64,000 bases of DNA, from contig CAVONM010000013.1 in assembly GCA_963697225.1 (NCBI GenBank), positions 42,375 to 106,374 of the forward strand, in the 5' to 3' direction. The translations under genes were made by a program, and so were the position numbers. The notes beneath the pieces are model-generated. The model ran no database searches. It saw only the letters and a program-made list of their open reading frames with translations, and was not told the DNA's origin. Shown one piece after another: positions 1 to 64,000 of this stretch (position 1 is its first letter; each line of letters starts with the position of its first letter). This stretch comes from an uncultured delta proteobacterium. GTDB lineage: Bacteria; Desulfobacterota; Desulfobacteria; Desulfobacterales; Desulfosarcinaceae.

Positions 1-3
1 TCG

Positions 4-441
4 GTGCCGCCGTGTGTCCGGAGATATATCGACCATCGCCTGGCCGCCTATGAACAGGTGCTGGCGAATGTCCGGGACCATCAGCTTGACCATCCGCTGG
101 ACACGGCTGTTGCGATCTGGGACCAGCATCTTTTTTTCGAGACCCACGAGTATCTCGAACCGCACTGGATGACCGCCGACGGGGACGAAAAAAAGCTGCT
201 CCAGGCCATCATCCGGGCAGCCGGTGCATACGTGCACCTGGAGCAGGGGAATCTCACCGGAGCCAAGCGCATTGCCGCCAAGGCGGCGGCCGTGCTGGAG
301 GTGCATCAGGACCGGTTGGCACCCTACGCCGACCCTCGGCTGCTTCTGGCTAAGCTCAGGGCCCTGGACCCCACGCCGCCGATGCTTGCCGGAACTGCCG
401 GGCAGACAAATCGATCGATGCGGACGATCGATCGTCCATGA
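4..441 (+). CDS. DUF309-domain protein. Possibly 5' partial because the ORF opens 3 nt from the window edge on a GTG.
   Basis: Motif FFETHEYLEPHW...LQAIIRAAGAYVHLEQGN matches the DUF309 HE..E..W signature. Convergent with the HNH gene. Confidence 0.5.
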   Translation: MPPCVRRYIDHRLAAYEQVLANVRDHQLDHPLDTAVAIWDQHLFFETHEYLEPHWMTADGDEKKLLQAIIRAAGAYVHLEQGNLTGAKRIAAKAAAVLEVHQDRLAPYADPRLLLAKLRALDPTPPMLAGTAGQTNRSMRTIDRP

Positions 442-451
442 TGTCATCGGA

Positions 452-958
452 TCACATCAACCCCAGTTCAACCAGCAGCGCGTAGACGCCGGAATGGCGA
501 AGGCGGATCCGGATAAACTCGGCGATGGTGGGCTGCCAGGGGCGATGACGCAGGGCCATCCCGGCTTCCCGGGGCAAGCGTGCGCCCTTTTTGTGATTGC
601 AGGCCCGGCAGCAGGCCACGCAATTGTCAAAATCGTTTTTCCCCCCCCGCGACCGTGGAATGACGTGGTCCATGGTGATGGGCTTGGTCCGGGATCCGCA
701 ATAGGCGCAGGCAAACCGGTCCCGGGCCAGGACGTTTCGGCGTGAAAAGGGAACGCGGCCCCGGTAGACGCTTCTGACTACCTTGACCAGCACGGCCACC
801 GCCGGTGCCCGGAACGTGCGGCTTACACCCTGGATCACCCGATCCGAAAACTTCAGGACCCTGACTTTTTCGGCGAACATCAGGCCCATGGCTTTTTTCC
901 AGTCCACCAGGCCGAGAAAAGAATAATCCCCGTTGAGCAGAATGCAGCTTCCGTTCAT
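452..958 (-). CDS. HNH endonuclease family protein
   Basis: Motif CAYCGSR...MDHVIPRSRGGKNDFDNCVACCRACNHKKG is a classic HNH Cys/His box. The start was chosen at MNGS (958) because it forms an ATGA overlap with the upstream small ORF. Confidence 0.7.
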   Translation of the reverse strand: MNGSCILLNGDYSFLGLVDWKKAMGLMFAEKVRVLKFSDRVIQGVSRTFRAPAVAVLVKVVRSVYRGRVPFSRRNVLARDRFACAYCGSRTKPITMDHVIPRSRGGKNDFDNCVACCRACNHKKGARLPREAGMALRHRPWQPTIAEFIRIRLRHSGVYALLVELGLM

Positions 959-1078
959 GTCGCCGATTCCTCTATCAGGGTATCGATGTAAAAGGTGTAG
1001 GCGATGGGTGGAATCCCATACCATTTGAGCATGGGCAGATCACGCAGTCCTTCCAGTGCCTGCCGGGAAGCCGGTGTC
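955..1078 (-). CDS. Small hypothetical protein (41 aa, MTPASRQALEGLRDLPMLKWYGIPPIAYTFYIDTLIEESAT), translationally coupled to the HNH gene
   Basis: GGAGG lies 5 nt upstream of the ATG at 1078. The stop codon overlaps the HNH start as ATGA. No known domain recognised. Confidence 0.25.
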
Positions 1079-1161
1079 ATGAAATCCTCCTCAATCGGGT
1101 TGTCGCTTTGAAAACGGGAAAGGCTGAATCGAATCTGGAATGAATAAATAAATCGGTTTTT

Positions 1162-1206
1162 ACCACCGTTGTCAATATGCAATTATTGCTGATTGACACC
1201 GGTGGT
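1162..1206. promoter_or_regulatory. 15-bp inverted repeat ACCACCGTTGTCAAT-N15-ATTGACACCGGTGGT in the AT-rich divergent promoter region. Candidate operator.
   Basis: Read directly from the sequence. There is one mismatch between the arms. The repeat lies between the minus-strand small ORF/HNH operon and the plus-strand FAD-linked oxidase gene. Confidence 0.4.
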
Positions 1207-1275
1207 GGAACTTTTTAAATTGGCTCGTCAATACTTACAACAACCGGCCTTAAACCGATCAGACCAAGGAGAAGA

Positions 1276-2658
1276 ATGATGGAGCTGTTCTCGCAAACCC
1301 AGAGGGACGCCCTTACCACTTTCGTGGACCCGGACCGCTTTTCCACCGGCCAGTCCAACCGCGAGCTTCACATCAAGGATATCTCCCCACACCGGGGCAA
1401 ACTGCCCGCCGGCATCATCTGGCCCATGACCACCGGGGAAGTGTCCACCATCCTTGCCTACACTTATGCCCAAGGTATTCCCGTCACTCCCTGGGGGGCC
1501 GGCACCAGCACCGAAGGCAACCCCCTGCCGATGCGCGGCGGCCTGGTGATGGACATGACCCGCATGAACCGGATCATTGCCATCCGGCCCCAGGATCTCC
1601 AGGTCGATGTGCAGCCCGGCGTGTTTCGAAAAACCCTCAACCAGCATACCGGCCGGTCGGGGCTTTTCTTTCCGCCGGACCCCGGCGCCGACGCCACCAT
1701 CGGCGGCATGATCGCCAACAATGCCTCGGGCGTGCAGACCATCAAATACGGTGCTACAAAGGACTACGTGATGCGCCTCGTGGTGGTGCTGCCCGATGGA
1801 CGGGTGATCCACACCGGTGGAAAGGCTCACAAATCCTCATCGGGCTACGATCTTACCCGGCTCTTCGTGGGGTCCGAGGGAACCTTGGGGGTGGTGACCG
1901 AAGCCACCTTGAAACTGGCCGGCATTCCCGTCGTCCACCTGGCCGTGACGGTGATCTTTGACTCTCTTGAGGCAGCTTCGGAAACCGTGGCAGTGCTCAT
2001 GGGATCGGGGTTGGCGCCGGCTGCGCTGGAACTGCTCACCCCGGAACTCATCGCGCTGATGAACCGGGAAAAGAACCTGGGACTTGCCGAAAAGCCGTCC
2101 CTGTTCTGCGAATTTCACGGCATCAGCGAAGCGGCACTGAATGAGACCGCAGCCCTGGCCGAGGCACTGTGCCGGGACGGCGGCGCCCTTGGCTTTAAAA
2201 CCGGCGTCAAGGAACGGGAGCGCAAGGAGCTGTGGCGGGCCCGACACGAGGCCTGGGAGACCATTCACCGGGCCTATCCGGGGCGGGAGACGCTGATCGT
2301 CGACGCGGCGGTACCCATCTCCAGCTATCCGCAGATGGTCCTTTTTTCCCAGCAGCAGCTGGATGAAAAAAAAGCCGTGGGGTTTGTTTTCGGCCACGCC
2401 GGGGACGGCAATCTGCATGTGGTAATGGTGGGTGACCCGGCCGATGACCAAGAATGGGCGTCCCTCGAGGCGATCAACCACAGCATCGTCCACCGGGCGG
2501 TGGAAGTGGGCGGGACCTGCACCGGCGAGCACGGAATCGGTGTCGGCAAACGTCAATTCATGCAGCTGGAGCACGGTGAGGGCTATGGACTGATGAAGCA
2601 GATCAAGGACCTGATGGATCCCAAGGGATTGATGAACCCGGGGAAGATGTTTCTATAG
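1276..2658 (+). CDS. FAD-linked oxidase (GlcD / D-lactate dehydrogenase-like FAD-binding oxidoreductase)
   Basis: 460-aa protein with an FAD_binding_4-type N-terminal half and an FAD-oxidase C-terminal half (GHAGDGNLH...GTCTGEHGIGVGK). Confidence 0.85.
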   Translation: MMELFSQTQRDALTTFVDPDRFSTGQSNRELHIKDISPHRGKLPAGIIWPMTTGEVSTILAYTYAQGIPVTPWGAGTSTEGNPLPMRGGLVMDMTRMNRIIAIRPQDLQVDVQPGVFRKTLNQHTGRSGLFFPPDPGADATIGGMIANNASGVQTIKYGATKDYVMRLVVVLPDGRVIHTGGKAHKSSSGYDLTRLFVGSEGTLGVVTEATLKLAGIPVVHLAVTVIFDSLEAASETVAVLMGSGLAPAALELLTPELIALMNREKNLGLAEKPSLFCEFHGISEAALNETAALAEALCRDGGALGFKTGVKERERKELWRARHEAWETIHRAYPGRETLIVDAAVPISSYPQMVLFSQQQLDEKKAVGFVFGHAGDGNLHVVMVGDPADDQEWASLEAINHSIVHRAVEVGGTCTGEHGIGVGKRQFMQLEHGEGYGLMKQIKDLMDPKGLMNPGKMFL

Positions 2659-2769
2659 ACAGCTTCGGGACGTCGCTGGCACTGATTCATGTCGATGTCA
2701 GTCTATGCCACAACCGGACAACCACGCATGGAAGCTATGGGCATCCTAACGGTCATGGCTGTCGGTGCT

Positions 2770-3237
2770 TTACTTTCTGGCTTTGCCGGCAAGGTATTCG
2801 ATGGTGACCCGCACCACAGTCGTTTGGTCCATCAGACGGTCGATATAGGCGTCCCCGGCAGCAATGTGGTCGGGGGCATATTTGGCCACCAGGGCACGCA
2901 GAGCGGTTTTTTTCAACATCTTGTCTTCGATGACGTCGGCATTGCCGGACACCACCACGCTTTCGTAGCGGGTGGAGAATTTTTCGGGCAGCAACTCGGT
3001 CTTGCCCACCACACAAAAGGAGACCCCTTTGTTGGCGGTGATGTTTTCCAGCTTTTGACCTTCGGTGGCACAGTGAAAAAAGATGTTGTCTTCGATCACA
3101 ACATAATTCACAGGTATGCCGTAAGGTCGGTTGCTTTTGTCCGACGTGCTCAAAATGCCGTACTCGCCGCGTTGCAGCAGCGCCTTGGCGGCGGTATCGT
3201 CAAGCCGCCGGTCTTCCCGCCTCAATGGTTTCGTCAT
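2770..3237 (-). CDS. Pyridoxamine 5'-phosphate oxidase-like FMN-binding protein (NimA/general stress protein 26 family)
   Basis: 155 aa. The YGIPVNYVV...FFHCATEGQK...FCVVGKTE pattern is typical of the PNPOx-like split-barrel family. Confidence 0.65.
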   Translation of the reverse strand: MTKPLRREDRRLDDTAAKALLQRGEYGILSTSDKSNRPYGIPVNYVVIEDNIFFHCATEGQKLENITANKGVSFCVVGKTELLPEKFSTRYESVVVSGNADVIEDKMLKKTALRALVAKYAPDHIAAGDAYIDRLMDQTTVVRVTIEYLAGKARK

Positions 3238-3438
3238 GGGGGTATCCCTTTCCCAGGGGTTGTGCCGATGCGCCTGTCATCGGGTTGGTTTCGCCTTATT
3301 GTCCGGATACCTTTTTTTTGTGTGGATTGCAAATCAAAGCGGCCAATTAACCGAATGAGTATGTGGAGGTGGGCAGTATTGCGGCCCCTTTCGATTCTGT
3401 GCATGCCGAGGCGCTTCCTTCAATCGCTGCCAAACTCG

Positions 3439-4248
3439 TCACCCCTCCAACTCGACCGTCTCCACCAGCACTCGTGCCGTACCCTGCTTGTAAAAGCCCA
3501 GCCGCTTGGCGGCCCCCGCGCTCAGATCGATCATCCGTCCTTCGATAAAGGGCCCGCGGTCGTTCACCCGAACGACGATGCTGCGCCGGTTGGACAGGTT
3601 GGTCACCCGTACGAAGATGGGCAGGGGCAGGTGTTTGTGGGCGGCGCTCAGCCCATCGGGGCTGAAGGCCTCGCCGTTGGCCGTCATGTGGCCGCCCCGC
3701 TGCCGGTAGGTTTCATCACCGTACCAGGAGGCGATGCCTTTTTCACGATAGGTCGTGGCCTGTGCCATTGTCATGGGTACATAGCGCTTGCCCCGGACCG
3801 TGTAGGGTGAATCCTTGACGCGGCCCTGGGCAATGGCCTCCTTGGGGGACAGTCCGTCGATGGTGTCGATGTCGTCATGGGTCAACGGCCAGGAGAGCGG
3901 CGCCGTAATCACGTCGAAGGTGAATCCGCCGACGGTGTAGACGGTGCTGCCGGCAAACTTGGTCACCTTGTAGGCCATGACCACGGTTCCCTTGGTCAGC
4001 CGGTAGGTGGTTCGTATCACACCGCAGGCGGAAAGGATCAGGCATGTCGCAGCCAGCAGGGCGATATAATAGCGCACTGGCCGATTGCTTTTCCGATTAC
4101 CAGGCTGTTGAAAAACTATTTCGTTTGGCCAACCATCGTTAAAATTTGGCTCAAAATACTCATTTATCACACATAAACTCCGCTTTTTCGCCGAATTTTG
4201 CCTTGTCTTGCCCGCGCTCATGACGTTTTTCAACACCCTGTTATGCAT
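3439..4248 (-). CDS. rlpA: Septal ring lytic transglycosylase RlpA-family lipoprotein (DPBB domain). The true start is probably the internal GTG at 4077.
   Basis: ASWYGDE...GGHMTANGEAF...AAHKHLPLPIFVRVTNLSNRRSIVVRVNDRGPF is the RlpA double-psi beta-barrel. A lipobox signal MRYYIALLAATCLILSAC follows the GTG at 4077. Confidence 0.8.
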   Translation of the reverse strand: MHNRVLKNVMSAGKTRQNSAKKRSLCVINEYFEPNFNDGWPNEIVFQQPGNRKSNRPVRYYIALLAATCLILSACGVIRTTYRLTKGTVVMAYKVTKFAGSTVYTVGGFTFDVITAPLSWPLTHDDIDTIDGLSPKEAIAQGRVKDSPYTVRGKRYVPMTMAQATTYREKGIASWYGDETYRQRGGHMTANGEAFSPDGLSAAHKHLPLPIFVRVTNLSNRRSIVVRVNDRGPFIEGRMIDLSAGAAKRLGFYKQGTARVLVETVELEG

Positions 4249-4262
4249 GTTTTTGATAGTGA

Positions 4263-5414
4263 TTATTGTTTGCGCACCACCAGGCTGCCGATGGAATAGC
4301 CCGCGCCGAAGGAGCAGATGACGCCGTGGTCGCCCGGTTGCAAGTCCTGGTGGTAGAGGTGTAAGGCGATCAACGAACCGGCCGAGGCGGTGTTGGCGTA
4401 GCGGTCCAGCACGATGGGCGCCTCATCGAAGGTGGCCTCGCGTCCCAGCAGTTTGCCGCCGATATGCAGGTTCATGTTGATATTGGCCTGGTGAAACCAC
4501 CAGCGTTTGATGTCTGGCACGTTCAATCCATGTAGTGAGATATGGTCCGTCAAGTGCTGGACGGCCATGGGGCAGACCTCTTTGAACACCCGGCGGCCGT
4601 TCTGATGAAACAGCTTGTCGGCACCGAACGGGTCCACATCGTTGGCCCGGCTGACATAGCCGAAGTTGGAGCGCACATGGCTGGAGAACTTGGTTTTGGC
4701 CCGGGTGCTGAGAATTTCATAGCGGTGCGGCGCCGTGGAGGTGTCGGCACCCTCCACGATTGTCGCCGTGGCCACGTCGCCGAAGATGAAGTGGCTGTCC
4801 CGATCGCAGTAATTGACCTGGGGCGAGGTCAGTTCCGGGTTGATGGCCAGCACGCAGCGGGCCGTACCGGCCGCGACCATTTCGTAGGCGCGGTGCAGGG
4901 CGAAGGTGGCCGCCGAGCAGGCCACCAGCATGTCGAAACCGAAGCCATTGATGCCCAGGACCTCCTGCACCTCGATGGCGATGGCGGGATAGGACCGCTG
5001 GGTATAGGCGCATGAAACGATGACCGCATCGATGTCGGCCGCCGTCTTGCCGGCGGCGTCCATGGCGCTTCGCGCCGCGTGGACGGCCATTTCGGCCTGG
5101 TCGGAGACCGCCTCGTCCGGCCGTTCCAGAATGGCCGGGCGCATGCGGTCCACATCCAGAATCCCGTCCTTGACGTAGACATAACGCTGTTTGATGCCGG
5201 AGGCTTTTTCGATGAATTCCACCGAACTGAGCGGTTTCGCTTCCCGTTCGCCGGCCGCGATGGCCTCAGCATGCCGGTCATTGTAGCGATTGGCCCATTG
5301 GTTGTAGGCGGTTACCAGTTCGTCGTTGGTGATGATATGGTCGGGCGTCCACAGCCCGCTGCCGCTGATGACAACCCTGGGGCGTGCTGAAGCTGACATG
5401 GCGATCCTTTGCAA
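4263..5414 (-). CDS. 3-oxoacyl-ACP synthase III (FabH-like) family protein with an N-terminal insertion
   Basis: Catalytic Cys (ACSAATFALH), His (WFHQANINM) and Asn (NTASAGS) of the KAS III triad are present. An insert of about 30 aa follows the first glycine-rich loop. The gene abuts the upstream PLP enzyme gene (its start at 5414 is 1 nt from that gene's end at 5415). Confidence 0.8.
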   Translation of the reverse strand: MQRIAMSASARPRVVISGSGLWTPDHIITNDELVTAYNQWANRYNDRHAEAIAAGEREAKPLSSVEFIEKASGIKQRYVYVKDGILDVDRMRPAILERPDEAVSDQAEMAVHAARSAMDAAGKTAADIDAVIVSCAYTQRSYPAIAIEVQEVLGINGFGFDMLVACSAATFALHRAYEMVAAGTARCVLAINPELTSPQVNYCDRDSHFIFGDVATATIVEGADTSTAPHRYEILSTRAKTKFSSHVRSNFGYVSRANDVDPFGADKLFHQNGRRVFKEVCPMAVQHLTDHISLHGLNVPDIKRWWFHQANINMNLHIGGKLLGREATFDEAPIVLDRYANTASAGSLIALHLYHQDLQPGDHGVICSFGAGYSIGSLVVRKQ

Positions 5415-6569
5415 TTATTTCAAGACGTTTTCAAAATCGTCGATCAGATCCCGCGTGTCTTCGATGCCCACGGAAAGGCGAATCAGGGAGTCGCTGATGC
5501 CGGCAGCCTTGCGTTCCTCGGCGCTCATGCCCGCATGCGAAGTGATGGCCGGCCGGGTAACCAGCGTCTCCACGCCGCCTAAACTGGGGGCTACGATGGG
5601 TACTGTGACGCGCCGCATGAATCGCTCGGCGGCTGCCAGGCCGCCTTTCAGTTCGAAGCTGACCATCCCGCCGAATCCCTCCAGCAGTTCTCTGGCCCGG
5701 CCATGGCCGGGTTGGTCGGGCAGGCCGGGGTAGTTGACCCGATCGACGGCAGGATGGGCGGCGAGGGTCTCGGCAAGCTTCTGGGCGCTGTGGTTCTGGT
5801 GACGAACGCGCAGGGCCAGGGTTTTCATCCCCCGGTGCAGGAGAAAACAGGCGTGGGGGTCCAGGCATCCGCCCAGGTGAATCAGCTTGTGGGCGATCTT
5901 TTTCAACAGCGGCTCCGTGCCGATGACCGCCCCGGCCACGATATCCGAATGGCCGTTCAGATACTTGGTACAGCTGTGCAGGGAGATGTCGTAGCCCCAT
6001 TCGGCCGGCCGGAAATTGACCGGCGTGGCAAAGGTGTTATCGATCATGGAGATCAGGCCGTTGGCTCTGGCAAACTCGGCCAGGGCCTTCAGGTCACCCA
6101 CCTGGATCAGCGGGTTGGTGATGGTTTCCACATACACGCCGCGGGTGTTCGGCTTGAGCATGGGCGTCCAGGATGCGGGATCGTCGGCGTCGATAAAATC
6201 GAACTGAAACCCCAGGGGGACCAAATCCGAGACGATGAAATCCTGGGTGCCCCCGTAAAGGCAGTTCTGCACCAGGATGTGGTCTCCGGGGGAGAAGAGG
6301 GCCAGCAGGGTCGTGGAGATGGCTGCCATGCCGCTGGCCGTCACCAGGGCAGCCTCGGCGTTCTCCAGGGCCGCCAACTTTTTGTGAAGCACCTCGTGGT
6401 TGGGTGTGTTGTTCATGCGGATGTATTTCAATTCATCATAGCTGGACTGGCCGGCGTACTCGAAGGTGGACGACTGGAATATCGGCAGGCTCACGGCCCC
6501 GCAGATGCGCGTTTCGGGTTCTCCGGCATGGATCAGCCGGGTGTCGATGTGATGCTTTTTACTGGCCAT
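5415..6569 (-). CDS. PLP-dependent Cys/Met-metabolism enzyme (cystathionine gamma-synthase / beta-lyase / methionine gamma-lyase family)
   Basis: 384 aa. SLHSCTKYLNGHSD holds the PLP-lysine motif. Overall pattern is that of trans-sulfuration enzymes. Confidence 0.85.
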   Translation of the reverse strand: MASKKHHIDTRLIHAGEPETRICGAVSLPIFQSSTFEYAGQSSYDELKYIRMNNTPNHEVLHKKLAALENAEAALVTASGMAAISTTLLALFSPGDHILVQNCLYGGTQDFIVSDLVPLGFQFDFIDADDPASWTPMLKPNTRGVYVETITNPLIQVGDLKALAEFARANGLISMIDNTFATPVNFRPAEWGYDISLHSCTKYLNGHSDIVAGAVIGTEPLLKKIAHKLIHLGGCLDPHACFLLHRGMKTLALRVRHQNHSAQKLAETLAAHPAVDRVNYPGLPDQPGHGRARELLEGFGGMVSFELKGGLAAAERFMRRVTVPIVAPSLGGVETLVTRPAITSHAGMSAEERKAAGISDSLIRLSVGIEDTRDLIDDFENVLK

Positions 6570-6669
6570 GGTGACTCCTTTGATGGTCCCAAGGGTTGAA
6601 AATTTTTATTTGATCTTTACTTTCTTTCCATCGGAATGAACAGATTAGCATGTTTTCTGGGGAGAGACC

Positions 6670-7014
6670 ATGATCGAATCCAGTGCATTCGGTGTCATGA
6701 CCATTGACGGCCGCACCTATACCTCCGATCTGTTCATCTTTCCGGACGGGCGTGTGCAAGACGGGTGGTGGCGGCGGCGCGGGCACGCGCTGGGTGTTGA
6801 TGATATCATGGCGCTTGTCGACGATTCACTAGATCTGATCGTGGCCGGCACGGGCATTAGTGGGCGCATGCGACCGGAGGCCGACCTGTCCACCTTTCTC
6901 AGGGAAAAGGGCATCGATCTCATTGCCGAACCCAATTCTGGTGCCATACCAATCTATAACCAGAAGGTCACGATGGGATTGAAGGTTGGTGCCTGCTTTC
7001 ATCTGACTTGCTGA
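6670..7014 (+). CDS. Mth938-like (DUF498) domain protein
   Basis: 114 aa. IDGRTYTSDLFIFPDGRV...LDLIVAGTG...GIDLIAEPN matches the Mth938/NDUFAF3-like fold pattern. Confidence 0.55.
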   Translation: MIESSAFGVMTIDGRTYTSDLFIFPDGRVQDGWWRRRGHALGVDDIMALVDDSLDLIVAGTGISGRMRPEADLSTFLREKGIDLIAEPNSGAIPIYNQKVTMGLKVGACFHLTC

Positions 7015-7084
7015 AAGGTCCGTATGACCGTTGATTTTTCAATCGCTAACCATGAGACAACCATCTTCAATGGCAACAGCTAAC

Positions 7085-7351
7085 ATGTCGAAATCAGAAC
7101 GCGACACCGATTTCAAAATGGTCCTGGAAATTCACAATGCCGGCGATCGTGTCTTTTTGCGATCGATCCTGGATGCGGAAGGGATAGACTACTTCATTCA
7201 GGGGGAGACGGTTGCGCCTTACATCTTTAATGCTGTGCCCATGCGGCTGATGGTCAAAAAGGATCAGGTGGCGCAGGTCGAGGCACTTTTAGGCAACTTT
7301 ATGCAATCCTCTGCATATGGTGGATTAAAAAGAATGATCGATGAATCATGA
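7085..7351 (+). CDS. DUF2007-like small protein (putative signal-transducing protein)
   Basis: MVLEIHNAGDRVFLRSILDAEGIDYFIQGE...RLMVKKDQVAQVEALL fits the DUF2007 pattern. The start was chosen at MSKSE and is uncertain. Confidence 0.4.
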   Translation: MSKSERDTDFKMVLEIHNAGDRVFLRSILDAEGIDYFIQGETVAPYIFNAVPMRLMVKKDQVAQVEALLGNFMQSSAYGGLKRMIDES

Positions 7352-7443
7352 ATTTAAATTAAAAAGCATTGCCCCCATTTTCCTCATGGCTATGGGTTCC
7401 CTTCAGAAAAACAACGCGCAGCAGATGGAACAGGGAGTGTGCG

Positions 7444-8043
7444 ATGATAAAGATAGCCGCTGTTTTCGGCAGCCCCCGGCGCAAGGGCAACACGTCAACC
7501 CTTCTTCACCATGCCATCGCCGGCGCTCGTGATGCGGGTGCCCAAGTCACGGAAATCGTGTTGCGGGATTTGGACATGTCGCCCTGCCTGGAATTCTACG
7601 GCTGCAAAAAGGACGGGCGGTGTGTGATCAAGGACGACTATGGGGACATAGAGGAACTGTTTCAGCACATCGATGGCCTGATGCTTGCCTCACCGATTTT
7701 CTTTTACACGGTCAGTGCCCATACCAAGATCCTGATGGATCGCTGCAATTCCCTGTGGGTCAAGAAATACTGGATCGACAAGCAGCCTTTTGGCCGTAAA
7801 AACTACCCTCGCAAGGGCCTGTTCATCTCCGTCGGGTCGACCAAGGGTAAGAAACTGTTCGACGGTGCGCTGCTCAGCGTCAAATATTTCATGGATGCTT
7901 TGGATATGGAGCTCTGGAAAACCCTGCTTTTCAGGGGAATTGAAACGGAGGGGCAGATTTTTCAGCATCCATCGGCCCTGAAGGATGCCTCTGATGCCGG
8001 TAAAGCGCTGGTAGGGACATTGTCGGAACGCCGAGCATCATAA
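7444..8043 (+). CDS. NADPH-dependent FMN reductase / flavodoxin-like fold protein
   Basis: MIKIAAVFGSPRRKGNTSTLL...IDGLMLASPIFFYTVSAHTKILMDR is typical of FMN_red / iron-sulfur flavoprotein family members. Confidence 0.75.
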   Translation: MIKIAAVFGSPRRKGNTSTLLHHAIAGARDAGAQVTEIVLRDLDMSPCLEFYGCKKDGRCVIKDDYGDIEELFQHIDGLMLASPIFFYTVSAHTKILMDRCNSLWVKKYWIDKQPFGRKNYPRKGLFISVGSTKGKKLFDGALLSVKYFMDALDMELWKTLLFRGIETEGQIFQHPSALKDASDAGKALVGTLSERRAS

Positions 8044-8159
8044 GTCGTTTTCATTCAGAATCGGCATCTTTCCTCCCAGGCGGCGTTCTCGCTCAATGAC
8101 AATCCTCAACTTAGTGCGGCTACGTCGGCAGCTTCAACCTCGCTGCGACCTTGACACCT

Positions 8160-11100
8160 TCAGCTTTCAGTTTGCTTGGCTATCGGCGGAAACGTCGTGG
8201 CCCGGGCGAAGGCCATGGCGAAATCAGGTTCGGAGGCCAGTTCCAGATAGCGGATGCGGCGGCTCAGGGCGCGGGCTTCCGATCTCAATTTTTTATCCAA
8301 GAGGGCCATTACGATCCCCACGCCTGCCAGATTTTCTCTGGGGATAACTTCTCCTTCGGCAACGACCGGCGGAAGCATGCCGATGGCCAGGGCGTTTTTC
8401 CAGTTGAAGCGGGCCCCGAAGGCACCGGTGAGGATGGTTCGGTCGATTTTTTCGATGCCTGCCTTGCGCATGAGAAATTCGATGCCCGTGATAAGCGCCC
8501 CCTTGGCCAGTTGAATCTGGCGGACGTCTTTCAAGGTGACTGCAATATCGCTGCCGGTGGTGGTTTGATCGCTGCTTGCGATGGTGTAGTGGCGTCCGAT
8601 GCCCGCTTGGTCGGAAACCACCCCGTCGATGGTCTCATCCAGCCGGCCGTTGGGCAGGATGGCCCCGATGTGGCGCAGGGCGGCGATGGCGTCTATGATG
8701 CCTGAGCCGCAAATGCCCATGGGCCTGTTTTGTCCGTCATTTCCCAGTACTTCGTAGTCAATGCGGCGGCTGCCTTTATCCGGCCATGCACGATGGATGG
8801 CGCCGGAGACCGCACGCATGCCGCAGGAGATCTGGGCCCCTTCCAGTGCCGGACCGGTGGCGCAGCTGGTGACCCACAATCCTTCCCGGTTGCCCAGCAC
8901 CACCTCGCCGTTGGTGCCGATATCCACAATGAGGGTGATCTCGTCGCGTTCGTGGGGTCGGTCGGCCAGAATGGCGGCCATGGTGTCTCCACCCACAAAA
9001 CCCGACACGACCGGCATGAAAAATACCGAAACGGCCGGATCGGTGACCAGCCCCAGATCTCCGGCGCTGAATGGCGGCGGGTTCAGTGTCAGGGGCAGAT
9101 AGGGGAAAACCCCCAGCCCATAGGGATGAAGCCCGGCAAAAACCTGCTGCATGGTGGTGTTGCCGCAGATGCCCACCTCATCGATGTCGCCGACTGTGGC
9201 GCCAACCTGTTCCAGGCAGCGGGTCATGAGAAAATTGATCGCTTCGGTGGCCAGATGTTGGAGTTGATCCAGGTGCGCATCCTTTTCGTTGATTCGGCTG
9301 ATGCGGCTGATCACGTCCTCGCCGAAGCGCCGTTGGGGATTGACACAGGCATCGGCGGCCAGCAGTGCGCCGGTCTCCAGATTGCACAGATAGCCTGCCA
9401 CCGACGTGGTGCCCAGGTCAACGGCGAACCCGAGGCCGGGGGTTTGCCTGCCTGCCAAAATACGGTGTAGGCCGGTCTCTTCGTGCACCACCAGGGTGAA
9501 GGCTTTCAGGCTGTCGCGATATTTGGCCAGCTGCCGCAAGGATGCAATATCGGCAGCCGAGGCGGCCGGTTCGCCGACCTGCGCAGCCAGCCAGTCCAGC
9601 AGGCTTTCCGGGACGTGGTCTGTTTTCAGGCCCGGCGAGCGGTCTTCAACGGCCAGGCGCCGGGTCATGGCATCCACTGGATAGCTGCCAGCGATGCCGG
9701 TTTTGCCTCTTGCTTCGGAATTTCCAGCCAAGGTGTCGGGGATGGTGACCGTTCCTTTGCCGATGGCCCGGGCCTGGCAGGCCAGCCGGGATCCATCGGC
9801 CATTTGATCAGGTGTGAGCACATCCAGTTCCGCCTGGGTGGCTGAAGAGAAATTCGCCTTGGGATGGACGATAACGCGGCACTTGCCGCAGACCCCCATG
9901 CCGCCGCAGTCGGCACGGATGTCGATGCTATGCGCGGCACCCAGTTCCTGGAGGGTTTGCTCTTCCTCTATGGCTACCTTGAGACCGGCCGGTTCGAAGG
10001 TGACCTGGCGGATGTGGCTGAAATTTACGGTGCCAGCGGTGCTCATATCCGACCGATGTTTCTTTTCCCGGCTGCCGTCTGCCTCGACGGTGGTGTCTGC
10101 CCCCCCGGTGAGCAAAAAACTATCGCTGCCATAGGTTTTCACCCGATCCGCTGCCGTAAACCAGCCGCTGCTGCGTACCTGCAGTTCCCGGGAAAGAAAG
10201 GCTGATCGTACATCTAACCGACCACCGGCCACACGCCACTGGATGCAGCGGTAAGGCGTGAAGCCCGCTTCGCTTTTCGATCGGCTGCGGGTGGCGATAC
10301 CGCCGGTTTCGGTGGACCCGTAGACCTCCACCAGATCCACGCCCGTTGCCTTGGAAAATGCCGCGCCGTCGGCTTCGGCCAGTGGGCCGGCCGAGGAAAA
10401 AGCCAGCCGCAGGGCGCCTTTTCCCGGCGGGTTTTCTCTGAGCGCCTGGTAGTGGACCGGCACGCCCACGAAAATGGTGGGTGACGTGTCGGTCATTTGA
10501 CGTTTGATCGCTTCGGGAAAGGAGGGGGTCTGTGCCACCACCCGGGCAGATGCCACCAGGGGTACCAGCAGGGAATAGAGCAGCCCGTAAATCTGCAGGG
10601 CCGGCACGCTGGCCAGAATGCGGTCGCCGCTGCTGATCTCGTAACACTTTATCAGATAGTCCACTTCGCCCAGCAGATTGCGCGGCGTCTTGGACCACAG
10701 GCGCGGGGCGCCGGTGGATCCGCCGGTGAGTAGAACCACCCAGGGCCGGTCAGCATTGGGCGCTTCGTCAGGCGCCAGGGCCTCCGCTTCGTCGTCCAGT
10801 TGCTGGGGTTCGATGACCGTAATCGTTGTCGGCAAGGGTGCTGGGGGACGTGTGATGATTCGGGTGAAGCCGGTCCGGCGATGAAGTTCGGAAACTGTGT
10901 TTGCTGAGAAGTCATCAGGAATCAGCAAGCTCGGACCGTCGACGAGTGTCGCCAGTATGGCCGCGGCCAATACCGAGCGATCATCCGTACCCATGCATAC
11001 CGGGGCCTTGTCTTCGCCGTCGCTGGTCAGCACCGCCCGAATCCGTCTGGCCATCCGGTAGATCCCATCGTAATTGATGCCGGGCATGGTAAATGCCTGA

Positions 11101-11177
11101 CCGGGTCGTTCCGGTCCCGACAATAGCCGTTGCATTCGCATCACCACCGGATCGGTCTTTTTCTTTGCCTCGGTCAT
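8160..11177 (-). CDS. Fusion protein: N-terminal adenylate-forming (AMP-binding) domain + plant-type [2Fe-2S] ferredoxin domain + C-terminal ASKHA ATPase of the RACo/DUF4445 type
   Basis: AMP-binding motifs LLTGGSTGAPRLWSKT and VYGSTETGG are present. The ferredoxin Cys motif is CGGMGVCGKCRV...LACQA. The ASKHA phosphate loops are FAVDLGTTSVAGYL...NPQRRFGEDVISRI and IVDIGTNGEVVLG. Confidence 0.8.
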   Translation of the reverse strand: MTEAKKKTDPVVMRMQRLLSGPERPGQAFTMPGINYDGIYRMARRIRAVLTSDGEDKAPVCMGTDDRSVLAAAILATLVDGPSLLIPDDFSANTVSELHRRTGFTRIITRPPAPLPTTITVIEPQQLDDEAEALAPDEAPNADRPWVVLLTGGSTGAPRLWSKTPRNLLGEVDYLIKCYEISSGDRILASVPALQIYGLLYSLLVPLVASARVVAQTPSFPEAIKRQMTDTSPTIFVGVPVHYQALRENPPGKGALRLAFSSAGPLAEADGAAFSKATGVDLVEVYGSTETGGIATRSRSKSEAGFTPYRCIQWRVAGGRLDVRSAFLSRELQVRSSGWFTAADRVKTYGSDSFLLTGGADTTVEADGSREKKHRSDMSTAGTVNFSHIRQVTFEPAGLKVAIEEEQTLQELGAAHSIDIRADCGGMGVCGKCRVIVHPKANFSSATQAELDVLTPDQMADGSRLACQARAIGKGTVTIPDTLAGNSEARGKTGIAGSYPVDAMTRRLAVEDRSPGLKTDHVPESLLDWLAAQVGEPAASAADIASLRQLAKYRDSLKAFTLVVHEETGLHRILAGRQTPGLGFAVDLGTTSVAGYLCNLETGALLAADACVNPQRRFGEDVISRISRINEKDAHLDQLQHLATEAINFLMTRCLEQVGATVGDIDEVGICGNTTMQQVFAGLHPYGLGVFPYLPLTLNPPPFSAGDLGLVTDPAVSVFFMPVVSGFVGGDTMAAILADRPHERDEITLIVDIGTNGEVVLGNREGLWVTSCATGPALEGAQISCGMRAVSGAIHRAWPDKGSRRIDYEVLGNDGQNRPMGICGSGIIDAIAALRHIGAILPNGRLDETIDGVVSDQAGIGRHYTIASSDQTTTGSDIAVTLKDVRQIQLAKGALITGIEFLMRKAGIEKIDRTILTGAFGARFNWKNALAIGMLPPVVAEGEVIPRENLAGVGIVMALLDKKLRSEARALSRRIRYLELASEPDFAMAFARATTFPPIAKQTES

Positions 11178-11490
11178 TGAATGAGAAGTCCCTTCAAATG
11201 GTTACTGTTATATCAGGCTATCGATGGGGTCAAGGTGATTAACCGGCTGTCCACTTGACACCGTCCGATTATTTCACTACCTAACGGGTTCTCGCCTGCA
11301 CCTTTGTCGAGATGTGATCGACTTGTAATTACCTGTGGAGGTCCATGGATGTACGGTTGTACCCGCCCGCTGACCAATCTTGAACCCAGCTGCATCGCAC
11401 AAAAAACCTTTTGCCCGATCACCGGCAGTGTCCCGGCATCGGCGCCTGTGGGCTGGCGTAGATGCCGGACTGCACCCGAACGGTCTGCCC

Positions 11491-12384
11491 ATGACCGATA
11501 GGCCAGATTCGCGATTGCCAGAAAAACCACCGGTCGTCTTGGGCCTGCTGGGCGGCCTCGCCGTCTTTGTTTCAGCCTTTTGTTTTTACTTCTCCACAGT
11601 CGTGATTCGTTGGTCCCGTGAGGGGGTGGCCATCGATTCCGCCTATTTCGCTTTTTTCCGATTCTTGCTGGGATTTGCAGTGGTCTGTGTGATCATGGGT
11701 GTGCGCCGGCAGAAACCGGCCCCCAGGCGCTATCATCTTCTCATCGGCCGCACACTGGGAAACTGCATTGCCGTGTATTGTTTTTACCAGGCGGTGCGCT
11801 ACACCTCGGTGGTCGAGGCCAATATTTTGAACATGACCTATCCCATCTTCGTGGCCATCCTGTCCTGGATCCTGCTGCGCCGCCAGCGGGATGCGGTTGC
11901 CGTGGCCATGGTGGTGGTGGCCATTGCCGGGGTCTGGCTGATTCTTCAGCCCGGCCGCATGGGCATGGGTGTCCACAGTCTCTGGGGATTGAGTTCGGGG
12001 ATCAGTGCGGCCGTTTCCATTTTCTATTTAAATCTCAGCCGGCAGCACCACGATGCCAACACCGTCCTGTTTTACATGTTCGGCCTGGGATCGGTGTTGA
12101 TGTTTCTCTTCTTCCGGGAGCATTTCTTCTGGCCGAATGGCCGTGAGCTATATTATCTGACGCTGTGCGGCGGGGCTGGCATTGCCGGCCAGTTTCTGAT
12201 CACCCTTGGGTTTCGCTATGTCACGGCCGTGGAGGGCGGCGTCATCTCCTCGACACGGATATTGCTGGCCGGCATACTGGGGCCGTGGTTGGTGGCGGAT
12301 CCTTCTTTGGGAACGGCTGGATGGATGGGTGCCTTGCTGATCTTCGGGGCCAACGTGGTGCTTGCTGTTCGCAAAGGCCGCTGA
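11491..12384 (+). CDS. EamA/DMT-family transporter (10 TM)
   Basis: Two EamA-like hydrophobic halves. Transcribed divergently from the fusion gene. Start chosen at MTDRPD. Confidence 0.7.
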   Translation: MTDRPDSRLPEKPPVVLGLLGGLAVFVSAFCFYFSTVVIRWSREGVAIDSAYFAFFRFLLGFAVVCVIMGVRRQKPAPRRYHLLIGRTLGNCIAVYCFYQAVRYTSVVEANILNMTYPIFVAILSWILLRRQRDAVAVAMVVVAIAGVWLILQPGRMGMGVHSLWGLSSGISAAVSIFYLNLSRQHHDANTVLFYMFGLGSVLMFLFFREHFFWPNGRELYYLTLCGGAGIAGQFLITLGFRYVTAVEGGVISSTRILLAGILGPWLVADPSLGTAGWMGALLIFGANVVLAVRKGR

Positions 12385-12455
12385 CGCGACCGGCTTTCCT
12401 ACCGGTGCATCACCGGCGGATACCAATGATCCCCCAAACGGAAAACACAGCCGAT

Positions 12456-15400
12456 TTACCTGGGCCTGGCCACGTGCCAAATCATATCCGTCCGGTTTCC
12501 GGAGGTCAGGCAGGTGAGTATTTCGAATCCGCATTTGTCGAGGGTGGTGCGGATTGCCGTTTGGCTGCGGCAGCAAGCCTGACGTCCGCCTATTCTGAGC
12601 GCCAAATGCACTAGCTGCCGGCGCCAGTGGGGTCTGTTCGACCGGGGCAGCAGCGATCGCATGATCAGACGACCACCGGGAAGCAGGCGCTCATGGATGC
12701 GTTCCAGGGTTTTTTCCAACTCCCAGTCCTGCAGGAAGTGACCTACGTCGATCATGGTCGCCAGATTCAGCAGCACATCCATTGCCGGCAAATCGGGTGC
12801 GGATCCCCTGACGATGCGCCCCTGTTCGCCCAACACCAGGGCAGCCACCCGCACCCGCTCGGGCTGCGGATCGATGCCGTGGATGGTGGCGTGGGGATAA
12901 TGCTCGGCCAGCCAGCAGGCCGACACGCCGTACCCGCAGCCCACATCCAGGATGTTGGCCAGGTCGGTTTTTTTCGGCACCAGTGCCGCCAGCTCACTCA
13001 AGAGCGGGTCCACCCGTTGCGAGTAGTGGGCAAACAGGCGCGGGCAGGGCGCCATGTTGCGGTAGCGCCAGGCGACGCCTTCGGCGGCTGGGGGTGGATT
13101 TTCGAACCGTCGTTTCAACAAAGGGGGCAGGATCAGCAGCGTGCCGACAAGGCAATAGCCGATGCCGAAAAAGGAGATCTGTCCGGCGCTTTTCAACAGA
13201 TCATGATCGGCGCCCCAGATTGCGGCAGCACCCACCAGGGTGCAACCGGCGGCCATGACCAGTGCCGTTCGAACCACCGAGAAACAGGGATTGTCGAACC
13301 GCTGGTAGCGCTGGTATCCCCGGACCATGAGCAGGGGACTGCATACGCCCACGCCCAGTATGATTACCGACAGCAGCATCAGTGCGGTGAGGTTTAGTGG
13401 GTGGCCCAACATGCCCATGGTGCCCAACGTACAAATATAGGCGAAGGCCGGGGGCAGCAGGGCAATGAGCAGCAGGCCCATATCGGCCATATAGAAGGCC
13501 AGCAGAAAGGTCAGGACTGCCCCGATGAGCAGCAGCATCGCGATAAGTCCATCGTACAGCCGTTTTTCCATGCGTTGGGAGAGGTGTGCCGGATCGAATA
13601 TAGCCGATATGTCGGATATCCGGTCGTAAAATCGCTGGTTGTCAAAGTGCACACGGGGGGTGATGCGGGTTACCTGGCGCCATTGACCGTCGTTTCCGTC
13701 CCTATGGATACCCAGCAGCGTCTGTACGCTCGGCGGGATGGTGGTCGGGTGGGGGGATGCGGCGGTGATCATGGTCAAAAACGGGTCAAATACACCCTCG
13801 GCAAACCCCTGGGCCGCGCCTTCCCGATTCACCGCCGCGCTGACCATGCGGACGCGTTCCGCGGTCCAGAATTGGTTCCAGGCGTCGAAATTGTCTGCGC
13901 TGCGGCTGCGTCCGGGCCAAAACAGGGATGGTGTCAATGCCTTTTCGATGCTGCCGGCGTGGGTTTCGGTTTCGAGTCGCTCCAGCAACCGGTCGTTTTT
14001 GGCCTGAAGGGCGGCCAGGTCGTTTGCCTCGGTCACCAGATAGACGCTGGAAAAAATGTCACCCCACACACGGGTGATCAATTCCTCCGCCGCACGCGTT
14101 TCCCGGCTGACGCCGCTCATGGCTTTCGGGTCCGTGGCAATGTGGGGCCGGATGAAAAGGGACAGCCCCACCGCAGTCAACAGGGCCAACGCCAGTCCCG
14201 GCCAGCCGGCTGAAAAGAGACGGCCCAGCAGCCGTGGAAAACGGCGTTCGGCAGGCACCGCACGGTGCTGGTCGTCCGTCAGGATCCGGGGGAAGACGGT
14301 GTGGACGAACAGGCAGGAAAAGCCGATCCCCATTGCAGTAACCCACCCTATTTGTTCGAAAACGGCAACGCCGCGGGCGGCCATGGCGCCGAAGACACCG
14401 ATGGTGGTGAGCACGGCCGGCAGCCCGATGGCCCGGATTTCACGGGAGGCCTGCCTTGTCCGTTTTTTACCGCCATTGTCGACAAAGAGCATGTAGGCGA
14501 TGCCGTGGTGTATGGTGATCGAAACCATTACACTCCCGAAGCCCAGTACCATGATGGAAATGCTGTCGTGACTCAATGAAAAGACGAAAACGGCCATGAC
14601 TGTCCCGACCAGTGCCGGCAACAGGGCCAACAGTCCCGCCAGAGGATTGGAAAAGGCGGCCAGCAGCAGTACACCGATGCCCACCGCGGTCCACCGGATG
14701 GCCCGATGCACGTCCCGTTTAACGATGGTTTCGTTGTCCAGGGTGGAACGAAAGGTTCCTGCGGTGGTCAGGGTGATCCCACTGCCGATATTTTGTTTCA
14801 GGCCCTCATCCAGTTCGTGGAAGAATCCTGTCAGGGCGCGCGCCACGGTCGTGTCCGTGCCGTGACCGATCGGGGTGGCCAGGATCAGCAGGTGGCGGTG
14901 GTCGGCGGAGAGAAAACGGCCGCGGTGAATGGTCGTCCCGGGTGTTGGATTCATGGCGGCCAGTCGGGAGAGGATGCTCTGGCGCAGACCCAGCGGGTCG
15001 GTGGCCAATGCCGATGCTGGACTGATGCCGGCCATCCGGTTGTGGTCAGCCCCGCTCCTGGTCAGGGCTTGATGAATTGCCTCGTCGGTCAACAACGGGG
15101 CGACCTGCTGCGCCAACTCCCCCGCGGTAAACAATACAGGCAGATGATGGCAGACCAGATCCGCCAGATCGACAAGTCCCTGCTGCATAGACGGATGTTG
15201 CCTCTGCGCGAACAGGTCGCTTTGCTTCATCCGGTTTTCGACCATTTCTGCGGCGGCGACCAGTCGTGACATATCCCCCTTGATGGATTCGATGTCGATG
15301 GCGATTTGATTGGTTTTTATGATGCCCAGTCCGTCGGCAATCTCAGGGTTGTCCGTGAACAGCGGGCCTGGCATGTCATTATCGATGGTGATGCGGTTGA

Positions 15401-15479
15401 ATGCGACCAGGAAAAGGGTCGCACCGATGAGGGTGACCGCTGCCAGCGCAAACATGTTGATGGACGAATTCAGTCGCAT
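12456..15479 (-). CDS. MMPL/RND-like 'predicted exporter' (COG4258-type, two 6-TM bundles) fused to a C-terminal class I SAM-dependent methyltransferase domain
   Basis: About 800 aa of membrane protein with two transmembrane clusters separated by periplasmic-like domains. The C-terminal ILDVGCGYGVSACWLAEHYPHATIHGIDPQPERV...LPGGRLIM is SAM-MTase motif I plus post-I. Confidence 0.75.
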   Translation of the reverse strand: MRLNSSINMFALAAVTLIGATLFLVAFNRITIDNDMPGPLFTDNPEIADGLGIIKTNQIAIDIESIKGDMSRLVAAAEMVENRMKQSDLFAQRQHPSMQQGLVDLADLVCHHLPVLFTAGELAQQVAPLLTDEAIHQALTRSGADHNRMAGISPASALATDPLGLRQSILSRLAAMNPTPGTTIHRGRFLSADHRHLLILATPIGHGTDTTVARALTGFFHELDEGLKQNIGSGITLTTAGTFRSTLDNETIVKRDVHRAIRWTAVGIGVLLLAAFSNPLAGLLALLPALVGTVMAVFVFSLSHDSISIMVLGFGSVMVSITIHHGIAYMLFVDNGGKKRTRQASREIRAIGLPAVLTTIGVFGAMAARGVAVFEQIGWVTAMGIGFSCLFVHTVFPRILTDDQHRAVPAERRFPRLLGRLFSAGWPGLALALLTAVGLSLFIRPHIATDPKAMSGVSRETRAAEELITRVWGDIFSSVYLVTEANDLAALQAKNDRLLERLETETHAGSIEKALTPSLFWPGRSRSADNFDAWNQFWTAERVRMVSAAVNREGAAQGFAEGVFDPFLTMITAASPHPTTIPPSVQTLLGIHRDGNDGQWRQVTRITPRVHFDNQRFYDRISDISAIFDPAHLSQRMEKRLYDGLIAMLLLIGAVLTFLLAFYMADMGLLLIALLPPAFAYICTLGTMGMLGHPLNLTALMLLSVIILGVGVCSPLLMVRGYQRYQRFDNPCFSVVRTALVMAAGCTLVGAAAIWGADHDLLKSAGQISFFGIGYCLVGTLLILPPLLKRRFENPPPAAEGVAWRYRNMAPCPRLFAHYSQRVDPLLSELAALVPKKTDLANILDVGCGYGVSACWLAEHYPHATIHGIDPQPERVRVAALVLGEQGRIVRGSAPDLPAMDVLLNLATMIDVGHFLQDWELEKTLERIHERLLPGGRLIMRSLLPRSNRPHWRRQLVHLALRIGGRQACCRSQTAIRTTLDKCGFEILTCLTSGNRTDMIWHVARPR

Positions 15480-15632
15480 GCGGATCGCCTTTTGGGCAAG
15501 AAACGGGTTCCAGGAAACAGCCGGTTGATGTGTAGCGTCAGTTCCATCGGGTCATTGTTGACGATCACCGGCAGCTGCGGTACCCGGATGCATGATTCCG
15601 GAGAATGATCCGGCTCCATGGCTTGGTGCCGG

Positions 15633-16226
15633 TTATTTCTGAACGCCCCATCGTTCGCGGATGTTGCGATGGTGGCAGGCCACGATGAACAAGGCGGTCA
15701 CCACGGCGCCGACGCCGGCCCGCCAATCGGTTCCCATAGCGATCGTCGTTCCGGCGGCCAGCGTAACCACCATGGCAAAAGATGACAGAAACGGCGTTCG
15801 CCAGACCAGGTGTGCCGCCCCCCAAGCCAGGGTGCCGACACCGGCCCACATCGGTGCGATCACCAGGGTGAAACCCAGGTAGTTGGCCACCCCCTTGCCT
15901 CCCTTGAGGCCGTGAAAGCAGGGAAAGCGATTACCCAGGATCAGCCCGAGGCCCGCCCATGGCACCTGCCAGAAGGGCAACAGTGATCGGGCCACCAGGG
16001 CCACAGCGACCGCCCGACCCACGTCCAGCAGCAGGACTGCCAAGGCCCAGCCGATGCCTGCCTGCCGAAAGACATTAGTGGCACCGGGGTTGCCGCTGCC
16101 GTGACGACGCGGGTCACCGCGACCGGTGAATCGAAATGCCAGGATGGAAAAATTTACCGATCCGGCCAAATAGGCAGCGGCAATCATGAAGATGAATGTC
16201 GGCAGATGTGTGGCGGGCATGATCAT
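15633..16226 (-). CDS. plsY: Glycerol-3-phosphate acyltransferase PlsY (acyl-phosphate dependent)
   Basis: SGNPGATN signature, FPCFHGLKGGKGVA, 197-aa polytopic protein. Confidence 0.85.
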   Translation of the reverse strand: MIMPATHLPTFIFMIAAAYLAGSVNFSILAFRFTGRGDPRRHGSGNPGATNVFRQAGIGWALAVLLLDVGRAVAVALVARSLLPFWQVPWAGLGLILGNRFPCFHGLKGGKGVANYLGFTLVIAPMWAGVGTLAWGAAHLVWRTPFLSSFAMVVTLAAGTTIAMGTDWRAGVGAVVTALFIVACHHRNIRERWGVQK

Positions 16227-16592
16227 TGTTAAGCCATCAACAGAAAAAGGTTAACCTGCATGATGTTTCGGATCGAAGTGGCCATCTGATCACAGCCAAT
16301 CCCAACGCGGGGGAGTGTATTTTCACCATCCACGGTTCAATTCGGGTTGGGTTCAGTTTCGCTTCGGGCCTTTTCGTGTCGATACGATATCGGCAGCTGC
16401 TGATACGCGGATTTCGGCTGAAGAGCAATAGTCTTGAAAGGGCATGATTGTCAATCCTCGCCGTGATCGCTGACGGCAACCAATGACCCCTCCGGCAACA
16501 GGCGGTCGACCGGCCAATCTGCTACAAATCCTTGACAATTGATTGCCGAACGGGTCTATTGGACATCTATTTATTGCTTTTATTCCAACACG

Positions 16593-17390
16593 ATGGGAGG
16601 AGCGATGGGGCTTAAAGAGCACGAATACATCAGGCAGACACTGGAGCGCTACACCAACTGCAAACTGGAGGATTTTTGCAGCCACGTGCTGATCACCAAT
16701 TTTCGTCAGTACATCAAAGCCTTTTCCGAGCAAACCGGGTGCGACATTCATGAGGGCAATTTCCGGATCGTCAATGCACCGGCGTTGGACTGCACAATGA
16801 TCGATTTCGGCATCGGCTCGCCTCAGGCGGCCCTGGTAATCAACGGCCTGGCCTACCTGGACAATCTGAAGTCGGTGGTCATGCTCGGGATGTGCGGCGG
16901 TATCGACGACATCCTGGAAGTGGGCGACTTCGTGGTGCCGACGGCCGCGATTCGGGGGGAGGGAACCAGCCGCCATTACCTGCCCATGGAATTCCCGGCC
17001 CTGCCGGCCATGTCCGTGAACCTGTTGTGCATCGGTGCCGTCAAGGCGCGCAAGATCGTTCCCCGCTGCGGTATCGTCTACACCACTGACCGCCGATTGT
17101 GGGAATTCGATGACGCTTTCGTGGACCACCTGCGTTGTCAGCGAATCCTGGCGATCGAGATGGAACTGGCCACGCTCTTCTCCGTGGCTTACCGCTATGA
17201 AGTGCCCATCGGTTCGATCATGCTGGTTTCAGACATGCCCTTGCAGCGGCGCGGCATCAAAGACAAGAAACTGCACGAGGAAATATACAAGAATCACATG
17301 AACATCCACCTGGATATTGCAATGGATGCCGTTTCCAATCTCAAGGCCCGATGGCCGGATGTGGAGCGGCAGTTGCACAGCGAGTGGTAA
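16593..17390 (+). CDS. Nucleoside phosphorylase-family protein (PNP_UDP_1 fold; AMP nucleosidase / MTA nucleosidase-like)
   Basis: VVMLGMCGGIDD...ILAIEMELATLFSVA motifs of phosphorylase family 1. Confidence 0.65.
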   Translation: MGGAMGLKEHEYIRQTLERYTNCKLEDFCSHVLITNFRQYIKAFSEQTGCDIHEGNFRIVNAPALDCTMIDFGIGSPQAALVINGLAYLDNLKSVVMLGMCGGIDDILEVGDFVVPTAAIRGEGTSRHYLPMEFPALPAMSVNLLCIGAVKARKIVPRCGIVYTTDRRLWEFDDAFVDHLRCQRILAIEMELATLFSVAYRYEVPIGSIMLVSDMPLQRRGIKDKKLHEEIYKNHMNIHLDIAMDAVSNLKARWPDVERQLHSEW

Positions 17391-17521
17391 TAGGCTTTAA
17401 GATAATGCATTTGGGCTGCGTTATCGGTCGTCGCAGTATACCAAATACGGCTTCCTCCCTCTGGCCTTGCCAAAAACATTATCTTGAAGCCTATGGGTGG
17501 GGCGTCGTGCCATTTCACGTG

Positions 17522-18289
17522 TTATGCCGGCAGGATGACTTCCAGTTCGATTTTGGAGAAGTCGTCCTTGCGAAGGGACAGGTGGTAGCCACGCACCTTG
17601 ATGTTGATCCTGTCATCGGAGGCCTTCACCTCCTCCAGTTCAATGATACTGCCAGGGGTGATGTCCAACTCCTTTAGCTTGTCCACGATGGTGCCTTTGC
17701 CTCTGACGCGGATCAGTCGGGCGACCTGACCCGACTCGAGGCTTTCCAGGGTGATCGTTTCCCGCCTGGCCTGTTGAAACTGCCGTTGACGTTTTTTTAG
17801 ATCATCCATGCATCGGGTGATGGCGTTCTCACACCCGGACAGGGCATTGTCCTTCTCGCAGAACTGGCGAAACCCCCCGATCCACTCCTCCCCCCCGCGG
17901 GGGCATATCTGGATGAACTCCACGAAGCGCACCAACCGGTCGATGATGGTCGGCGAAACGGCATGCTCCATCTTGCAGGCGGTGTCTTCCGCCTCCCGCT
18001 CCTCCACATCCAGCACTTTGGTGAAAAAATCCTTGAGGATTTCGTGGCGGCGTACAATGTCCCGGGCCAGGATTTCACCGCGGGGAGTCAGGGTGATCAC
18101 GTCGTAAGGGGCGTAGTTGATGTGGCCTTTTTCCGCCAACAGCCGCAGGGCGCCGGTGACCGAGGCACTGTTGACCGCCATGCGGACAGCAATGTCCTTT
18201 GCCCGTGCGGCCTTTTTACCGGAGACGATATGGTATATGGCCTCCAGATAATCCTCCATACTGGCGCTCAGTCGCTTGCTTTTCGGCAT
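17522..18289 (-). CDS. DtxR/IdeR-family metal-dependent transcriptional repressor with a C-terminal FeoA/SH3-like domain and a Cys-rich insert
   Basis: N-terminal HTH (MEDYLEAIYHIV...), metal-site residues ACKMEHAV, C-terminal SH3-like LESGQVARLIRV. An extra segment reads CPRGGEEW...CEKDNALSGCENAITRC. Confidence 0.8.
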   Translation of the reverse strand: MPKSKRLSASMEDYLEAIYHIVSGKKAARAKDIAVRMAVNSASVTGALRLLAEKGHINYAPYDVITLTPRGEILARDIVRRHEILKDFFTKVLDVEEREAEDTACKMEHAVSPTIIDRLVRFVEFIQICPRGGEEWIGGFRQFCEKDNALSGCENAITRCMDDLKKRQRQFQQARRETITLESLESGQVARLIRVRGKGTIVDKLKELDITPGSIIELEEVKASDDRINIKVRGYHLSLRKDDFSKIELEVILPA

Positions 18290-18354
18290 GCTGTTACTTA
18301 TCTTTGTTTGGCATCCGTTTACAGGATCAAGCAGGTCGTACCATGAATGCCGCG

Positions 18355-18372
18355 GTTGACGAATTCGTCAAC
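18355..18372. promoter_or_regulatory. Perfect 18-bp palindrome GTTGACGAATTCGTCAAC in the divergent intergenic region between the DtxR-family gene and the ferritin-like gene. Candidate operator.
   Basis: Read directly from the sequence. It does not match the canonical DtxR or Fur box that I recall. Confidence 0.4.
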
Positions 18373-18520
18373 GCGGGATTCCAATCGTCCGCGGAGTGTA
18401 CACGGGCGGTTGAAAATGTGTCAAGATGATTTTGGAAGCCCTAAAAAAGCAAGGAACGTCAATCACATGGACCCCAAAACGGTGGCTTGCCGGACCCGCT
18501 AAGCCCACAAGGAGGAACCG

Positions 18521-19018
18521 ATGACGGAAAACAGTGCGCTGGATATTCTTAAACATGCAATTCTGCTGGAAAAGCGGGGGAAATCGTTTTATCGGACGGT
18601 GGCAAATCAATCCACGAACAGTGATGTGAAGGCTTTCTTTGAAACCATGGCCACCGAAGAAGTCCAGCACGTCAAAATCCTTTCCGATCAGTTCAAGGCC
18701 TTCAAGGAAACCGGTAAATTCAAACCAGCGGACACCCTGGAAACGGGCTCCATCTCAAAAAATGTTTTGACGCCGGAGGTCAAGGGGCGCATTGCCGCTG
18801 CAGATTTCGAAGCGGCAGCCATTTCGGCGGCCATGCTCATGGAGGAGCGTGCCATCACGCTGTATGCCAAACGAGGCAATGAGGCCCTGGACCCGGAAGA
18901 GAAAAAACTATACCAGTGGCTGGCTGACTGGGAAAAAGAACACCTGGCGTTTCTCGCCGCTATCGACGCGGAGTTGAAGGAGCGAATCTGGAATGACAGC
19001 GGTTTCTGGCCCTTCTAA
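18521..19018 (+). CDS. Ferritin-like / rubrerythrin-like diiron-fold protein (no rubredoxin domain)
   Basis: 165 aa with two E..H-containing helices (TEEVQHVKIL, EKEHLAFLAA). Confidence 0.55.
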   Translation: MTENSALDILKHAILLEKRGKSFYRTVANQSTNSDVKAFFETMATEEVQHVKILSDQFKAFKETGKFKPADTLETGSISKNVLTPEVKGRIAAADFEAAAISAAMLMEERAITLYAKRGNEALDPEEKKLYQWLADWEKEHLAFLAAIDAELKERIWNDSGFWPF

Positions 19019-19204
19019 ATCAATCTTCGCCACCTCCCCGCGGACGACCCCAAGTCCCGGGGAGGCAGCTGCTTGACTGTTTTTTTCCTACCAACCAGCT
19101 ACCACGCCTTCCTTCATCCAGTCGTTGAAAATATTAGCGGCGGCCTTACCATATTAGAAAACAACCATCACGATCCGTGATGTTGAGATAAAGGAGATCA
19201 TCCA

Positions 19205-19717
19205 ATGAACGAAAATGCAAGTGCCAAAGAACTGTTCGAAACGGGAATGACTGAGTTTGCCAACGCCAGGTATGACAGAAGTATCGCCCATTTTACCCGG
19301 GCAATCGAAAAGGACACCGGCCATGCGCTGGCGGCCGTCAGTCGCGGGGCGGCCTACCTCAAGCTGGATATGTTGGACCTGGCGCGGGATGATTTTGAGC
19401 GTGCAATAAAGATCGATCCGGAGTATGCTCGAGCCTATCACATGCGTGGGCTGGTCAGCGAGAAACGAGGGGACGATCATACCGCTCTGGCCGATTTTGA
19501 CCGGGCCATCGATCTGAATCCGGATTACGGCGCCGCCTATTACAGTCGTGCAGCCCTTCACGCAAAGATGGCCAACACGGAAAAAGCCCAGGAGGACATC
19601 GAAATGGTGGCCCACCTGGGAAACCGCAACATGGAATCCTTCATGAATGAGAACAACGTCTGGCATACCCAGCAGATGCGGGTGGAGGACGCCATCGAAA
19701 CCGAACTGCAGCGCTAA
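19205..19717 (+). CDS. Tetratricopeptide-repeat protein
   Basis: Repeated A..Y...G...A..DF..A pattern across 3-4 TPR units. Confidence 0.65.
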   Translation: MNENASAKELFETGMTEFANARYDRSIAHFTRAIEKDTGHALAAVSRGAAYLKLDMLDLARDDFERAIKIDPEYARAYHMRGLVSEKRGDDHTALADFDRAIDLNPDYGAAYYSRAALHAKMANTEKAQEDIEMVAHLGNRNMESFMNENNVWHTQQMRVEDAIETELQR

Positions 19718-19936
19718 ATGACTTCGATAAAATTGACTTGACTCGGTCGGTGGGTATGGATTAAGTTTGCATCAATCATAAACAGACGCCACGAAGACGT
19801 TGCGGTAAACATAAAAAAGAACGCGTTACAAGGCCACGAAGGCATCGGCAGATAAATTTCATCTGCTTTAGTCTCGCGGCCTTTTTCGTTCTCAGCAGTC
19901 GAAACGAGAAGGTTTTTTAAATGGAGGTTCCCGGTC

Positions 19937-20125
19937 ATGTGTGAAGCCAATGCTTATATGGTCAAAGACGATGAAGAAACCCTGCTCATGGAATCCGTCG
20001 ACCTGGTGGAGCCCGAAGCGGACGGCACGTTCCGCCTGGTGGGGATTTTTGGCGACCAGATTGTTATCAAAGGAAAGATCAAGCGGATGAATCTTGTGGA
20101 TCACCGCATTCTGTTTGAAGAATAG
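19937..20125 (+). CDS. cooT: CooT-family nickel-binding protein (62 aa)
   Basis: Begins MCEANAY with the conserved Cys2 Ni ligand. 62-aa length and the LV.IFGDQ...KG.IK pattern match the CooT family as I recall it. Confidence 0.5.
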   Translation: MCEANAYMVKDDEETLLMESVDLVEPEADGTFRLVGIFGDQIVIKGKIKRMNLVDHRILFEE

Positions 20126-20154
20126 AAGACCCGCCTGCCATTTAATATCTCAAG

Positions 20155-21090
20155 CTACTCAAGTCGAGAGACCAGCTCTGCAGCCGTTGAACAGTTCTCA
20201 CCGCCGGCCGCTTCGATACTCCGTCGATAATTATGGCTGGCTCGTCCGCCGACCACCAGCGGGAATCCATTATTCAGCAAGTCAGACAGGCGGGTGAGTT
20301 CGTCTTGCATGAAGGCATCATCGACGCGACAGGTGATGCTCAGGGCAATCATTTCCGCGCCAGGGATAGAACAGGCAGCGGCGATCTCTTCAGCCGGCAG
20401 ATTAAAACCTAAAAAGACCGGTTCCCAACCGTGATCCTGTGCAGTAACGGCTACGGCCAGAGCGCCCAGGTAACAGCACTGGCCGGCCGGTGCGGCGATC
20501 AGCAAGCATGGCTTTTCAGCGGCATCGCCGGTGGGATGACTCAGCAAGCCAATGAGTTGCGCATGAATGACGACCGAGGCCATCTGTCCATGAACAATCC
20601 GCAATGATCCATCAGACCACCTGCGGCCAACCTGCTCCATGAGCGGACAGAATATCGTGTCAATCAAGGCTTGACGGCTGAAGGCCGCGGCTGCCTGCCG
20701 CAGTATGCCCTGCAGCGCCTTGCCGTCAAGCATGGCAACGGCTTCTAAACTATGGCTGACTATCTCAGTTGGGGCGATGCCGGCGGGCATTTTTGAATCG
20801 TCGTGAGTTGGCTCGTTGGGCTGGATGGCGGGTGGTGTGGTGGGTTCCGCCAGCTCGACCAATTGGGCCCGATCGAGACCGGCAATGTGCGATATGCTGT
20901 GGCCATTCTGGATCACCCGTCTGAGCAGGACGAGGCGGTCGATGTCCGACTGGCTGAACAATCGGCGGCCATTGGCCAACCGCTGCGGCGCAACCGCATG
21001 GTATCGGCGTTCCCATGCCCGGATCACATGGGTGGAAAGACCGGTGTGTAAACTGACAAAGCCAATCGGAAAGGCAACCGGACCGGGCAT
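20155..21090 (-). CDS. MerR-family regulator with a C-terminal cobalamin (B12)-binding domain (CarH/LitR-like)
   Basis: N-terminal MerR HTH (FPIGFVSLHTGLSTHVIRAWERRY). C-terminal B12-binding Rossmann-like domain (LLIAAPAGQCCYLGALAVAVTAQDHGWEPVFLG...). Confidence 0.7.
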   Translation of the reverse strand: MPGPVAFPIGFVSLHTGLSTHVIRAWERRYHAVAPQRLANGRRLFSQSDIDRLVLLRRVIQNGHSISHIAGLDRAQLVELAEPTTPPAIQPNEPTHDDSKMPAGIAPTEIVSHSLEAVAMLDGKALQGILRQAAAAFSRQALIDTIFCPLMEQVGRRWSDGSLRIVHGQMASVVIHAQLIGLLSHPTGDAAEKPCLLIAAPAGQCCYLGALAVAVTAQDHGWEPVFLGFNLPAEEIAAACSIPGAEMIALSITCRVDDAFMQDELTRLSDLLNNGFPLVVGGRASHNYRRSIEAAGGENCSTAAELVSRLE

Positions 21091-21529
21091 CGTATCTACT
21101 CCATTCGAGAAAAATGTGGCCTCGCGCAAACGATCCCATGAATGCTTAGCGCCCCGCCTGTCGTCGATGACCCATCATGCATAGCAAAACACACTTTTCA
21201 TTGTTGACAATTTGCCCGCTACCCCACCAAAAGCAGCAGGGGTAGTTTCTGTAGTGGCGGCTTTTCCGAGTTCATCGACGCTGGCGGGCCCGATTTTATT
21301 CGTCGACAAGTTTGGAAATGGCCAGCGCGCAGGCATTCACGGCTTCATCAGGTCCATCCAAGTTGATGATATGATTTTCAAGATCAAAATCTACAATCGT
21401 GCAGCCATGGTTTTCAACCGTCATCTTGATTACATTCAAAAATGTTGCTTCATCCATAAGAGTCATCCTTCCCATCCGTCATCCTGCGACAAAAAGGATT
21501 GCCGGTGACAGATTTACGTCAATGTTGGG

Positions 21530-21742
21530 TCAAATTGATTCGACCAACCTATTTGCCTGGGGCACATCTGTCAAGATGCATGAACCCGCGAAAGCTGCCC
21601 GAAAAATGGGGCACGGGGAACCGGAGATCCCCGTGCGTGATCGAGTCAGAACCATCAAATCGTTGGGGCAAATGTACATGCATGCAGTTTTGTCCCCGCC
21701 TTTGCAACCATCGCATTTTTCAGCGATTACGAAACTAGGCAT
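21530..21742 (-). pseudogene. Remnant of the adenylylsulfate reductase beta subunit (AprB-like N-terminus only, about 32 matching residues)
   Basis: MPSFVIAEKCDGCKGGDKTACMYICPNDLMVL matches the AprB N-terminal [4Fe-4S] region. The sequence then diverges and stops. A strong GGAGG lies before the ATG. No aprA follows. Confidence 0.45.
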
Positions 21743-22206
21743 ATAACCTCCTTGCCTGTTCGGGTTAAATGTGACGCGCATCCTCGGTGCCGAAACAGTT
21801 GCAGATGGCACTATGATTTATGCCATGCCCATCATGGCACTCCAATAAAATAGGGCAGCGGGCGCGTGTGTCAATGTTTTGTCTAGTTAGAGGACTCAGT
21901 TTGTTGGGTAGTCGCCCATTGATCGACGCGGGCATCTCGTTTCCACCGAAGACTAACGGCAGCCGATTCTTCTTGTGCATCAGGCGCGACTCTCCGAACC
22001 ATTCAGAGTGGCATGCGGATTACCCGGCTTCCGATCAGAAAGGGCTCAATGCTCATGCGGCGAAACCAACCAAATGGTGAAGGCGTCTCGATTTTTCAGG
22101 CCGACAAAAAAACGAATTGCCAATGTCAAAATTGTGTTTAATATCTGTCTAACAAAACTTATTAATTTTGCTTATTCACCTTAACGATAAAATAATTGTG
22201 AAGATA

Positions 22207-23547
22207 ATGAACGTTCTTCGAAAACGAGCTAGTGTCAAGAAACTTCGCATCGGGCTAACGGATAAGGACCTCGAACGCCTATTTGAGATTCACGCCACAG
22301 ATTCGGCTGCAGTGCTGGCCAGGCGGACAGGGTTGCCCTATTTGATGATCTACAACATCGTTCATAGGCGGGTGATGTCGGTGAGCCATCGGCACTACAT
22401 GACGCTATACGGCCGACCTGCGCCCCAGCAGGTGACGTTGAAGGTGGATGGTGAGCTATTCAGGGCAATGGCTGAATTGTGGCTGTTTCTCAACCAGGGG
22501 CTCACTCGGGCAGACCTTTACCGTGAGCTGTTTGGACTGGAATCTCATCAAAAAACCGATCACCGGATTTTCAATGGAAAGATCCATGCCGTCGATGCCA
22601 GACTTGAGCACATCATGAGACAGAAATTTTCAAATGCGGGTGTCGACACGCAACTGTTGAATCAATGGCTGGAAGAATTCGATTCGATGCCGCACAGCGA
22701 TTGGGTTCCGTACTCCCGCATACGGCCGGCACTGGTGTATCTGTGGGAAAAATTGGGCGTTCACCCGACATCGGTGTTGAATCAGTCCGTCGTCAGATAC
22801 GAAACCGGAATCCTCAAGCGCGTTTCCCGGAGCACCGCTGATCGAATCGAGGCGTTAAAAAACAAAACGGAAAGGGAACTCCGGGAAGATCGAAAACAGG
22901 ATACGGAGAAGATCAAGGAATCTGTTGTCGGTGGAAAACGCGGGTACACGCTTTATTCCGACATCAGGGACGAACTGTTTTTTTTATGCAGAACCACACG
23001 AAGAGGTGCCAAATACTATTTGGGACGAAGCCCTTGGACCTATGAAAAAGGGAGGGCCAAACGAATTGCCAATTGGAGAGCCATCAAGATTTTGCAGGAC
23101 TGCGATCGGTTCATCCGGCAGTCACCCGCCATACCCCTGGCCAATCTGCCACAATCGCGACAATGGGCGCAGGTCCACCGACTGATCGATGTCCTGGTGG
23201 CCCGAACCGCCCAGCTGCTCTCCGACAAGGATGGCATCGCTTTCGAAAAGCGCATCCTGCGACCGTCTCACACGCGGGTTGAATACAACAACCCGTATCA
23301 TGGCTTTACACCCTTCGACATGGCCTCGCGTGTGTTGGGGATGAAACCCAGGGCCTTCGACCTGATGGTGGCGAGAAATTGTGAAATTTTCAGGACCGTG
23401 GGTAAATTCGCCCAGCGCTGGTACCTTCCCGACCTGTATCTGCGGGAGCTGTCCAGGAAGAAAGATTTTGAATTGATCTCGGCCAAATATGAATTGATGG
23501 CCAAAGACGATCGCCGCCCGCGGCCAATCGATGCCTGCATGAACTAG
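22207..23547 (+). CDS. Hypothetical protein (446 aa), no recognisable domain. Preceded by a 400-bp AT-rich segment.
   Basis: Long uninterrupted ORF with lower GC than the surrounding sequence. A promoter-like AT-rich region lies upstream. Confidence 0.5.
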   Translation: MNVLRKRASVKKLRIGLTDKDLERLFEIHATDSAAVLARRTGLPYLMIYNIVHRRVMSVSHRHYMTLYGRPAPQQVTLKVDGELFRAMAELWLFLNQGLTRADLYRELFGLESHQKTDHRIFNGKIHAVDARLEHIMRQKFSNAGVDTQLLNQWLEEFDSMPHSDWVPYSRIRPALVYLWEKLGVHPTSVLNQSVVRYETGILKRVSRSTADRIEALKNKTERELREDRKQDTEKIKESVVGGKRGYTLYSDIRDELFFLCRTTRRGAKYYLGRSPWTYEKGRAKRIANWRAIKILQDCDRFIRQSPAIPLANLPQSRQWAQVHRLIDVLVARTAQLLSDKDGIAFEKRILRPSHTRVEYNNPYHGFTPFDMASRVLGMKPRAFDLMVARNCEIFRTVGKFAQRWYLPDLYLRELSRKKDFELISAKYELMAKDDRRPRPIDACMN

Positions 23548-23573
23548 CTGGAACGGTAAGGCCAGACACCATC

Positions 23574-23777
23574 CTATTTAAACGCATCTACGCTGGATAC
23601 GTTGAATCGGTTGTACAACAGATCGATGCCAAAACCCGGGCCACAGCCGACTTCCAATGCCCGTGCCCTCCTTGTGGGACCACCCATTTCCAACAATTGC
23701 CGCGTTTCAAGATGGTTTTGCAGAAAGGCGCGAAAAGGGCTGGGGATGAAGAGGCGCTCTAAAAAATTAAGTTGCAT
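23574..23777 (-). pseudogene. Truncated SAM-methyltransferase fragment (67 aa, ends right after motif I LEVGCGPGFG)
   Basis: Only the N-terminal portion of a class I methyltransferase is present. Overlaps the stop region of the upstream SDR-family gene. Confidence 0.3.
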
Positions 23778-25293
23778 TAATCAACTCCGGGCCGAGCACG
23801 ACACGCGCCCCACTTTGTCGGGCGATGCCCTTGAGCATATCGCGAAACACCCATTGATGGGCCGGATAGAGGCCATACCAGTAGCCCAACCCCAACAGTC
23901 CCCGGGACAGGAATGCCGACTGGAGCACCAACTCGGTATGGCCCGATCGGGGGGACAGCTGGAACACCATCAGCGCGCCGCCGGGCGCCTTCATGCGAGA
24001 TTCGAGTACCAGTCGGCGGGGGCGATGGATCTGGGACACACGCCAGAAGTGAAAGTGCTCGTCGACATCCAGCTGTCTGGCATGACGACGTCTTTTTTTC
24101 AGGCCGGGACCGCCGATGAATGCATCCAGTGCCCCCCGGGCCAACCAAAGTAAACGGTTGCCATAGTACCCCTGCTCTCCGCCGATGGCCTCGACGGTCT
24201 GCCAAACCGTATCGATTTCCGCCGCCAGGACGATGCGAAAACCCATGGTCAGGGTCGTTCCGCCGGCATAATCGGCATCACCGCAGGCGGTCCATTCCGG
24301 CGGCAAGAGCGTGTCGATGGGCAGGTCGCAGGCATCCTGCTCCGCCTGGGGCTGCCTGTCCAGGGCGATTCGTATGGTCTCCTCAGCGCGCTGCAGCGCC
24401 AGCGGGACGATGTCGCGGATGCGGTTGTCTCGGCAGACCACCGGAATACTCAACCCCTCGGCCAACGGTCTGGCGATGATCGACGGAACAGGCGTGACCA
24501 GGTGGATCCAAAGGGAACTCAATCTGGGGGTCAGCACCGGTACAGGGAAAATGATCCGTGGCATCAACCCGGCAATGTCGGCGTAGGTATGGATGAGGTC
24601 GCGATAACTGAGCACCTCCGGTCCGCCGATATCGAAGGTTTCGCCGATGGTCCCGGGCGATTCCAGGCAGCCGCACAGGTAACCCAGGACATCCGTAATG
24701 GCGATGGGCTGGCAGGGGGTGCTGACCCATCGGGGGGTGACCATGACCGGCAGGCGGTCCACCAGGTATCTGAGCATTTCGAACGACGCGCTGCCCGACC
24801 CCAGTATCATGGCCGCCCGCAGACAGGTCACCGGCACGGCGCTTTCCCGGAAAATCGCCTCCACCTCGTGGCGTGAGCGCAGGTGCTTGCTCAAATCCGG
24901 GTGGTCTGCGTCGCCCAGGCCGCCCAGGTAGATTATTCTTCGGACTTTGCGAGTCGATGCGACCGTCGCCATGTTCAGCGCCGCCCTGCGGTCGGCGTCG
25001 GCGAATCCGTGCTTGCCGGCGATCATGGAGTGGATCAGGTAGTATACAACCTCGCAGCCAGTCACCGCCTGCTCGACGGAGGCCAGGTCAAGGGCATCCA
25101 TGGCCACGATCTCCACGTTGGCGTGACCGTGCCAGGGACGGTTTTCCAAGCGCCGCGGGTTGCGCGCACAGGCCCTTACCCGATAGCCCTTGGCGAGAAG
25201 CCACGGCACCAGACGGCCGCCCACGTAGCCGGTGGCACCGGTAACCAGGATGGGTCGTTTGTATGTGGTCTCTTTTTTGGCCTTGGTGTTCAT
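23767..25293 (-). CDS. NAD(P)-binding atypical SDR (NmrA-like) domain fused to a C-terminal DUF2867 domain
   Basis: ILVTGATGYVGGRLVPWLLAKGY Rossmann motif at the N-terminus. The C-terminal 180 aa resemble DUF2867. Confidence 0.7.
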   Translation of the reverse strand: MNTKAKKETTYKRPILVTGATGYVGGRLVPWLLAKGYRVRACARNPRRLENRPWHGHANVEIVAMDALDLASVEQAVTGCEVVYYLIHSMIAGKHGFADADRRAALNMATVASTRKVRRIIYLGGLGDADHPDLSKHLRSRHEVEAIFRESAVPVTCLRAAMILGSGSASFEMLRYLVDRLPVMVTPRWVSTPCQPIAITDVLGYLCGCLESPGTIGETFDIGGPEVLSYRDLIHTYADIAGLMPRIIFPVPVLTPRLSSLWIHLVTPVPSIIARPLAEGLSIPVVCRDNRIRDIVPLALQRAEETIRIALDRQPQAEQDACDLPIDTLLPPEWTACGDADYAGGTTLTMGFRIVLAAEIDTVWQTVEAIGGEQGYYGNRLLWLARGALDAFIGGPGLKKRRRHARQLDVDEHFHFWRVSQIHRPRRLVLESRMKAPGGALMVFQLSPRSGHTELVLQSAFLSRGLLGLGYWYGLYPAHQWVFRDMLKGIARQSGARVVLGPELINAT

Positions 25294-25791
25294 TGGCAGA
25301 GCTTTCGCTTTAGGTCAAAAGTCTTATGCGAAGCGGCGCGAAACGGGTTCCAGGGTTCATGGCCTGACTGCGCCTGCTCATGCGAGCAGGCCATAAACCA
25401 TGAAATGGGCAATCACCCGGCAATCGAAACCAGGGATGCTTTTCCGATATACGCCATGGTCTCTTCATACTTGTCCCGCTTGCTGTATATTGAACCCCGC
25501 CATGAAAAGAGGAACGTATCAGTGTCAGATCAATCGGCGGGCATCGTTGATGCATGTCATTTGCGTCCATACATGTTCAATACTATAATGAGATAATCAC
25601 GAAAAACCAATACCCAAACGGAACCTACTGACCCCTGACGCTGTCGGCTGAAAATTGACTTCTCTATGACAATGGTCATCCTAAATGGGTAGCCCGGTCA
25701 ACCCGATCCACGCAAGCAATCGCGACACACCCATTTCATGTGCAAATTCATTTGCAAACGGGTTACCATACAAATGAGGAGTTCAGTCGCC

Positions 25792-26505
25792 ATGAACGCG
25801 CCGCCGGCAGCAATAGTAACACCTGATGCAGGGCCCCTGTCTATCCATGCCCACCGCCTGACCCGCATATACACGGTCGGTTCGGTGCAGGTGACCGGTA
25901 TCGACAGGATCGATCTTTCCGTTGTCCGGGGCCAGTTGGTGGTGCTCAAGGGCGACAGCGGTTCGGGGAAAAGCACGCTGCTATCGTTGTTGGCCGGGTT
26001 GGACCGGCTCTCCACCGGGGAGCTGGTCGTGGCCGGCCACGACCTGAATCACTGCAGGGAAGCCGAACTGACCGACTTTCGACGCAATACCGTCGGTATG
26101 ATCTTTCAGGCTTTCAATCTGCTGCCGACGTTGACCGTGCTGGAAAACGTCTGCCTGCCTGCACTCCTGGCCGGCCGCGCCTTCCGTGCAGTTCGATCCA
26201 GGGCAGAGGAACTGCTCGACTGGCTCGGCCTGGGCGACCGCCTCAACCACCAGCCGCGTCAGCTCTCCGGCGGAGAAATGCAGCGCAGCGCCATCGCCCG
26301 GGCGCTGATCAATGATCCGGCCATCGTTCTGGCCGACGAGCCCACGGGGAACCTGGACTCACGCAATGCCCGCAAGGTCATGGCCCTGCTGGCCGATCTG
26401 AACCGCCGGTTCGACCGGACCGTCGTGATTGCCACCCACAGCGACCTGGCTGACGAATACGCCACCATGGTGCTCAGGCTGCGAGACGGCCGCGTGGCCC
26501 CATGA
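25792..26505 (+). CDS. ABC transporter ATP-binding protein (LolD/MacB/AttE-like)
   Basis: Walker A GDSGSGKSTLL, signature LSGGEMQR, Walker B IVLADEPTGNLD. GAGGAG RBS before the ATG at 25792. Confidence 0.85.
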   Translation: MNAPPAAIVTPDAGPLSIHAHRLTRIYTVGSVQVTGIDRIDLSVVRGQLVVLKGDSGSGKSTLLSLLAGLDRLSTGELVVAGHDLNHCREAELTDFRRNTVGMIFQAFNLLPTLTVLENVCLPALLAGRAFRAVRSRAEELLDWLGLGDRLNHQPRQLSGGEMQRSAIARALINDPAIVLADEPTGNLDSRNARKVMALLADLNRRFDRTVVIATHSDLADEYATMVLRLRDGRVAP

Positions 26506-29105
26506 ACGGCGCCATGGCGACGATGTCGGGCGGCCTGCGCCTGTTTGGCTGGTTCACCCTGCGTCACCTGCGCAGCCACATGGGTCGGACCCTGGCGGTG
26601 CTGCTGGGAATTGCCCTGGGTGCGGCGGTCTTCACCAGTGTCCGCCTGGCCGTGCAGGCCACCATGGATTCCTATTCGCGAAGCATGGACCTGATCGCCG
26701 GCAGCAGCGACCTGACCCTGTTCCGCCCCGGCGGCCGGGTCCCCGATACGCTGGTGGCGGCGCTGATGCAGAACCCGTTTGTCCTCACGGCGTCGCCGGT
26801 TCTGTCTGCCTATGTCAGACCGGCCGACCATGAAACCCCCTTCCTGTTGATCGGTTTCGATCCCATCCTGGATCGCGATCTGCGCAGGTGGACCGTTCAA
26901 TCCACGGGTGAAGGCAAGGCGGCCGACTGGGCGTCGATGATGACCCAGCCCTTTTCCTTGCTGATCGGGGCGAAACTGGGCCAACAGTTCGGCTGGCAAG
27001 AGGGCCAATCGATCAAGCTGGTTCACTCCCGGCAGACCCTGGATTTCAAGGTCCTGGCCCTGCTGGATCCCGGCGGGCTGGCTTTGGTGGAGGGTGGTCG
27101 CATCGCCATGTGCGACATTGCCACCTTCCAGGAATTCACCGGCCAGTTCGGCCTGGCGGACCGCATCGACATACGATTGAAGCCTGACGCTGCAGGGGAC
27201 GCATCGACCACCCTGCAAGCGCTGCTGCCCGCCGGCGTCGTCATGCGGTCGCCCTCGGCGCTCAGTGAAAGCGGCCAGGGAATGATCCGGGCCTACCAGC
27301 TCAGTCTTACCTTTTTGAGTTTCATATCCCTGTTCGTGGGCATGTTTCTGGTCTACAGCCTGGTGGCGCTCAATGCCGCCGCCCGTCGACGCGAGCTGGC
27401 GGTCATGCGGGCCACCGGTGCGTCGGGGCGGCTGCTCTTTTTCCTGTTCGTGGGCGAAGGGGCCTTTATCGGCCTGTGCGGATGGCTGTTGGCCCTGCCG
27501 ATCAGCAGCCTGCTGGTCAAAACCCTGCTGGCGGGTGTCAGCCGGACCGTGTCCGTGCTTTTCGTTCGCGTGCAGGTGGATGGACTGACCCTGGACCCCT
27601 GGGAAATTCTGCTCTCCTTTGGCGTCACCCTGGCCGTTTCCGTGCTGGCGTCCCTGCAGCCGGCTCGCGAGGCCATGCAAGTACCTCCGCGAGAAGCGCT
27701 GGACATCTCCCCCACCGCCAATATACGGCCGCGACTGATTCGTCGCATGGCCCTGGGGGGCCTCGGCCTGCTGTTGCTGGTCTATCCCATCGCCCGGCTG
27801 CCCAGCCCGCCGTCGGTCTCCCTGCCCGGGTACCTGGCGGCGTTGCTGTTGTTTGTGGGCTTCGCGCTATTGGCTCCCCTGATGTTGCAGCAAGTCGGCC
27901 GGCTGATGGCCCCGCGGTTGCTGTACCTGGGCGGCCAACCGGCTTTTTTGGCCGCCGGTTACCTCAAACAAAGCGGTGTCCAGACCGCCATTTCCGTGGG
28001 CTCACTGATCACGGCGGTGGCCCTGTTTACCGCCCTGGTGGTCATGATTCACAGCTTCCGCAGCACCGTGGCCCTGTGGGTGCAGCAGAGCATCGCCGGC
28101 GACATCTACATTCGCCCCAAACTGGCCGAACTGAATCGTTTCCGTGACCCGTTGCCGCCGCGTGTCGTGGCAGCGGTGCAGACTCTGCCGGTTCCCGTTG
28201 AACTGGTGCCCATGCATCGCCTGGAATTGCAGGTCAACGGACACCAGCACCTATTCGAGGCCATGGATTACGACGCCTATGCCAGGCGCAGCCGATTTAT
28301 CTGGATGGGCGGCGACATCCGGCAAATCGAAGCCGATCTGATCGCCGGCAGGGGCGTCGCGGTATCGGAGGTCTTCGCCAACAGCACCGGTCTGAAAGCC
28401 GGCGACCGCTATCGGGTCCAGATCGGCAGGCATCTGTTCGACGAACCGATCCTGGGAATCTTTCGCGACTACCGTACCCGGGGCGGCGCGGTGTATTATT
28501 CGCTGACCCACTACCAACGGCGCTTCGACGATCCGACCTGGAGCGGCGTTCAGGTCAATTTAACCGAGCGCGGGCCCGGTCTGGCGGGTGCCGTCGACCG
28601 GGTGCACACCGCGCTTCTGGATTGCTGCGGGGAGACGATCGAGATGATGGAGGGCCCGAGCCTGCGCCAGGCCGTCCTGCAGGTATTCGACGAAACTTTT
28701 GCTATCACCACCGTCCTGCTGCTGATTGCCCTGGTGGTGGCCGCCCTGGGAATCGCCACCACCCTGGCCGTGCTGGTGCTCCAGCGCCGCCGGCAGCTCA
28801 ACACCATCCGCGCCGTGGGCGGCAGTGCCGCCCAGCTGCGGCGCATGATTTTCTGGGAAGCGGGCCTGATCGTGATGGTAGGCCAGGCAGCCGGGCTGGC
28901 CTGCGGGTTCATCCTGTCGACCCTGCTGATCTTCGTCGTCAACCGGCAATCGTTTGGATGGACCTTCGTCTACCAGGTCGACTGGCCGTCTCTGCTCGCA
29001 GCCGTGCCGTTGATTTTCGCTGCGGCCCTGCTGGCCGCCCTGCCGGCGGTCAATCTGGCCCTGAGCTCGTCACCGGCCATGCTGCTGCGCGGGGGAACCC
29101 GTTAA
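26502..29105 (+). CDS. ABC transporter permease with duplicated FtsX/MacB-like domains (about 860 aa, YbbP/AttFG-like)
   Basis: Two FtsX-type 4-TM modules separated by large extracytoplasmic domains. Overlaps the ATPase gene by 4 nt. Confidence 0.8.
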   Translation: MNGAMATMSGGLRLFGWFTLRHLRSHMGRTLAVLLGIALGAAVFTSVRLAVQATMDSYSRSMDLIAGSSDLTLFRPGGRVPDTLVAALMQNPFVLTASPVLSAYVRPADHETPFLLIGFDPILDRDLRRWTVQSTGEGKAADWASMMTQPFSLLIGAKLGQQFGWQEGQSIKLVHSRQTLDFKVLALLDPGGLALVEGGRIAMCDIATFQEFTGQFGLADRIDIRLKPDAAGDASTTLQALLPAGVVMRSPSALSESGQGMIRAYQLSLTFLSFISLFVGMFLVYSLVALNAAARRRELAVMRATGASGRLLFFLFVGEGAFIGLCGWLLALPISSLLVKTLLAGVSRTVSVLFVRVQVDGLTLDPWEILLSFGVTLAVSVLASLQPAREAMQVPPREALDISPTANIRPRLIRRMALGGLGLLLLVYPIARLPSPPSVSLPGYLAALLLFVGFALLAPLMLQQVGRLMAPRLLYLGGQPAFLAAGYLKQSGVQTAISVGSLITAVALFTALVVMIHSFRSTVALWVQQSIAGDIYIRPKLAELNRFRDPLPPRVVAAVQTLPVPVELVPMHRLELQVNGHQHLFEAMDYDAYARRSRFIWMGGDIRQIEADLIAGRGVAVSEVFANSTGLKAGDRYRVQIGRHLFDEPILGIFRDYRTRGGAVYYSLTHYQRRFDDPTWSGVQVNLTERGPGLAGAVDRVHTALLDCCGETIEMMEGPSLRQAVLQVFDETFAITTVLLLIALVVAALGIATTLAVLVLQRRRQLNTIRAVGGSAAQLRRMIFWEAGLIVMVGQAAGLACGFILSTLLIFVVNRQSFGWTFVYQVDWPSLLAAVPLIFAAALLAALPAVNLALSSSPAMLLRGGTR

Positions 29106-29135
29106 TAATACTTGGTTGGAGGGGAAATTATAAAA

Positions 29136-30271
29136 TGGGACGCTGCAGGAATTTCAGCCTTCTTGTCCGGACCGCGTTGCTGATTGCGCTTTCCGCCTTT
29201 ACGGCGATTGCGGCAGACAACGGATTTCTGCAGGTCACCGGCCCCTGCCGGCTCTTCTTTCCCGCCGATCACGGCCCCCACACGGATTACCGCACCGAAT
29301 GGTGGTATTACACGGGTAATCTGACCGACGGAGACAACAACCGCTTCGGCTTTCAGCTGACCTTTTTCCGCAGCGGGCTGCAACCGCCCGACCAACGCAG
29401 ACAGTGGCCGGATCCGGCCTCGGCCTGGCGCACCGACCAGATTTACCTGGCCCATGCCGCGGTCAGCGATATCGACGGCGGCCGCCACTTGCAGGCTGAG
29501 CGGATGGCTCGTCCGGTTCTCTCCCTGGCCGGGGCGGACCAGGTGGGTGGCCTGGTAACCATCCACGTCCATGGCTGGCAGGCCGTCATTGCGCCCGAGG
29601 CGCATCGCCTGCAGGCCAGCGCCGAAGCGTTTGCCCTGACCCTCGACCTGACACCGGACAAGCCTATTGTCCTGCACGGTGACAGCGGATACAGCCGCAA
29701 AGGTCAGTCGCCCGAGCACGCCAGCTGCTACTACTCTTTTACCCGCCTGCTGGCCTCGGGCAGCCTGACCGTGGACGGTACCCGCCATGAGGTTCAGGGA
29801 TCGGCCTGGATGGACCACGAGTTCAGCACGGCTCCCCTGCAGCCGGGCATCACCGGCTGGGATTGGTTCAGCCTGCAGTTGGGTGACCGGACCGAGATCA
29901 TGATCTTTTTACTGCGTCAACCGGACGGGACCTTGAATCCGGCCTCCAGCGGTACGTACGTGCTACCCTCGGGGCAGACGCGGCACCTGTCGCGCGGCGA
30001 TGTGCGCATCGAGCCACTTTCGCATTGGACCAGTCCCATCAGCGGCGCCCGCTACCCGGTCGAGTGGCAGGTGGCCGTGGTTCCACTGGACGTGGAGCTG
30101 ACCGTAACGGCCAACCTTGACGACCAGGAGATGCGCACCCCGAACAGCACCAATGTAGTTTACTGGGAAGGCAGCGTGCAGGCCAAGGGAACCCGCAACG
30201 AAAAGGCGATCGATGGCGTCGGTTATGTGGAGCTGACCGGTTATGCCCGACCGTTCGATGCACCCATGTAA
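29136..30271 (+). CDS. AttH-like lipocalin/CrtC-domain (hydroxyneurosporene synthase-like) secreted protein
   Basis: Signal peptide. Motifs TEWWYYTGNL, RFGFQLTFFR, GSAWMDHEF. ABC-ATPase / FtsX permease / AttH-like is the attEFGH-type gene order. Confidence 0.6.
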
Positions 30272-30350
30272 GCTAACACACCCCTGGTTTGACAACGCAG
30301 GTCGTGTGGATAGCTTACTTCATTATTCACCCGGGCAAACAGGAGGCGAT

Positions 30351-30839
30351 ATGAAAGCAATTACCGCCACCATCGCACTGATGTTCATCGGCGTTTCGAT
30401 GGCCGCCGCTGCCGGCAGCCCGTCCGTCAAACCGTCGGTTTCGAAAGATGCGCAATACTACAATGCAGGCGTTGACTTGATGCTGGCCAAGAAATTTACC
30501 GATGCGGAAAAGCAGTTCCGCAAAGCCCTTGAACGCAACGAGCGCTTCGCCGAAGCTCACAACAAGCTGGCCTACACCCTGCGAAAACAGGGTCCAGATC
30601 ACTACGCCGAGGCCCTCGAACACTATAACCGGGCGATTGAATTGAAGCCGAACCTGGCTGAACCCTACATGTATCGCGGGGTGCTGCACATTCAGATGGG
30701 CAAACCCTCCCTTTCCCAGGAAGATCACAATAAACTCGTCGCCATGAATTCGCCCCTGGCCGCTGAGCTGCAGTACGTGGTCGAAAACGGCCGCGAAAAA
30801 GAACCGGAACCGTTTTTCGGTGTGTCTCGTAAAATGTGA
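30351..30839 (+). CDS. Secreted TPR-repeat protein
   Basis: Signal peptide MKAITATIALMFIGVSMAAAAG, then TPR-like repeats. Confidence 0.55.
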   Translation: MKAITATIALMFIGVSMAAAAGSPSVKPSVSKDAQYYNAGVDLMLAKKFTDAEKQFRKALERNERFAEAHNKLAYTLRKQGPDHYAEALEHYNRAIELKPNLAEPYMYRGVLHIQMGKPSLSQEDHNKLVAMNSPLAAELQYVVENGREKEPEPFFGVSRKM

Positions 30840-30889
30840 TCTGGAAGATCAAGTGGGCCCAGACCGGGATTGACAAAATTGAGATTTGG

Positions 30890-30918
30890 ATGACAAGCGG
30901 TCGCGTATGTCGTATTAT
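30890..30918 (+). promoter_or_regulatory. Sigma70-like promoter candidate ATGACA-N17-TATTAT upstream of the hemerythrin/encapsulin operon
   Basis: Hexamers and spacing read from the sequence. About 110 nt upstream of the ATG at 31030. Confidence 0.3.
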
Positions 30919-31029
30919 ATCCCATAATCGCCTGATGTGCAGACGGGCCTTGTATGGCCTGTGAGAATGGTGGAAACCCCCGCCCATCGTCCCCACCACC
31001 AGACACCCAAATTTTCTAAAGGAGAACAT

Positions 31030-31545
31030 ATGGACATCATCGATGCATTGGTCGGTCACCACCAGGAACTCAGAAAACTCTACCAGGCGTCGGAAAGCGA
31101 TGCGGGCCGGTTCGCCGAATTTGTGCGTCACCTCGTGGTTCACCACACCATGGAGGAGAAGTACTTTTACGATTTGCTCCAGAAGGTCGCCGATGCCCGC
31201 CACGATTCCCTTGAAGCGGTCAACGAGCACCATATCATTGAATTGATCATCAAGGATGCCGAAGGATTTCCTAAAGATCACGAAGGCTTTCCCATCAAGG
31301 TGGAAGGCCTTGGCGAATACACCTCCCACCACCTGGACGAGGAGGAGGCGGAAATCTTTCCCATGGCGCGCGCCCGTTTCAGCCCCGAGGACCTGATGAT
31401 CCTGGGAAAGCTATTCCTCGAGGCCAAACAAAAAATGCTTGCCATTGAATTACCGGAGGTGCCTGCGCAGATCAATCAACGGGCTGCTGGCTCGAAACAG
31501 GTTCAGGCCAGCTCGCAAGGGCTTGGCATCGGCAGCTTGAAATAA
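31030..31545 (+). CDS. Hemerythrin-like (HHE cation-binding) protein with a C-terminal encapsulin targeting peptide: predicted encapsulin cargo
   Basis: Multiple H..E/HH pairs (VGHHQELR, LVVHHTMEEKY, EHHIIELI, SHHLDEEEAE). The C-terminus ...SSQGLGIGSLK matches the family-1 encapsulin cargo-loading peptide consensus (SLGIGSLK/R-like). Lies 46 nt upstream of the shell gene. Confidence 0.8.
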   Translation: MDIIDALVGHHQELRKLYQASESDAGRFAEFVRHLVVHHTMEEKYFYDLLQKVADARHDSLEAVNEHHIIELIIKDAEGFPKDHEGFPIKVEGLGEYTSHHLDEEEAEIFPMARARFSPEDLMILGKLFLEAKQKMLAIELPEVPAQINQRAAGSKQVQASSQGLGIGSLK

Positions 31546-31591
31546 CGACCCCGTCCGATTCATCTAAACATCTATCGAAAATGGAGAAACC

Positions 31592-32410
31592 ATGGATATA
31601 CTGAAAAGAGAGCTGGCACCGATTCCGCAGCAGGCTTGGGCTGAAATCGATGCGCAAGCGGCAAGAAGCCTGAAAGCGATCCTGTCGGCCAGAAAAGTCA
31701 TTGACCTGACAGGGCCCATGGGACCGGATTTTCCAGGAGTGCCCGAGGGACGCCTGGAATATCCGGGCAACCAGTCGCCAACCGGGCTGTCCTATGGCAT
31801 TCACAAGGTTCATCACCTGGTGGAGACCCGTATTCCCTTCGAACTGGACATCAAGGAGATGGACAATGCCGTCCGTGGGGCCAAAGACCTCGATTTGGCC
31901 AATCTGGAAGCCGCCGCACTGGAGATCGCCCTGTTTGAAGAGAGTGCGGTTTACCACGGACTGCCCCAGGCCAACATCAAAGGGCTCAAACATTGTGCTG
32001 ATCAGGAATGCCTGACCATCGGATCGACGCCGGAACAATTGCTCGAGGCTATCGCCGAGGGGCTGACTGTCTTCGCCGGCCGCTCCGTCGAAGGACCCTT
32101 CTCCTTTGTCGTGGGGCCTAAACTGTGGAGCCGGATGTCCGCACACCTGCAGGGCTACCCGGTTAAAATGCAGGCTGAGAATATCCTGGGCGGAACGGTG
32201 CTGCTTAGCCCCTATCTAACCGGCGATTTCGAGATGGAAGCATACATGGTCTCCCAGCGGGGCGGTGATTTCGAGATCATTTTGGGCAACGATCTGGCGA
32301 TCGGCTATGACAGCCATACGACCAGCACCGTCGGGCTTTACTTCACGGAATCCTTTACCTTTAGAATCCTCGATGCCGCCGGCGTCATTCATTTTACGGC
32401 TCAGGTGTAG
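31592..32410 (+). CDS. Family 1 encapsulin nanocompartment shell protein (Linocin M18 / HK97-fold)
   Basis: MDILKRELAPIPQQAWAEID... and C-terminal ...QRGGDFEIILGNDLAIGYDSH...FTESFTFRILD align closely with the Thermotoga maritima encapsulin that I recall ([20 protein letters not shown]...[22 protein letters not shown]...ITETFTFQVV). Confidence 0.9.
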   Translation: MDILKRELAPIPQQAWAEIDAQAARSLKAILSARKVIDLTGPMGPDFPGVPEGRLEYPGNQSPTGLSYGIHKVHHLVETRIPFELDIKEMDNAVRGAKDLDLANLEAAALEIALFEESAVYHGLPQANIKGLKHCADQECLTIGSTPEQLLEAIAEGLTVFAGRSVEGPFSFVVGPKLWSRMSAHLQGYPVKMQAENILGGTVLLSPYLTGDFEMEAYMVSQRGGDFEIILGNDLAIGYDSHTTSTVGLYFTESFTFRILDAAGVIHFTAQV

Positions 32411-32492
32411 GTCAATCCATCCACGGCGTAACAGAGACCACCGCCATGGCTGCTTAACCCAAAATCGAAGGAATAACTAAAGGAGGCTAACC

Positions 32493-32738
32493 ATGGTCGA
32501 CAAAGCGGCACTGTGTGAAAAAATAAAATCGATATACCCGGACATCGGCGAATGTGGCATCGACATCAAAGTGGATTATGACGATGAAAAGCGGACTACC
32601 ATTTTATACCTGCGCAGGGGCAACAAGGAAGTCAAGCACTACCTGCCGGATGAAGACGCGGAGGCATGTATGGCGGGGCGGCAGTGCGTCGCCCTGGGTG
32701 TGGAGATCGCCCAGCTCAGGGATGAGCGCTACCTCTGA
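32493..32738 (+). CDS. Small Cys-containing hypothetical protein (81 aa) immediately downstream of the encapsulin gene
   Basis: Strong AAAGGAGG RBS. Four Cys. No domain recognised. Confidence 0.35.
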   Translation: MVDKAALCEKIKSIYPDIGECGIDIKVDYDDEKRTTILYLRRGNKEVKHYLPDEDAEACMAGRQCVALGVEIAQLRDERYL

Positions 32739-33184
32739 TGGCAACCTGAACTTTAGCGGCACCCACCCAAAACCATTTTCGAATCGGAAAACTGCGGATA
32801 TAGCCGGCGTCGGCCAGTTGCGGCAGCAGGGTTCCGGCCTGGCGCAGGGAAAGCAGCAGGCCGACATAAACGGACGGGGCACAGATGGCGCCCAAGAGCC
32901 AGAGAAGCACCAACGTGGCGCTGGCCACCTGTTCAGCCAATCTGGAGGCAGCGCCGTTGAGCAAGTTCATCACGTACTTCTCAGGCGGTGCGCTGCATTC
33001 CGAATCGGGAATGGCTGAGCATGCCCTGTCGTAGCGGTCATCGCCGCTCAATTTCCCATAGACCCGCTCGACGTGGCTGGGCTTGGATGCCATGTCTTGT
33101 TCTCACTCGCTCCTTGCGTTAATCTTTGGCTTTGAAACTGGCCGAACCGCATGAAAAATGGACAATGCCCACTCTCGGGGCCAG

Positions 33185-33571
33185 CTATCCATCCGCTTGG
33201 CTTTCAAGGGCATGGCGCTTCAGCTGAGCCAAGGGGACGTGATTCAAGACCCTGCTGTGCGTGGCGGCAAGGATTACTGGCGGCGCGCAGCCGTTTTCTT
33301 CGGCCTCTTCCCATCGGTCGACACACAGGCACCAGCGATCTCCCGGCTTGAGTCCGGGAAAACCAGCTGTCGGCTGGGGCGTGCTTAGATCGTTGCCGCG
33401 ACGTCTGGTAAATTCCAGAAATGCATCGGTCACCTGGGCGCAGACGCCATGTCGACCGATGTCGCCGGGTCCAATGCGGCAGTCTCCGTCGCGCAGAAAA
33501 CCGGTCAATGGTTGCAGGCTGCATGTTTACAGCGATTCCCCGATAACGTTAACCGCTTTTTGGTTTGCCAT
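33185..33571 (-). pseudogene. DUF2237-family gene interrupted by an in-frame TAA after codon 14
   Basis: AAAGGAGG-N8-ATG at 33571 gives MANQKAVNVIGESL, then TAA (33529-33527). The same frame continues TCSLQPLTGFLRDGDC...GDRWCLCVDRWEEA, the DUF2237 signature. Confidence 0.5.
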
Positions 33572-33884
33572 GGCAAGCCTCCTTTAAAGATTCAGTGTAG
33601 TTGTGTAATAACTCATGCCTAATAAGTTATGGCATCCGACGGCAAGGGCAATGTCAAGCGGGTGGTTGTAAGATGACAGTTTCAAGCTACCGGAAAGACC
33701 CCTTTTGAACCACAACGGCTACCCACGACCTTTCTCGGGCGACGGGTATAATGGGTCGACACGGTTCCTCTTTTTATCTATAGTAATCCAGCCGCTTTTG
33801 AGCGGGTACAATTCATCAAGGTTTTCAAATCGGCACGACCATCGCTGACTCGCCTCTGCCACGTGGGATGGCCAATGGATTGAC

Positions 33885-34874
33885 ATGACGACCAACGCCA
33901 AGAAATTGAAATTGCTGGTCACCGGGGCTTCCGGGTTTATCGGTTTCGAGGTCTCCCGTCAGCTTTCGCGCGGTGGGTATCGACCCCGGCTGATGATCCG
34001 TCAACCGGGCGATGATTGCGAGATCTGTCGATTCGATGCGGACATCGCCCTGGCGGACCTGAGACATCCCGATTGCCTGCGGCAAGCCGTCAAAGGTGTC
34101 GACGGCATCATTCACCTCGGGGCAAGGGCTACTTTCGAATCATACGCCACGTTGAAGCCATCCATCCTGGATGGGTCGATCGCCTTGATGGAGGCTGGTA
34201 TCGAGGCCGGGGTTCGCCGGTTTGTATACAGTTCAAGCATGCTCGTATACAGCGGCCAGGCATCCCTTGTCACTGCCGATACCCCGGTCAATCCGGTACT
34301 CGATTATGGCCGCATCAAGGTGGACACGGAAAAGCGGTTGTCGGCGATGGCCGCATCGGCGGGCATGGCCTTCACGGCCCTGCGGTTGCCGCATGTATAC
34401 GGCCTTCGAGATCTTTATTTTCGCCAACTGCAAGCCGGTCGTCTTATTCTGCCGGGGCTAGGCAAAAACATCTATACGCACCTTCACGTCGCCGATGCGG
34501 CCGCGGCCATTATCACCTGTGCGGAGCAATCCTATTCCGGCGTCCTGCCCGTTGGCGATCGCCTGCCATCGACATGGGCCACATTTCTAAACATCGTCAG
34601 GCAGCACTACCCAAATGCCCGCGTGCTTATGTTTCCCCAATGGTTGGCCCTGCTGGCCACGGCCCTGCTGACGCCGTTCCGACGAATTCGCCCCAACCCT
34701 GGCTTGGAAACACCGGGTGCCGTGCGTAGCTACAATTTCAATCTCGCCGTCGACCCCGACCTGCTGTGGCAGGACCTCGGGTTGGCACCCCAGTATGGGA
34801 CCATCCGCGAAGGCATCCCCGCGGCGGTTGCCTCAAAACGAGATACAGACATCTTGACCACCCGGTTGAGGTGA
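33885..34874 (+). CDS. NAD-dependent epimerase/dehydratase-family (extended SDR) protein
   Basis: LLVTGASGFIGFEV Rossmann motif. YGRIK catalytic Y..K. Confidence 0.8.
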   Translation: MTTNAKKLKLLVTGASGFIGFEVSRQLSRGGYRPRLMIRQPGDDCEICRFDADIALADLRHPDCLRQAVKGVDGIIHLGARATFESYATLKPSILDGSIALMEAGIEAGVRRFVYSSSMLVYSGQASLVTADTPVNPVLDYGRIKVDTEKRLSAMAASAGMAFTALRLPHVYGLRDLYFRQLQAGRLILPGLGKNIYTHLHVADAAAAIITCAEQSYSGVLPVGDRLPSTWATFLNIVRQHYPNARVLMFPQWLALLATALLTPFRRIRPNPGLETPGAVRSYNFNLAVDPDLLWQDLGLAPQYGTIREGIPAAVASKRDTDILTTRLR

Positions 34875-34911
34875 GAAAACCGGATGCGTGGAACGCCACG
34901 TTGCATCCAGC

Positions 34912-35328
34912 CTATTCGAATACGATTTGCTGGATAGCCAGATAATGCGTTACCTCATTTTTTTCATTGTGGATGGGGGCAATTTTCCATTGCATGATAA
35001 ACTCTGAGCCATCCTTGCGATAATTGATGGCACGTCCATGAAATACCTTTCCATGGGAAATATCGATGTTTAATTGATCGATGACCGCCATGTCTGTTTT
35101 CGGCCCTTGCAAAATAGACGGGGATTTCCCCATAACCTCATGCGGTCCGTAACCAGTTAGTTCACAGAACGCCGGGTTGACGTATATGATCGGATAACCC
35201 GGCCCTGCTTCGGAGATGATGATCGAGTTGTAGGACTCTTCCATGGAAGCCTCCAGCAGACGCTTCATAATATACCGATAGTTTTCATCTTTATCGAAAA
35301 TCTCAAAAATATCATTTTCGGGTTTCAT
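34912..35328 (-). CDS. Stand-alone PAS domain protein, LOV-like but lacking the photoactive cysteine
   Basis: IIYVNPAFCELTGYGPHEVMGKSPSILQGPKTD parallels the LOV motif (GRNCRFLQG) with Ser-Pro in place of Asn-Cys. 138 aa with no output domain. Confidence 0.6.
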   Translation of the reverse strand: MKPENDIFEIFDKDENYRYIMKRLLEASMEESYNSIIISEAGPGYPIIYVNPAFCELTGYGPHEVMGKSPSILQGPKTDMAVIDQLNIDISHGKVFHGRAINYRKDGSEFIMQWKIAPIHNEKNEVTHYLAIQQIVFE

Positions 35329-35552
35329 TGGCTTTCCTCCTGAACAGATGTGGTTGATTGATTAGATTAGGTTGTTGAGCATAACGTATAGGACCGGGTT
35401 GATCTTTAATAAGACGCTTTTTGGAAAACGCTAAAAAGGCCCACAGGATAGGGTCGAGTCACCAAAACGAACAGTGGATGCCAATATCAGCCATGGGCCA
35501 CCGATGCGAATGGTTGGCGGATATGTGATGCTACGGGTGCGGCAACAAGGGA

Positions 35553-37394
35553 TCAATCGAACATGAAGGCCACAGAGGCGGCCCCCAATCCGGCACTGGC
35601 GCCGATGACTGGTGAGATGTTGACCTCGGCCACCGGGGTTTTGGCGGCGAGCGTTGTCATTTGCCGCGCATACCAATCGGCCGCCGACCGGTTGTTGGCA
35701 TGCAAAACAATATAGTTCCAGATGGTTCGGTCCCGACTGGTGAGGTTGATGTGCGCCATGACCTTTTTCATATTGGCCTTCTGGCTGAAGGCCTTGCCAA
35801 ACACCATCGAATTCCCGTCCGTATCCATCGACACAATCGGATTGAGGTTGAGAAGTTTGGCCAGCAGGCCTTTCAACGGAGAGACGCGCCCCCCCCTGAC
35901 CATGTATTTTAGCGTTTTTACACTTACCAGGATGCGCGTATCGTCAATCCATCGAGCGGTCTGGTCAATAATCTCGTCATGGGCGACCCCCTTTTCAATT
36001 GCCTGGGCGATGCGCAACACAATCAACCCCAACCCACCCGAGATGTTTTTCGAATCAATGACGCTGATGGGTTTCCCGCAAGCACGGCTGATTGTTTCCG
36101 CGGCTTTGCAACTGCTGAAATAGGTCCCGCTGAACTTGGCGGTCAGATGGACCGCGATAACCGCATCGTAATGCGCTGCCAGACGGGCATACAGATTTTT
36201 GAAAGCAATTTCGTTCACCTGGGCGGTTTTGGGGTAGTCGTCTCTATTATCGATGCGCCGGTAGAACTGTTCGGGGTGCATGGTAATCTTATCCAGATAG
36301 TGATTGTTACCGAAGTAGATGTTTATGGGCAGCATATGGATCTGATAGTCGTCGATCAAGGCCGGTGAGAGGTCGCACGCCGAATCGGTGACCAGGGCAA
36401 TCTTCCATTTTCGCTCATAGATGACCTGGCTCTGCCTGAGCATATCGTCGGCTTTTTGAAAGGTCAGGGTCCCATGATGCTGAAGCGTTTCAAACAGTCG
36501 GCCCGGGTGGCTGGTGTGGACATGCAGACGGCTGGCCTTAGCTGCACCGGCAACCACGACGGAATCGCCATGTTCAGAAAGGATCTCGGACAGCCGGTTG
36601 TGATCCAGGGACACATTGCGGATTATTGCCTCCGTACAATAGCGATAAACCACTTCCTTGGGAACATCGCTTTCTACCGGCATTTGATCGCTAGTGTCCT
36701 CCCGCACGCGGTCGTCGGTGGTCAACTTGACGAGATGGCGGATGCTATTTTTACGGATACATTCAATAATGCCGTCAATAAAATAGACGAAGGCCTTGGC
36801 GCCGGCATCGACCACATCAGCCTTGGCCAGGACGTCCAGCTGCAGTTTGGTCTCGGCCAACGCCTTTTCGAGGATTGCTTTCGAGTCGACAAACAATTGG
36901 CCAAAATCGTCGATTCGGTGCTGCTTAGCGTCGATGAAATCGGCCCAGGCGCTGACGATGGTCAAGAGGGTGCCTTCCACCGGGTCCGCCACTGCCTGGT
37001 AGATGTATCGCACCGCATTTTTTACGCTTGCAGTAAACGGCTCAATCGAAACACTGGCCAGGTCGTCGGTTTCACTGCTCACACCGAAGAGGAACTGGGC
37101 GAAGATGATGCCTGAATTACCGCGTGCGTTCATCAGGGCCGTCTCGGCAATCCGATCAAGCATTTGTTTGTATGGCCGCTCCGGCCTAACCGAATCGACG
37201 ACCGCACCTAAGGTAAATGCCATGTTGGCTCCGGTGTCGCCGTCTTTGACGGGAAAGACGTTGATCCGGTTCAGCCGCTCCTGGTTGGCAACGACCTTCC
37301 GGGTGCCGGCCAGGAACATGTAATACAACCATCGACCATCAATTTCTCTCATAGGGCGGGTTACTTTACTACCATCAGGTTGATTGAACCCCAA
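35553..37394 (-). CDS. DAK2-domain / DegV-domain fusion protein (YloV-like)
   Basis: N-terminal DAK2 (KDGDTGANM). C-terminal DegV fatty-acid-binding domain (IALVTDSACDL...). Confidence 0.8.
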   Translation of the reverse strand: MGFNQPDGSKVTRPMREIDGRWLYYMFLAGTRKVVANQERLNRINVFPVKDGDTGANMAFTLGAVVDSVRPERPYKQMLDRIAETALMNARGNSGIIFAQFLFGVSSETDDLASVSIEPFTASVKNAVRYIYQAVADPVEGTLLTIVSAWADFIDAKQHRIDDFGQLFVDSKAILEKALAETKLQLDVLAKADVVDAGAKAFVYFIDGIIECIRKNSIRHLVKLTTDDRVREDTSDQMPVESDVPKEVVYRYCTEAIIRNVSLDHNRLSEILSEHGDSVVVAGAAKASRLHVHTSHPGRLFETLQHHGTLTFQKADDMLRQSQVIYERKWKIALVTDSACDLSPALIDDYQIHMLPINIYFGNNHYLDKITMHPEQFYRRIDNRDDYPKTAQVNEIAFKNLYARLAAHYDAVIAVHLTAKFSGTYFSSCKAAETISRACGKPISVIDSKNISGGLGLIVLRIAQAIEKGVAHDEIIDQTARWIDDTRILVSVKTLKYMVRGGRVSPLKGLLAKLLNLNPIVSMDTDGNSMVFGKAFSQKANMKKVMAHINLTSRDRTIWNYIVLHANNRSAADWYARQMTTLAAKTPVAEVNISPVIGASAGLGAASVAFMFD

Positions 37395-37729
37395 TATTGC
37401 ATAAACAGTATGGAAAAAGATAGCTAAATGAAAGGTGTCATAATGAATATAAACAGGATTCTACCATTTTCTGGATGTCACCAACGGTGATTTTCCAAGA
37501 ATGGCTCAGTTTATCTCATTATGTTTACCTTCCAGGGAAGCTGGAGGACTTCAGATCCCGTGTTGTCAAGGGATCGCGGTAGCCGAATACAGCTTCACCC
37601 TTGACGCCTTAGCTCTGAAGCCCTTCAGCTTTTGCAACGTTGGGGTGAACAGTTCATCTGCGGGTGGATAGCCATCAATAAACCCCATTATCGGTCATGC
37701 GGTCAAGTAATCAAAGCAAGACAGCATAC

Positions 37730-37750
37730 CAGGCCTTCTGGAAAGGCCTG
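37730..37750 (-). terminator. Perfect 8-bp GC-rich hairpin (CAGGCCTT-CTGGA-AAGGCCTG) about 270 nt downstream of lon
   Basis: Read from the sequence. The minus-strand reading is followed by a T-rich stretch. Assignment as a terminator is tentative. Confidence 0.3.
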
Positions 37751-38015
37751 AAGAATTGGTTTCAATCAAATGCGTTTCATGTCAGTGTCATGCTGCCATT
37801 TCCTGTTCAGCGGTCACTGCTCCGGAGCTCCTGTTTGTGACCCCATCGCGCGTGACGGCCTCGGCCAATTCGAACAGCGCCTCTCCTTCGACGACTTCAT
37901 CTTTGAGCAGTTGACCGACCATTTTAACCAGCAGCTCCCGGTTGGCTGTCAGAATCTGTAAAGTGACGTTGTTTTTTCATGTCAACCCCCTCATTTGTCT
38001 ATGACCGTGACTCAC

Positions 38016-40511
38016 TTAACAGGCCAGAGGCATCCGATCCGTATCACATTCATCGCCGGCACCGATGTCCGCGGGGGAACCGCCGTCTTTTGACGCTTTG
38101 CCATCAGGCTGGTCGGCGAACGCCTCGGCGATGGCTTCGTCAATGCGGTCCACGGTCACAAAGGTCATCTCGCTGCGGACCTCATCAGGCAGCTCTTCAA
38201 CGTCGGAGTTATTCCGCCGCGGCAGAATCACCGTTTTCAGTCCGGCGCGATGGGCTGCCAGCGCTTTCATCTTGATGCCGCCAACCGGAAGCACTCGGCC
38301 GCGAAGCGTTATTTCACCGGTCATGCCGACATCGCTGCGAACAGGTTTGTCGCTGAAAAGGCTGGCCAGGGTCATGACCATGGCCACGCCTGCCGAGGGA
38401 CCGTCTTTGGGCAGCGCACCGGCTGGGACATGCACGTGCACATCCGAATTTTGGAAGGCAGACGGATCGATGCCCAACAGTTCTGCTTTCGTTCGCACAT
38501 AGCTGAGTGCAATTTCGGCACTCTCTTTCATCACACTGCCCAACTGACCCGTCAGGGAGAGTCGGCCTTTGCCCGGCATGCGAGATGCCTCGATGTAAAG
38601 AATATCACCCCCGACCGATGTTACCGCCAGACCGGTAGCGATTCCCGGCACATTAAAGGTTTCCGATCGCTCGGCGTCGAAACGCTCCTTCTTCAAATAA
38701 TCACGAACCATCTGTTCCGTTACCACCACATGAGACCACCCCTTTTCGCTCAGCGCCACGATGCCTTTGCGGCAGATGGCAGCGATATGCCGCTCGAGAT
38801 TTCGCACACCGGCCTCGCGGGTATAGTCGTGGATAATTTTCAAGACGGCATCCTCCACAAAGGTAACCTCGTCATCCGCTAACCGATGCGACTTGAGCTG
38901 ACGGGGAATAAGGTGCCGTCGGGCAATCTGATGCTTTTCGAGCGCCGTGTACCCATCGATATGGATGATTTCCATGCGGTCTCTCAGCGGGCCCGGTATG
39001 GTGTCCAGCCCATTGGCCGTAGCGATAAAAATGACTTCGCTGAGATCGAAGTCCACATCCAGGTAGTGATCGCGAAAGGTGCTGTTTTGCGCCGGGTCCA
39101 GGACCTCCAGCAGCGCGCTGCTGGGGTCGCCACGCCAGCCCTGACCGATCTTGTCGATTTCGTCGAGCATAAACACCGGATTGCGGGTGCCCGCCCGTTT
39201 GATTGACTGGATAATTCGTCCGGGCATCGCTCCGATATAGGTACGACGATGGCCGCGTATTTCGGCCTCATCCCTGACGCCTCCCAGACTCATACGGGTA
39301 AATTTGCGGCCCAGGGCACGCGCCACGCTGCGTCCCAAACTGGTCTTGCCGACGCCCGGAGGGCCGACCAGACACAAAATTACGCCCATGGCGGACTTTT
39401 CTTCAGCCTCGTTCTGCGCCCCTTTTCGGTCCTCTACAAGACTCCTCACGGCAATGTATTCGATCAGGCGTTCTTTGATTTCCTCCAGGCCATAGTGGTC
39501 CTCATCCAGAATGCGCCGCGCGTCGGCAATGTCACCGCTGTCGTCGCTTAGTTGTCCCCAAGGCAGATCGATCAGCCAGTCAAGGTAGGTCTTGATGATC
39601 GGATACTCTGCCGATTGGGGAGGCATTTGCTGCATGCGTTCCATTTCGCGGACCGCTTCCTTTCGCGCTTCATCGGGCATGTCTGAACCCTCGATCCGCT
39701 CGGCGTAATCATCCGACTCCGACGAGGGGTCATCGGTTTCGCCCAATTCCTTTTTTATGGCCTTGAGCTGTTGCCTCAAAAAGTAATCCCGTTGCGATTT
39801 GCTCATTTTTTCTTGAACTTCGGACTTTATTTTTTTTCCGATGTTGAGCATTTCCTTTTCGCGCGACAAATGCGAAAGAAGCACACGAATTTTCTGAGAC
39901 ACACTGTCGATCTCGAGCAACTCCTGCCGCACTTCCGTGGTCAGATTCATGTTGAATGTCGTAACGTAGGTCAGCTGAAGCGGATCGCTGATGCGCGATA
40001 TCGTCTCGGCGGCCTCTTTTGAAGAATTCGGGGTCATTGCCAGCACTTCAAATACCGTGTCACGCAACTGGCGTTGCAGCACCTCCAACTCGATACCCGT
40101 TTCCACGATCTCCGGGGCGTGAAGCACACTCGCCTTGAGGTGCGGGCCACCGGTTTGCCAAGTGGACACCTTGAACCTGCGGATTCCGTTCAACAAGGCG
40201 ACCATGACACCCTCTTCATTTTTTTTGGCATGCAGAATCTTGGCAATGGTTCCAACCTCATAAAGTTGACCCGGTACGGGATGTTCGATTGCCGGGTCCT
40301 TGACCGTCAGCAGCCCAACCGTCCGATCCGCTTTCATGGCATCGTCGATCATAGATGCTGAACTGAAGGAGATCATGAACGGCACACTCATCTGAGGAAA
40401 CGCCACCATGCTGCGAACCGGCAAAATGGGTATGATGTCCTGAGCGTCGGTCTTGACTTCGATCATGTCGTCTTCGTTGCTGCTTATAACCTCATTTGTG
40501 TCTAATTTCAT
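38016..40511 (-). CDS. lon: ATP-dependent Lon protease (La)
   Basis: Lon N-terminal domain. AAA+ Walker A GPPGVGKTSLGRS. Protease catalytic region PKDGPSAGVAMVMTLAS. 831 aa. Confidence 0.95.
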   Translation of the reverse strand: MKLDTNEVISSNEDDMIEVKTDAQDIIPILPVRSMVAFPQMSVPFMISFSSASMIDDAMKADRTVGLLTVKDPAIEHPVPGQLYEVGTIAKILHAKKNEEGVMVALLNGIRRFKVSTWQTGGPHLKASVLHAPEIVETGIELEVLQRQLRDTVFEVLAMTPNSSKEAAETISRISDPLQLTYVTTFNMNLTTEVRQELLEIDSVSQKIRVLLSHLSREKEMLNIGKKIKSEVQEKMSKSQRDYFLRQQLKAIKKELGETDDPSSESDDYAERIEGSDMPDEARKEAVREMERMQQMPPQSAEYPIIKTYLDWLIDLPWGQLSDDSGDIADARRILDEDHYGLEEIKERLIEYIAVRSLVEDRKGAQNEAEEKSAMGVILCLVGPPGVGKTSLGRSVARALGRKFTRMSLGGVRDEAEIRGHRRTYIGAMPGRIIQSIKRAGTRNPVFMLDEIDKIGQGWRGDPSSALLEVLDPAQNSTFRDHYLDVDFDLSEVIFIATANGLDTIPGPLRDRMEIIHIDGYTALEKHQIARRHLIPRQLKSHRLADDEVTFVEDAVLKIIHDYTREAGVRNLERHIAAICRKGIVALSEKGWSHVVVTEQMVRDYLKKERFDAERSETFNVPGIATGLAVTSVGGDILYIEASRMPGKGRLSLTGQLGSVMKESAEIALSYVRTKAELLGIDPSAFQNSDVHVHVPAGALPKDGPSAGVAMVMTLASLFSDKPVRSDVGMTGEITLRGRVLPVGGIKMKALAAHRAGLKTVILPRRNNSDVEELPDEVRSEMTFVTVDRIDEAIAEAFADQPDGKASKDGGSPADIGAGDECDTDRMPLAC

Positions 40512-40609
40512 AGTAACACCTCAGTGTTTGGGTTTGATCGATGCCTCTTTAAATTTATGAAATATATGTTAAACATTATCTTGACATTGGCAATCGGTTT
40601 TTTTATTAT

Positions 40610-41569
40610 TTGTTCATGAACTTAAAGTCTACCTACACCATCAAATATGTTGCGTCGAAAACAGGGTTGAAGCCTTACCTGATTCGGAGTTGGGAAATGC
40701 GTTATCAGGCAATTTGCCCGCAGCGATCCGACAGCAATCGCCGATGTTTCACCGATAACGATGTCAAGCGATTGAGATTGCTCAAGCTAGCGGTGGACGA
40801 AGGGCATCCCATCTCCGCAGTCGCCAAAAGGAGCAGCGATGAACTCAGCCGCCTGCTGGGACGGGGTTTCGCCTTGGTCAATTGTGACGACACCACCGAT
40901 TTCGGTACTGCATCCAGTGGTTTTGCCGACGGCGCAATGGCTGCGCAATTCGTCGAACAAGCGCTATCGCATATCATTCGACTGAACCCGTCGGCGTTGG
41001 AGCATGTGCTGAATGGTGCGGCTGTCGACATGCCCCGACAATCATTTTTGCAAACGGTGGTGTTGCCCCTGTTTGAAAGAATCGGTGAGCTCTGGCGCCT
41101 CGGTAAATTGAAGACCATCAACGAACACATGGCATCGATCGTTGTCCGTACCATTTTATGGGATATGCTGCGCAGCGTCCACCTATCCGAGGCAGCCCCC
41201 AGGATCGTTGTTGCCACACCTGTGGGCCACTGGCATGAACTGGGAGCCTTGGCTTCAGCGCTGGCGGCGTCTGAATCGGGTTGGCGCGTCTATTATTTTG
41301 GCCCCAACCTCCCGGCTGAGGAGATCGCCTATGCGGCCAAAAAATTCAGTGTCAGGGCCTTGGCCCTGAGCCTCTGTCACCTGGTTAACGATCACCGCCT
41401 GAGTGGTGAACTGAAAAAACTCCGTCGTTTGGTCGGCAGCGACCTGCCGATCTTTATCGGCGGGCCGGGTACCGAACCGGTTCGCCAGACCCTCGTGCAA
41501 ATCAACGCGGTATCGGGTATCAATCTGGGTGGATTCAGGGATAAGCTCGAAGCGTTGGCCAAGGCGTGA
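40610..41569 (+). CDS. MerR-family regulator with C-terminal B12-binding domain (second CarH/LitR-like paralog)
   Basis: MerR HTH (YTIKYVASKTGLKPYLIRSWEMRY) plus a B12-binding-like C-terminal half (IVVATPVGHWHELGALASALAASESGWRVYYFG). Confidence 0.7.
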   Translation: MFMNLKSTYTIKYVASKTGLKPYLIRSWEMRYQAICPQRSDSNRRCFTDNDVKRLRLLKLAVDEGHPISAVAKRSSDELSRLLGRGFALVNCDDTTDFGTASSGFADGAMAAQFVEQALSHIIRLNPSALEHVLNGAAVDMPRQSFLQTVVLPLFERIGELWRLGKLKTINEHMASIVVRTILWDMLRSVHLSEAAPRIVVATPVGHWHELGALASALAASESGWRVYYFGPNLPAEEIAYAAKKFSVRALALSLCHLVNDHRLSGELKKLRRLVGSDLPIFIGGPGTEPVRQTLVQINAVSGINLGGFRDKLEALAKA

Positions 41570-41693
41570 GCCGCCTTTGTCAATCGGTGCCGCAAGGCTT
41601 CATGCAGAAAATCGATTGTGGTCATTTTGATCGGGGCGGGGAGACAGATGTGAAATGGCCGTCAGCAATCCTTCCGGCTGACGGCCATATGCT

Positions 41694-41984
41694 CTACTGG
41701 ACCGGTTTCATGCCGTGCACCTCTGTAAATGCGTCCCACTCATCGACGCCGACTTCACCATCACCGTTGGTGTCGATCATGTCAAAACCGGAGCGCCATT
41801 TTTCCACGTTGGGCGTGATGAACTCGTTGAATGTCAACACACCATCGCTGTCCTTGTCCAACGCTGTCATGTCCCAAACCATACTCATATCCCCGTGCCC
41901 GCCGTAATGGTGTCCGGCAAATGCGATAAACGGCAGCGTCAAGGCTACCATTGCCAGTACCACTGCATATCTTTTAACTTTCAT
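41694..41984 (-). CDS. Secreted EF-hand calcium-binding protein
   Basis: Signal peptide plus two canonical EF loops, DKDSDGVLTFNEF and DTNGDGEVGVDEW. Confidence 0.65.
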   Translation of the reverse strand: MKVKRYAVVLAMVALTLPFIAFAGHHYGGHGDMSMVWDMTALDKDSDGVLTFNEFITPNVEKWRSGFDMIDTNGDGEVGVDEWDAFTEVHGMKPVQ

Positions 41985-42012
41985 ACGGACCTCCCAGCTC
42001 ACATGTGGAGCA

Positions 42013-42800
42013 TTATTGGTGAAAAGTTAAACAAATATTAAACTTCAGATGCCATTTGTCAATGGTGATCGATTGAACTGAGATGGCGAGCGCATTCCCC
42101 GCCGCTTGTCGAAGCGAAGTAGAGATTCCGCTCATCTTGTGGATATAGTTGGCAGATGAGACGTAGGGTTTGGTTGCCACCATGCCGCCATCGGCGAACT
42201 GGCTCATTCCTCGGGTGTTAACGATCTCCACCCACTGAACGGCATCGATATAGACGCCCAGATACCAGTTGTCGACTTCATTTGGGTGGACACCTGCCAA
42301 GAGGGCGAAATTGCCGGTGATCATCAATCGATAGATGTGCTGGGCGACATCGCTGCGGGACGTTAAAAAATGCTCCGCGTCAACGACGGTCGATGGAACG
42401 GTCAGGCGTGATGCGAGGTCTGCGGGCTCGATGTCGAGGCGGTATTCGCCCGGTTGCATGTCTTCAAAGCGATCCACCTGCTGCTCCTTGATCAATCGGG
42501 CCAGATTGCGCTTAAAGGATCGTTCATTGTGTGGGTCATCCAGGCGAAGGTACACCAAACGGTGTCCCTGGCGTGAGAGGGCCGCGCCGAAATGGCGCAT
42601 GGCGCTGAAAAACACTGAATGGGGTGCTTAACGGAGTCCGTCTCCTGGCGCACTTCCATGAGCGTGTAAATGGTGTCTTTGCGAACCTTCTCGAACCAGC
42701 TGTGTTGCGCGTTGAGTTGGTTGCCGGGGATCAATCGAAGGGTTACGCTTCTCTTCATCAGTGTTCCTCCCCAAATGTTTGGCGGCCATGTGGGGTTCAA
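42013..42800 (-). pseudogene. Decayed cryptochrome/photolyase-related (COG3046-type) gene with an internal deletion and a frameshift
   Basis: One frame encodes an N-terminal-like MKRSVTLRLIPGNQL... Another frame gives FFSAMRHFGAALSRQGHRLVY... joined directly to the C-terminal signature RLMITGNFALLAGV...WVEIVNTRGMSQFADGGMVATKPYVSSANYIHKMSG. About 250 aa of the roughly 500-aa family length are present. Confidence 0.45.
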
Positions 42801-43351
42801 TTACCGGTCGTGGGACCGGGTTGATGCTGGGTGTGTCATTGACAAGAATGCTTGGTGACGAGAACCAACATAGTATAAACACCGGTAAACGACCAATAAT
42901 TCTCCTCAGGACGTTGATTAAGACCTGCGCGTTGCCTGTTGAGGTTAATTCTCGATAGGCCACCATTCGTATTCTTTTCGAGCTGGTAGTATTTCGCCAT
43001 CATTTTAACCGAAATCAGTCATCATTGCGGATTCATCCTAACTAGTTAAATTGTTAAATATATGAATAATTTTATTCATCCCAATCTTAAGGCACAAGCC
43101 TGCATTTGATTCTGAACGAAGATGAGAATCAACTGACAATTTCAAGTCGCTTTCTGAAATGTTGAGGATATTTAGAATGATTGTATTTTTCATAATCTAC
43201 ACAGTTTTTTTCATAATCGCGTCTGCCGCTGGTTGGAGTGTCGCATCGTCAATGTGACTCTCCGGATCTACTGAAGCATCCGCATCTTGTTTTTAGAGGC
43301 GATGCTTGTTGTTTGGCCCAGCATTTTTAAAAGTACTTTCAGGTCATATTT

Positions 43352-43651
43352 ATGATTCAAAGGCGCACGATCGGCATCATTGGCAAGGGAAACGTCGGCG
43401 TGGCTGTGGCGTATGCCATTTTCTTGCAGGCAAGGGCCAATGAAATTATCCTGATCGATAAAAACCGGAAAAAAGCCGAAGGTGAGGCCATGGATCTTAC
43501 CCACGGGCAGGCCTTTGTCGAAAAGACGGTCGTTCATGTTGGGGACTATTCCGATCTTGCCGCGGCTCAGATAGTTATCATCACTGCCGGTGTTGCTCAA
43601 CAGCCGGGCGAACACCGTATCGACATTGACTTGGCAGACATCGACTTGTAG
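43352..43651 (+). pseudogene. ldh: N-terminal fragment (99 aa) of an L-lactate/malate dehydrogenase
   Basis: IGIIGKGNVGVAVAYAIFLQARANEIILIDKNRKKAEGEAMDLTHGQAF...IVIITAGVAQQPGEHRIDI is the LDH NAD-binding N-terminus. The ORF stops about 210 aa early. It sits in an AT-rich pocket. Confidence 0.55.
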
Positions 43652-43718
43652 TATCTCACCTTTTCGTGCATGATCCTGATTGTGGGTTATCGGCACACGC
43701 TGGAAGGTAAAAAATAGG

Positions 43719-44084
43719 ATGATTGAACAGAAAAGAAGACAACACCCCCGCTGTATGGAAGACACGGCAGTCAACTATCATTTCTTGAACCATTCAACGC
43801 AGCATGAGGCGATCGCGCGGAATTATAGTCGTTTCGGCATGTATTTCGAGGCGCAGCGCTCATTGTCACCGGGAACGATTATCGTCCTACGCAGATACGG
43901 ATGCAAAGATCCTGTCGACCCTGATCTTGCACCTGCTTACTGTTCCGGGGACCGTGAGGCTTCAGAAGCATGCCAGGAACTAAAGACGCAAGTATTTGGT
44001 GAAGTCAAGCGCAGTGAGATGCTTAAGGGGACGACGGAGGAGCGCTTTGGTATCGCTGTCCGTTACATTGGGCCGGCAACATAG
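43719..44084 (+). CDS. Hypothetical protein, possibly PilZ-like
   Basis: RRQHPR...NYSRFGMYFE is loosely similar to PilZ RxxxR / DxSxxG motifs. Weak. Confidence 0.25.
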   Translation: MIEQKRRQHPRCMEDTAVNYHFLNHSTQHEAIARNYSRFGMYFEAQRSLSPGTIIVLRRYGCKDPVDPDLAPAYCSGDREASEACQELKTQVFGEVKRSEMLKGTTEERFGIAVRYIGPAT

Positions 44085-44093
44085 TCCATTCAG

Positions 44094-44807
44094 GTGCGAA
44101 ATTGCTATCCTGACTTTTCATGGATTTCTTTAAGCTTTCAAAACTGTCTGGATAAATGGCAAATGTGTATTAAGACCGTCTCGAGACTCTTACTATGCAC
44201 AATATCGTTCATTTTTTTGAATGGCTTCGTCGGTATGCCAATTCATCCTGCCACTGCTGAACCCGATGCTGAAGAGCTGCTCAACAAACAACGGATTGTA
44301 TACAGAATAAAACCGGAAAGAAGAGGTGGAGAGGCATTCAAACTGATTTACCTCGTACCGGTTCCGGTCGATGTTTTCTGGAGGTTCAAGACCGACTTTG
44401 GTGGTGATTTCCTTCTCAGCAACAGATACATAAAGGAACATCGGCTTATCCTTGAGTCGGGCAATGCCACCGTCACTGAGAACAGCTACTCGAACGCGCC
44501 AAACGAGACGTTCAGATGGCATACGACCCTGTATCCCGATCAACACCGCTTGGATTTCCAGTTGGAAAACCCCCGGGAATGCGGGCAAAAGTTCCACTAT
44601 GGCACGATACGAATGGAACCATTCCGATCATACACCAAAGTCACCCACACGGCTTACTTTGATTTTTTCGGTGCATTTATCTGGGTTAATCTTCGCATCG
44701 CAGGCGGCATGACCTCATTTTTAATGTACACCGCCCGTTGGGAAAGGGATACTGTTTTGCGCTTACGGCACCGATACGAGACTGAACCCTCCCCGCGGCC
44801 GCGATGA
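44094..44807 (+). CDS. Hypothetical secreted protein
   Basis: Signal-peptide-like segment LLLCTISFIFLNGFVGMPIHPATA. No domain recognised. Confidence 0.3.
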   Translation: MRNCYPDFSWISLSFQNCLDKWQMCIKTVSRLLLCTISFIFLNGFVGMPIHPATAEPDAEELLNKQRIVYRIKPERRGGEAFKLIYLVPVPVDVFWRFKTDFGGDFLLSNRYIKEHRLILESGNATVTENSYSNAPNETFRWHTTLYPDQHRLDFQLENPRECGQKFHYGTIRMEPFRSYTKVTHTAYFDFFGAFIWVNLRIAGGMTSFLMYTARWERDTVLRLRHRYETEPSPRPR

Positions 44808-44956
44808 GCGGAATCTCTGCTGTTGCCCCGACAAGGGGCGGGGAATGTGCTCGCTATCGCGGTTCAGCAGGTCAAATGAAGGACTCGAACGCTTGACCAG
44901 ATGCGCCGCACCATAGAAACTGTTAAGACTTCCTTTTATTTCTTCGGGTAACGATT

Positions 44957-45529
44957 GTGAAGGTTTCAATGCGATTGTTCATTTTGTCATTCATTTCAGG
45001 CCTGCTGTCTTACCTCTCGGTTTCATTGCCGCATCTGTTATCCGCTTGGTTTAACCTGTCAGATGATGCCTTTTTTATTCTTCCCGGGTTGTTTTTCGGT
45101 ATGCTCGTCCTCGCACCACGCGTCAATAACGCAAAATTCCGCGCTCTGCGACGCGTGGGCTTGCTGATTTTCAGCTTAGGCGCATGGTATGTGGCGGTGA
45201 CGGTTGGATTCCAGGTGTTACCGTGGGTCCATCAATTGGCGATGCTGTCGTGTGGAATATCGGGAAGTATCGGTGTGCTTCTGCTTATTGCAGCAAGCCG
45301 CTATCTCGTGCCTTTGAATTTGAGTGTTTCTTCTCTTCTGATTGCTCTGCTCGTTGGTTTTATCGGCGGCGGTATCATCGGCATGGCCCTCGTGCAGCCA
45401 AGGACCAGCTTGTCCAGTGAATTGCTCTATTTTTTTGGTTTTCTATTTTGGCATTGCGGTGTTGCCTGGGCGCTTTTAGGCAGACCACGGACCACCGGCA
45501 GCAACAGACCGAGGCGCACTGCGGCATAA
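44957..45529 (+). CDS. Hypothetical polytopic membrane protein (5 predicted TM, several intramembrane His)
   Basis: Hydrophobicity pattern. Lies 300 nt upstream of sdhA on the same strand. Confidence 0.4.
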   Translation: MKVSMRLFILSFISGLLSYLSVSLPHLLSAWFNLSDDAFFILPGLFFGMLVLAPRVNNAKFRALRRVGLLIFSLGAWYVAVTVGFQVLPWVHQLAMLSCGISGSIGVLLLIAASRYLVPLNLSVSSLLIALLVGFIGGGIIGMALVQPRTSLSSELLYFFGFLFWHCGVAWALLGRPRTTGSNRPRRTAA

Positions 45530-45828
45530 ATCGCGCAGCTGCCTGCTAAGGTCTGATCCACCATACCAGACAACCCAATGGGACAGCCGAGAGTGGGGCC
45601 TTGGAAAATATCGAATCGCGAATGCTCGCCTTTCACCCTGAAAAAATTGTTGTGACAATGATCACACAACGCTTCAGTACCACATTTTCAGTTGCTCTGG
45701 AAACAACGTTGGATGAAGATGGAACGAAACGTCGATGTCTTTCTCGGCGTAGGCCCAAAAAAATCCTTGTCTGAATCCTGCGCAATTGGTTTAATGCCGG
45801 ATAATATAACGATTCCAACCACAGGGAG

Positions 45829-47571
45829 GTGCCCGTGATCCATCAATTCGACACGGTAATCGTCGGCTCCGGCGGTGCCGGTCTTTATGCCGCACTGGAA
45901 GCCAGCCAGCAATCCAAAACGGCGGTTCTTTCCAAGCTTTACCCGATCCGCAGCCATACCGGTGCTGCCCAGGGTGGCATCAGCGCCGCATTGGGCAATG
46001 TGGAGGAGGACAAACCCGAATGGCACGCCTTCGACACGGTTAAGGGCGGTGACTACCTCGTTGATCAGCAGGCGGCCAAAATACTTACCGAAGAGGCTGT
46101 CCAGGCAGTCTATGATCTGGAGAACCGCGGCCTGCCATTTAACCGTACACCCGAGGGACGCATCGACCAGCGCCGCTTCGGCGGCCATACGCGCAATTTT
46201 GGCGAAGGCCCCGTTCGTCGGGCCTGCTATGCGGCCGATCGTACGGGTCACATGATCCTGCAGACACTCTATCAGCAGTGTATCAAAAACGAAGTGGCTT
46301 TTTTCGACGAGTTTCAGGTTGTGGATCTGCTCCTGGACGGGACCACCACCCAGGGGGTCGTGGCCGTGGAACTGGCCACCGGTGAGCTGCATGTCTTCGC
46401 CGCCAAGGCCGTCCTGTTCGCAACCGGCGGGTTCGGGCGCATCTTCAAGATCACCTCCAACGCCTACGCCAACACGGGTGACGGCCCGGCGGTATGCGCC
46501 CGGCGAGGGATTCCCTTAGAGGACATGGAGTTCTTCCAGTTTCACCCCACCGGCATCATGGGGTTGGGCATCCTGATTTCCGAAGCGGTGCGCGGGGAAG
46601 GCGGCATCCTGCGCAACCGGGACGGGGAGCGCTTCATGCAGCGCTACTCGCCGACGCTGCTGGATCTGGCCCCCCGCGACATCGTCGCCCGGTCCATACT
46701 GACCGAGATCCGCGCCGGCCAGGGGATTCGCGGGGATCGCAAGATCGATGACTACGTCCATCTGGACGCCACACACCTGGGCAAGGCGGTCCTGGCCAGC
46801 AAACTGCCCGACATCACCGGCTTCTGTAAGACATATCTGGGTATCGATCCGGCCGAGACGCCCATACCGGTGCTGCCTACGGCGCATTATGCCATGGGCG
46901 GAATCCCCACGGATGTTCACGGGCGGGTGATCATGGACGCTGCCGGAACCATTGTCGACGGCCTATACGCGGCCGGGGAGTGTGCATGCGTTTCCGTGCA
47001 TGGGGCCAACCGTTTAGGGACCAACAGCCTGCTCGACCTGGTGGTGTTCGGCCGGCGGGCCGGTCAGCACATCGGCGGCTATGTTAAGCAGGCCGACATG
47101 CCCCAGCCGAACGCAACCGCCGCCGACGAGGCGCGTGCCTTTATCGATCGCTTGACCGACGGCTCATCCGGACCCCACGGTGGGCACATCACGGATGAGA
47201 TGCAGACCACCATGATGGAAAAGGTGGGGATTTATCGCAACGAGAAGGAGATGCAGGCGGCCGTGGATGACATTCAGGCGCTGCGGCAGCGCTACCGGTC
47301 CGTGCGCGTCCAGGACACCGCCAAGCCGTTCAACACCGACCTGCTCGAAATTATCGAGCTGGGCAACCTGCTGGATCTGTCGCTGCTGACGGCAACGGCA
47401 GCCCTCGATCGCCGGGAAAGCCGCGGGGCTCACAGCCGGGAGGATTTCTCGGAAAGGGACGACGGCGACTGGCTCAAGCACTCCCTGGCCTATCTGGAAG
47501 GGGACACGGTCAGGCTTGACTACAAAGCGGTAGACACAAGCATTTGGGAACCCAAACCGCGCACCTATTGA
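45829..47571 (+). CDS. sdhA: Succinate dehydrogenase / fumarate reductase flavoprotein subunit
   Basis: [16 protein letters not shown] motif. The [10 protein letters not shown] histidine is the covalent FAD-attachment site. 580 aa. Confidence 0.95.
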
Positions 47572-47587
47572 TTCCAAGGAGGCGACC

Positions 47588-48313
47588 ATGAAAATCATCC
47601 TCAACATCCAGCGTTACAACCCCGACGTCGACGACGCCCCCTACTTCCAGGAATACAGCGTGGAGGTGGGTCCCAACCAGCGGCTGCTGGACGCCTTGAT
47701 GCTGGTCAAACGCTTTCAGGACGGCAGTCTGGGGTTCCGCAAGAGCTGCGCCCACGGCGTCTGCGGGTCCGATGCCATGCGTATAAACGGGAAGGACGGC
47801 CTGGCCTGCAAGACCCTGGTCAAGGAGGTGGCCCAAAAGGAAGGCGATACGGTCACGCTGGAACCGCTCAGGTACCTGCCGGTTCAGCGCGATCTGATCG
47901 TCAACCAGGCCGAATTTTTCAAGAAGTACCGTTCGGTCAAGCCGTTCCTGATCAACGACGAACCGGTGGCGGAAAAAGAACGCATACAGTCACAAGACGA
48001 ACGCATGCAATTCGACGACACCACCAACTGCATCCTGTGCGCCTCGTGCTACTCGGCCTGTCCGGTTCTGCAAGACAATACCGATTTTCTGGGACCGGCC
48101 GCCATCGCCCAGGCCTACCGCTTTAACGCCGACACCCGTGACCGTGGATTCGATGAGCGCTTGGCCGTGCTGGATCAACCCGATGGCGTGTGGCCCTGCC
48201 AGAACCATTTCAAGTGCACGCAATCCTGCCCGCGTTCCATTCTGATTACCAAGCGGATCAACCAGACCAAGCGATTGATCGAGAAACACAAGGAGAAAAA
48301 GGGCGACAACTGA
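47588..48313 (+). CDS. sdhB: Succinate dehydrogenase / fumarate reductase iron-sulfur subunit
   Basis: 2Fe-2S (CAHGVCGSDAMRING), 4Fe-4S and 3Fe-4S (CILCASCYSACP) cysteine clusters. Confidence 0.9.
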   Translation: MKIILNIQRYNPDVDDAPYFQEYSVEVGPNQRLLDALMLVKRFQDGSLGFRKSCAHGVCGSDAMRINGKDGLACKTLVKEVAQKEGDTVTLEPLRYLPVQRDLIVNQAEFFKKYRSVKPFLINDEPVAEKERIQSQDERMQFDDTTNCILCASCYSACPVLQDNTDFLGPAAIAQAYRFNADTRDRGFDERLAVLDQPDGVWPCQNHFKCTQSCPRSILITKRINQTKRLIEKHKEKKGDN

Positions 48314-48323
48314 GTGCGTCGTC

Positions 48324-48845
48324 TCAGTGCGGCGTATCGAAAGAGTCCAGCAGCATTTCGGGATGATCGGCATCATCCCCTTTGGCCTCGGGGTGGCTGT
48401 TGATGAAACGGGCACAGGCGTTCCAGCGCAAGACGGCATCCTGGTTGTGCGGGTCGCAGCCGGCCAGCGCTTCACCATAGGCTTTCATGGCTTTGACGAA
48501 CCAATCATAAGCCACGGTTCCTGAACCCGGGCCGCCCTGATTGAAATGAAACTTGGCCCGCCGCTCGAATACAATCCCAGTGTAATAGGATTTGCAGTAG
48601 GCGCTGTCCAGCCGGGCCACGATGTCCCGGGCTTGTTCAAAGGAGGGGTTGAGCCCGCTCTCGGAAAACATGTCGGTCAATGCCAGCAGAAGGACGATCA
48701 AGGCATCCTGATTGTCGGGGGCGACCGCCAGGATGTCCAGGCAGATGCTTTCCGCCCCGTCCGGTTCATTGAGCATACGATAGCGTTTGGCCATATCGAG
48801 TGCGGATGGAACCGCTTCGGGTTTGAGGGTTTTCAGTTCGACCAT
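48324..48845 (-). CDS. Hypothetical protein
   Basis: ORF with plausible start MVELK. No domain recognised. Confidence 0.35.
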   Translation of the reverse strand: MVELKTLKPEAVPSALDMAKRYRMLNEPDGAESICLDILAVAPDNQDALIVLLLALTDMFSESGLNPSFEQARDIVARLDSAYCKSYYTGIVFERRAKFHFNQGGPGSGTVAYDWFVKAMKAYGEALAGCDPHNQDAVLRWNACARFINSHPEAKGDDADHPEMLLDSFDTPH

Positions 48846-49104
48846 ATCGACCTCCCTTCCGGTTAAGTTGACAGCAGCCATCGATCACTGGAAACCACTA
48901 TTATACGAAGTATTCACTTATTTTCAAGAGGCGGTCACCATCCAATACCGTTTCGTAACGAAATGCTAGAGGGATGCAAACCCTGTCGCCACGCATCAAT
49001 TGGCTCATAAGGATAACTATTACCGTGATCGATTTCAGATGACGGCAAGGGGTGTTTTGCATGGACATTGAAGACAAGCTACCGGGCCGAAACGGATACC
49101 ACCC

Positions 49105-50106
49105 ATGACCTCTCGAGCCACCCTCGTGCTTGCCAACCACCGCCCGGAAACGATTCCAGCGGCGCAGCAGCTGATGGTCCGCCACGATAGGGTGATTCTC
49201 GAAGAACCGCCCGACCCTCAGTTCCTGTCCATGCTCAACGGGCAGGTGCCCATCGATGCCTACCTCGAGACCCAGGACCTGGAGTATCCTGAATTCAGCC
49301 GCCGCATGGCCGACGTCCTGCGCGAATGCCATCGGGCCGGCACCCGGCTATACCAGATCGAGCCCTTTATCGACCATCTGCTGTCCATTCACGAACGGTT
49401 TGCCGGCGGGGACGGTCCGTCGAACCTGCCGACCGGCACGGCCCTGCACCGGGTCTACCTGGCCGAACGGGAAGCCACCGCCGCATTGATCGACTTTTAC
49501 ACCGTGTCGACCAGCGGACCGTTGGCAGCTACCATCGAGGCGGTCAAGCGGTTCGCCCGCAGCGATGCTCAGCGTTTCGCATTGCGTGACCGGATGCGGG
49601 CAGCGGCCATGGCCGACGTCATCGCGGCCCCCGGCCGCACCTATATCGAGGCCGGGCTGATCCACTTTCCCCTGTGGCACGAGCTCAGGCGGCGGCTGCC
49701 GACAGGCTACCCCCTTCGCGTGCATTTTCTCATGGCCGATGCCGTGCGATCCATGGGCTATCGCAGTCACCTGTATGGCCCCGGAGACCTGCTGACCCTG
49801 CACTACCGTTTTCACCCGCAGCGTCGATTTCAAGGGGAAGATCTTCTCGCGGCGCGTGCGCTGATCTACAGCAAACTGATCGCCAAGGACGAGATTATCG
49901 ACGCCGACGAACCTTATCCGCACACCCGTGATGAATTGGAGGTGGGTGCCGTGACAGCCCGGCTCACCTTGACCGACTGTCGCCGCCTGTACCCGCCGAT
50001 CCGAGGGGCGGCCACCACTACAGCCCGTGAGATGGTGCGGCACTATCTGGGCTTTTTCGAGGAAACAGACGAGCCATCCATGAACACAGGGAAAATACCG
50101 CGATGA
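49105..50106 (+). CDS. Hypothetical protein (333 aa), first gene of the inositol/glucosamine operon
   Basis: ORF. ATGA overlap with the HAD gene. No domain recognised. Confidence 0.45.
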   Translation: MTSRATLVLANHRPETIPAAQQLMVRHDRVILEEPPDPQFLSMLNGQVPIDAYLETQDLEYPEFSRRMADVLRECHRAGTRLYQIEPFIDHLLSIHERFAGGDGPSNLPTGTALHRVYLAEREATAALIDFYTVSTSGPLAATIEAVKRFARSDAQRFALRDRMRAAAMADVIAAPGRTYIEAGLIHFPLWHELRRRLPTGYPLRVHFLMADAVRSMGYRSHLYGPGDLLTLHYRFHPQRRFQGEDLLAARALIYSKLIAKDEIIDADEPYPHTRDELEVGAVTARLTLTDCRRLYPPIRGAATTTAREMVRHYLGFFEETDEPSMNTGKIPR

Positions 50107-50756
50107 TCAAAGCGATGCTATTCGATTTCGGGCTGGTTATCTCGACCCCGCGTTCGACGGACTGCTTTCGCGCATACGAACGGGATCTGGGGATCGCCGA
50201 GGGCAGCATCAACCCAATCATGTTCGACGGCCCGGCCTGGCAGGACGCCCTGATCGGTCGGTTGACCATGCAGGCCTACTGGCGTGCCATCGGCCCGTCG
50301 CTGGGCCTGACCAGGCAACGGCAGATCGACGCCTTCCGCTGTCGCTACTACCATGACGAATCCGTCAACCCAGACGTCCTGCGCCTGATTCGGCGGCTCC
50401 ACGGCACTTACTACTTGGCGGTGCTTTCCAATCATCCGCCGGGCCTGGATCAATGGCTGAGCGACTGGGGCATTCGGGATCTTTTCGACGTGATTTACTG
50501 TTCCGGTGACGAGGGCCGGGTCAAACCCGATCCAGCGGTGTACCAAGCCACCCTCGACCGCCTGGGGGTACGGCCGGCCGAAGCCGTATTTATCGACGAT
50601 ACCGCGGGGCACGTGACGGCCGCGCAAGCCTTGGGCATTCACGGGATTGTCTTCAGTGATGCCCACCGTCTCGAAAGGGATCTGGATACCCTTTTGGGTG
50701 AGGACCAGTCAGCTCATCTGCCACCGCGCACCATCGAGACCCCGTATGAAGGTTAA
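50103..50756 (+). CDS. HAD-superfamily hydrolase (beta-phosphoglucomutase/phosphatase-like)
   Basis: MLFDFGLV (motif I DxG variant) and FIDDTAGHV (motif IV). Confidence 0.7.
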   Translation: MIKAMLFDFGLVISTPRSTDCFRAYERDLGIAEGSINPIMFDGPAWQDALIGRLTMQAYWRAIGPSLGLTRQRQIDAFRCRYYHDESVNPDVLRLIRRLHGTYYLAVLSNHPPGLDQWLSDWGIRDLFDVIYCSGDEGRVKPDPAVYQATLDRLGVRPAEAVFIDDTAGHVTAAQALGIHGIVFSDAHRLERDLDTLLGEDQSAHLPPRTIETPYEG

Positions 50757-50760
50757 ACCC

Positions 50761-51483
50761 ATGACGCATCGGAAGACCGCGAAAAGCCTGCTTGGAGCCC
50801 TCCTCCTGGAAGGCGGTGGTGAGTTCGGTGGCAGGATGGCGGACCCCGACCGCGAAGCCCTGTCTGCTGCAGGTGGTCCAAGCGCAAGGGTCGCCATCAT
50901 CCCGGCCGCAGCTGCACCGGACCACAATGACGAACGGGCCGGACAGAACGCGGTGCGCTGGTTTCGACATTTAGGCGCCTTGCAGGTCGAAAGCCTGCCC
51001 CTGGTCGACCGGGTCTCAGCCAATGACCCCGCCATTGCCGACCGCCTGCTCAAGGCCCGACTGATCTACCTGCTGGGCGGGTTTCCCGCTCACCTGGCCC
51101 TCAGCCTTCAGGGCAGCCGCAGCTGGCAGGCCGTGCTGCAGGCTTATAAATCCGGCGCAGTGATTGCCGGCAGCAGTGCCGGAGCCATGGTGCTCTGCAG
51201 CGATTATTACGACCCGGCGGGCCACGCGGTCGCCCCCGGCCTCGGACTTCTTTCCCGCACCTGTGTCATTCCCCATCACGAGACCGTTGGCTGGCGCTGG
51301 GCGCCCGTTTTACAAAAAGCGCTGCCGGACGATGTGCTGTTGGGAATCGATGAAGAAACCGGTGCCCTGAACCTGCCCGCGCAAGACCACTGGCGAGTCT
51401 ACGGCAAAGGGCGGGTAACGCTTTACCGCAAAAACCGGGTGACAGTTTTTGGCCCCGGCCAGACATTCCGTTTGGATGGTTGA
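50761..51483 (+). CDS. Peptidase S51-family protein (cyanophycinase / dipeptidase E-like)
   Basis: IYLLGGFP and AVIAGSSAGAMVL (Ser nucleophile elbow) motifs. Confidence 0.6.
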   Translation: MTHRKTAKSLLGALLLEGGGEFGGRMADPDREALSAAGGPSARVAIIPAAAAPDHNDERAGQNAVRWFRHLGALQVESLPLVDRVSANDPAIADRLLKARLIYLLGGFPAHLALSLQGSRSWQAVLQAYKSGAVIAGSSAGAMVLCSDYYDPAGHAVAPGLGLLSRTCVIPHHETVGWRWAPVLQKALPDDVLLGIDEETGALNLPAQDHWRVYGKGRVTLYRKNRVTVFGPGQTFRLDG

Positions 51484-51699
51484 GGCAACCGCCACGCCAA
51501 TGTGGGAAAACCGGTCACACCGCCTTGAGCGGAATTGCTCAGGACAGTCGAGATCGGGTCGGCTTTTGACTTGCATTCCGAAATCCTCTATACTCATTTG
51601 AATTCTATCCGGACTCAGCGGTATGGTCTTGCCATCCGATGACCTATCGGATCCGGCCATGGCGATTACTCTGAAGCGCTCCCACTGCCCTGTTCAATC

Positions 51700-52965
51700 A
51701 TGAAAGGCCCCATGGCAAATCCTCATGGAAAAATAGTTCTCATGGGTTCCGGTGAGCTGACGGCCACCATGGTGGAGGTGCACAAGGGCCTTTTGCAGCA
51801 GTTGCCGGGAACACCCCGGGCCGTATTTCTGGACACCCCGGCCGGTTTTCAACTCAACGTGGACCAGATATCGGCCCGGGCGGCCGACTATTTTCGGACC
51901 CGTGTCCGCCACCCGCTGACCGTGGCCTCGTTCAAGTCTAACACGCCCACCAGCGACTATGACGACCTTCAGGCAAACCGCGTGTTGCGCCAGGCCGACT
52001 TTGTTCTCATCGGGCCGGGCAGCCCGACCTATGCCTTGCGGCAATGGCAGCAATCGCCCGTACCCGATCTGCTCGCTGACTGCGTAATCACGGGTGGATG
52101 CCTGGTCGCTGCCAGCGCCGCCGCCCTGACCATGGGCCGCTTCACCCTGCCGGTATACGAAATCTACAAGGTCGGGCAGGATCCGCACTGGATTGACGGC
52201 CTGGACCTGTTGGGCCGCTTCGGCCTGAACCTGGTGGTGGTGCCCCACTGGAACAACGCCGAAGGCGGCAACCACGACACGCGTTTCTGCTTTATGGGCG
52301 CCACGCGGTTCGATGCCATGGCGGACATGCTGCCGCACCGACTACCCATACTGGGCCTGGACGAACATACCGCCTGCATCCTGGACCTGGCCACCGATCA
52401 GGCCGAGGTCAAGGGCATCGGCGGCATCACCGTGCGAACCCCCGACGGCGCGATGACGGTCAAGAGCGGTGACCGTTTTGCCCTGTCGGTGTTGCGGGAA
52501 GGGTCGATCACACCCAATCGGATCGTTGAACCACCCGAATCGGAATCCGTGCCACTGCCGACGGATGCCAACCAAGCGTTCTGGCTGAGCGCGCACGACC
52601 TGGTAGCCCGCTTCGAGACAGGCCTCGATCAAGGGGACGCGCGCGCCGCGACGAACGCACTCTTGGAGTTCGACCGCATCGTCTGGTGTGCCCAACACGG
52701 GCTTGAGGATGAGGCGGTCGTTGCCCAGGCCCGCGACACATTACGCGATATGATCGTTCTTTTGGGAAACCAGATGGCCGCCTCACCCAAACTTCGGGAG
52801 GAGCGCCTGGCCCCGCTGGTGGAAGCGCTGCTGGGTCTGCGCCAGAAGCTGCGCCGGGAAGCGCAATGGGACGCGGCCGACATGCTGCGTGCCGCCCTGA
52901 GCGCCATCGGCATTCAGGTGGAAGACACCCCGGACGGCCATCGCTGGCACCTGACATCGCCATAG
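51700..52965 (+). CDS. S51/class-I-glutamine-amidotransferase-like domain fused to a C-terminal domain resembling the anticodon-binding C-terminus of cysteinyl-tRNA synthetase
   Basis: N-terminal KIVLMGSGEL...FVLIGPGSPTYAL has the S51-like fold, with the nucleophile-elbow Ser apparently replaced (TGGCLVAASAA). The C-terminal LRQKLRREAQWDAADMLRAALSAIGIQVEDTPDGHRWHL parallels the E. coli CysRS C-terminus (...[24 protein letters not shown], from memory). Confidence 0.55.
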   Translation: MKGPMANPHGKIVLMGSGELTATMVEVHKGLLQQLPGTPRAVFLDTPAGFQLNVDQISARAADYFRTRVRHPLTVASFKSNTPTSDYDDLQANRVLRQADFVLIGPGSPTYALRQWQQSPVPDLLADCVITGGCLVAASAAALTMGRFTLPVYEIYKVGQDPHWIDGLDLLGRFGLNLVVVPHWNNAEGGNHDTRFCFMGATRFDAMADMLPHRLPILGLDEHTACILDLATDQAEVKGIGGITVRTPDGAMTVKSGDRFALSVLREGSITPNRIVEPPESESVPLPTDANQAFWLSAHDLVARFETGLDQGDARAATNALLEFDRIVWCAQHGLEDEAVVAQARDTLRDMIVLLGNQMAASPKLREERLAPLVEALLGLRQKLRREAQWDAADMLRAALSAIGIQVEDTPDGHRWHLTSP

Positions 52966-53015
52966 TCGATGCAATGCCTGACAGCGGCCATCCATTCACT
53001 GAGGAATCGATAACC

Positions 53016-54668
53016 ATGAAGCAACACCCCCAGCTATCTCTGCTGTTCGTCATGCAGGCATCGCCATCCGGGCCGGCGCCGTTGGTCGCCTATCTTGACG
53101 CGATCCCCCATGTCCGAGTGGATGTTGAACCGGTTTTGCCCGAAAATCTGAGCGACTACGACGTCTTGATCACGCTGGGGACTGCGGCAGGTGCCGTCGG
53201 GCGGGAATTGGAAGATTTTGTCCATGCGGGTGGTGGTTGGCTGGTCGCAGTCGATGCATCACCCGGTCCCCTGCCGGCCCTGCTGGGCGTCGCCGTCGAG
53301 CCGCCCGGACCGGAGGCTGAATTGCGCGTGCTGTTTGAAAGGCCTGATCACCCCTTGGGCGTTCGGCTGCCGGATGCGCTCTATCTGACCGGGCGTTACC
53401 AGGTGCTGACGCCCACCGATGATGACACCGAAACCCTGCTCTATGCCGACTGGCACTATGCGCATACCCCGGTGCTCACCCAGCGCCCGGTGGGCCGGGG
53501 CCAGGTGGCCTGTACCACCCTGCAGGCCCTTGACCATCCTGTGGTGCAGCAAATTTTCTACCGCCTGCTTGTCAATCTCGCCGGCCGCCCGATCACGCCG
53601 GATCCACTAAGCGTGGGGATTTTGGGCTACGCCCCCTCCGTGGGACGGCTGCACGGCCTGGGTATCGACCACACCGCGGGGCTGGAACTGCGGGCCGTGT
53701 GCGACCTGAACCCGGCGCGCAGCGATCAGGCGCGCAAGGATTTCCCGGATATCCGGGTTCTGCCCACGGCTGACGCGCTGGCTGCGGCTGACGGAATCGA
53801 TCTGGTCATTGTGGCCACGCCCCCCAATATCCATGCCGACAATTGCCTGCAGATGATGGCGGCCGGAAAACATGTGGTTTGCGAAAAACCGCTGGCCCTG
53901 AACCGCCGGGAGACCGATGCCCTGCAGAACCTGGCCCAGCAAAACCAGGTCCATTTGAGCTGTCACCAGAACCGCCGGTGGGACCCGGATTACCTCACGA
54001 TCAAAGATAGCCTGAAACGAGGGCTCATCGGCGAGCTGTTCTACCTGGAAACCTTCGTTGGCGACTATCACCACCCCTGCGGGTACTGGCATTCGCACGC
54101 TTCCGTCTCCGGCGGCACCAGCTATGACTGGGGCGCCCACTATCTTGACTGGATCGTCAGCCTGATTCAGCGGCCGATTACGGCGGTGATCGGCACCCGC
54201 CACAAACGGGTCTGGCGGGATGTGACCAATGCCGACCAGGAACGCATTCAAATTCGCTTTGAAGGCGGCATCGAGGCCGAATTTATGCATTCCGACATCG
54301 CCGCGGCCCGCAAGCCGAAATGGTATCTGCTGGGCACTAGCGGGGCGATCACCGGCCGCTGGCAGGATGTGCATACCCACACCATCGATAGAGACCATTA
54401 CTACCGCCGCCACGATATCCCGGTTACCGAGATGACGCCGGAGATGGCCATTTCCTATCGCCGGGCCGAGGGTGAGATCATCCGCATCACCCCGGCCGTG
54501 GCCGAGCGTGAGCCCTATTGCTTCCACCGCAACCTGGCCGACCATCTCCTGCTGGGCGAACCGATCACCGCCCCTTTGGCCGATTCCGTCCAAGTGGTGG
54601 CCATTTTGGAAGCTGCTGCCCGCTCCATGCAGCAGGGAGGCACGCTGGAGGCGCTCGATGGCATCTGA
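53016..54668 (+). CDS. ThuA-like (class I GATase-like) domain fused to a Gfo/Idh/MocA-family NAD(P) oxidoreductase
   Basis: N-terminal about 230 aa are ThuA-like (YDVLITLGTAAG...GGGWLVAVDAS). The C-terminal half has a VGILGYAPSVGRLHG Rossmann motif and the EKP motif (HVVCEKPLA) of Gfo/Idh/MocA. Confidence 0.65.
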   Translation: MKQHPQLSLLFVMQASPSGPAPLVAYLDAIPHVRVDVEPVLPENLSDYDVLITLGTAAGAVGRELEDFVHAGGGWLVAVDASPGPLPALLGVAVEPPGPEAELRVLFERPDHPLGVRLPDALYLTGRYQVLTPTDDDTETLLYADWHYAHTPVLTQRPVGRGQVACTTLQALDHPVVQQIFYRLLVNLAGRPITPDPLSVGILGYAPSVGRLHGLGIDHTAGLELRAVCDLNPARSDQARKDFPDIRVLPTADALAAADGIDLVIVATPPNIHADNCLQMMAAGKHVVCEKPLALNRRETDALQNLAQQNQVHLSCHQNRRWDPDYLTIKDSLKRGLIGELFYLETFVGDYHHPCGYWHSHASVSGGTSYDWGAHYLDWIVSLIQRPITAVIGTRHKRVWRDVTNADQERIQIRFEGGIEAEFMHSDIAAARKPKWYLLGTSGAITGRWQDVHTHTIDRDHYYRRHDIPVTEMTPEMAISYRRAEGEIIRITPAVAEREPYCFHRNLADHLLLGEPITAPLADSVQVVAILEAAARSMQQGGTLEALDGI

Positions 54669-55668
54669 GATCCAATGGGGCATTCTGGGCAACGCCACCA
54701 TCGCCCGCAAATGCGTCATCGGCGCCATCCAGAAATCGCGCAACGGTTGCGTGCGGGCACTGGCCAGCCGATCGCCTGAAAAAGCGCGTGACGTGGCCAG
54801 GCAGCACGGTATTCCCAACCTGTATGGGAGCTATCAGGCGCTGCTCGACGATCCCGCGGTAACGGCGGTTTATCTTCCGCTGCCCAATCACCTGCATTGG
54901 CCCTGGACCCAAAAAGCGCTGGCGGCCGGCAAACACGTCCTGTGTGAAAAGCCAATCGCCTGCAACGCCCAGGAAGCTGAATCGATGGCCGCCGCTGCCC
55001 GCAAGGCCGACCGGCTGCTGATGGAGGCCTTCATGTATCGCTTTCATCCGCGCAGCCGGCGCATCAAGCAGATGGTCGTGCAGGACGAGATCGGCAGGCC
55101 CAGGCTCATCCGGGCGGCGTTTAGCTACCCCATGGCCGCAAAGCTCCTACAGAGCGGTGACAACGCCCGCCTTCGGCCGGAAATGGGCGGCGGTGCGTTA
55201 CTGGACGTGGGCTGTTATGGGGTCAGCGTGGCCCGCTGGTTGATGAACGCCGAACCGGTGAGCGTCCAGGCCCAGGCATCCTTTCATCCTTCCGGCGTGG
55301 ACTGGCACCTGATTGGCAGCCTCTATTTCGGCCCCCGGCGCATGGCCGTCGTCGAAGCCAGTTTTATTGCAGCCCTGCAGCAGACCTACAGCGTGGTGGG
55401 GGACCGCGGGGCCATCGAGCTGCCCCACGACGCCTTTATCCCCTGGGAGAAAGACGCCGTGTTCGTGCTGCGCGGCCTTGACGACGAGACCGGCACCCGG
55501 CAGACCATCGCCGGTGTTGACGAATATCAATTGATGGTGGAGCATTTTGCCGACGCCGTGCTGGATCTTTCACCACTGGCCTATTCACCCGAAGAGAGCA
55601 TCGCCAACATGCGGGTGTTGGACGCCCTGTCCCGGGCCGCCCGCAGCGGCCGGCGTGAGGCGATATGA
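54658..55668 (+). CDS. Gfo/Idh/MocA-family oxidoreductase (inositol/sugar dehydrogenase-like)
   Basis: WGILGNATIARK Rossmann motif and HVLCEKPIA motif. Confidence 0.8.
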   Translation: MASEIQWGILGNATIARKCVIGAIQKSRNGCVRALASRSPEKARDVARQHGIPNLYGSYQALLDDPAVTAVYLPLPNHLHWPWTQKALAAGKHVLCEKPIACNAQEAESMAAAARKADRLLMEAFMYRFHPRSRRIKQMVVQDEIGRPRLIRAAFSYPMAAKLLQSGDNARLRPEMGGGALLDVGCYGVSVARWLMNAEPVSVQAQASFHPSGVDWHLIGSLYFGPRRMAVVEASFIAALQQTYSVVGDRGAIELPHDAFIPWEKDAVFVLRGLDDETGTRQTIAGVDEYQLMVEHFADAVLDLSPLAYSPEESIANMRVLDALSRAARSGRREAI

Positions 55669-56726
55669 CCGGCGACCCAAAGTATCCGCAAGGGATGGAA
55701 ACGGAAAACGGCCCCATGCGCAGCGCAGCAGCGACCCGCCACGATGTTCGGACCGAAACCCTGGAGAGCCTGGCAAGATACTGGCAAGGTGGCGAACATA
55801 CGCTGAAATGGGCCTGCCCCTTCGTTCTGCCACAATGGCTGAGCGCCTGGTGGCCAATCGCTGACAGGGATTGGTCACCATATATCCTGTCCGTATACCA
55901 CCAAGGGCTGCTGGCTGGCATCGCCCCGCTGATGCGAAGAGACCACCAGGCCCGTCTCATCGGTGATGCCGACCTCTGCGATCATCTGGATGTCGTCGTG
56001 GTCCCGCAGCATGCCGAGAAATTTTGCCAGGCCCTGCTCGATGGTCTGGCGCGTGACGGGGTCCGAGAGCTGGAGTTGTCGCCAATTCGCCAGGATTCAT
56101 CGGTGATGACCCACCTGATACCCATGGCCGAAGAATGGGGTGTGCGGGTCAGCCATGACCACCTTGCCCAATTGTTTGCCATGCCACTGCCCGCCAGTTG
56201 GGAGTCCTATCTTCAGGGTCTGAGTGGCAAGGAGCGCCATGAGATCCGGCGAAAGATCAGACGGCTTCACCAAGCCGGCCGCGTGACCCTGCGCTGCATT
56301 GGTCATGCTGCCGAGGTGCCGGCGGCCATGGAGACCTTTTTGACCCTGTTCAAGGCCAACCGAACCGACAAGGCGGCCTTCATGACCGACAAGATGATGG
56401 CCTTTTTTCTCCGATTGGCCGCTAACCTGGCCGCATCGGATCTCTTGAAACTGTACTTTTTGGATCTGGACGGCCGGCCCGTCGCGGCAACCCTGTGCAT
56501 CGATGACCGGTCCACGGTCTACCTTTACAACAACGGCTATGATGCGGCGTACCAGTCCCTGAGCATCGGCCTGCTGAGCAAGGTGCTAACCATAAAGGCC
56601 AGCATCGGTGACGGCCGGCAGGTCTATGATTTTCTCAAGGGCTCGGAAGCATACAAAAGTAGATTGGGCGGCCAGCCGATAGATGTTTACGGTTGCTCGC
56701 TGGAATTCGGCCAAACTGGGAAATGA
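55665..56726 (+). CDS. GNAT-fold acyltransferase of the FemAB-like/CelD/BioF2-like type (Acetyltransf_6)
   Basis: The C-terminal LKLYFLDLDGRPVAATLCIDDRSTVYLYNNGYD...SIGLLSKVL...YDFLKGSEAYKSRLGGQP pattern is characteristic of this family. ATGA overlap with the upstream gene. Confidence 0.6.
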   Translation: MTGDPKYPQGMETENGPMRSAAATRHDVRTETLESLARYWQGGEHTLKWACPFVLPQWLSAWWPIADRDWSPYILSVYHQGLLAGIAPLMRRDHQARLIGDADLCDHLDVVVVPQHAEKFCQALLDGLARDGVRELELSPIRQDSSVMTHLIPMAEEWGVRVSHDHLAQLFAMPLPASWESYLQGLSGKERHEIRRKIRRLHQAGRVTLRCIGHAAEVPAAMETFLTLFKANRTDKAAFMTDKMMAFFLRLAANLAASDLLKLYFLDLDGRPVAATLCIDDRSTVYLYNNGYDAAYQSLSIGLLSKVLTIKASIGDGRQVYDFLKGSEAYKSRLGGQPIDVYGCSLEFGQTGK

Positions 56727-57963
56727 GATGTCGATGAAGCCACTGACCATCGCCATGCTCAGCATCCATTCCAGCCCTATCGGAGAGCTGGGCACCCGTG
56801 ACACCGGCGGCATGAGCGTCTACGTGCGGGAACTGGCCCGCGAAATGGGCAACATGGGGCACCAGGTGGATATTTTCACCCATGCGTGGCGCGACGATGC
56901 ATCGACGGTAGTGGTCCTGGCCACCCGTGTCCGCCTGATATCACTCAGCATCAGCCACCGCGGTCCGCATTCCAAGGCCGGTCTTTATGCCCATGCGGGC
57001 GACCATGCTGCAACCATCGAGGGCTTTCGCCGACACCAAGCGCGCACCTACGACCTGATCCACAGCCATTACTGGCTTTCGGGTCACGTGGGCCGGCTGC
57101 TCAAGGAGCGCTGGCAGCGGCCCCACGCGATTACCTTTCATACGCTGGGCGCTGCGAAGGCCGAGACCGGTGTCGGCGCTGTCGAACCCACCCTTCGGCT
57201 GGCGGTTGAAAAGGAGCTGGTATTGGCCTGTGACGGTCTGCTGGCACCCTGTGAGGGTGAAAAAACCAATTTGATGCATTATTATGGAGCAGATGCAGCC
57301 AAAATCGCCATGGTCCCCGGTGGCGTTGATGTTGACCACTTTCGGCCCATGGACAAAACCATGGCCCGGCGGCGGCTGGGAATTGACCCCCGCGTCAGCT
57401 TGCTGCTTGCCATCGGGCGGCTGACACCCCAGAAGGGACAGGACCGGATCATCGAGGCGCTGCCCCACATTGAAACCGGGAGCCGGCCGCAGTTGCTGGT
57501 GGTGGGAGGCAACGGAGACGGTGACCCTGAACGGCGACGCCTGCAGAATATTGCCGCCGCAGCGGGCGTGCAGGAACGGGTAACCTTTTGCGGCAGCGTT
57601 GCCCACCGCGACCTGCCGGTGTATTATGCGGCGGCGGATGTCGTCGTGCTGGCCTCACATTATGAAAGCTTCGGGCTGGTGGGTATAGAGGCCCTGGCAT
57701 GCGGGCGGCCGGTGGTTTCCACCCCGGTGGGTGTGATGGCCGAACTGGCCCGCCTGCAGCGACCCGGCATTATCACTGCCGAGGGGTCACCGGCCGCCTT
57801 GGCCGCAGGTATCACCATCGCCGGGGATCGGGCGCTGGACTGGCCCGACCACATCATTCGCCAGAGCGTCAGGGACTATGGCTGGACCAACGCGACTGCG
57901 GCGGCCCTGGCGGCCTACCGGGCCGCCATGCAGGTCGCCCCTGCCGTCCATGGGTGGCCATGA
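56727..57963 (+). CDS. GT4 glycosyltransferase, MshA/BshA-like (predicted UDP-GlcNAc:inositol-phosphate or similar N-acetylhexosaminyl transferase)
   Basis: N-terminal IAMLSIHSSPIGELGTRDTGGMSVYV and C-terminal EXXXXE-type ESFGLVGIEALACGRPVV motifs of GT4 retaining transferases. Organisation closely resembles MshA. Confidence 0.75.
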
Positions 57964-58069
57964 ATGCCCGGTCATTCAGCCGATGCATTGCGTCTCACAT
58001 TGATCGGTAACACACCCATCACGTTTCATCCGCCATCGTCCAACCCGGGCGGATGATGAAAGGATAACC

Positions 58070-58804
58070 ATGAAACTGATTGTTCATGACACGATTCCGG
58101 ACGCGCCGGCACGGAAGCCCTGTGACGTCCTCGTGCTCTCGGCGCATCCGGATGACGCCGAATTCGGGGCTGCCGGGACGGTCATTCGCTGGGTCGATGA
58201 GGGCCGGCGCATCGTTTATGCCATTGCCACCAATGGTGACAAAGGTACCAGCGATCGCACCCTGACCCCTGAGGTGCTGGCCGCCATTCGCCGGGACGAA
58301 CAGGCACGCGCGGCCACATCTATCGGCGTCCACGAAATCGTTTACCTGGGATACCCGGATCAGGGTCTCGAGGATACCCCCGCGCTGCGCAAGGACGTCG
58401 TTCGCCTGTTGCGGATTTTTCGCCCCCGCATACTGGTCACTTCGGATCCGTATCGGCGCTATCTTTGGCACCGGGACCATCGCATCATCGGCCAGGTGGC
58501 CATGGATGCCGTGTTTCCTTACGCCCGGGACCACATGGCCTATCCCGATCTTCTCGAAAAGGGCCTGGAACCCCACAAGGTGGCAGAGGTCTTCTTCTGG
58601 GGGACCGAAGACATCGACTACCGCTCGGATATTACCGACACATTCGAGCGTAAAATCAAAGCCCTGCGCTGCCACGCCAGCCAGATGAAAGAATTCAGGT
58701 TTTCGGACCCGGTGGAATGGTTAAAGGAGCGCTGTCGCGAGATGGCCCAAGGCTCCGATTTTGAACTGGCCGAAGGGTTTCATCGGGTGGCCCTGCCGAT
58801 GTAG
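58070..58804 (+). CDS. PIG-L/LmbE-family N-acetylglucosaminyl deacetylase (MshB/BshB-like)
   Basis: VLSAHPDDAEFGAAGT zinc-binding motif. HRDH present. Confidence 0.8.
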   Translation: MKLIVHDTIPDAPARKPCDVLVLSAHPDDAEFGAAGTVIRWVDEGRRIVYAIATNGDKGTSDRTLTPEVLAAIRRDEQARAATSIGVHEIVYLGYPDQGLEDTPALRKDVVRLLRIFRPRILVTSDPYRRYLWHRDHRIIGQVAMDAVFPYARDHMAYPDLLEKGLEPHKVAEVFFWGTEDIDYRSDITDTFERKIKALRCHASQMKEFRFSDPVEWLKERCREMAQGSDFELAEGFHRVALPM

Positions 58805-58889
58805 CCCTTTCTGGTGATTCCCATTCATACGGTCGGCATCCGCGGCTGCGGCTGCCTCTCCATTAAAACCTAAAAAAGGTGATAAACGC

Positions 58890-60254
58890 GTGTACAAACG
58901 ATCCGAAGCACCACACAACGCCAGGAACAGCCCCACCCCCGTTGCGCGGCCTGAAGGTCGCCTGGGGGTGTTGATTCCGGGTATGGGGGCAGTGGCCACC
59001 ACGTTTATCGGCGGTGTGCTGGCAATTCGCCGCGGCCTGGGCAAACCGATCGGCGCCCTGTCCCAAATGGGTACCCTGTCGATGGGCGGCGCCCCGTCCG
59101 AGGGCGACCGCCTGATCCGGGATGTGGTTCCCCTGGCCCGGATGGACGACCTCGTTTTCGGCGGCTGGGACATCTTCGATGACGACATGTATGCCGCTGC
59201 CGTCACTGCCGGGGTGCTGGCACAACCGACCCTGGATGGCATCCGATCGGACCTGCAGGCCATACGGCCAATGCCGGCAGTGTTTGACAGGCGTTATGTC
59301 AACCGGCTCGACGGACGCCACACCAAGTCGGGACGCTCCAAAATGGATCTTGCCGATCAGGTTCGTGCGGACATCCGGGCTTTCAAGGCCGCCAACGGCC
59401 TTGCACGCATGGTCATGATCTGGTGCGGCAGCACCGAAGTCTATTCCCAGCCAGGGCCGGTGCACCAATCCGTGAGCAGTTTTGAAGCGGGTCTGAAAAC
59501 CGACGATCCGGGAATCGCCCCCAGCATGATATACGCCTATGCGGCCATCCAGGAAGGTCTGCCATTTGTCAACGGCGCCCCCAATTTGACAGAGGAGATT
59601 CCCGCCCTGCAGGCCATGGCGCAGCAACACCAGGTGCCCCTGAGCGGCAAGGATTTCAAGACCGGTCAGACCATGATCAAAACCGTTCTGGCACCCGCTT
59701 TCAGGGCGCGGCTGCTGGGGGTCGCCGGCTGGTTTTCCACCAACATATTAGGCAATCGGGACGGCGAGGTGCTGGATGACCCACAGGCGCTGAAGGCCAA
59801 AGAGATCAGTAAACTGAGCGCGTTGGAGCATATCCTGCAGCCGGGATTATTCCCCGATCTTTACGCGGATCTGCATCACAGTGTCAAAATCAACTATTAC
59901 CCGCCGCGGGGTGACAACAAAGAAGGCTGGGACAATATCGATATTTTCGGCTGGCTCGGGTATCCCATGCAAATCAAGATCAATTTTCTGTGCCGCGACA
60001 GCATCCTGGCTGCCCCACTGGTATTGGATGTGGCCTTGTTTATGGATCTGGCGGCACGCGCCGGTTGGCACGGCCCGCAGGACTGGCTCTCTTTTTATTA
60101 CAAAAGCCCGATTACCCCCGCGGGCGTATCGGTAGAACACGATCTGTTTAAACAACTCGAGCGATTGACTGCCAGGCTGAACCAGGCCGCGCAGGCGGCC
60201 GTTCGAAGCAAGGCGTTTAGTGGCAACCACCAAAAAAGGAGACTTTCAACATGA
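58890..60254 (+). CDS. ino1: myo-Inositol-3-phosphate synthase (bacterial/archaeal type)
   Basis: 454 aa. N-terminal NAD-binding LGVLIPGMGAVATTFIGGV and conserved MIPS core motifs (NGAPNL, SGKDFKTGQT). Confidence 0.8.
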   Translation: MYKRSEAPHNARNSPTPVARPEGRLGVLIPGMGAVATTFIGGVLAIRRGLGKPIGALSQMGTLSMGGAPSEGDRLIRDVVPLARMDDLVFGGWDIFDDDMYAAAVTAGVLAQPTLDGIRSDLQAIRPMPAVFDRRYVNRLDGRHTKSGRSKMDLADQVRADIRAFKAANGLARMVMIWCGSTEVYSQPGPVHQSVSSFEAGLKTDDPGIAPSMIYAYAAIQEGLPFVNGAPNLTEEIPALQAMAQQHQVPLSGKDFKTGQTMIKTVLAPAFRARLLGVAGWFSTNILGNRDGEVLDDPQALKAKEISKLSALEHILQPGLFPDLYADLHHSVKINYYPPRGDNKEGWDNIDIFGWLGYPMQIKINFLCRDSILAAPLVLDVALFMDLAARAGWHGPQDWLSFYYKSPITPAGVSVEHDLFKQLERLTARLNQAAQAAVRSKAFSGNHQKRRLST

Positions 60255-60712
60255 AGCAACTGCAACCGGGAAATGCAGCACCGGCGTTCAGCGCATTGGA
60301 TCAGCACGGCGGTAGCGTCAATCTGTCCGATTTCAAGGGGCGCAGGGTATTCATCTTTTTCTACCCCAAAGCCAATACCTCCGGCTGAACGACCCAGGCC
60401 CAGGCGGTGCGGGACGCACTGCCCGATCTGACGGCTGCCGGCGTGGCCGTTATTGGCATCAGTCCGGACCCGGTCGCTCAGCAGAAAAAATTCGACGACA
60501 AGCACGGTCTGGGGTTTGCCCTGCTCAGCGACAGCGACCACCACATTGCCGACGCCTACGGCGTGTGGGGCGAAAAGAAAATGACTGGCAAGACCTATAT
60601 GGGGATCGAGCGGTCGGCGTTTTTGATCAATGAATCTGGCAACATCAGCGCCACCGGTTACAACATCAGCCCCCAGCAAACGATGCCCGCATTGAAGCAG
60701 TGGCTGGCGTGA
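60251..60712 (+). CDS. bcp: Peroxiredoxin (Bcp/PrxQ-type) with an in-frame TGA at the peroxidatic Cys position: predicted selenocysteine-containing peroxiredoxin
   Basis: Reads ...VFIFFYPKANTSG-TGA-TTQAQAVRD... The canonical Bcp motif is FYPKA.TPGCTTQAC. The TGA (60386-60388) is in frame with the ATG at 60251, which overlaps the ino1 stop as ATGA. The protein has no Cys at all. A 9-bp hairpin lies 15 nt downstream of the TGA. Confidence 0.7.
60403..60423 (+). promoter_or_regulatory. Candidate SECIS-like hairpin (GGCGGUGCG-GGA-CGCACUGCC) 15 nt downstream of the in-frame UGA
   Basis: Base pairing read from the sequence (one G-U pair). The position is appropriate for a bacterial SECIS. The apical loop is small, so the real structure may differ. 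Confidence 0.35.
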
Positions 60713-60807
60713 CGCAACGCCGACCGTGAACCGCGGTGTTCTGATGTCAATGAAATCCTTGCCCCATATCGATTTAATCGCTCAAATTTAACCGGTGGAG
60801 AAAAAAG

Positions 60808-61416
60808 ATGAACGCGCGACAGATAATGGACAGCGATGAATTCAAGCGCTGTGAGGCCTTTCACGGCCACGTGTGCGGCGGGCTGGCCATCGGCTATGTG
60901 GCGGCCAGGGCCGGGCTGGACTGGCTGCGGGAAAAGCGGGCTCTGGACGAAGAACTGGTGGCTATCGTGGAAACCGATGCCTGCTGTGTGGACGCTATCC
61001 AGGTGGTCACCGGCTGCACGTTGGGCAAAGGCAACCTCATCTTCCGGGACTACGGGAAGATGGGCTTTACCTTTTTCAACCGCCGCACCGGCCAGGGGGT
61101 GCGGTTGGCCATGAAACCGGACACCATCCGCGTCAACCATCGGCAGGTCGAACTACTCGGAAAAACGCGTGACGGCAGCATCACGGAAGCGGAAAAAGCC
61201 GAATTGGAAACATTGGGTAACCAGCGAACAGCCGAGGTGTTGGAAACCCGCGCCGGCGACCTGTTCTGCATGACACCGGTCACCGCCGGCATGCCGGACA
61301 GGGCCCGCATCGAGCCCTCAACACCCTGCGCCCGCTGTGGTGAGCCCACCATGGGGTCCAAACTGGCGTCGGTGGATGGCCACGCGGTTTGTCGGGCCTG
61401 CTTGGCCGCGGATTAA
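60808..61416 (+). CDS. FmdE-family protein with C-terminal zinc ribbon
   Basis: FHGHVCGGLAIGY signature of FmdE. C-terminal CARCGEP...CRAC. Confidence 0.7.
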   Translation: MNARQIMDSDEFKRCEAFHGHVCGGLAIGYVAARAGLDWLREKRALDEELVAIVETDACCVDAIQVVTGCTLGKGNLIFRDYGKMGFTFFNRRTGQGVRLAMKPDTIRVNHRQVELLGKTRDGSITEAEKAELETLGNQRTAEVLETRAGDLFCMTPVTAGMPDRARIEPSTPCARCGEPTMGSKLASVDGHAVCRACLAAD

Positions 61417-61457
61417 CTAATGGTGCCTCTATCGCGGGAGAATGTCGCGGCCATGGG

Positions 61458-62060
61458 TCACTTTGCCGCGGTATAGATGTCGTTCACCCGATCCCAGTTG
61501 ACGACGTTGAAGAAGGCGCCGATGTAATCCGGCCGGCGGTTCTGGTACTTCAGGTAATAGGCATGCTCCCAGACGTCGATGCCCATGACCGGTGTCTTTC
61601 CCTGGCTGATGGGATTGTCCTGGTTGGGCGTTGCCACGATCTCCAGATTGCCCTTGTCCAGCACCAGCCAGGTCCACCCGCTGCCGAAAAGGAGGGCGGC
61701 GGTATTCGAAAAGGTCTCCTTGAATTTCTCATGGCTGCCGAATCGTTTTTTGACGGCATCGGCAACCGGCCCACCGAACGTGACATCTTTTTTCAGCATC
61801 GGCCACCAGAACGAGTGGTTGGCATGCCCGCCGCCGTGATTGCGCACGGCTGTGCGGATGTCCTCGGGAACTGTATCGAGACTCTTCAAGAGCGCTTCGG
61901 CGCTTTTATCCTTAAACACCTCATGACCACTGAGGGCGCCATTCAGCTTGTCCACATAGGTCTGGTGGTGCTTCGTGTGGTGAATTTCCATGGTCCTGGC
62001 GTCGAAATAAGGTTCTAAAGCGTCATATGCGTAGGGTAGTTTTGGCAATGTATGATTCAT
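61458..62060 (-). CDS. sod: Fe/Mn superoxide dismutase
   Basis: [25 protein letters not shown]...DVWEHAYYL. 200 aa. Confidence 0.95.
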
Positions 62061-62237
62061 GGTTGGTTCTCCGGGTTGTGGTTTGCCAGCGGGAGATGAA
62101 CCGACTCACCTGTGCGCGACTAAACGCGCCGATTCCACGTGAACCGATGCTGTCCCGCTGTTGACAAACAATGGCGACGCACCTAAAATAAATCAAATCG
62201 ATAATTATTATATCAACATCAAAAAAAACTATATTAC

Positions 62238-63200
62238 ATGATTACCCATACCCAACTGGAGTACCTGGTGGCCGTGGACCGCCACGGGAGTTTCTCGGCG
62301 GCAGCCGCCCGGTGTTTTGTCACCCAGCCGACGTTGAGCATGCAGATTCAAAAACTAGAGGCGGAATTGGGTGTGACCTTGTTCGACCGAGGCCGGAAAC
62401 CGGTTGAGGCCACACCTGTCGGGAAGGCCGTCATTGACCGGGCCTACCGGACGCTGCGGGAATTCAAGGGCATCGTCGAGTTGGTCCATGATCAGCGGGA
62501 AGCCGTCTCGGGAGAGCTGCGCGTGGGCATCATTCCTACCCTGGGTGCTTATCTGCTGCCCCGGTTCATCCCGGATCTGCTCACATCCTATCCGCTGGTT
62601 CGGATGACCATTCAGGAACGGCTCACCGGTGACATTGTCGAGGGGTTGCGGCGGGATCTGCTGGATGTCGGCATTGCCGCCACGCCCTTGGAAGAAAAAG
62701 GGATTCGGGAGACGCCGTTGTTCCGTGAGCCGTTCTATGCCTTGGTCTCCGCCGGCCACCGGCTGGCAGACAAGAAGCGGCTGTCAACCGGGGACCTCGC
62801 GCCGGATGAGATGATTCTGCTGGACAGCGGCCACTGCCTGCGCAAACAGGTGTCCCGAATTTGCATGGGGACCTTTAACCAGGATGATCACCCGTCGGTC
62901 AGGCTGCGATTTGTGGGTGGCAGCCTGGAAGGCCTGATACGGATCGTGGAATCGGGGTACGGGGTCACGCTGCTTCCCGAATTGGCCGCCATGACCCTGG
63001 CAAAAGGTTCTCGGGAGCTGCTGCATCCGCTTGAAGCCCCGGTGCCCGCACGCGAGGTGAGCCTCATCACCCATGGGGAAGGCGTCAAGACCCGGCTGCT
63101 GGAGATCCTCAAACTGTCGATTCTAAAGGGTCTTCCTGCTGGGTTGAAAGATGCCGAAGGCGGTCACGCCCTGCGCGTTATCGGCGCAGGGAAGGCCTGA
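62238..63200 (+). CDS. oxyR: LysR-family regulator, OxyR-like (peroxide sensor)
   Basis: LysR HTH. LDSGHCLRKQVSRIC reproduces the OxyR redox Cys pair spacing (E. coli GHCLRDQAMGFC). Divergent from sod. Confidence 0.7.
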   Translation: MITHTQLEYLVAVDRHGSFSAAAARCFVTQPTLSMQIQKLEAELGVTLFDRGRKPVEATPVGKAVIDRAYRTLREFKGIVELVHDQREAVSGELRVGIIPTLGAYLLPRFIPDLLTSYPLVRMTIQERLTGDIVEGLRRDLLDVGIAATPLEEKGIRETPLFREPFYALVSAGHRLADKKRLSTGDLAPDEMILLDSGHCLRKQVSRICMGTFNQDDHPSVRLRFVGGSLEGLIRIVESGYGVTLLPELAAMTLAKGSRELLHPLEAPVPAREVSLITHGEGVKTRLLEILKLSILKGLPAGLKDAEGGHALRVIGAGKA

Positions 63201-64000
63201 TTGCTTTCCTTGCCGCATCGGGGGCCAGCAAAAGGATCACGCCGGCCGCCACCACCAGTGCGCCGGCAATTTCGATCGGGGCCAGGGTCTCGCCCAGGAT
63301 CAGGTGGGCATAGAAAACGGCGAAAGCAATTTCGGACATCACCAGAATGGATGCGATACCTGCCGGCAGCCGGCCCAATGCAAAGGTAAAAACGAAAAAA
63401 GCGAAGACGGTGGAGATGCCGATCAACCCCCCGAACCACAGGTAGGCGATGGCAGGAACCGGCGGGGGCAGAAGGCTGCCTGTGAAAAACTGGCCGGGCA
63501 GCAGGATCAGGGAGGCGATGCCGAATGCCCAGGCAAGCGTCACCACGGCACTGTAGCCGCTGCGCAACGCCTTGCCGAAGAGGCTCCATCCGGCGTACAG
63601 TGCCGGTACGAGAAAACCCACCGCAATACCGGCAAGGCTGACCTCGGGTGCACCGGCCTGGATGAGCCCGGAAACCAGAACCGTCCCCATGGCGATGACG
63701 ATCAGCGAGAAGATCTTCAACCCGGTGAGCGGCTCTTTCCAGACCATACGGGCCACAACCATCACCATCGCCGGCATGGCCGCCTGTTGAATGGTCGTAA
63801 TGGCCGCACCGTTGAGCCGGTACCCCAGGTTGAGGGCCACGTGAAAGACGCCCAAACTGACACCCATGCCAGCAATCACGGGCCAGTCCGAGCGACGGAT
63901 GGCCATGCTTTTTCGTTCGGTACCTGCGGCCAGTATGAGAAAAACGACGAACGCAGCCGTATCTCGCCAGAATGCCAGCGTCAGGGACGACACCTGGTCG
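63178..64000 (-). CDS. EamA/DMT-family transporter (may extend beyond the window end)
   Basis: Polytopic, with EamA-like repeats. The first Met in the ORF track is at 63993; the window ends at 64000. Confidence 0.55.
   Translation of the reverse strand, partial: DQVSSLTLAFWRDTAAFVVFLILAAGTERKSMAIRRSDWPVIAGMGVSLGVFHVALNLGYRLNGAAITTIQQAAMPAMVMVVARMVWKEPLTGLKIFSLIVIAMGTVLVSGLIQAGAPEVSLAGIAVGFLVPALYAGWSLFGKALRSGYSAVVTLAWAFGIASLILLPGQFFTGSLLPPPVPAIAYLWFGGLIGISTVFAFFVFTFALGRLPAGIASILVMSEIAFAVFYAHLILGETLAPIEIAGALVVAAGVILLLAPDAARKAIRPSLRR

Follow-up and report, generated by a model that had tools for sequence, protein, structure and literature searches.

Selenocysteine-containing peroxiredoxins

Selenocysteine (Sec) peroxiredoxins are an established selenoprotein family. 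Bacterial members in PF00578 with the T-x-x-U signature occur in Syntrophobacter, Syntrophus, Anaeromyxobacter, and Geobacter metallireducens, and Desulfococcus multivorans, from the Desulfosarcina-Desulfococcus clade, carries an annotated Sec-peroxiredoxin (dmul_C20060/70) together with selA, selB, and selD. The PxxxTxxU-type motif of these proteins is defined in a review (PMC13188914), and PrxU from Eubacterium (Peptoclostridium) acidaminophilum is an experimentally shown Sec-peroxiredoxin (Sohling et al. 2001, via PMC13188914).

The gene described here, prx, adds a member to this family. It spans 60251..60712 on the plus strand (as do all features below) of the window, by which we mean the whole 64-kb stretch of DNA that was analysed. 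We hold with high confidence that it encodes one 153-residue BCP/PrxQ peroxiredoxin with a peroxidatic Sec, U46, inserted at the UGA at 60386-60388. As in other bacterial Sec-peroxiredoxins, the UGA is at the peroxidatic position of a PxxxTxxU motif, a SECIS-type hairpin follows shortly after it, and other homologues carry Cys. Nothing categorical separates it from that family; its clade belongs to the BCP/PrxQ subfamily and has neither a resolving nor any other Cys. The D. multivorans protein comes from the common Desulfosarcina-Desulfococcus clade, a likeness drawn from its annotation and not its sequence. PrxU also uses Sec in place of the peroxidatic Cys, but the window protein is from a different peroxiredoxin subfamily and is not a PrxU orthologue, scoring 53.7 bits against the PrxU model NF040737 (cut-off 270). 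Prx-SUH is likewise a selenoprotein with the peroxiredoxin fold, but its motif differs (CxxU) and its model, NF045827, scored the window protein at 21.7 bits (cut-off 298).

Reading frame, family membership, and predicted catalysis

A previous sequence-only reading of this DNA had proposed a Bcp/PrxQ frame running from the ATG at 60251 through a lone TGA at 60386-60388, and a product free of Cys with Gln in the resolving position. Translation and profile searches bear out each of these points. Translation of 60251-60715 returned a single in-frame stop at codon 46 followed by 107 sense codons to a TGA stop (60710-60712), for 153 codons including Sec46, with no Cys in the whole frame. A Shine-Dalgarno-like GGAG, read from the sequence at 60238..60241, lies 9 nt 5' of the ATG. 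The active-site motif P39-K-A-N-T43-S-G-U46 (60365..60388) aligns with PKDNTPGC of solved BCPs, so that the in-frame UGA falls at the peroxidatic Cys. Gln51 (60401..60403) takes the resolving-Cys position of atypical 2-Cys Bcp (CxxxxC), and Arg121 (60611..60613, in GIERS) is the conserved peroxiredoxin active-site Arg.

With U46 entered as Cys, the protein scored 128.9 bits (1.3e-37) against PF00578 (AhpC/TSA; cut-off 26 bits) and 172.3 bits against the Bcp equivalog NF006960 (cut-off 140 bits), and the only Pfam families that matched were of the peroxiredoxin type. The solved BCP 5enu matched at E = 8e-26, and both the PxxxTxxC motif and the active-site Arg aligned with the corresponding residues in 5enu and 5iph. 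Identity to these solved proteins settles the predicted fold as that of a BCP. Compared with E. coli-type Bcp/PrxQ (NF006960; 5enu, 5iph, 3gkk), the window protein agrees in length, in the motifs that define the fold, and in the active-site Arg, but carries Sec for the catalytic Cys and Gln51 for the resolving Cys. A resolving Cys at +5 defines the atypical 2-Cys subgroup only and not the family. Gln51 and the lack of Cys anywhere group the protein with the 1-Cys-type BCPs, and the Burkholderia-type 1-Cys BCP 5enu also has no Cys at +5.

The product is very probably a peroxide-detoxifying enzyme in which Sec replaces the catalytic Cys. Following the chemistry of the family, U46 with Thr43 and Arg121 would reduce H2O2 or organic hydroperoxides and be oxidized to a selenenic acid. 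Because there is no Cys and the resolving position holds Gln, an internal Se-S bond is impossible, so resolution of the selenenic acid, via a selenenylsulfide, would call for a thiol from outside the protein, whether thioredoxin, glutaredoxin, or a low-molecular-weight thiol. The overall cycle would then be a ping-pong mechanism on a peroxiredoxin scaffold, resembling that of Sec glutathione peroxidases (GPx), in which a single Sec passes through selenenic acid and is regenerated by an external thiol via a selenenylsulfide. The GPx themselves are a different thioredoxin-fold family with a UxxT motif (PF00255), and the window protein is not one of them.

The ino1 overlap and a candidate reductant

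The gene for inositol-3-phosphate synthase (ino1; 58890..60254; PF07994 2.6e-91, PF01658 9.2e-32) lies upstream of prx. ORF calls place the prx start codon (60251-60253) over the ino1 stop codon (60252-60254) in an ATGA overlap (60251..60254), and the same 4-nt overlap was called in relatives L001-L008. In this lineage prx would be the last cistron after ino1, with the two probably co-transcribed through the overlap. The wider cluster contains an S51 peptidase-like gene, an S51 gene fused to a Cys-tRNA-ligase anticodon-binding domain, two Gfo/Idh/MocA genes, a FemAB-like GNAT, an MshA-like GT4, a PIG-L deacetylase (MshB/BshB-like), and Ino1. This S51/GT4/PIG-L/Ino1 cluster is conserved in Desulfobacterales yet uncharacterised.

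Mpx, and AhpE with mycoredoxin-1, are mycothiol-dependent peroxidases of Actinobacteria. Their resemblance to the present case is a conceptual analogy only: there is no internal resolving thiol, and the neighbouring genes resemble those for low-molecular-weight thiol biosynthesis. The window cluster gave no evidence of mycothiol synthesis. Its genes fell below the mycothiol equivalog cut-offs for MshA, MshB, and Ino1 (TIGR03449, 271.3 vs 462.5; TIGR03445, 38.7 vs 224; TIGR03450, 26.6 vs 638) and below the bacillithiol equivalog cut-offs as well. A search of the cluster proteins for an MshC/BshC-type ligase returned none, only the CysS_C anticodon-binding domain on the S51-like protein, and the cluster thus lacks the full set of a mycothiol operon (MshA, MshB, mycothiol-type Ino1, and MshC).

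These neighbours raise the question of whether the reductant is a dedicated one, with the Sec-Bcp serving as peroxidase for a low-molecular-weight thiol made by the ino1/GT4/PIG-L/GNAT/S51-CysS_C cluster rather than depending on thioredoxin. We regard this as unlikely. It would suit an enzyme that, having no resolving Cys, needs an external thiol, and it draws on the overlap with ino1 kept in close relatives, on the combination of MshA-like, MshB/BshB-like, and Ino1 genes with a Cys-tRNA-ligase anticodon-binding-domain protein, and on a glutaredoxin-fused FAD disulfide reductase found in a homologous cluster elsewhere. Besides the missed equivalog cut-offs and the missing ligase, the adjacency itself speaks against it: the prx-ino1 arrangement is confined to relatives of 86% amino acid identity or more, and no clade member below ~80%, where the neighbours vary, shows it. 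Two homologous clusters that we examined had neither Bcp nor ino1, and the literature searched contained no report of such an inositol-type thiol in sulfate reducers or Desulfobacterota. The fuller version, in which a Cys-free Bcp with one Sec was recruited as terminal cistron of a cluster making an undescribed inositol/glucosamine thiol as its dedicated reductant, is a long shot; thiol synthesis would in that case possibly run by a Cys-tRNA-dependent route replacing MshC.

The sequence-only reading had taken the overlap to tie the selenoperoxidase to a thiol-cofactor operon. The ATGA overlap is real, but the tie does not extend beyond the close relatives, and its limitation to them means that the thiol-cofactor link is not a conserved association; we treat it as a lineage-specific lead. 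Conserved synteny was rejected as support for a thiol-operon link outside those relatives. The prx gene by itself leaves general knowledge of selenoproteins unchanged, and the unproven link to this inositol/GlcN-type cluster is its sole route to wider importance. Genes for a Mn/Fe-SOD and for an OxyR-like LysR regulator (62238-63200) also lie beside prx, and these neighbours suggest that prx is probably expressed in oxidative-stress defence.

A SECIS-type hairpin downstream of the UGA

The sequence-only reading had noted a hairpin 15 nt 3' of the UGA, at the position of a bacterial SECIS. The element occupies 60403..60423, with a 9-bp stem (60403-60411 paired with 60415-60423) and the apical loop GGA (60412-60414). 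It reads GGCGGUGCG-GGA-CGCACUGCC, its first base is the 15th nt after the UGA, and it has a conserved 13-nt core, GUGCGGGACGCAC, at 60407-60419. The bSECIS model specifies a loop of 3-9 nt, an upper stem of 4-16 bp, G within the first two loop positions, a UGA-to-loop distance of 16-37 nt, and a minimum free energy of at most -7.5 kcal/mol (PMC13188914). The hairpin is within all of these limits, with the loop GGA, 9 bp of stem, a 23-nt spacing, and -14.9 kcal/mol when folded alone. In a 29-nt context it reached -15.9 kcal/mol (z = -2.63), and 5/200 shuffled sequences were as stable. The wider 71-nt fold (60380-60450) was not significant against shuffles (z = -1.0) and is unremarkable for G+C-rich DNA, so stability by itself is weak evidence and the comparative data decide. 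Rfam scans of the whole window at gathering thresholds, and of 60300-60520 at permissive thresholds, returned no SECIS family, only chance-level matches.

Codon use within the hairpin was close to fixed in Sec forms (Val GTG in 51/54, Arg CGG in 52/53, Asp GAC in 49/52, and Ala GCA in 48/52), while codon choice varied for those residues in Cys homologues and, within the Sec genes themselves, for conserved residues elsewhere. The wobble sites are in this sense frozen only where TGA is present. The 13-nt core was exact in 41/50 Sec forms vs 0/5 Cys forms from the same clade (Fisher p = 0.0006). Across the alignment, 81.8% of stem cells were paired; shuffling gave 76.8%, with none of 500 shuffles reaching the observed value, and slid registers gave 18-50%. 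Family-wide, the hairpin position was more stable than control windows of the same genes (p = 9e-11). The core varies so little that the stem offered few instances of true covariation, with double changes in four of the nine pairs (8 cells in total). The hairpin overlies a conserved peptide, AVRDAL, and part of its conservation is consequently at the protein level. Taken together, the alignments show a SECIS-type hairpin under nucleotide-level constraint specific to the UGA-containing genes. The Cys members carry apparent "fossil" SECIS elements, consistent with reversion from Sec.

Predicted decoding of the UGA

With its loop beginning 23 nt after the UGA, the hairpin at 60403-60423 would serve as the bacterial SECIS, recruiting SelB and Sec-tRNA(Sec) so that the ribosome reads through the UGA and inserts selenium at position 46. 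Neither selA, selB, selD, nor tRNA-Sec was found in the 64-kb window, which is part of a 307-kb contig, using Pfam on ~55 ORFs and ARAGORN, which detected no tRNA of any kind there. For the genome as a whole, a Sec trait is suggested by taxonomy (Desulfosarcina-like) and by the prx gene itself.

The lack of Sec machinery in the window is what would favour recoding to something other than Sec, whether by near-cognate Trp or Cys read-through or by a local change of code, and hence a protein that contains no selenium. We consider this very improbable. The UGA falls exactly at the redox Cys column and is followed at canonical spacing by a hairpin that fits the SECIS model and has decayed in Cys forms. 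Trp in the peroxidatic position would abolish catalysis, which does not fit a gene held under purifying selection (below). A reassigned genetic code was rejected, since genuine stops in the window are more often TGA than any other codon, with TGA ending 19 of the 37 Pfam-supported ORFs.

The ~55 Pfam-annotated window ORFs included no other known selenoprotein family. A list of read-through ORFs from the window was dominated by chance in-frame TGAs, and a codon-usage filter for further selenoprotein genes returned antisense artefacts only and missed the known prx case.

Conservation of the TGA and selection on its flanks

The TGA was invariant in loci L001-L011, and ten independently assembled contigs with 90-94% nucleotide identity carried it identically. 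Among 71 relatives collected without bias from metagenomes by tblastn, codon 46 was TGA in 52 and TGC or TGT in the other 19, and never TAA or TAG. Its recurrence in the ten contigs and in the 52 more distant loci means that the TGA is neither chance nor a sequencing error. In the full-length homologues most similar to prx (64-73% identity), Cys stands precisely at the TGA column. These Cys-form orthologues (P0002-P0005 and P0014 in the Sec/Cys pair) are unbroken proteins of 152-155 aa. The clade illustrates a Sec/Cys pair clearly. The residue at +5 follows the same division. Cys was present there in 0/51 distinct Sec forms of the clade, and the position was occupied by Q, K, S, or G in 52/52 metagenome loci with TGA and by Cys in 19/19 Cys-form metagenome relatives. 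Within the clade, Sec use goes with a total lack of the resolving Cys.

Values of dN/dS were 0.09-0.36 over the 40 codons upstream of the TGA and 0.06-0.45 over the 100 codons downstream, with synonymous sites saturated in the more distant pairs. These ratios are well below 1, and both flanks are under purifying selection. More than 60 loci contained no frameshift or additional stop. This pattern bears on whether prx is a pseudogene, that is, a Bcp gene with a TGC/TGT to TGA nonsense mutation and two decaying remnants of 45 and 101 aa. One base change is enough to turn a Cys codon into TGA, and the public gene calls do contain two fragments. However, the TGA persists between lineages distant enough for synonymous sites to be saturated, selection is evident on both sides of it, the frame has stayed intact, and a different stop never appears at codon 46. 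We regard decay as effectively refuted.

The sequence-only reading had been exact in placing the TGA at the peroxidatic-Cys codon: homologues with Cys align at that column, and the only stop found there is TGA. Two of the observations that it had named as able to undo it bear on this codon. One was TGC or TGT on resequencing, against which the ten independent contigs all have TGA; the other was close relatives with a genuine stop and a separate start, and these proved to keep the TGA with selection on either side.

Gene calls and public annotation

Mechanical ORF calling splits prx into 60251-60388 (45 aa) and 60407-60712 (101 aa), the latter from a false GTG start (60407..60409) within the SECIS stem. 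The sequence-only reading had anticipated that standard callers would truncate the gene in this way, with a start at 60407, and the same division into 45 aa and 101 aa occurred in 7/7 relative loci with the whole gene (L001-L008). Records at JGI, ENA, Logan, and NCBI carry the split calls, and the gene is mis-annotated in every locus where this could be checked. Although these records and the available GTG imply two separate small proteins, cooperating or independent, that reading has next to no probability. Joined, the pieces make up a single thioredoxin-fold domain whose full length aligns with solved BCPs, neither piece would hold a redox residue, the GTG sits inside a conserved stem with no ribosome-binding site ahead of it, and Cys-form orthologues are single proteins.

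Automatic annotation routinely splits such selenoproteins in two. TGA occupies the peroxidatic-Cys codon of Bcp-like genes in 119 or more species genomes, spread over many phyla, counting those in which the Bcp-like frame remains open for at least 60 codons after the TGA (typically 100-110). Their number and phyletic range indicate that Sec-Bcp is a widespread, under-called antioxidant enzyme. The 101-aa products form a 34-member cluster, and among the members is an NCBI entry under the name "redoxin domain-containing protein".

Reading frame and probable selenocysteine codon

The peroxiredoxin gene prx (60251–60712) reads from an ATG at 60251 through a single in-frame TGA at codon 46 (60386–60388), followed by 107 further sense codons and a TGA stop at 60710–60712. 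A GGAG lies 9 nt upstream of the start codon, which forms an ATGA overlap with the stop codon of the 454-codon ORF before it. That ORF encodes inositol-3-phosphate synthase (ino1; PF07994, 2.6e-91). The translation contains no cysteine, with Gln51 at the position of the resolving Cys, five residues after the peroxidatic residue (+5). The mechanical ORF list splits the gene into a 45-aa 5′ fragment (60251–60388, +) and a 101-aa 3′ fragment with a GTG start (60407–60712, +), and the Sec-Bcp gene is mis-split identically in 7/7 contigs of relatives spanning the whole gene. At 90% identity, the 101-aa product clusters with other truncated products of this kind (34 members in all); one member is an NCBI record derived from a Desulfosarcina sp. 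MAG. The sequence-only reading had described the TGA at the Bcp peroxidatic codon, the open frame beyond it, the Cys-free product with Gln at the resolving position, the truncation by gene callers to an ORF from 60407, the overlap with the ino1 stop, and a hairpin downstream of the UGA; these factual statements were all correct, and its interpretation of the gene is supported.

In the nearest full-length database proteins (64–73% identity), a Cys aligns exactly with the TGA, and the TGA is invariant in an alignment of six gene-spanning sequences. Among unbiased relatives from metagenome contigs (tblastn-confirmed, 52–86% amino acid identity), the peroxidatic codon was TGA in 52, TGC in 14, and TGT in 5, with no TAA or TAG. 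A reassigned code is ruled out because TGA serves as an ordinary stop more often than TAA or TAG in the window, terminating 19/37 Pfam-supported ORFs. A pseudogene is excluded by purifying selection on both sides of the TGA: dN/dS against the window gene was 0.09–0.36 over the 40 codons upstream and 0.06–0.45 over the 100 codons downstream, and remained low out to pairs with saturated synonymous sites. No Sec machinery genes or tRNA occur within the 64-kb window; taxonomy and the signatures of prx itself make a Sec-decoding host very likely.

SECIS element

The hairpin downstream of the UGA is a perfect 9-bp stem, GGCGGUGCG-GGA-CGCACUGCC (60403–60423), with a folding energy of −14.9 kcal/mol alone and −15.9 kcal/mol in its 29-nt context (z = −2.63). 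The larger 71-nt fold is unremarkable for DNA of 58% G+C (z = −1.0). The hairpin fits the published bacterial SECIS model (PMC13188914) in its apical loop (3 nt, GGA; model 3–9 nt), upper stem (9 bp; model 4–16 bp), required G in the first two loop positions (GG), UGA-to-loop distance (23 nt; model 16–37 nt), and minimum free energy (−14.9 kcal/mol; model −7.5 kcal/mol or lower).

Comparative evidence for the element is stronger than the fold energy. Across 54 distinct Sec forms of the clade, the codons of the V-R-D-A core were near-fixed (GTG 51/54, CGG 52/53, GAC 49/52, GCA 48/52); the equally conserved P, K, T, and G residues just upstream had mixed codons in the same genes, and V-R-D-A itself had varied codons in CxxxxC-type Cys homologues. 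In an ungapped 50-sequence alignment, 81.8% of helix cells were paired vs a shuffle mean of 76.8%, a value reached by 0/500 shuffles, and slid registers were 18–50% paired. True compensatory changes were few because the core is invariant (G-U to A-U or C-G at pair 21–35, G-C to A-U at pair 24–32). The 13-nt core GTGCGGGACGCAC was exact in 41/50 Sec forms vs 0/5 Cys forms of the same clade (Fisher p = 0.0006). These five distinct TGC/TGT members of the one-Cys clade (L212:242–706, L213:3031–3495, L215:4001–4468, L219:139–606, L220:2001–2462) each had 1–2 substitutions in the core and weaker hairpins, so the stem is kept only with the UGA present. With the core still recognizable, they look like Sec-to-Cys revertants carrying fossil SECIS elements. 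Among the matches listed from species genomes, 118 distinct Sec-Bcp genes had a median spacing of 21 nt; the best hairpin at the SECIS position exceeded same-gene control windows in stability in 80% of them (p = 9e-11), and 103/118 had G at one or the other of the loop’s first two nucleotides.

Protein family and predicted catalysis

For profile and structure comparisons, U46 was entered as C. The protein matched AhpC/TSA (PF00578, 1.3e-37) and passed the NCBI equivalog for thioredoxin-dependent thiol peroxidase Bcp (NF006960; 172.3 bits, cut-off 140). Solved BCP/PrxQ structures aligned end to end (5enu, 8e-26; 5iph and 3gkk, ~1e-21), with the P39-xxx-T43-xx-U46 motif and active-site Arg R121 (GIERS) in register. 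Orthology to PrxU, an experimentally characterized Sec-peroxiredoxin, was ruled out (53.7 vs 270 bits), as was orthology to Prx-SUH (21.7 vs 298 bits).

The gene encodes a BCP-type active site with U as its peroxidatic residue and no further redox residue in the protein, and it carries a SECIS element. Sec would be inserted at the UGA in a SelB-dependent manner, and U46 would reduce peroxide and be converted to a selenenic acid. An external thiol would then resolve this via a selenenylsulfide, since internal Se–S and S–S bonds are both impossible in this protein. The predicted cycle is GPx-like on a Prx scaffold. A resolving Cys was found in 0/51 distinct Sec forms of the clade, and CxxxxC was present in 19/19 Cys-form metagenome relatives. 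About a third of the wider family’s Sec forms (43/118, among the matches listed from species genomes) kept Cys at +5, making the one-Sec architecture a clade trait and no general rule.

Distribution

Searching species genomes with the degenerate DNA pattern F-Y-P-K-x-x-T-x-G-TGA-T returned at least 120 stretches. Among the matches listed, 119/123 continued past the TGA in a Bcp-like frame without a stop for ≥60 codons (typically ~100–110). Their hosts included Acidobacteriota, Poribacteria, Planctomycetota, Binatia, Chloroflexota, Actinomycetota, Gemmatimonadota, Desulfobacterota, and others, one being a Desulfosarcinaceae MAG (L094) from the clade of prx itself. Bcp/PrxQ-like genes whose peroxidatic codon is TGA are very widespread. 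Sec-peroxiredoxin (PF00578, TxxU) is counted among established prokaryotic selenoproteins (PMC13188914), and a tally as early as 2006 gave 12 instances and five Cys-to-Sec events. Desulfococcus multivorans, of the Desulfosarcina-Desulfococcus clade, has an annotated ‘selenocysteine-containing peroxiredoxin’ (dmul_C20060/70) together with selA, selB, and selD. Given this spread and precedent, prx is an addition to an already known selenoprotein family.

Cultured isolates among the matches listed were Effusibacillus consociatus and Myxococcus sp. RHSTA-1-4. Three Candidatus Poribacteria MAGs (L024:~130–1150 (+), L046, L097) had two tandem Bcp domains in a single open frame that begins with a signal-peptide-like N-terminus, with a TGA at each peroxidatic codon, 453 nt apart. 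The arrangement is an apparent secreted double-selenocysteine peroxiredoxin, and the top-scoring database match (P0001, ENA, 259 aa), which joins two Cys-type Bcp domains in tandem, is its Cys counterpart.

Genomic neighborhood

Upstream, a cluster on the same strand as prx (50103–60254, +) encodes a HAD phosphatase (50103), an S51 peptidase-like protein (50647), a 421-aa S51-like protein with a Cys-tRNA-ligase anticodon-binding domain (CysS_C; 51700–52965; PF23493, 27.6 bits, cut-off 23), two Gfo/Idh/MocA oxidoreductases (52866, 54472), a FemAB-like GNAT (55665), an MshA-like GT4 (56683; 271 vs 462 bits), a BshB1-like PIG-L deacetylase (58070; 96 vs 182 bits), and Ino1 (58890). At least 8000 candidates were scored for the S51-CysS_C family, which is large and unnamed. 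Two other Desulfobacterales loci (L217:9060–15149, L218:4290–15405) share the core order S51, S51/CysS_C, GFO, GFO, GT4 at ~60% identity. L218 additionally has a PIG-L gene, a FemAB-like GNAT, and a glutaredoxin-fused FAD disulfide reductase; neither locus contains Bcp or ino1. The cluster is conserved in Desulfobacterales and uncharacterized, and its gene content is suggestive of a metabolite built on GlcN/inositol, perhaps a thiol whose synthesis uses Cys-tRNA.

The sequence-only reading tied prx to a putative thiol-cofactor operon through ino1. The ino1–prx adjacency occurs only at ≥86% amino acid identity to the prx product (L001–L008, L132, L133) and is absent from every more distant Sec-clade locus having flanks, where prx has unrelated neighbors (GT, epimerase, MFS, hydrolase, GNAT, and YgjP genes). 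Cys forms neighbored Fur and rubrerythrin, or cytochrome bd oxidase. The literature searched yielded no inositol-type thiol of sulfate reducers. Most cautiously read, prx is a general oxidative-stress peroxidase gene that, in this lineage, has come to lie at the 3′ end of the ino1 operon; a dedicated thiol partnership is a low-probability lead.

Downstream of prx is an oxidative-stress neighborhood (60808–63200) with an FmdE-like protein bearing a C-terminal DksA/TraR-type zinc finger (60808–61416), a Mn/Fe superoxide dismutase (61458–62060, −), and a divergently transcribed LysR regulator (62238–63200) that scored best against the NCBIfam OxyR model (200 bits, short of its cut-off of 329). 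Members of the L002–L007 lineage have a shorter FmdE gene and only a 26-aa remnant of the superoxide dismutase.

Elsewhere in the window, a family-1 encapsulin shell gene (31592–32410; NF041155, 236 bits) directly follows a hemerythrin-domain gene (30937–31545) whose product could be its cargo, and a rubrerythrin gene (18521–19018) adjoins an iron-dependent repressor (17522–18289). Paralogous regulators with MerR-HTH and B12-binding domains (20155–21129, −; 40610–41569, +) have a CarH-like light-sensor architecture. Near the second, a short ORF (42013–42615, −) matches only the middle of the photolyase-related DPRP profile (46–138 of 224) and is possibly a gene fragment. AMP-binding, 2Fe-2S ferredoxin, and RACo (corrinoid reductive activase) domains occur together in one of two ~1000-aa ORFs (8160–11177, −; 12456–15479, −); in the other, only a C-terminal SAM-methyltransferase domain is recognizable, after ~820 residues without assignment.
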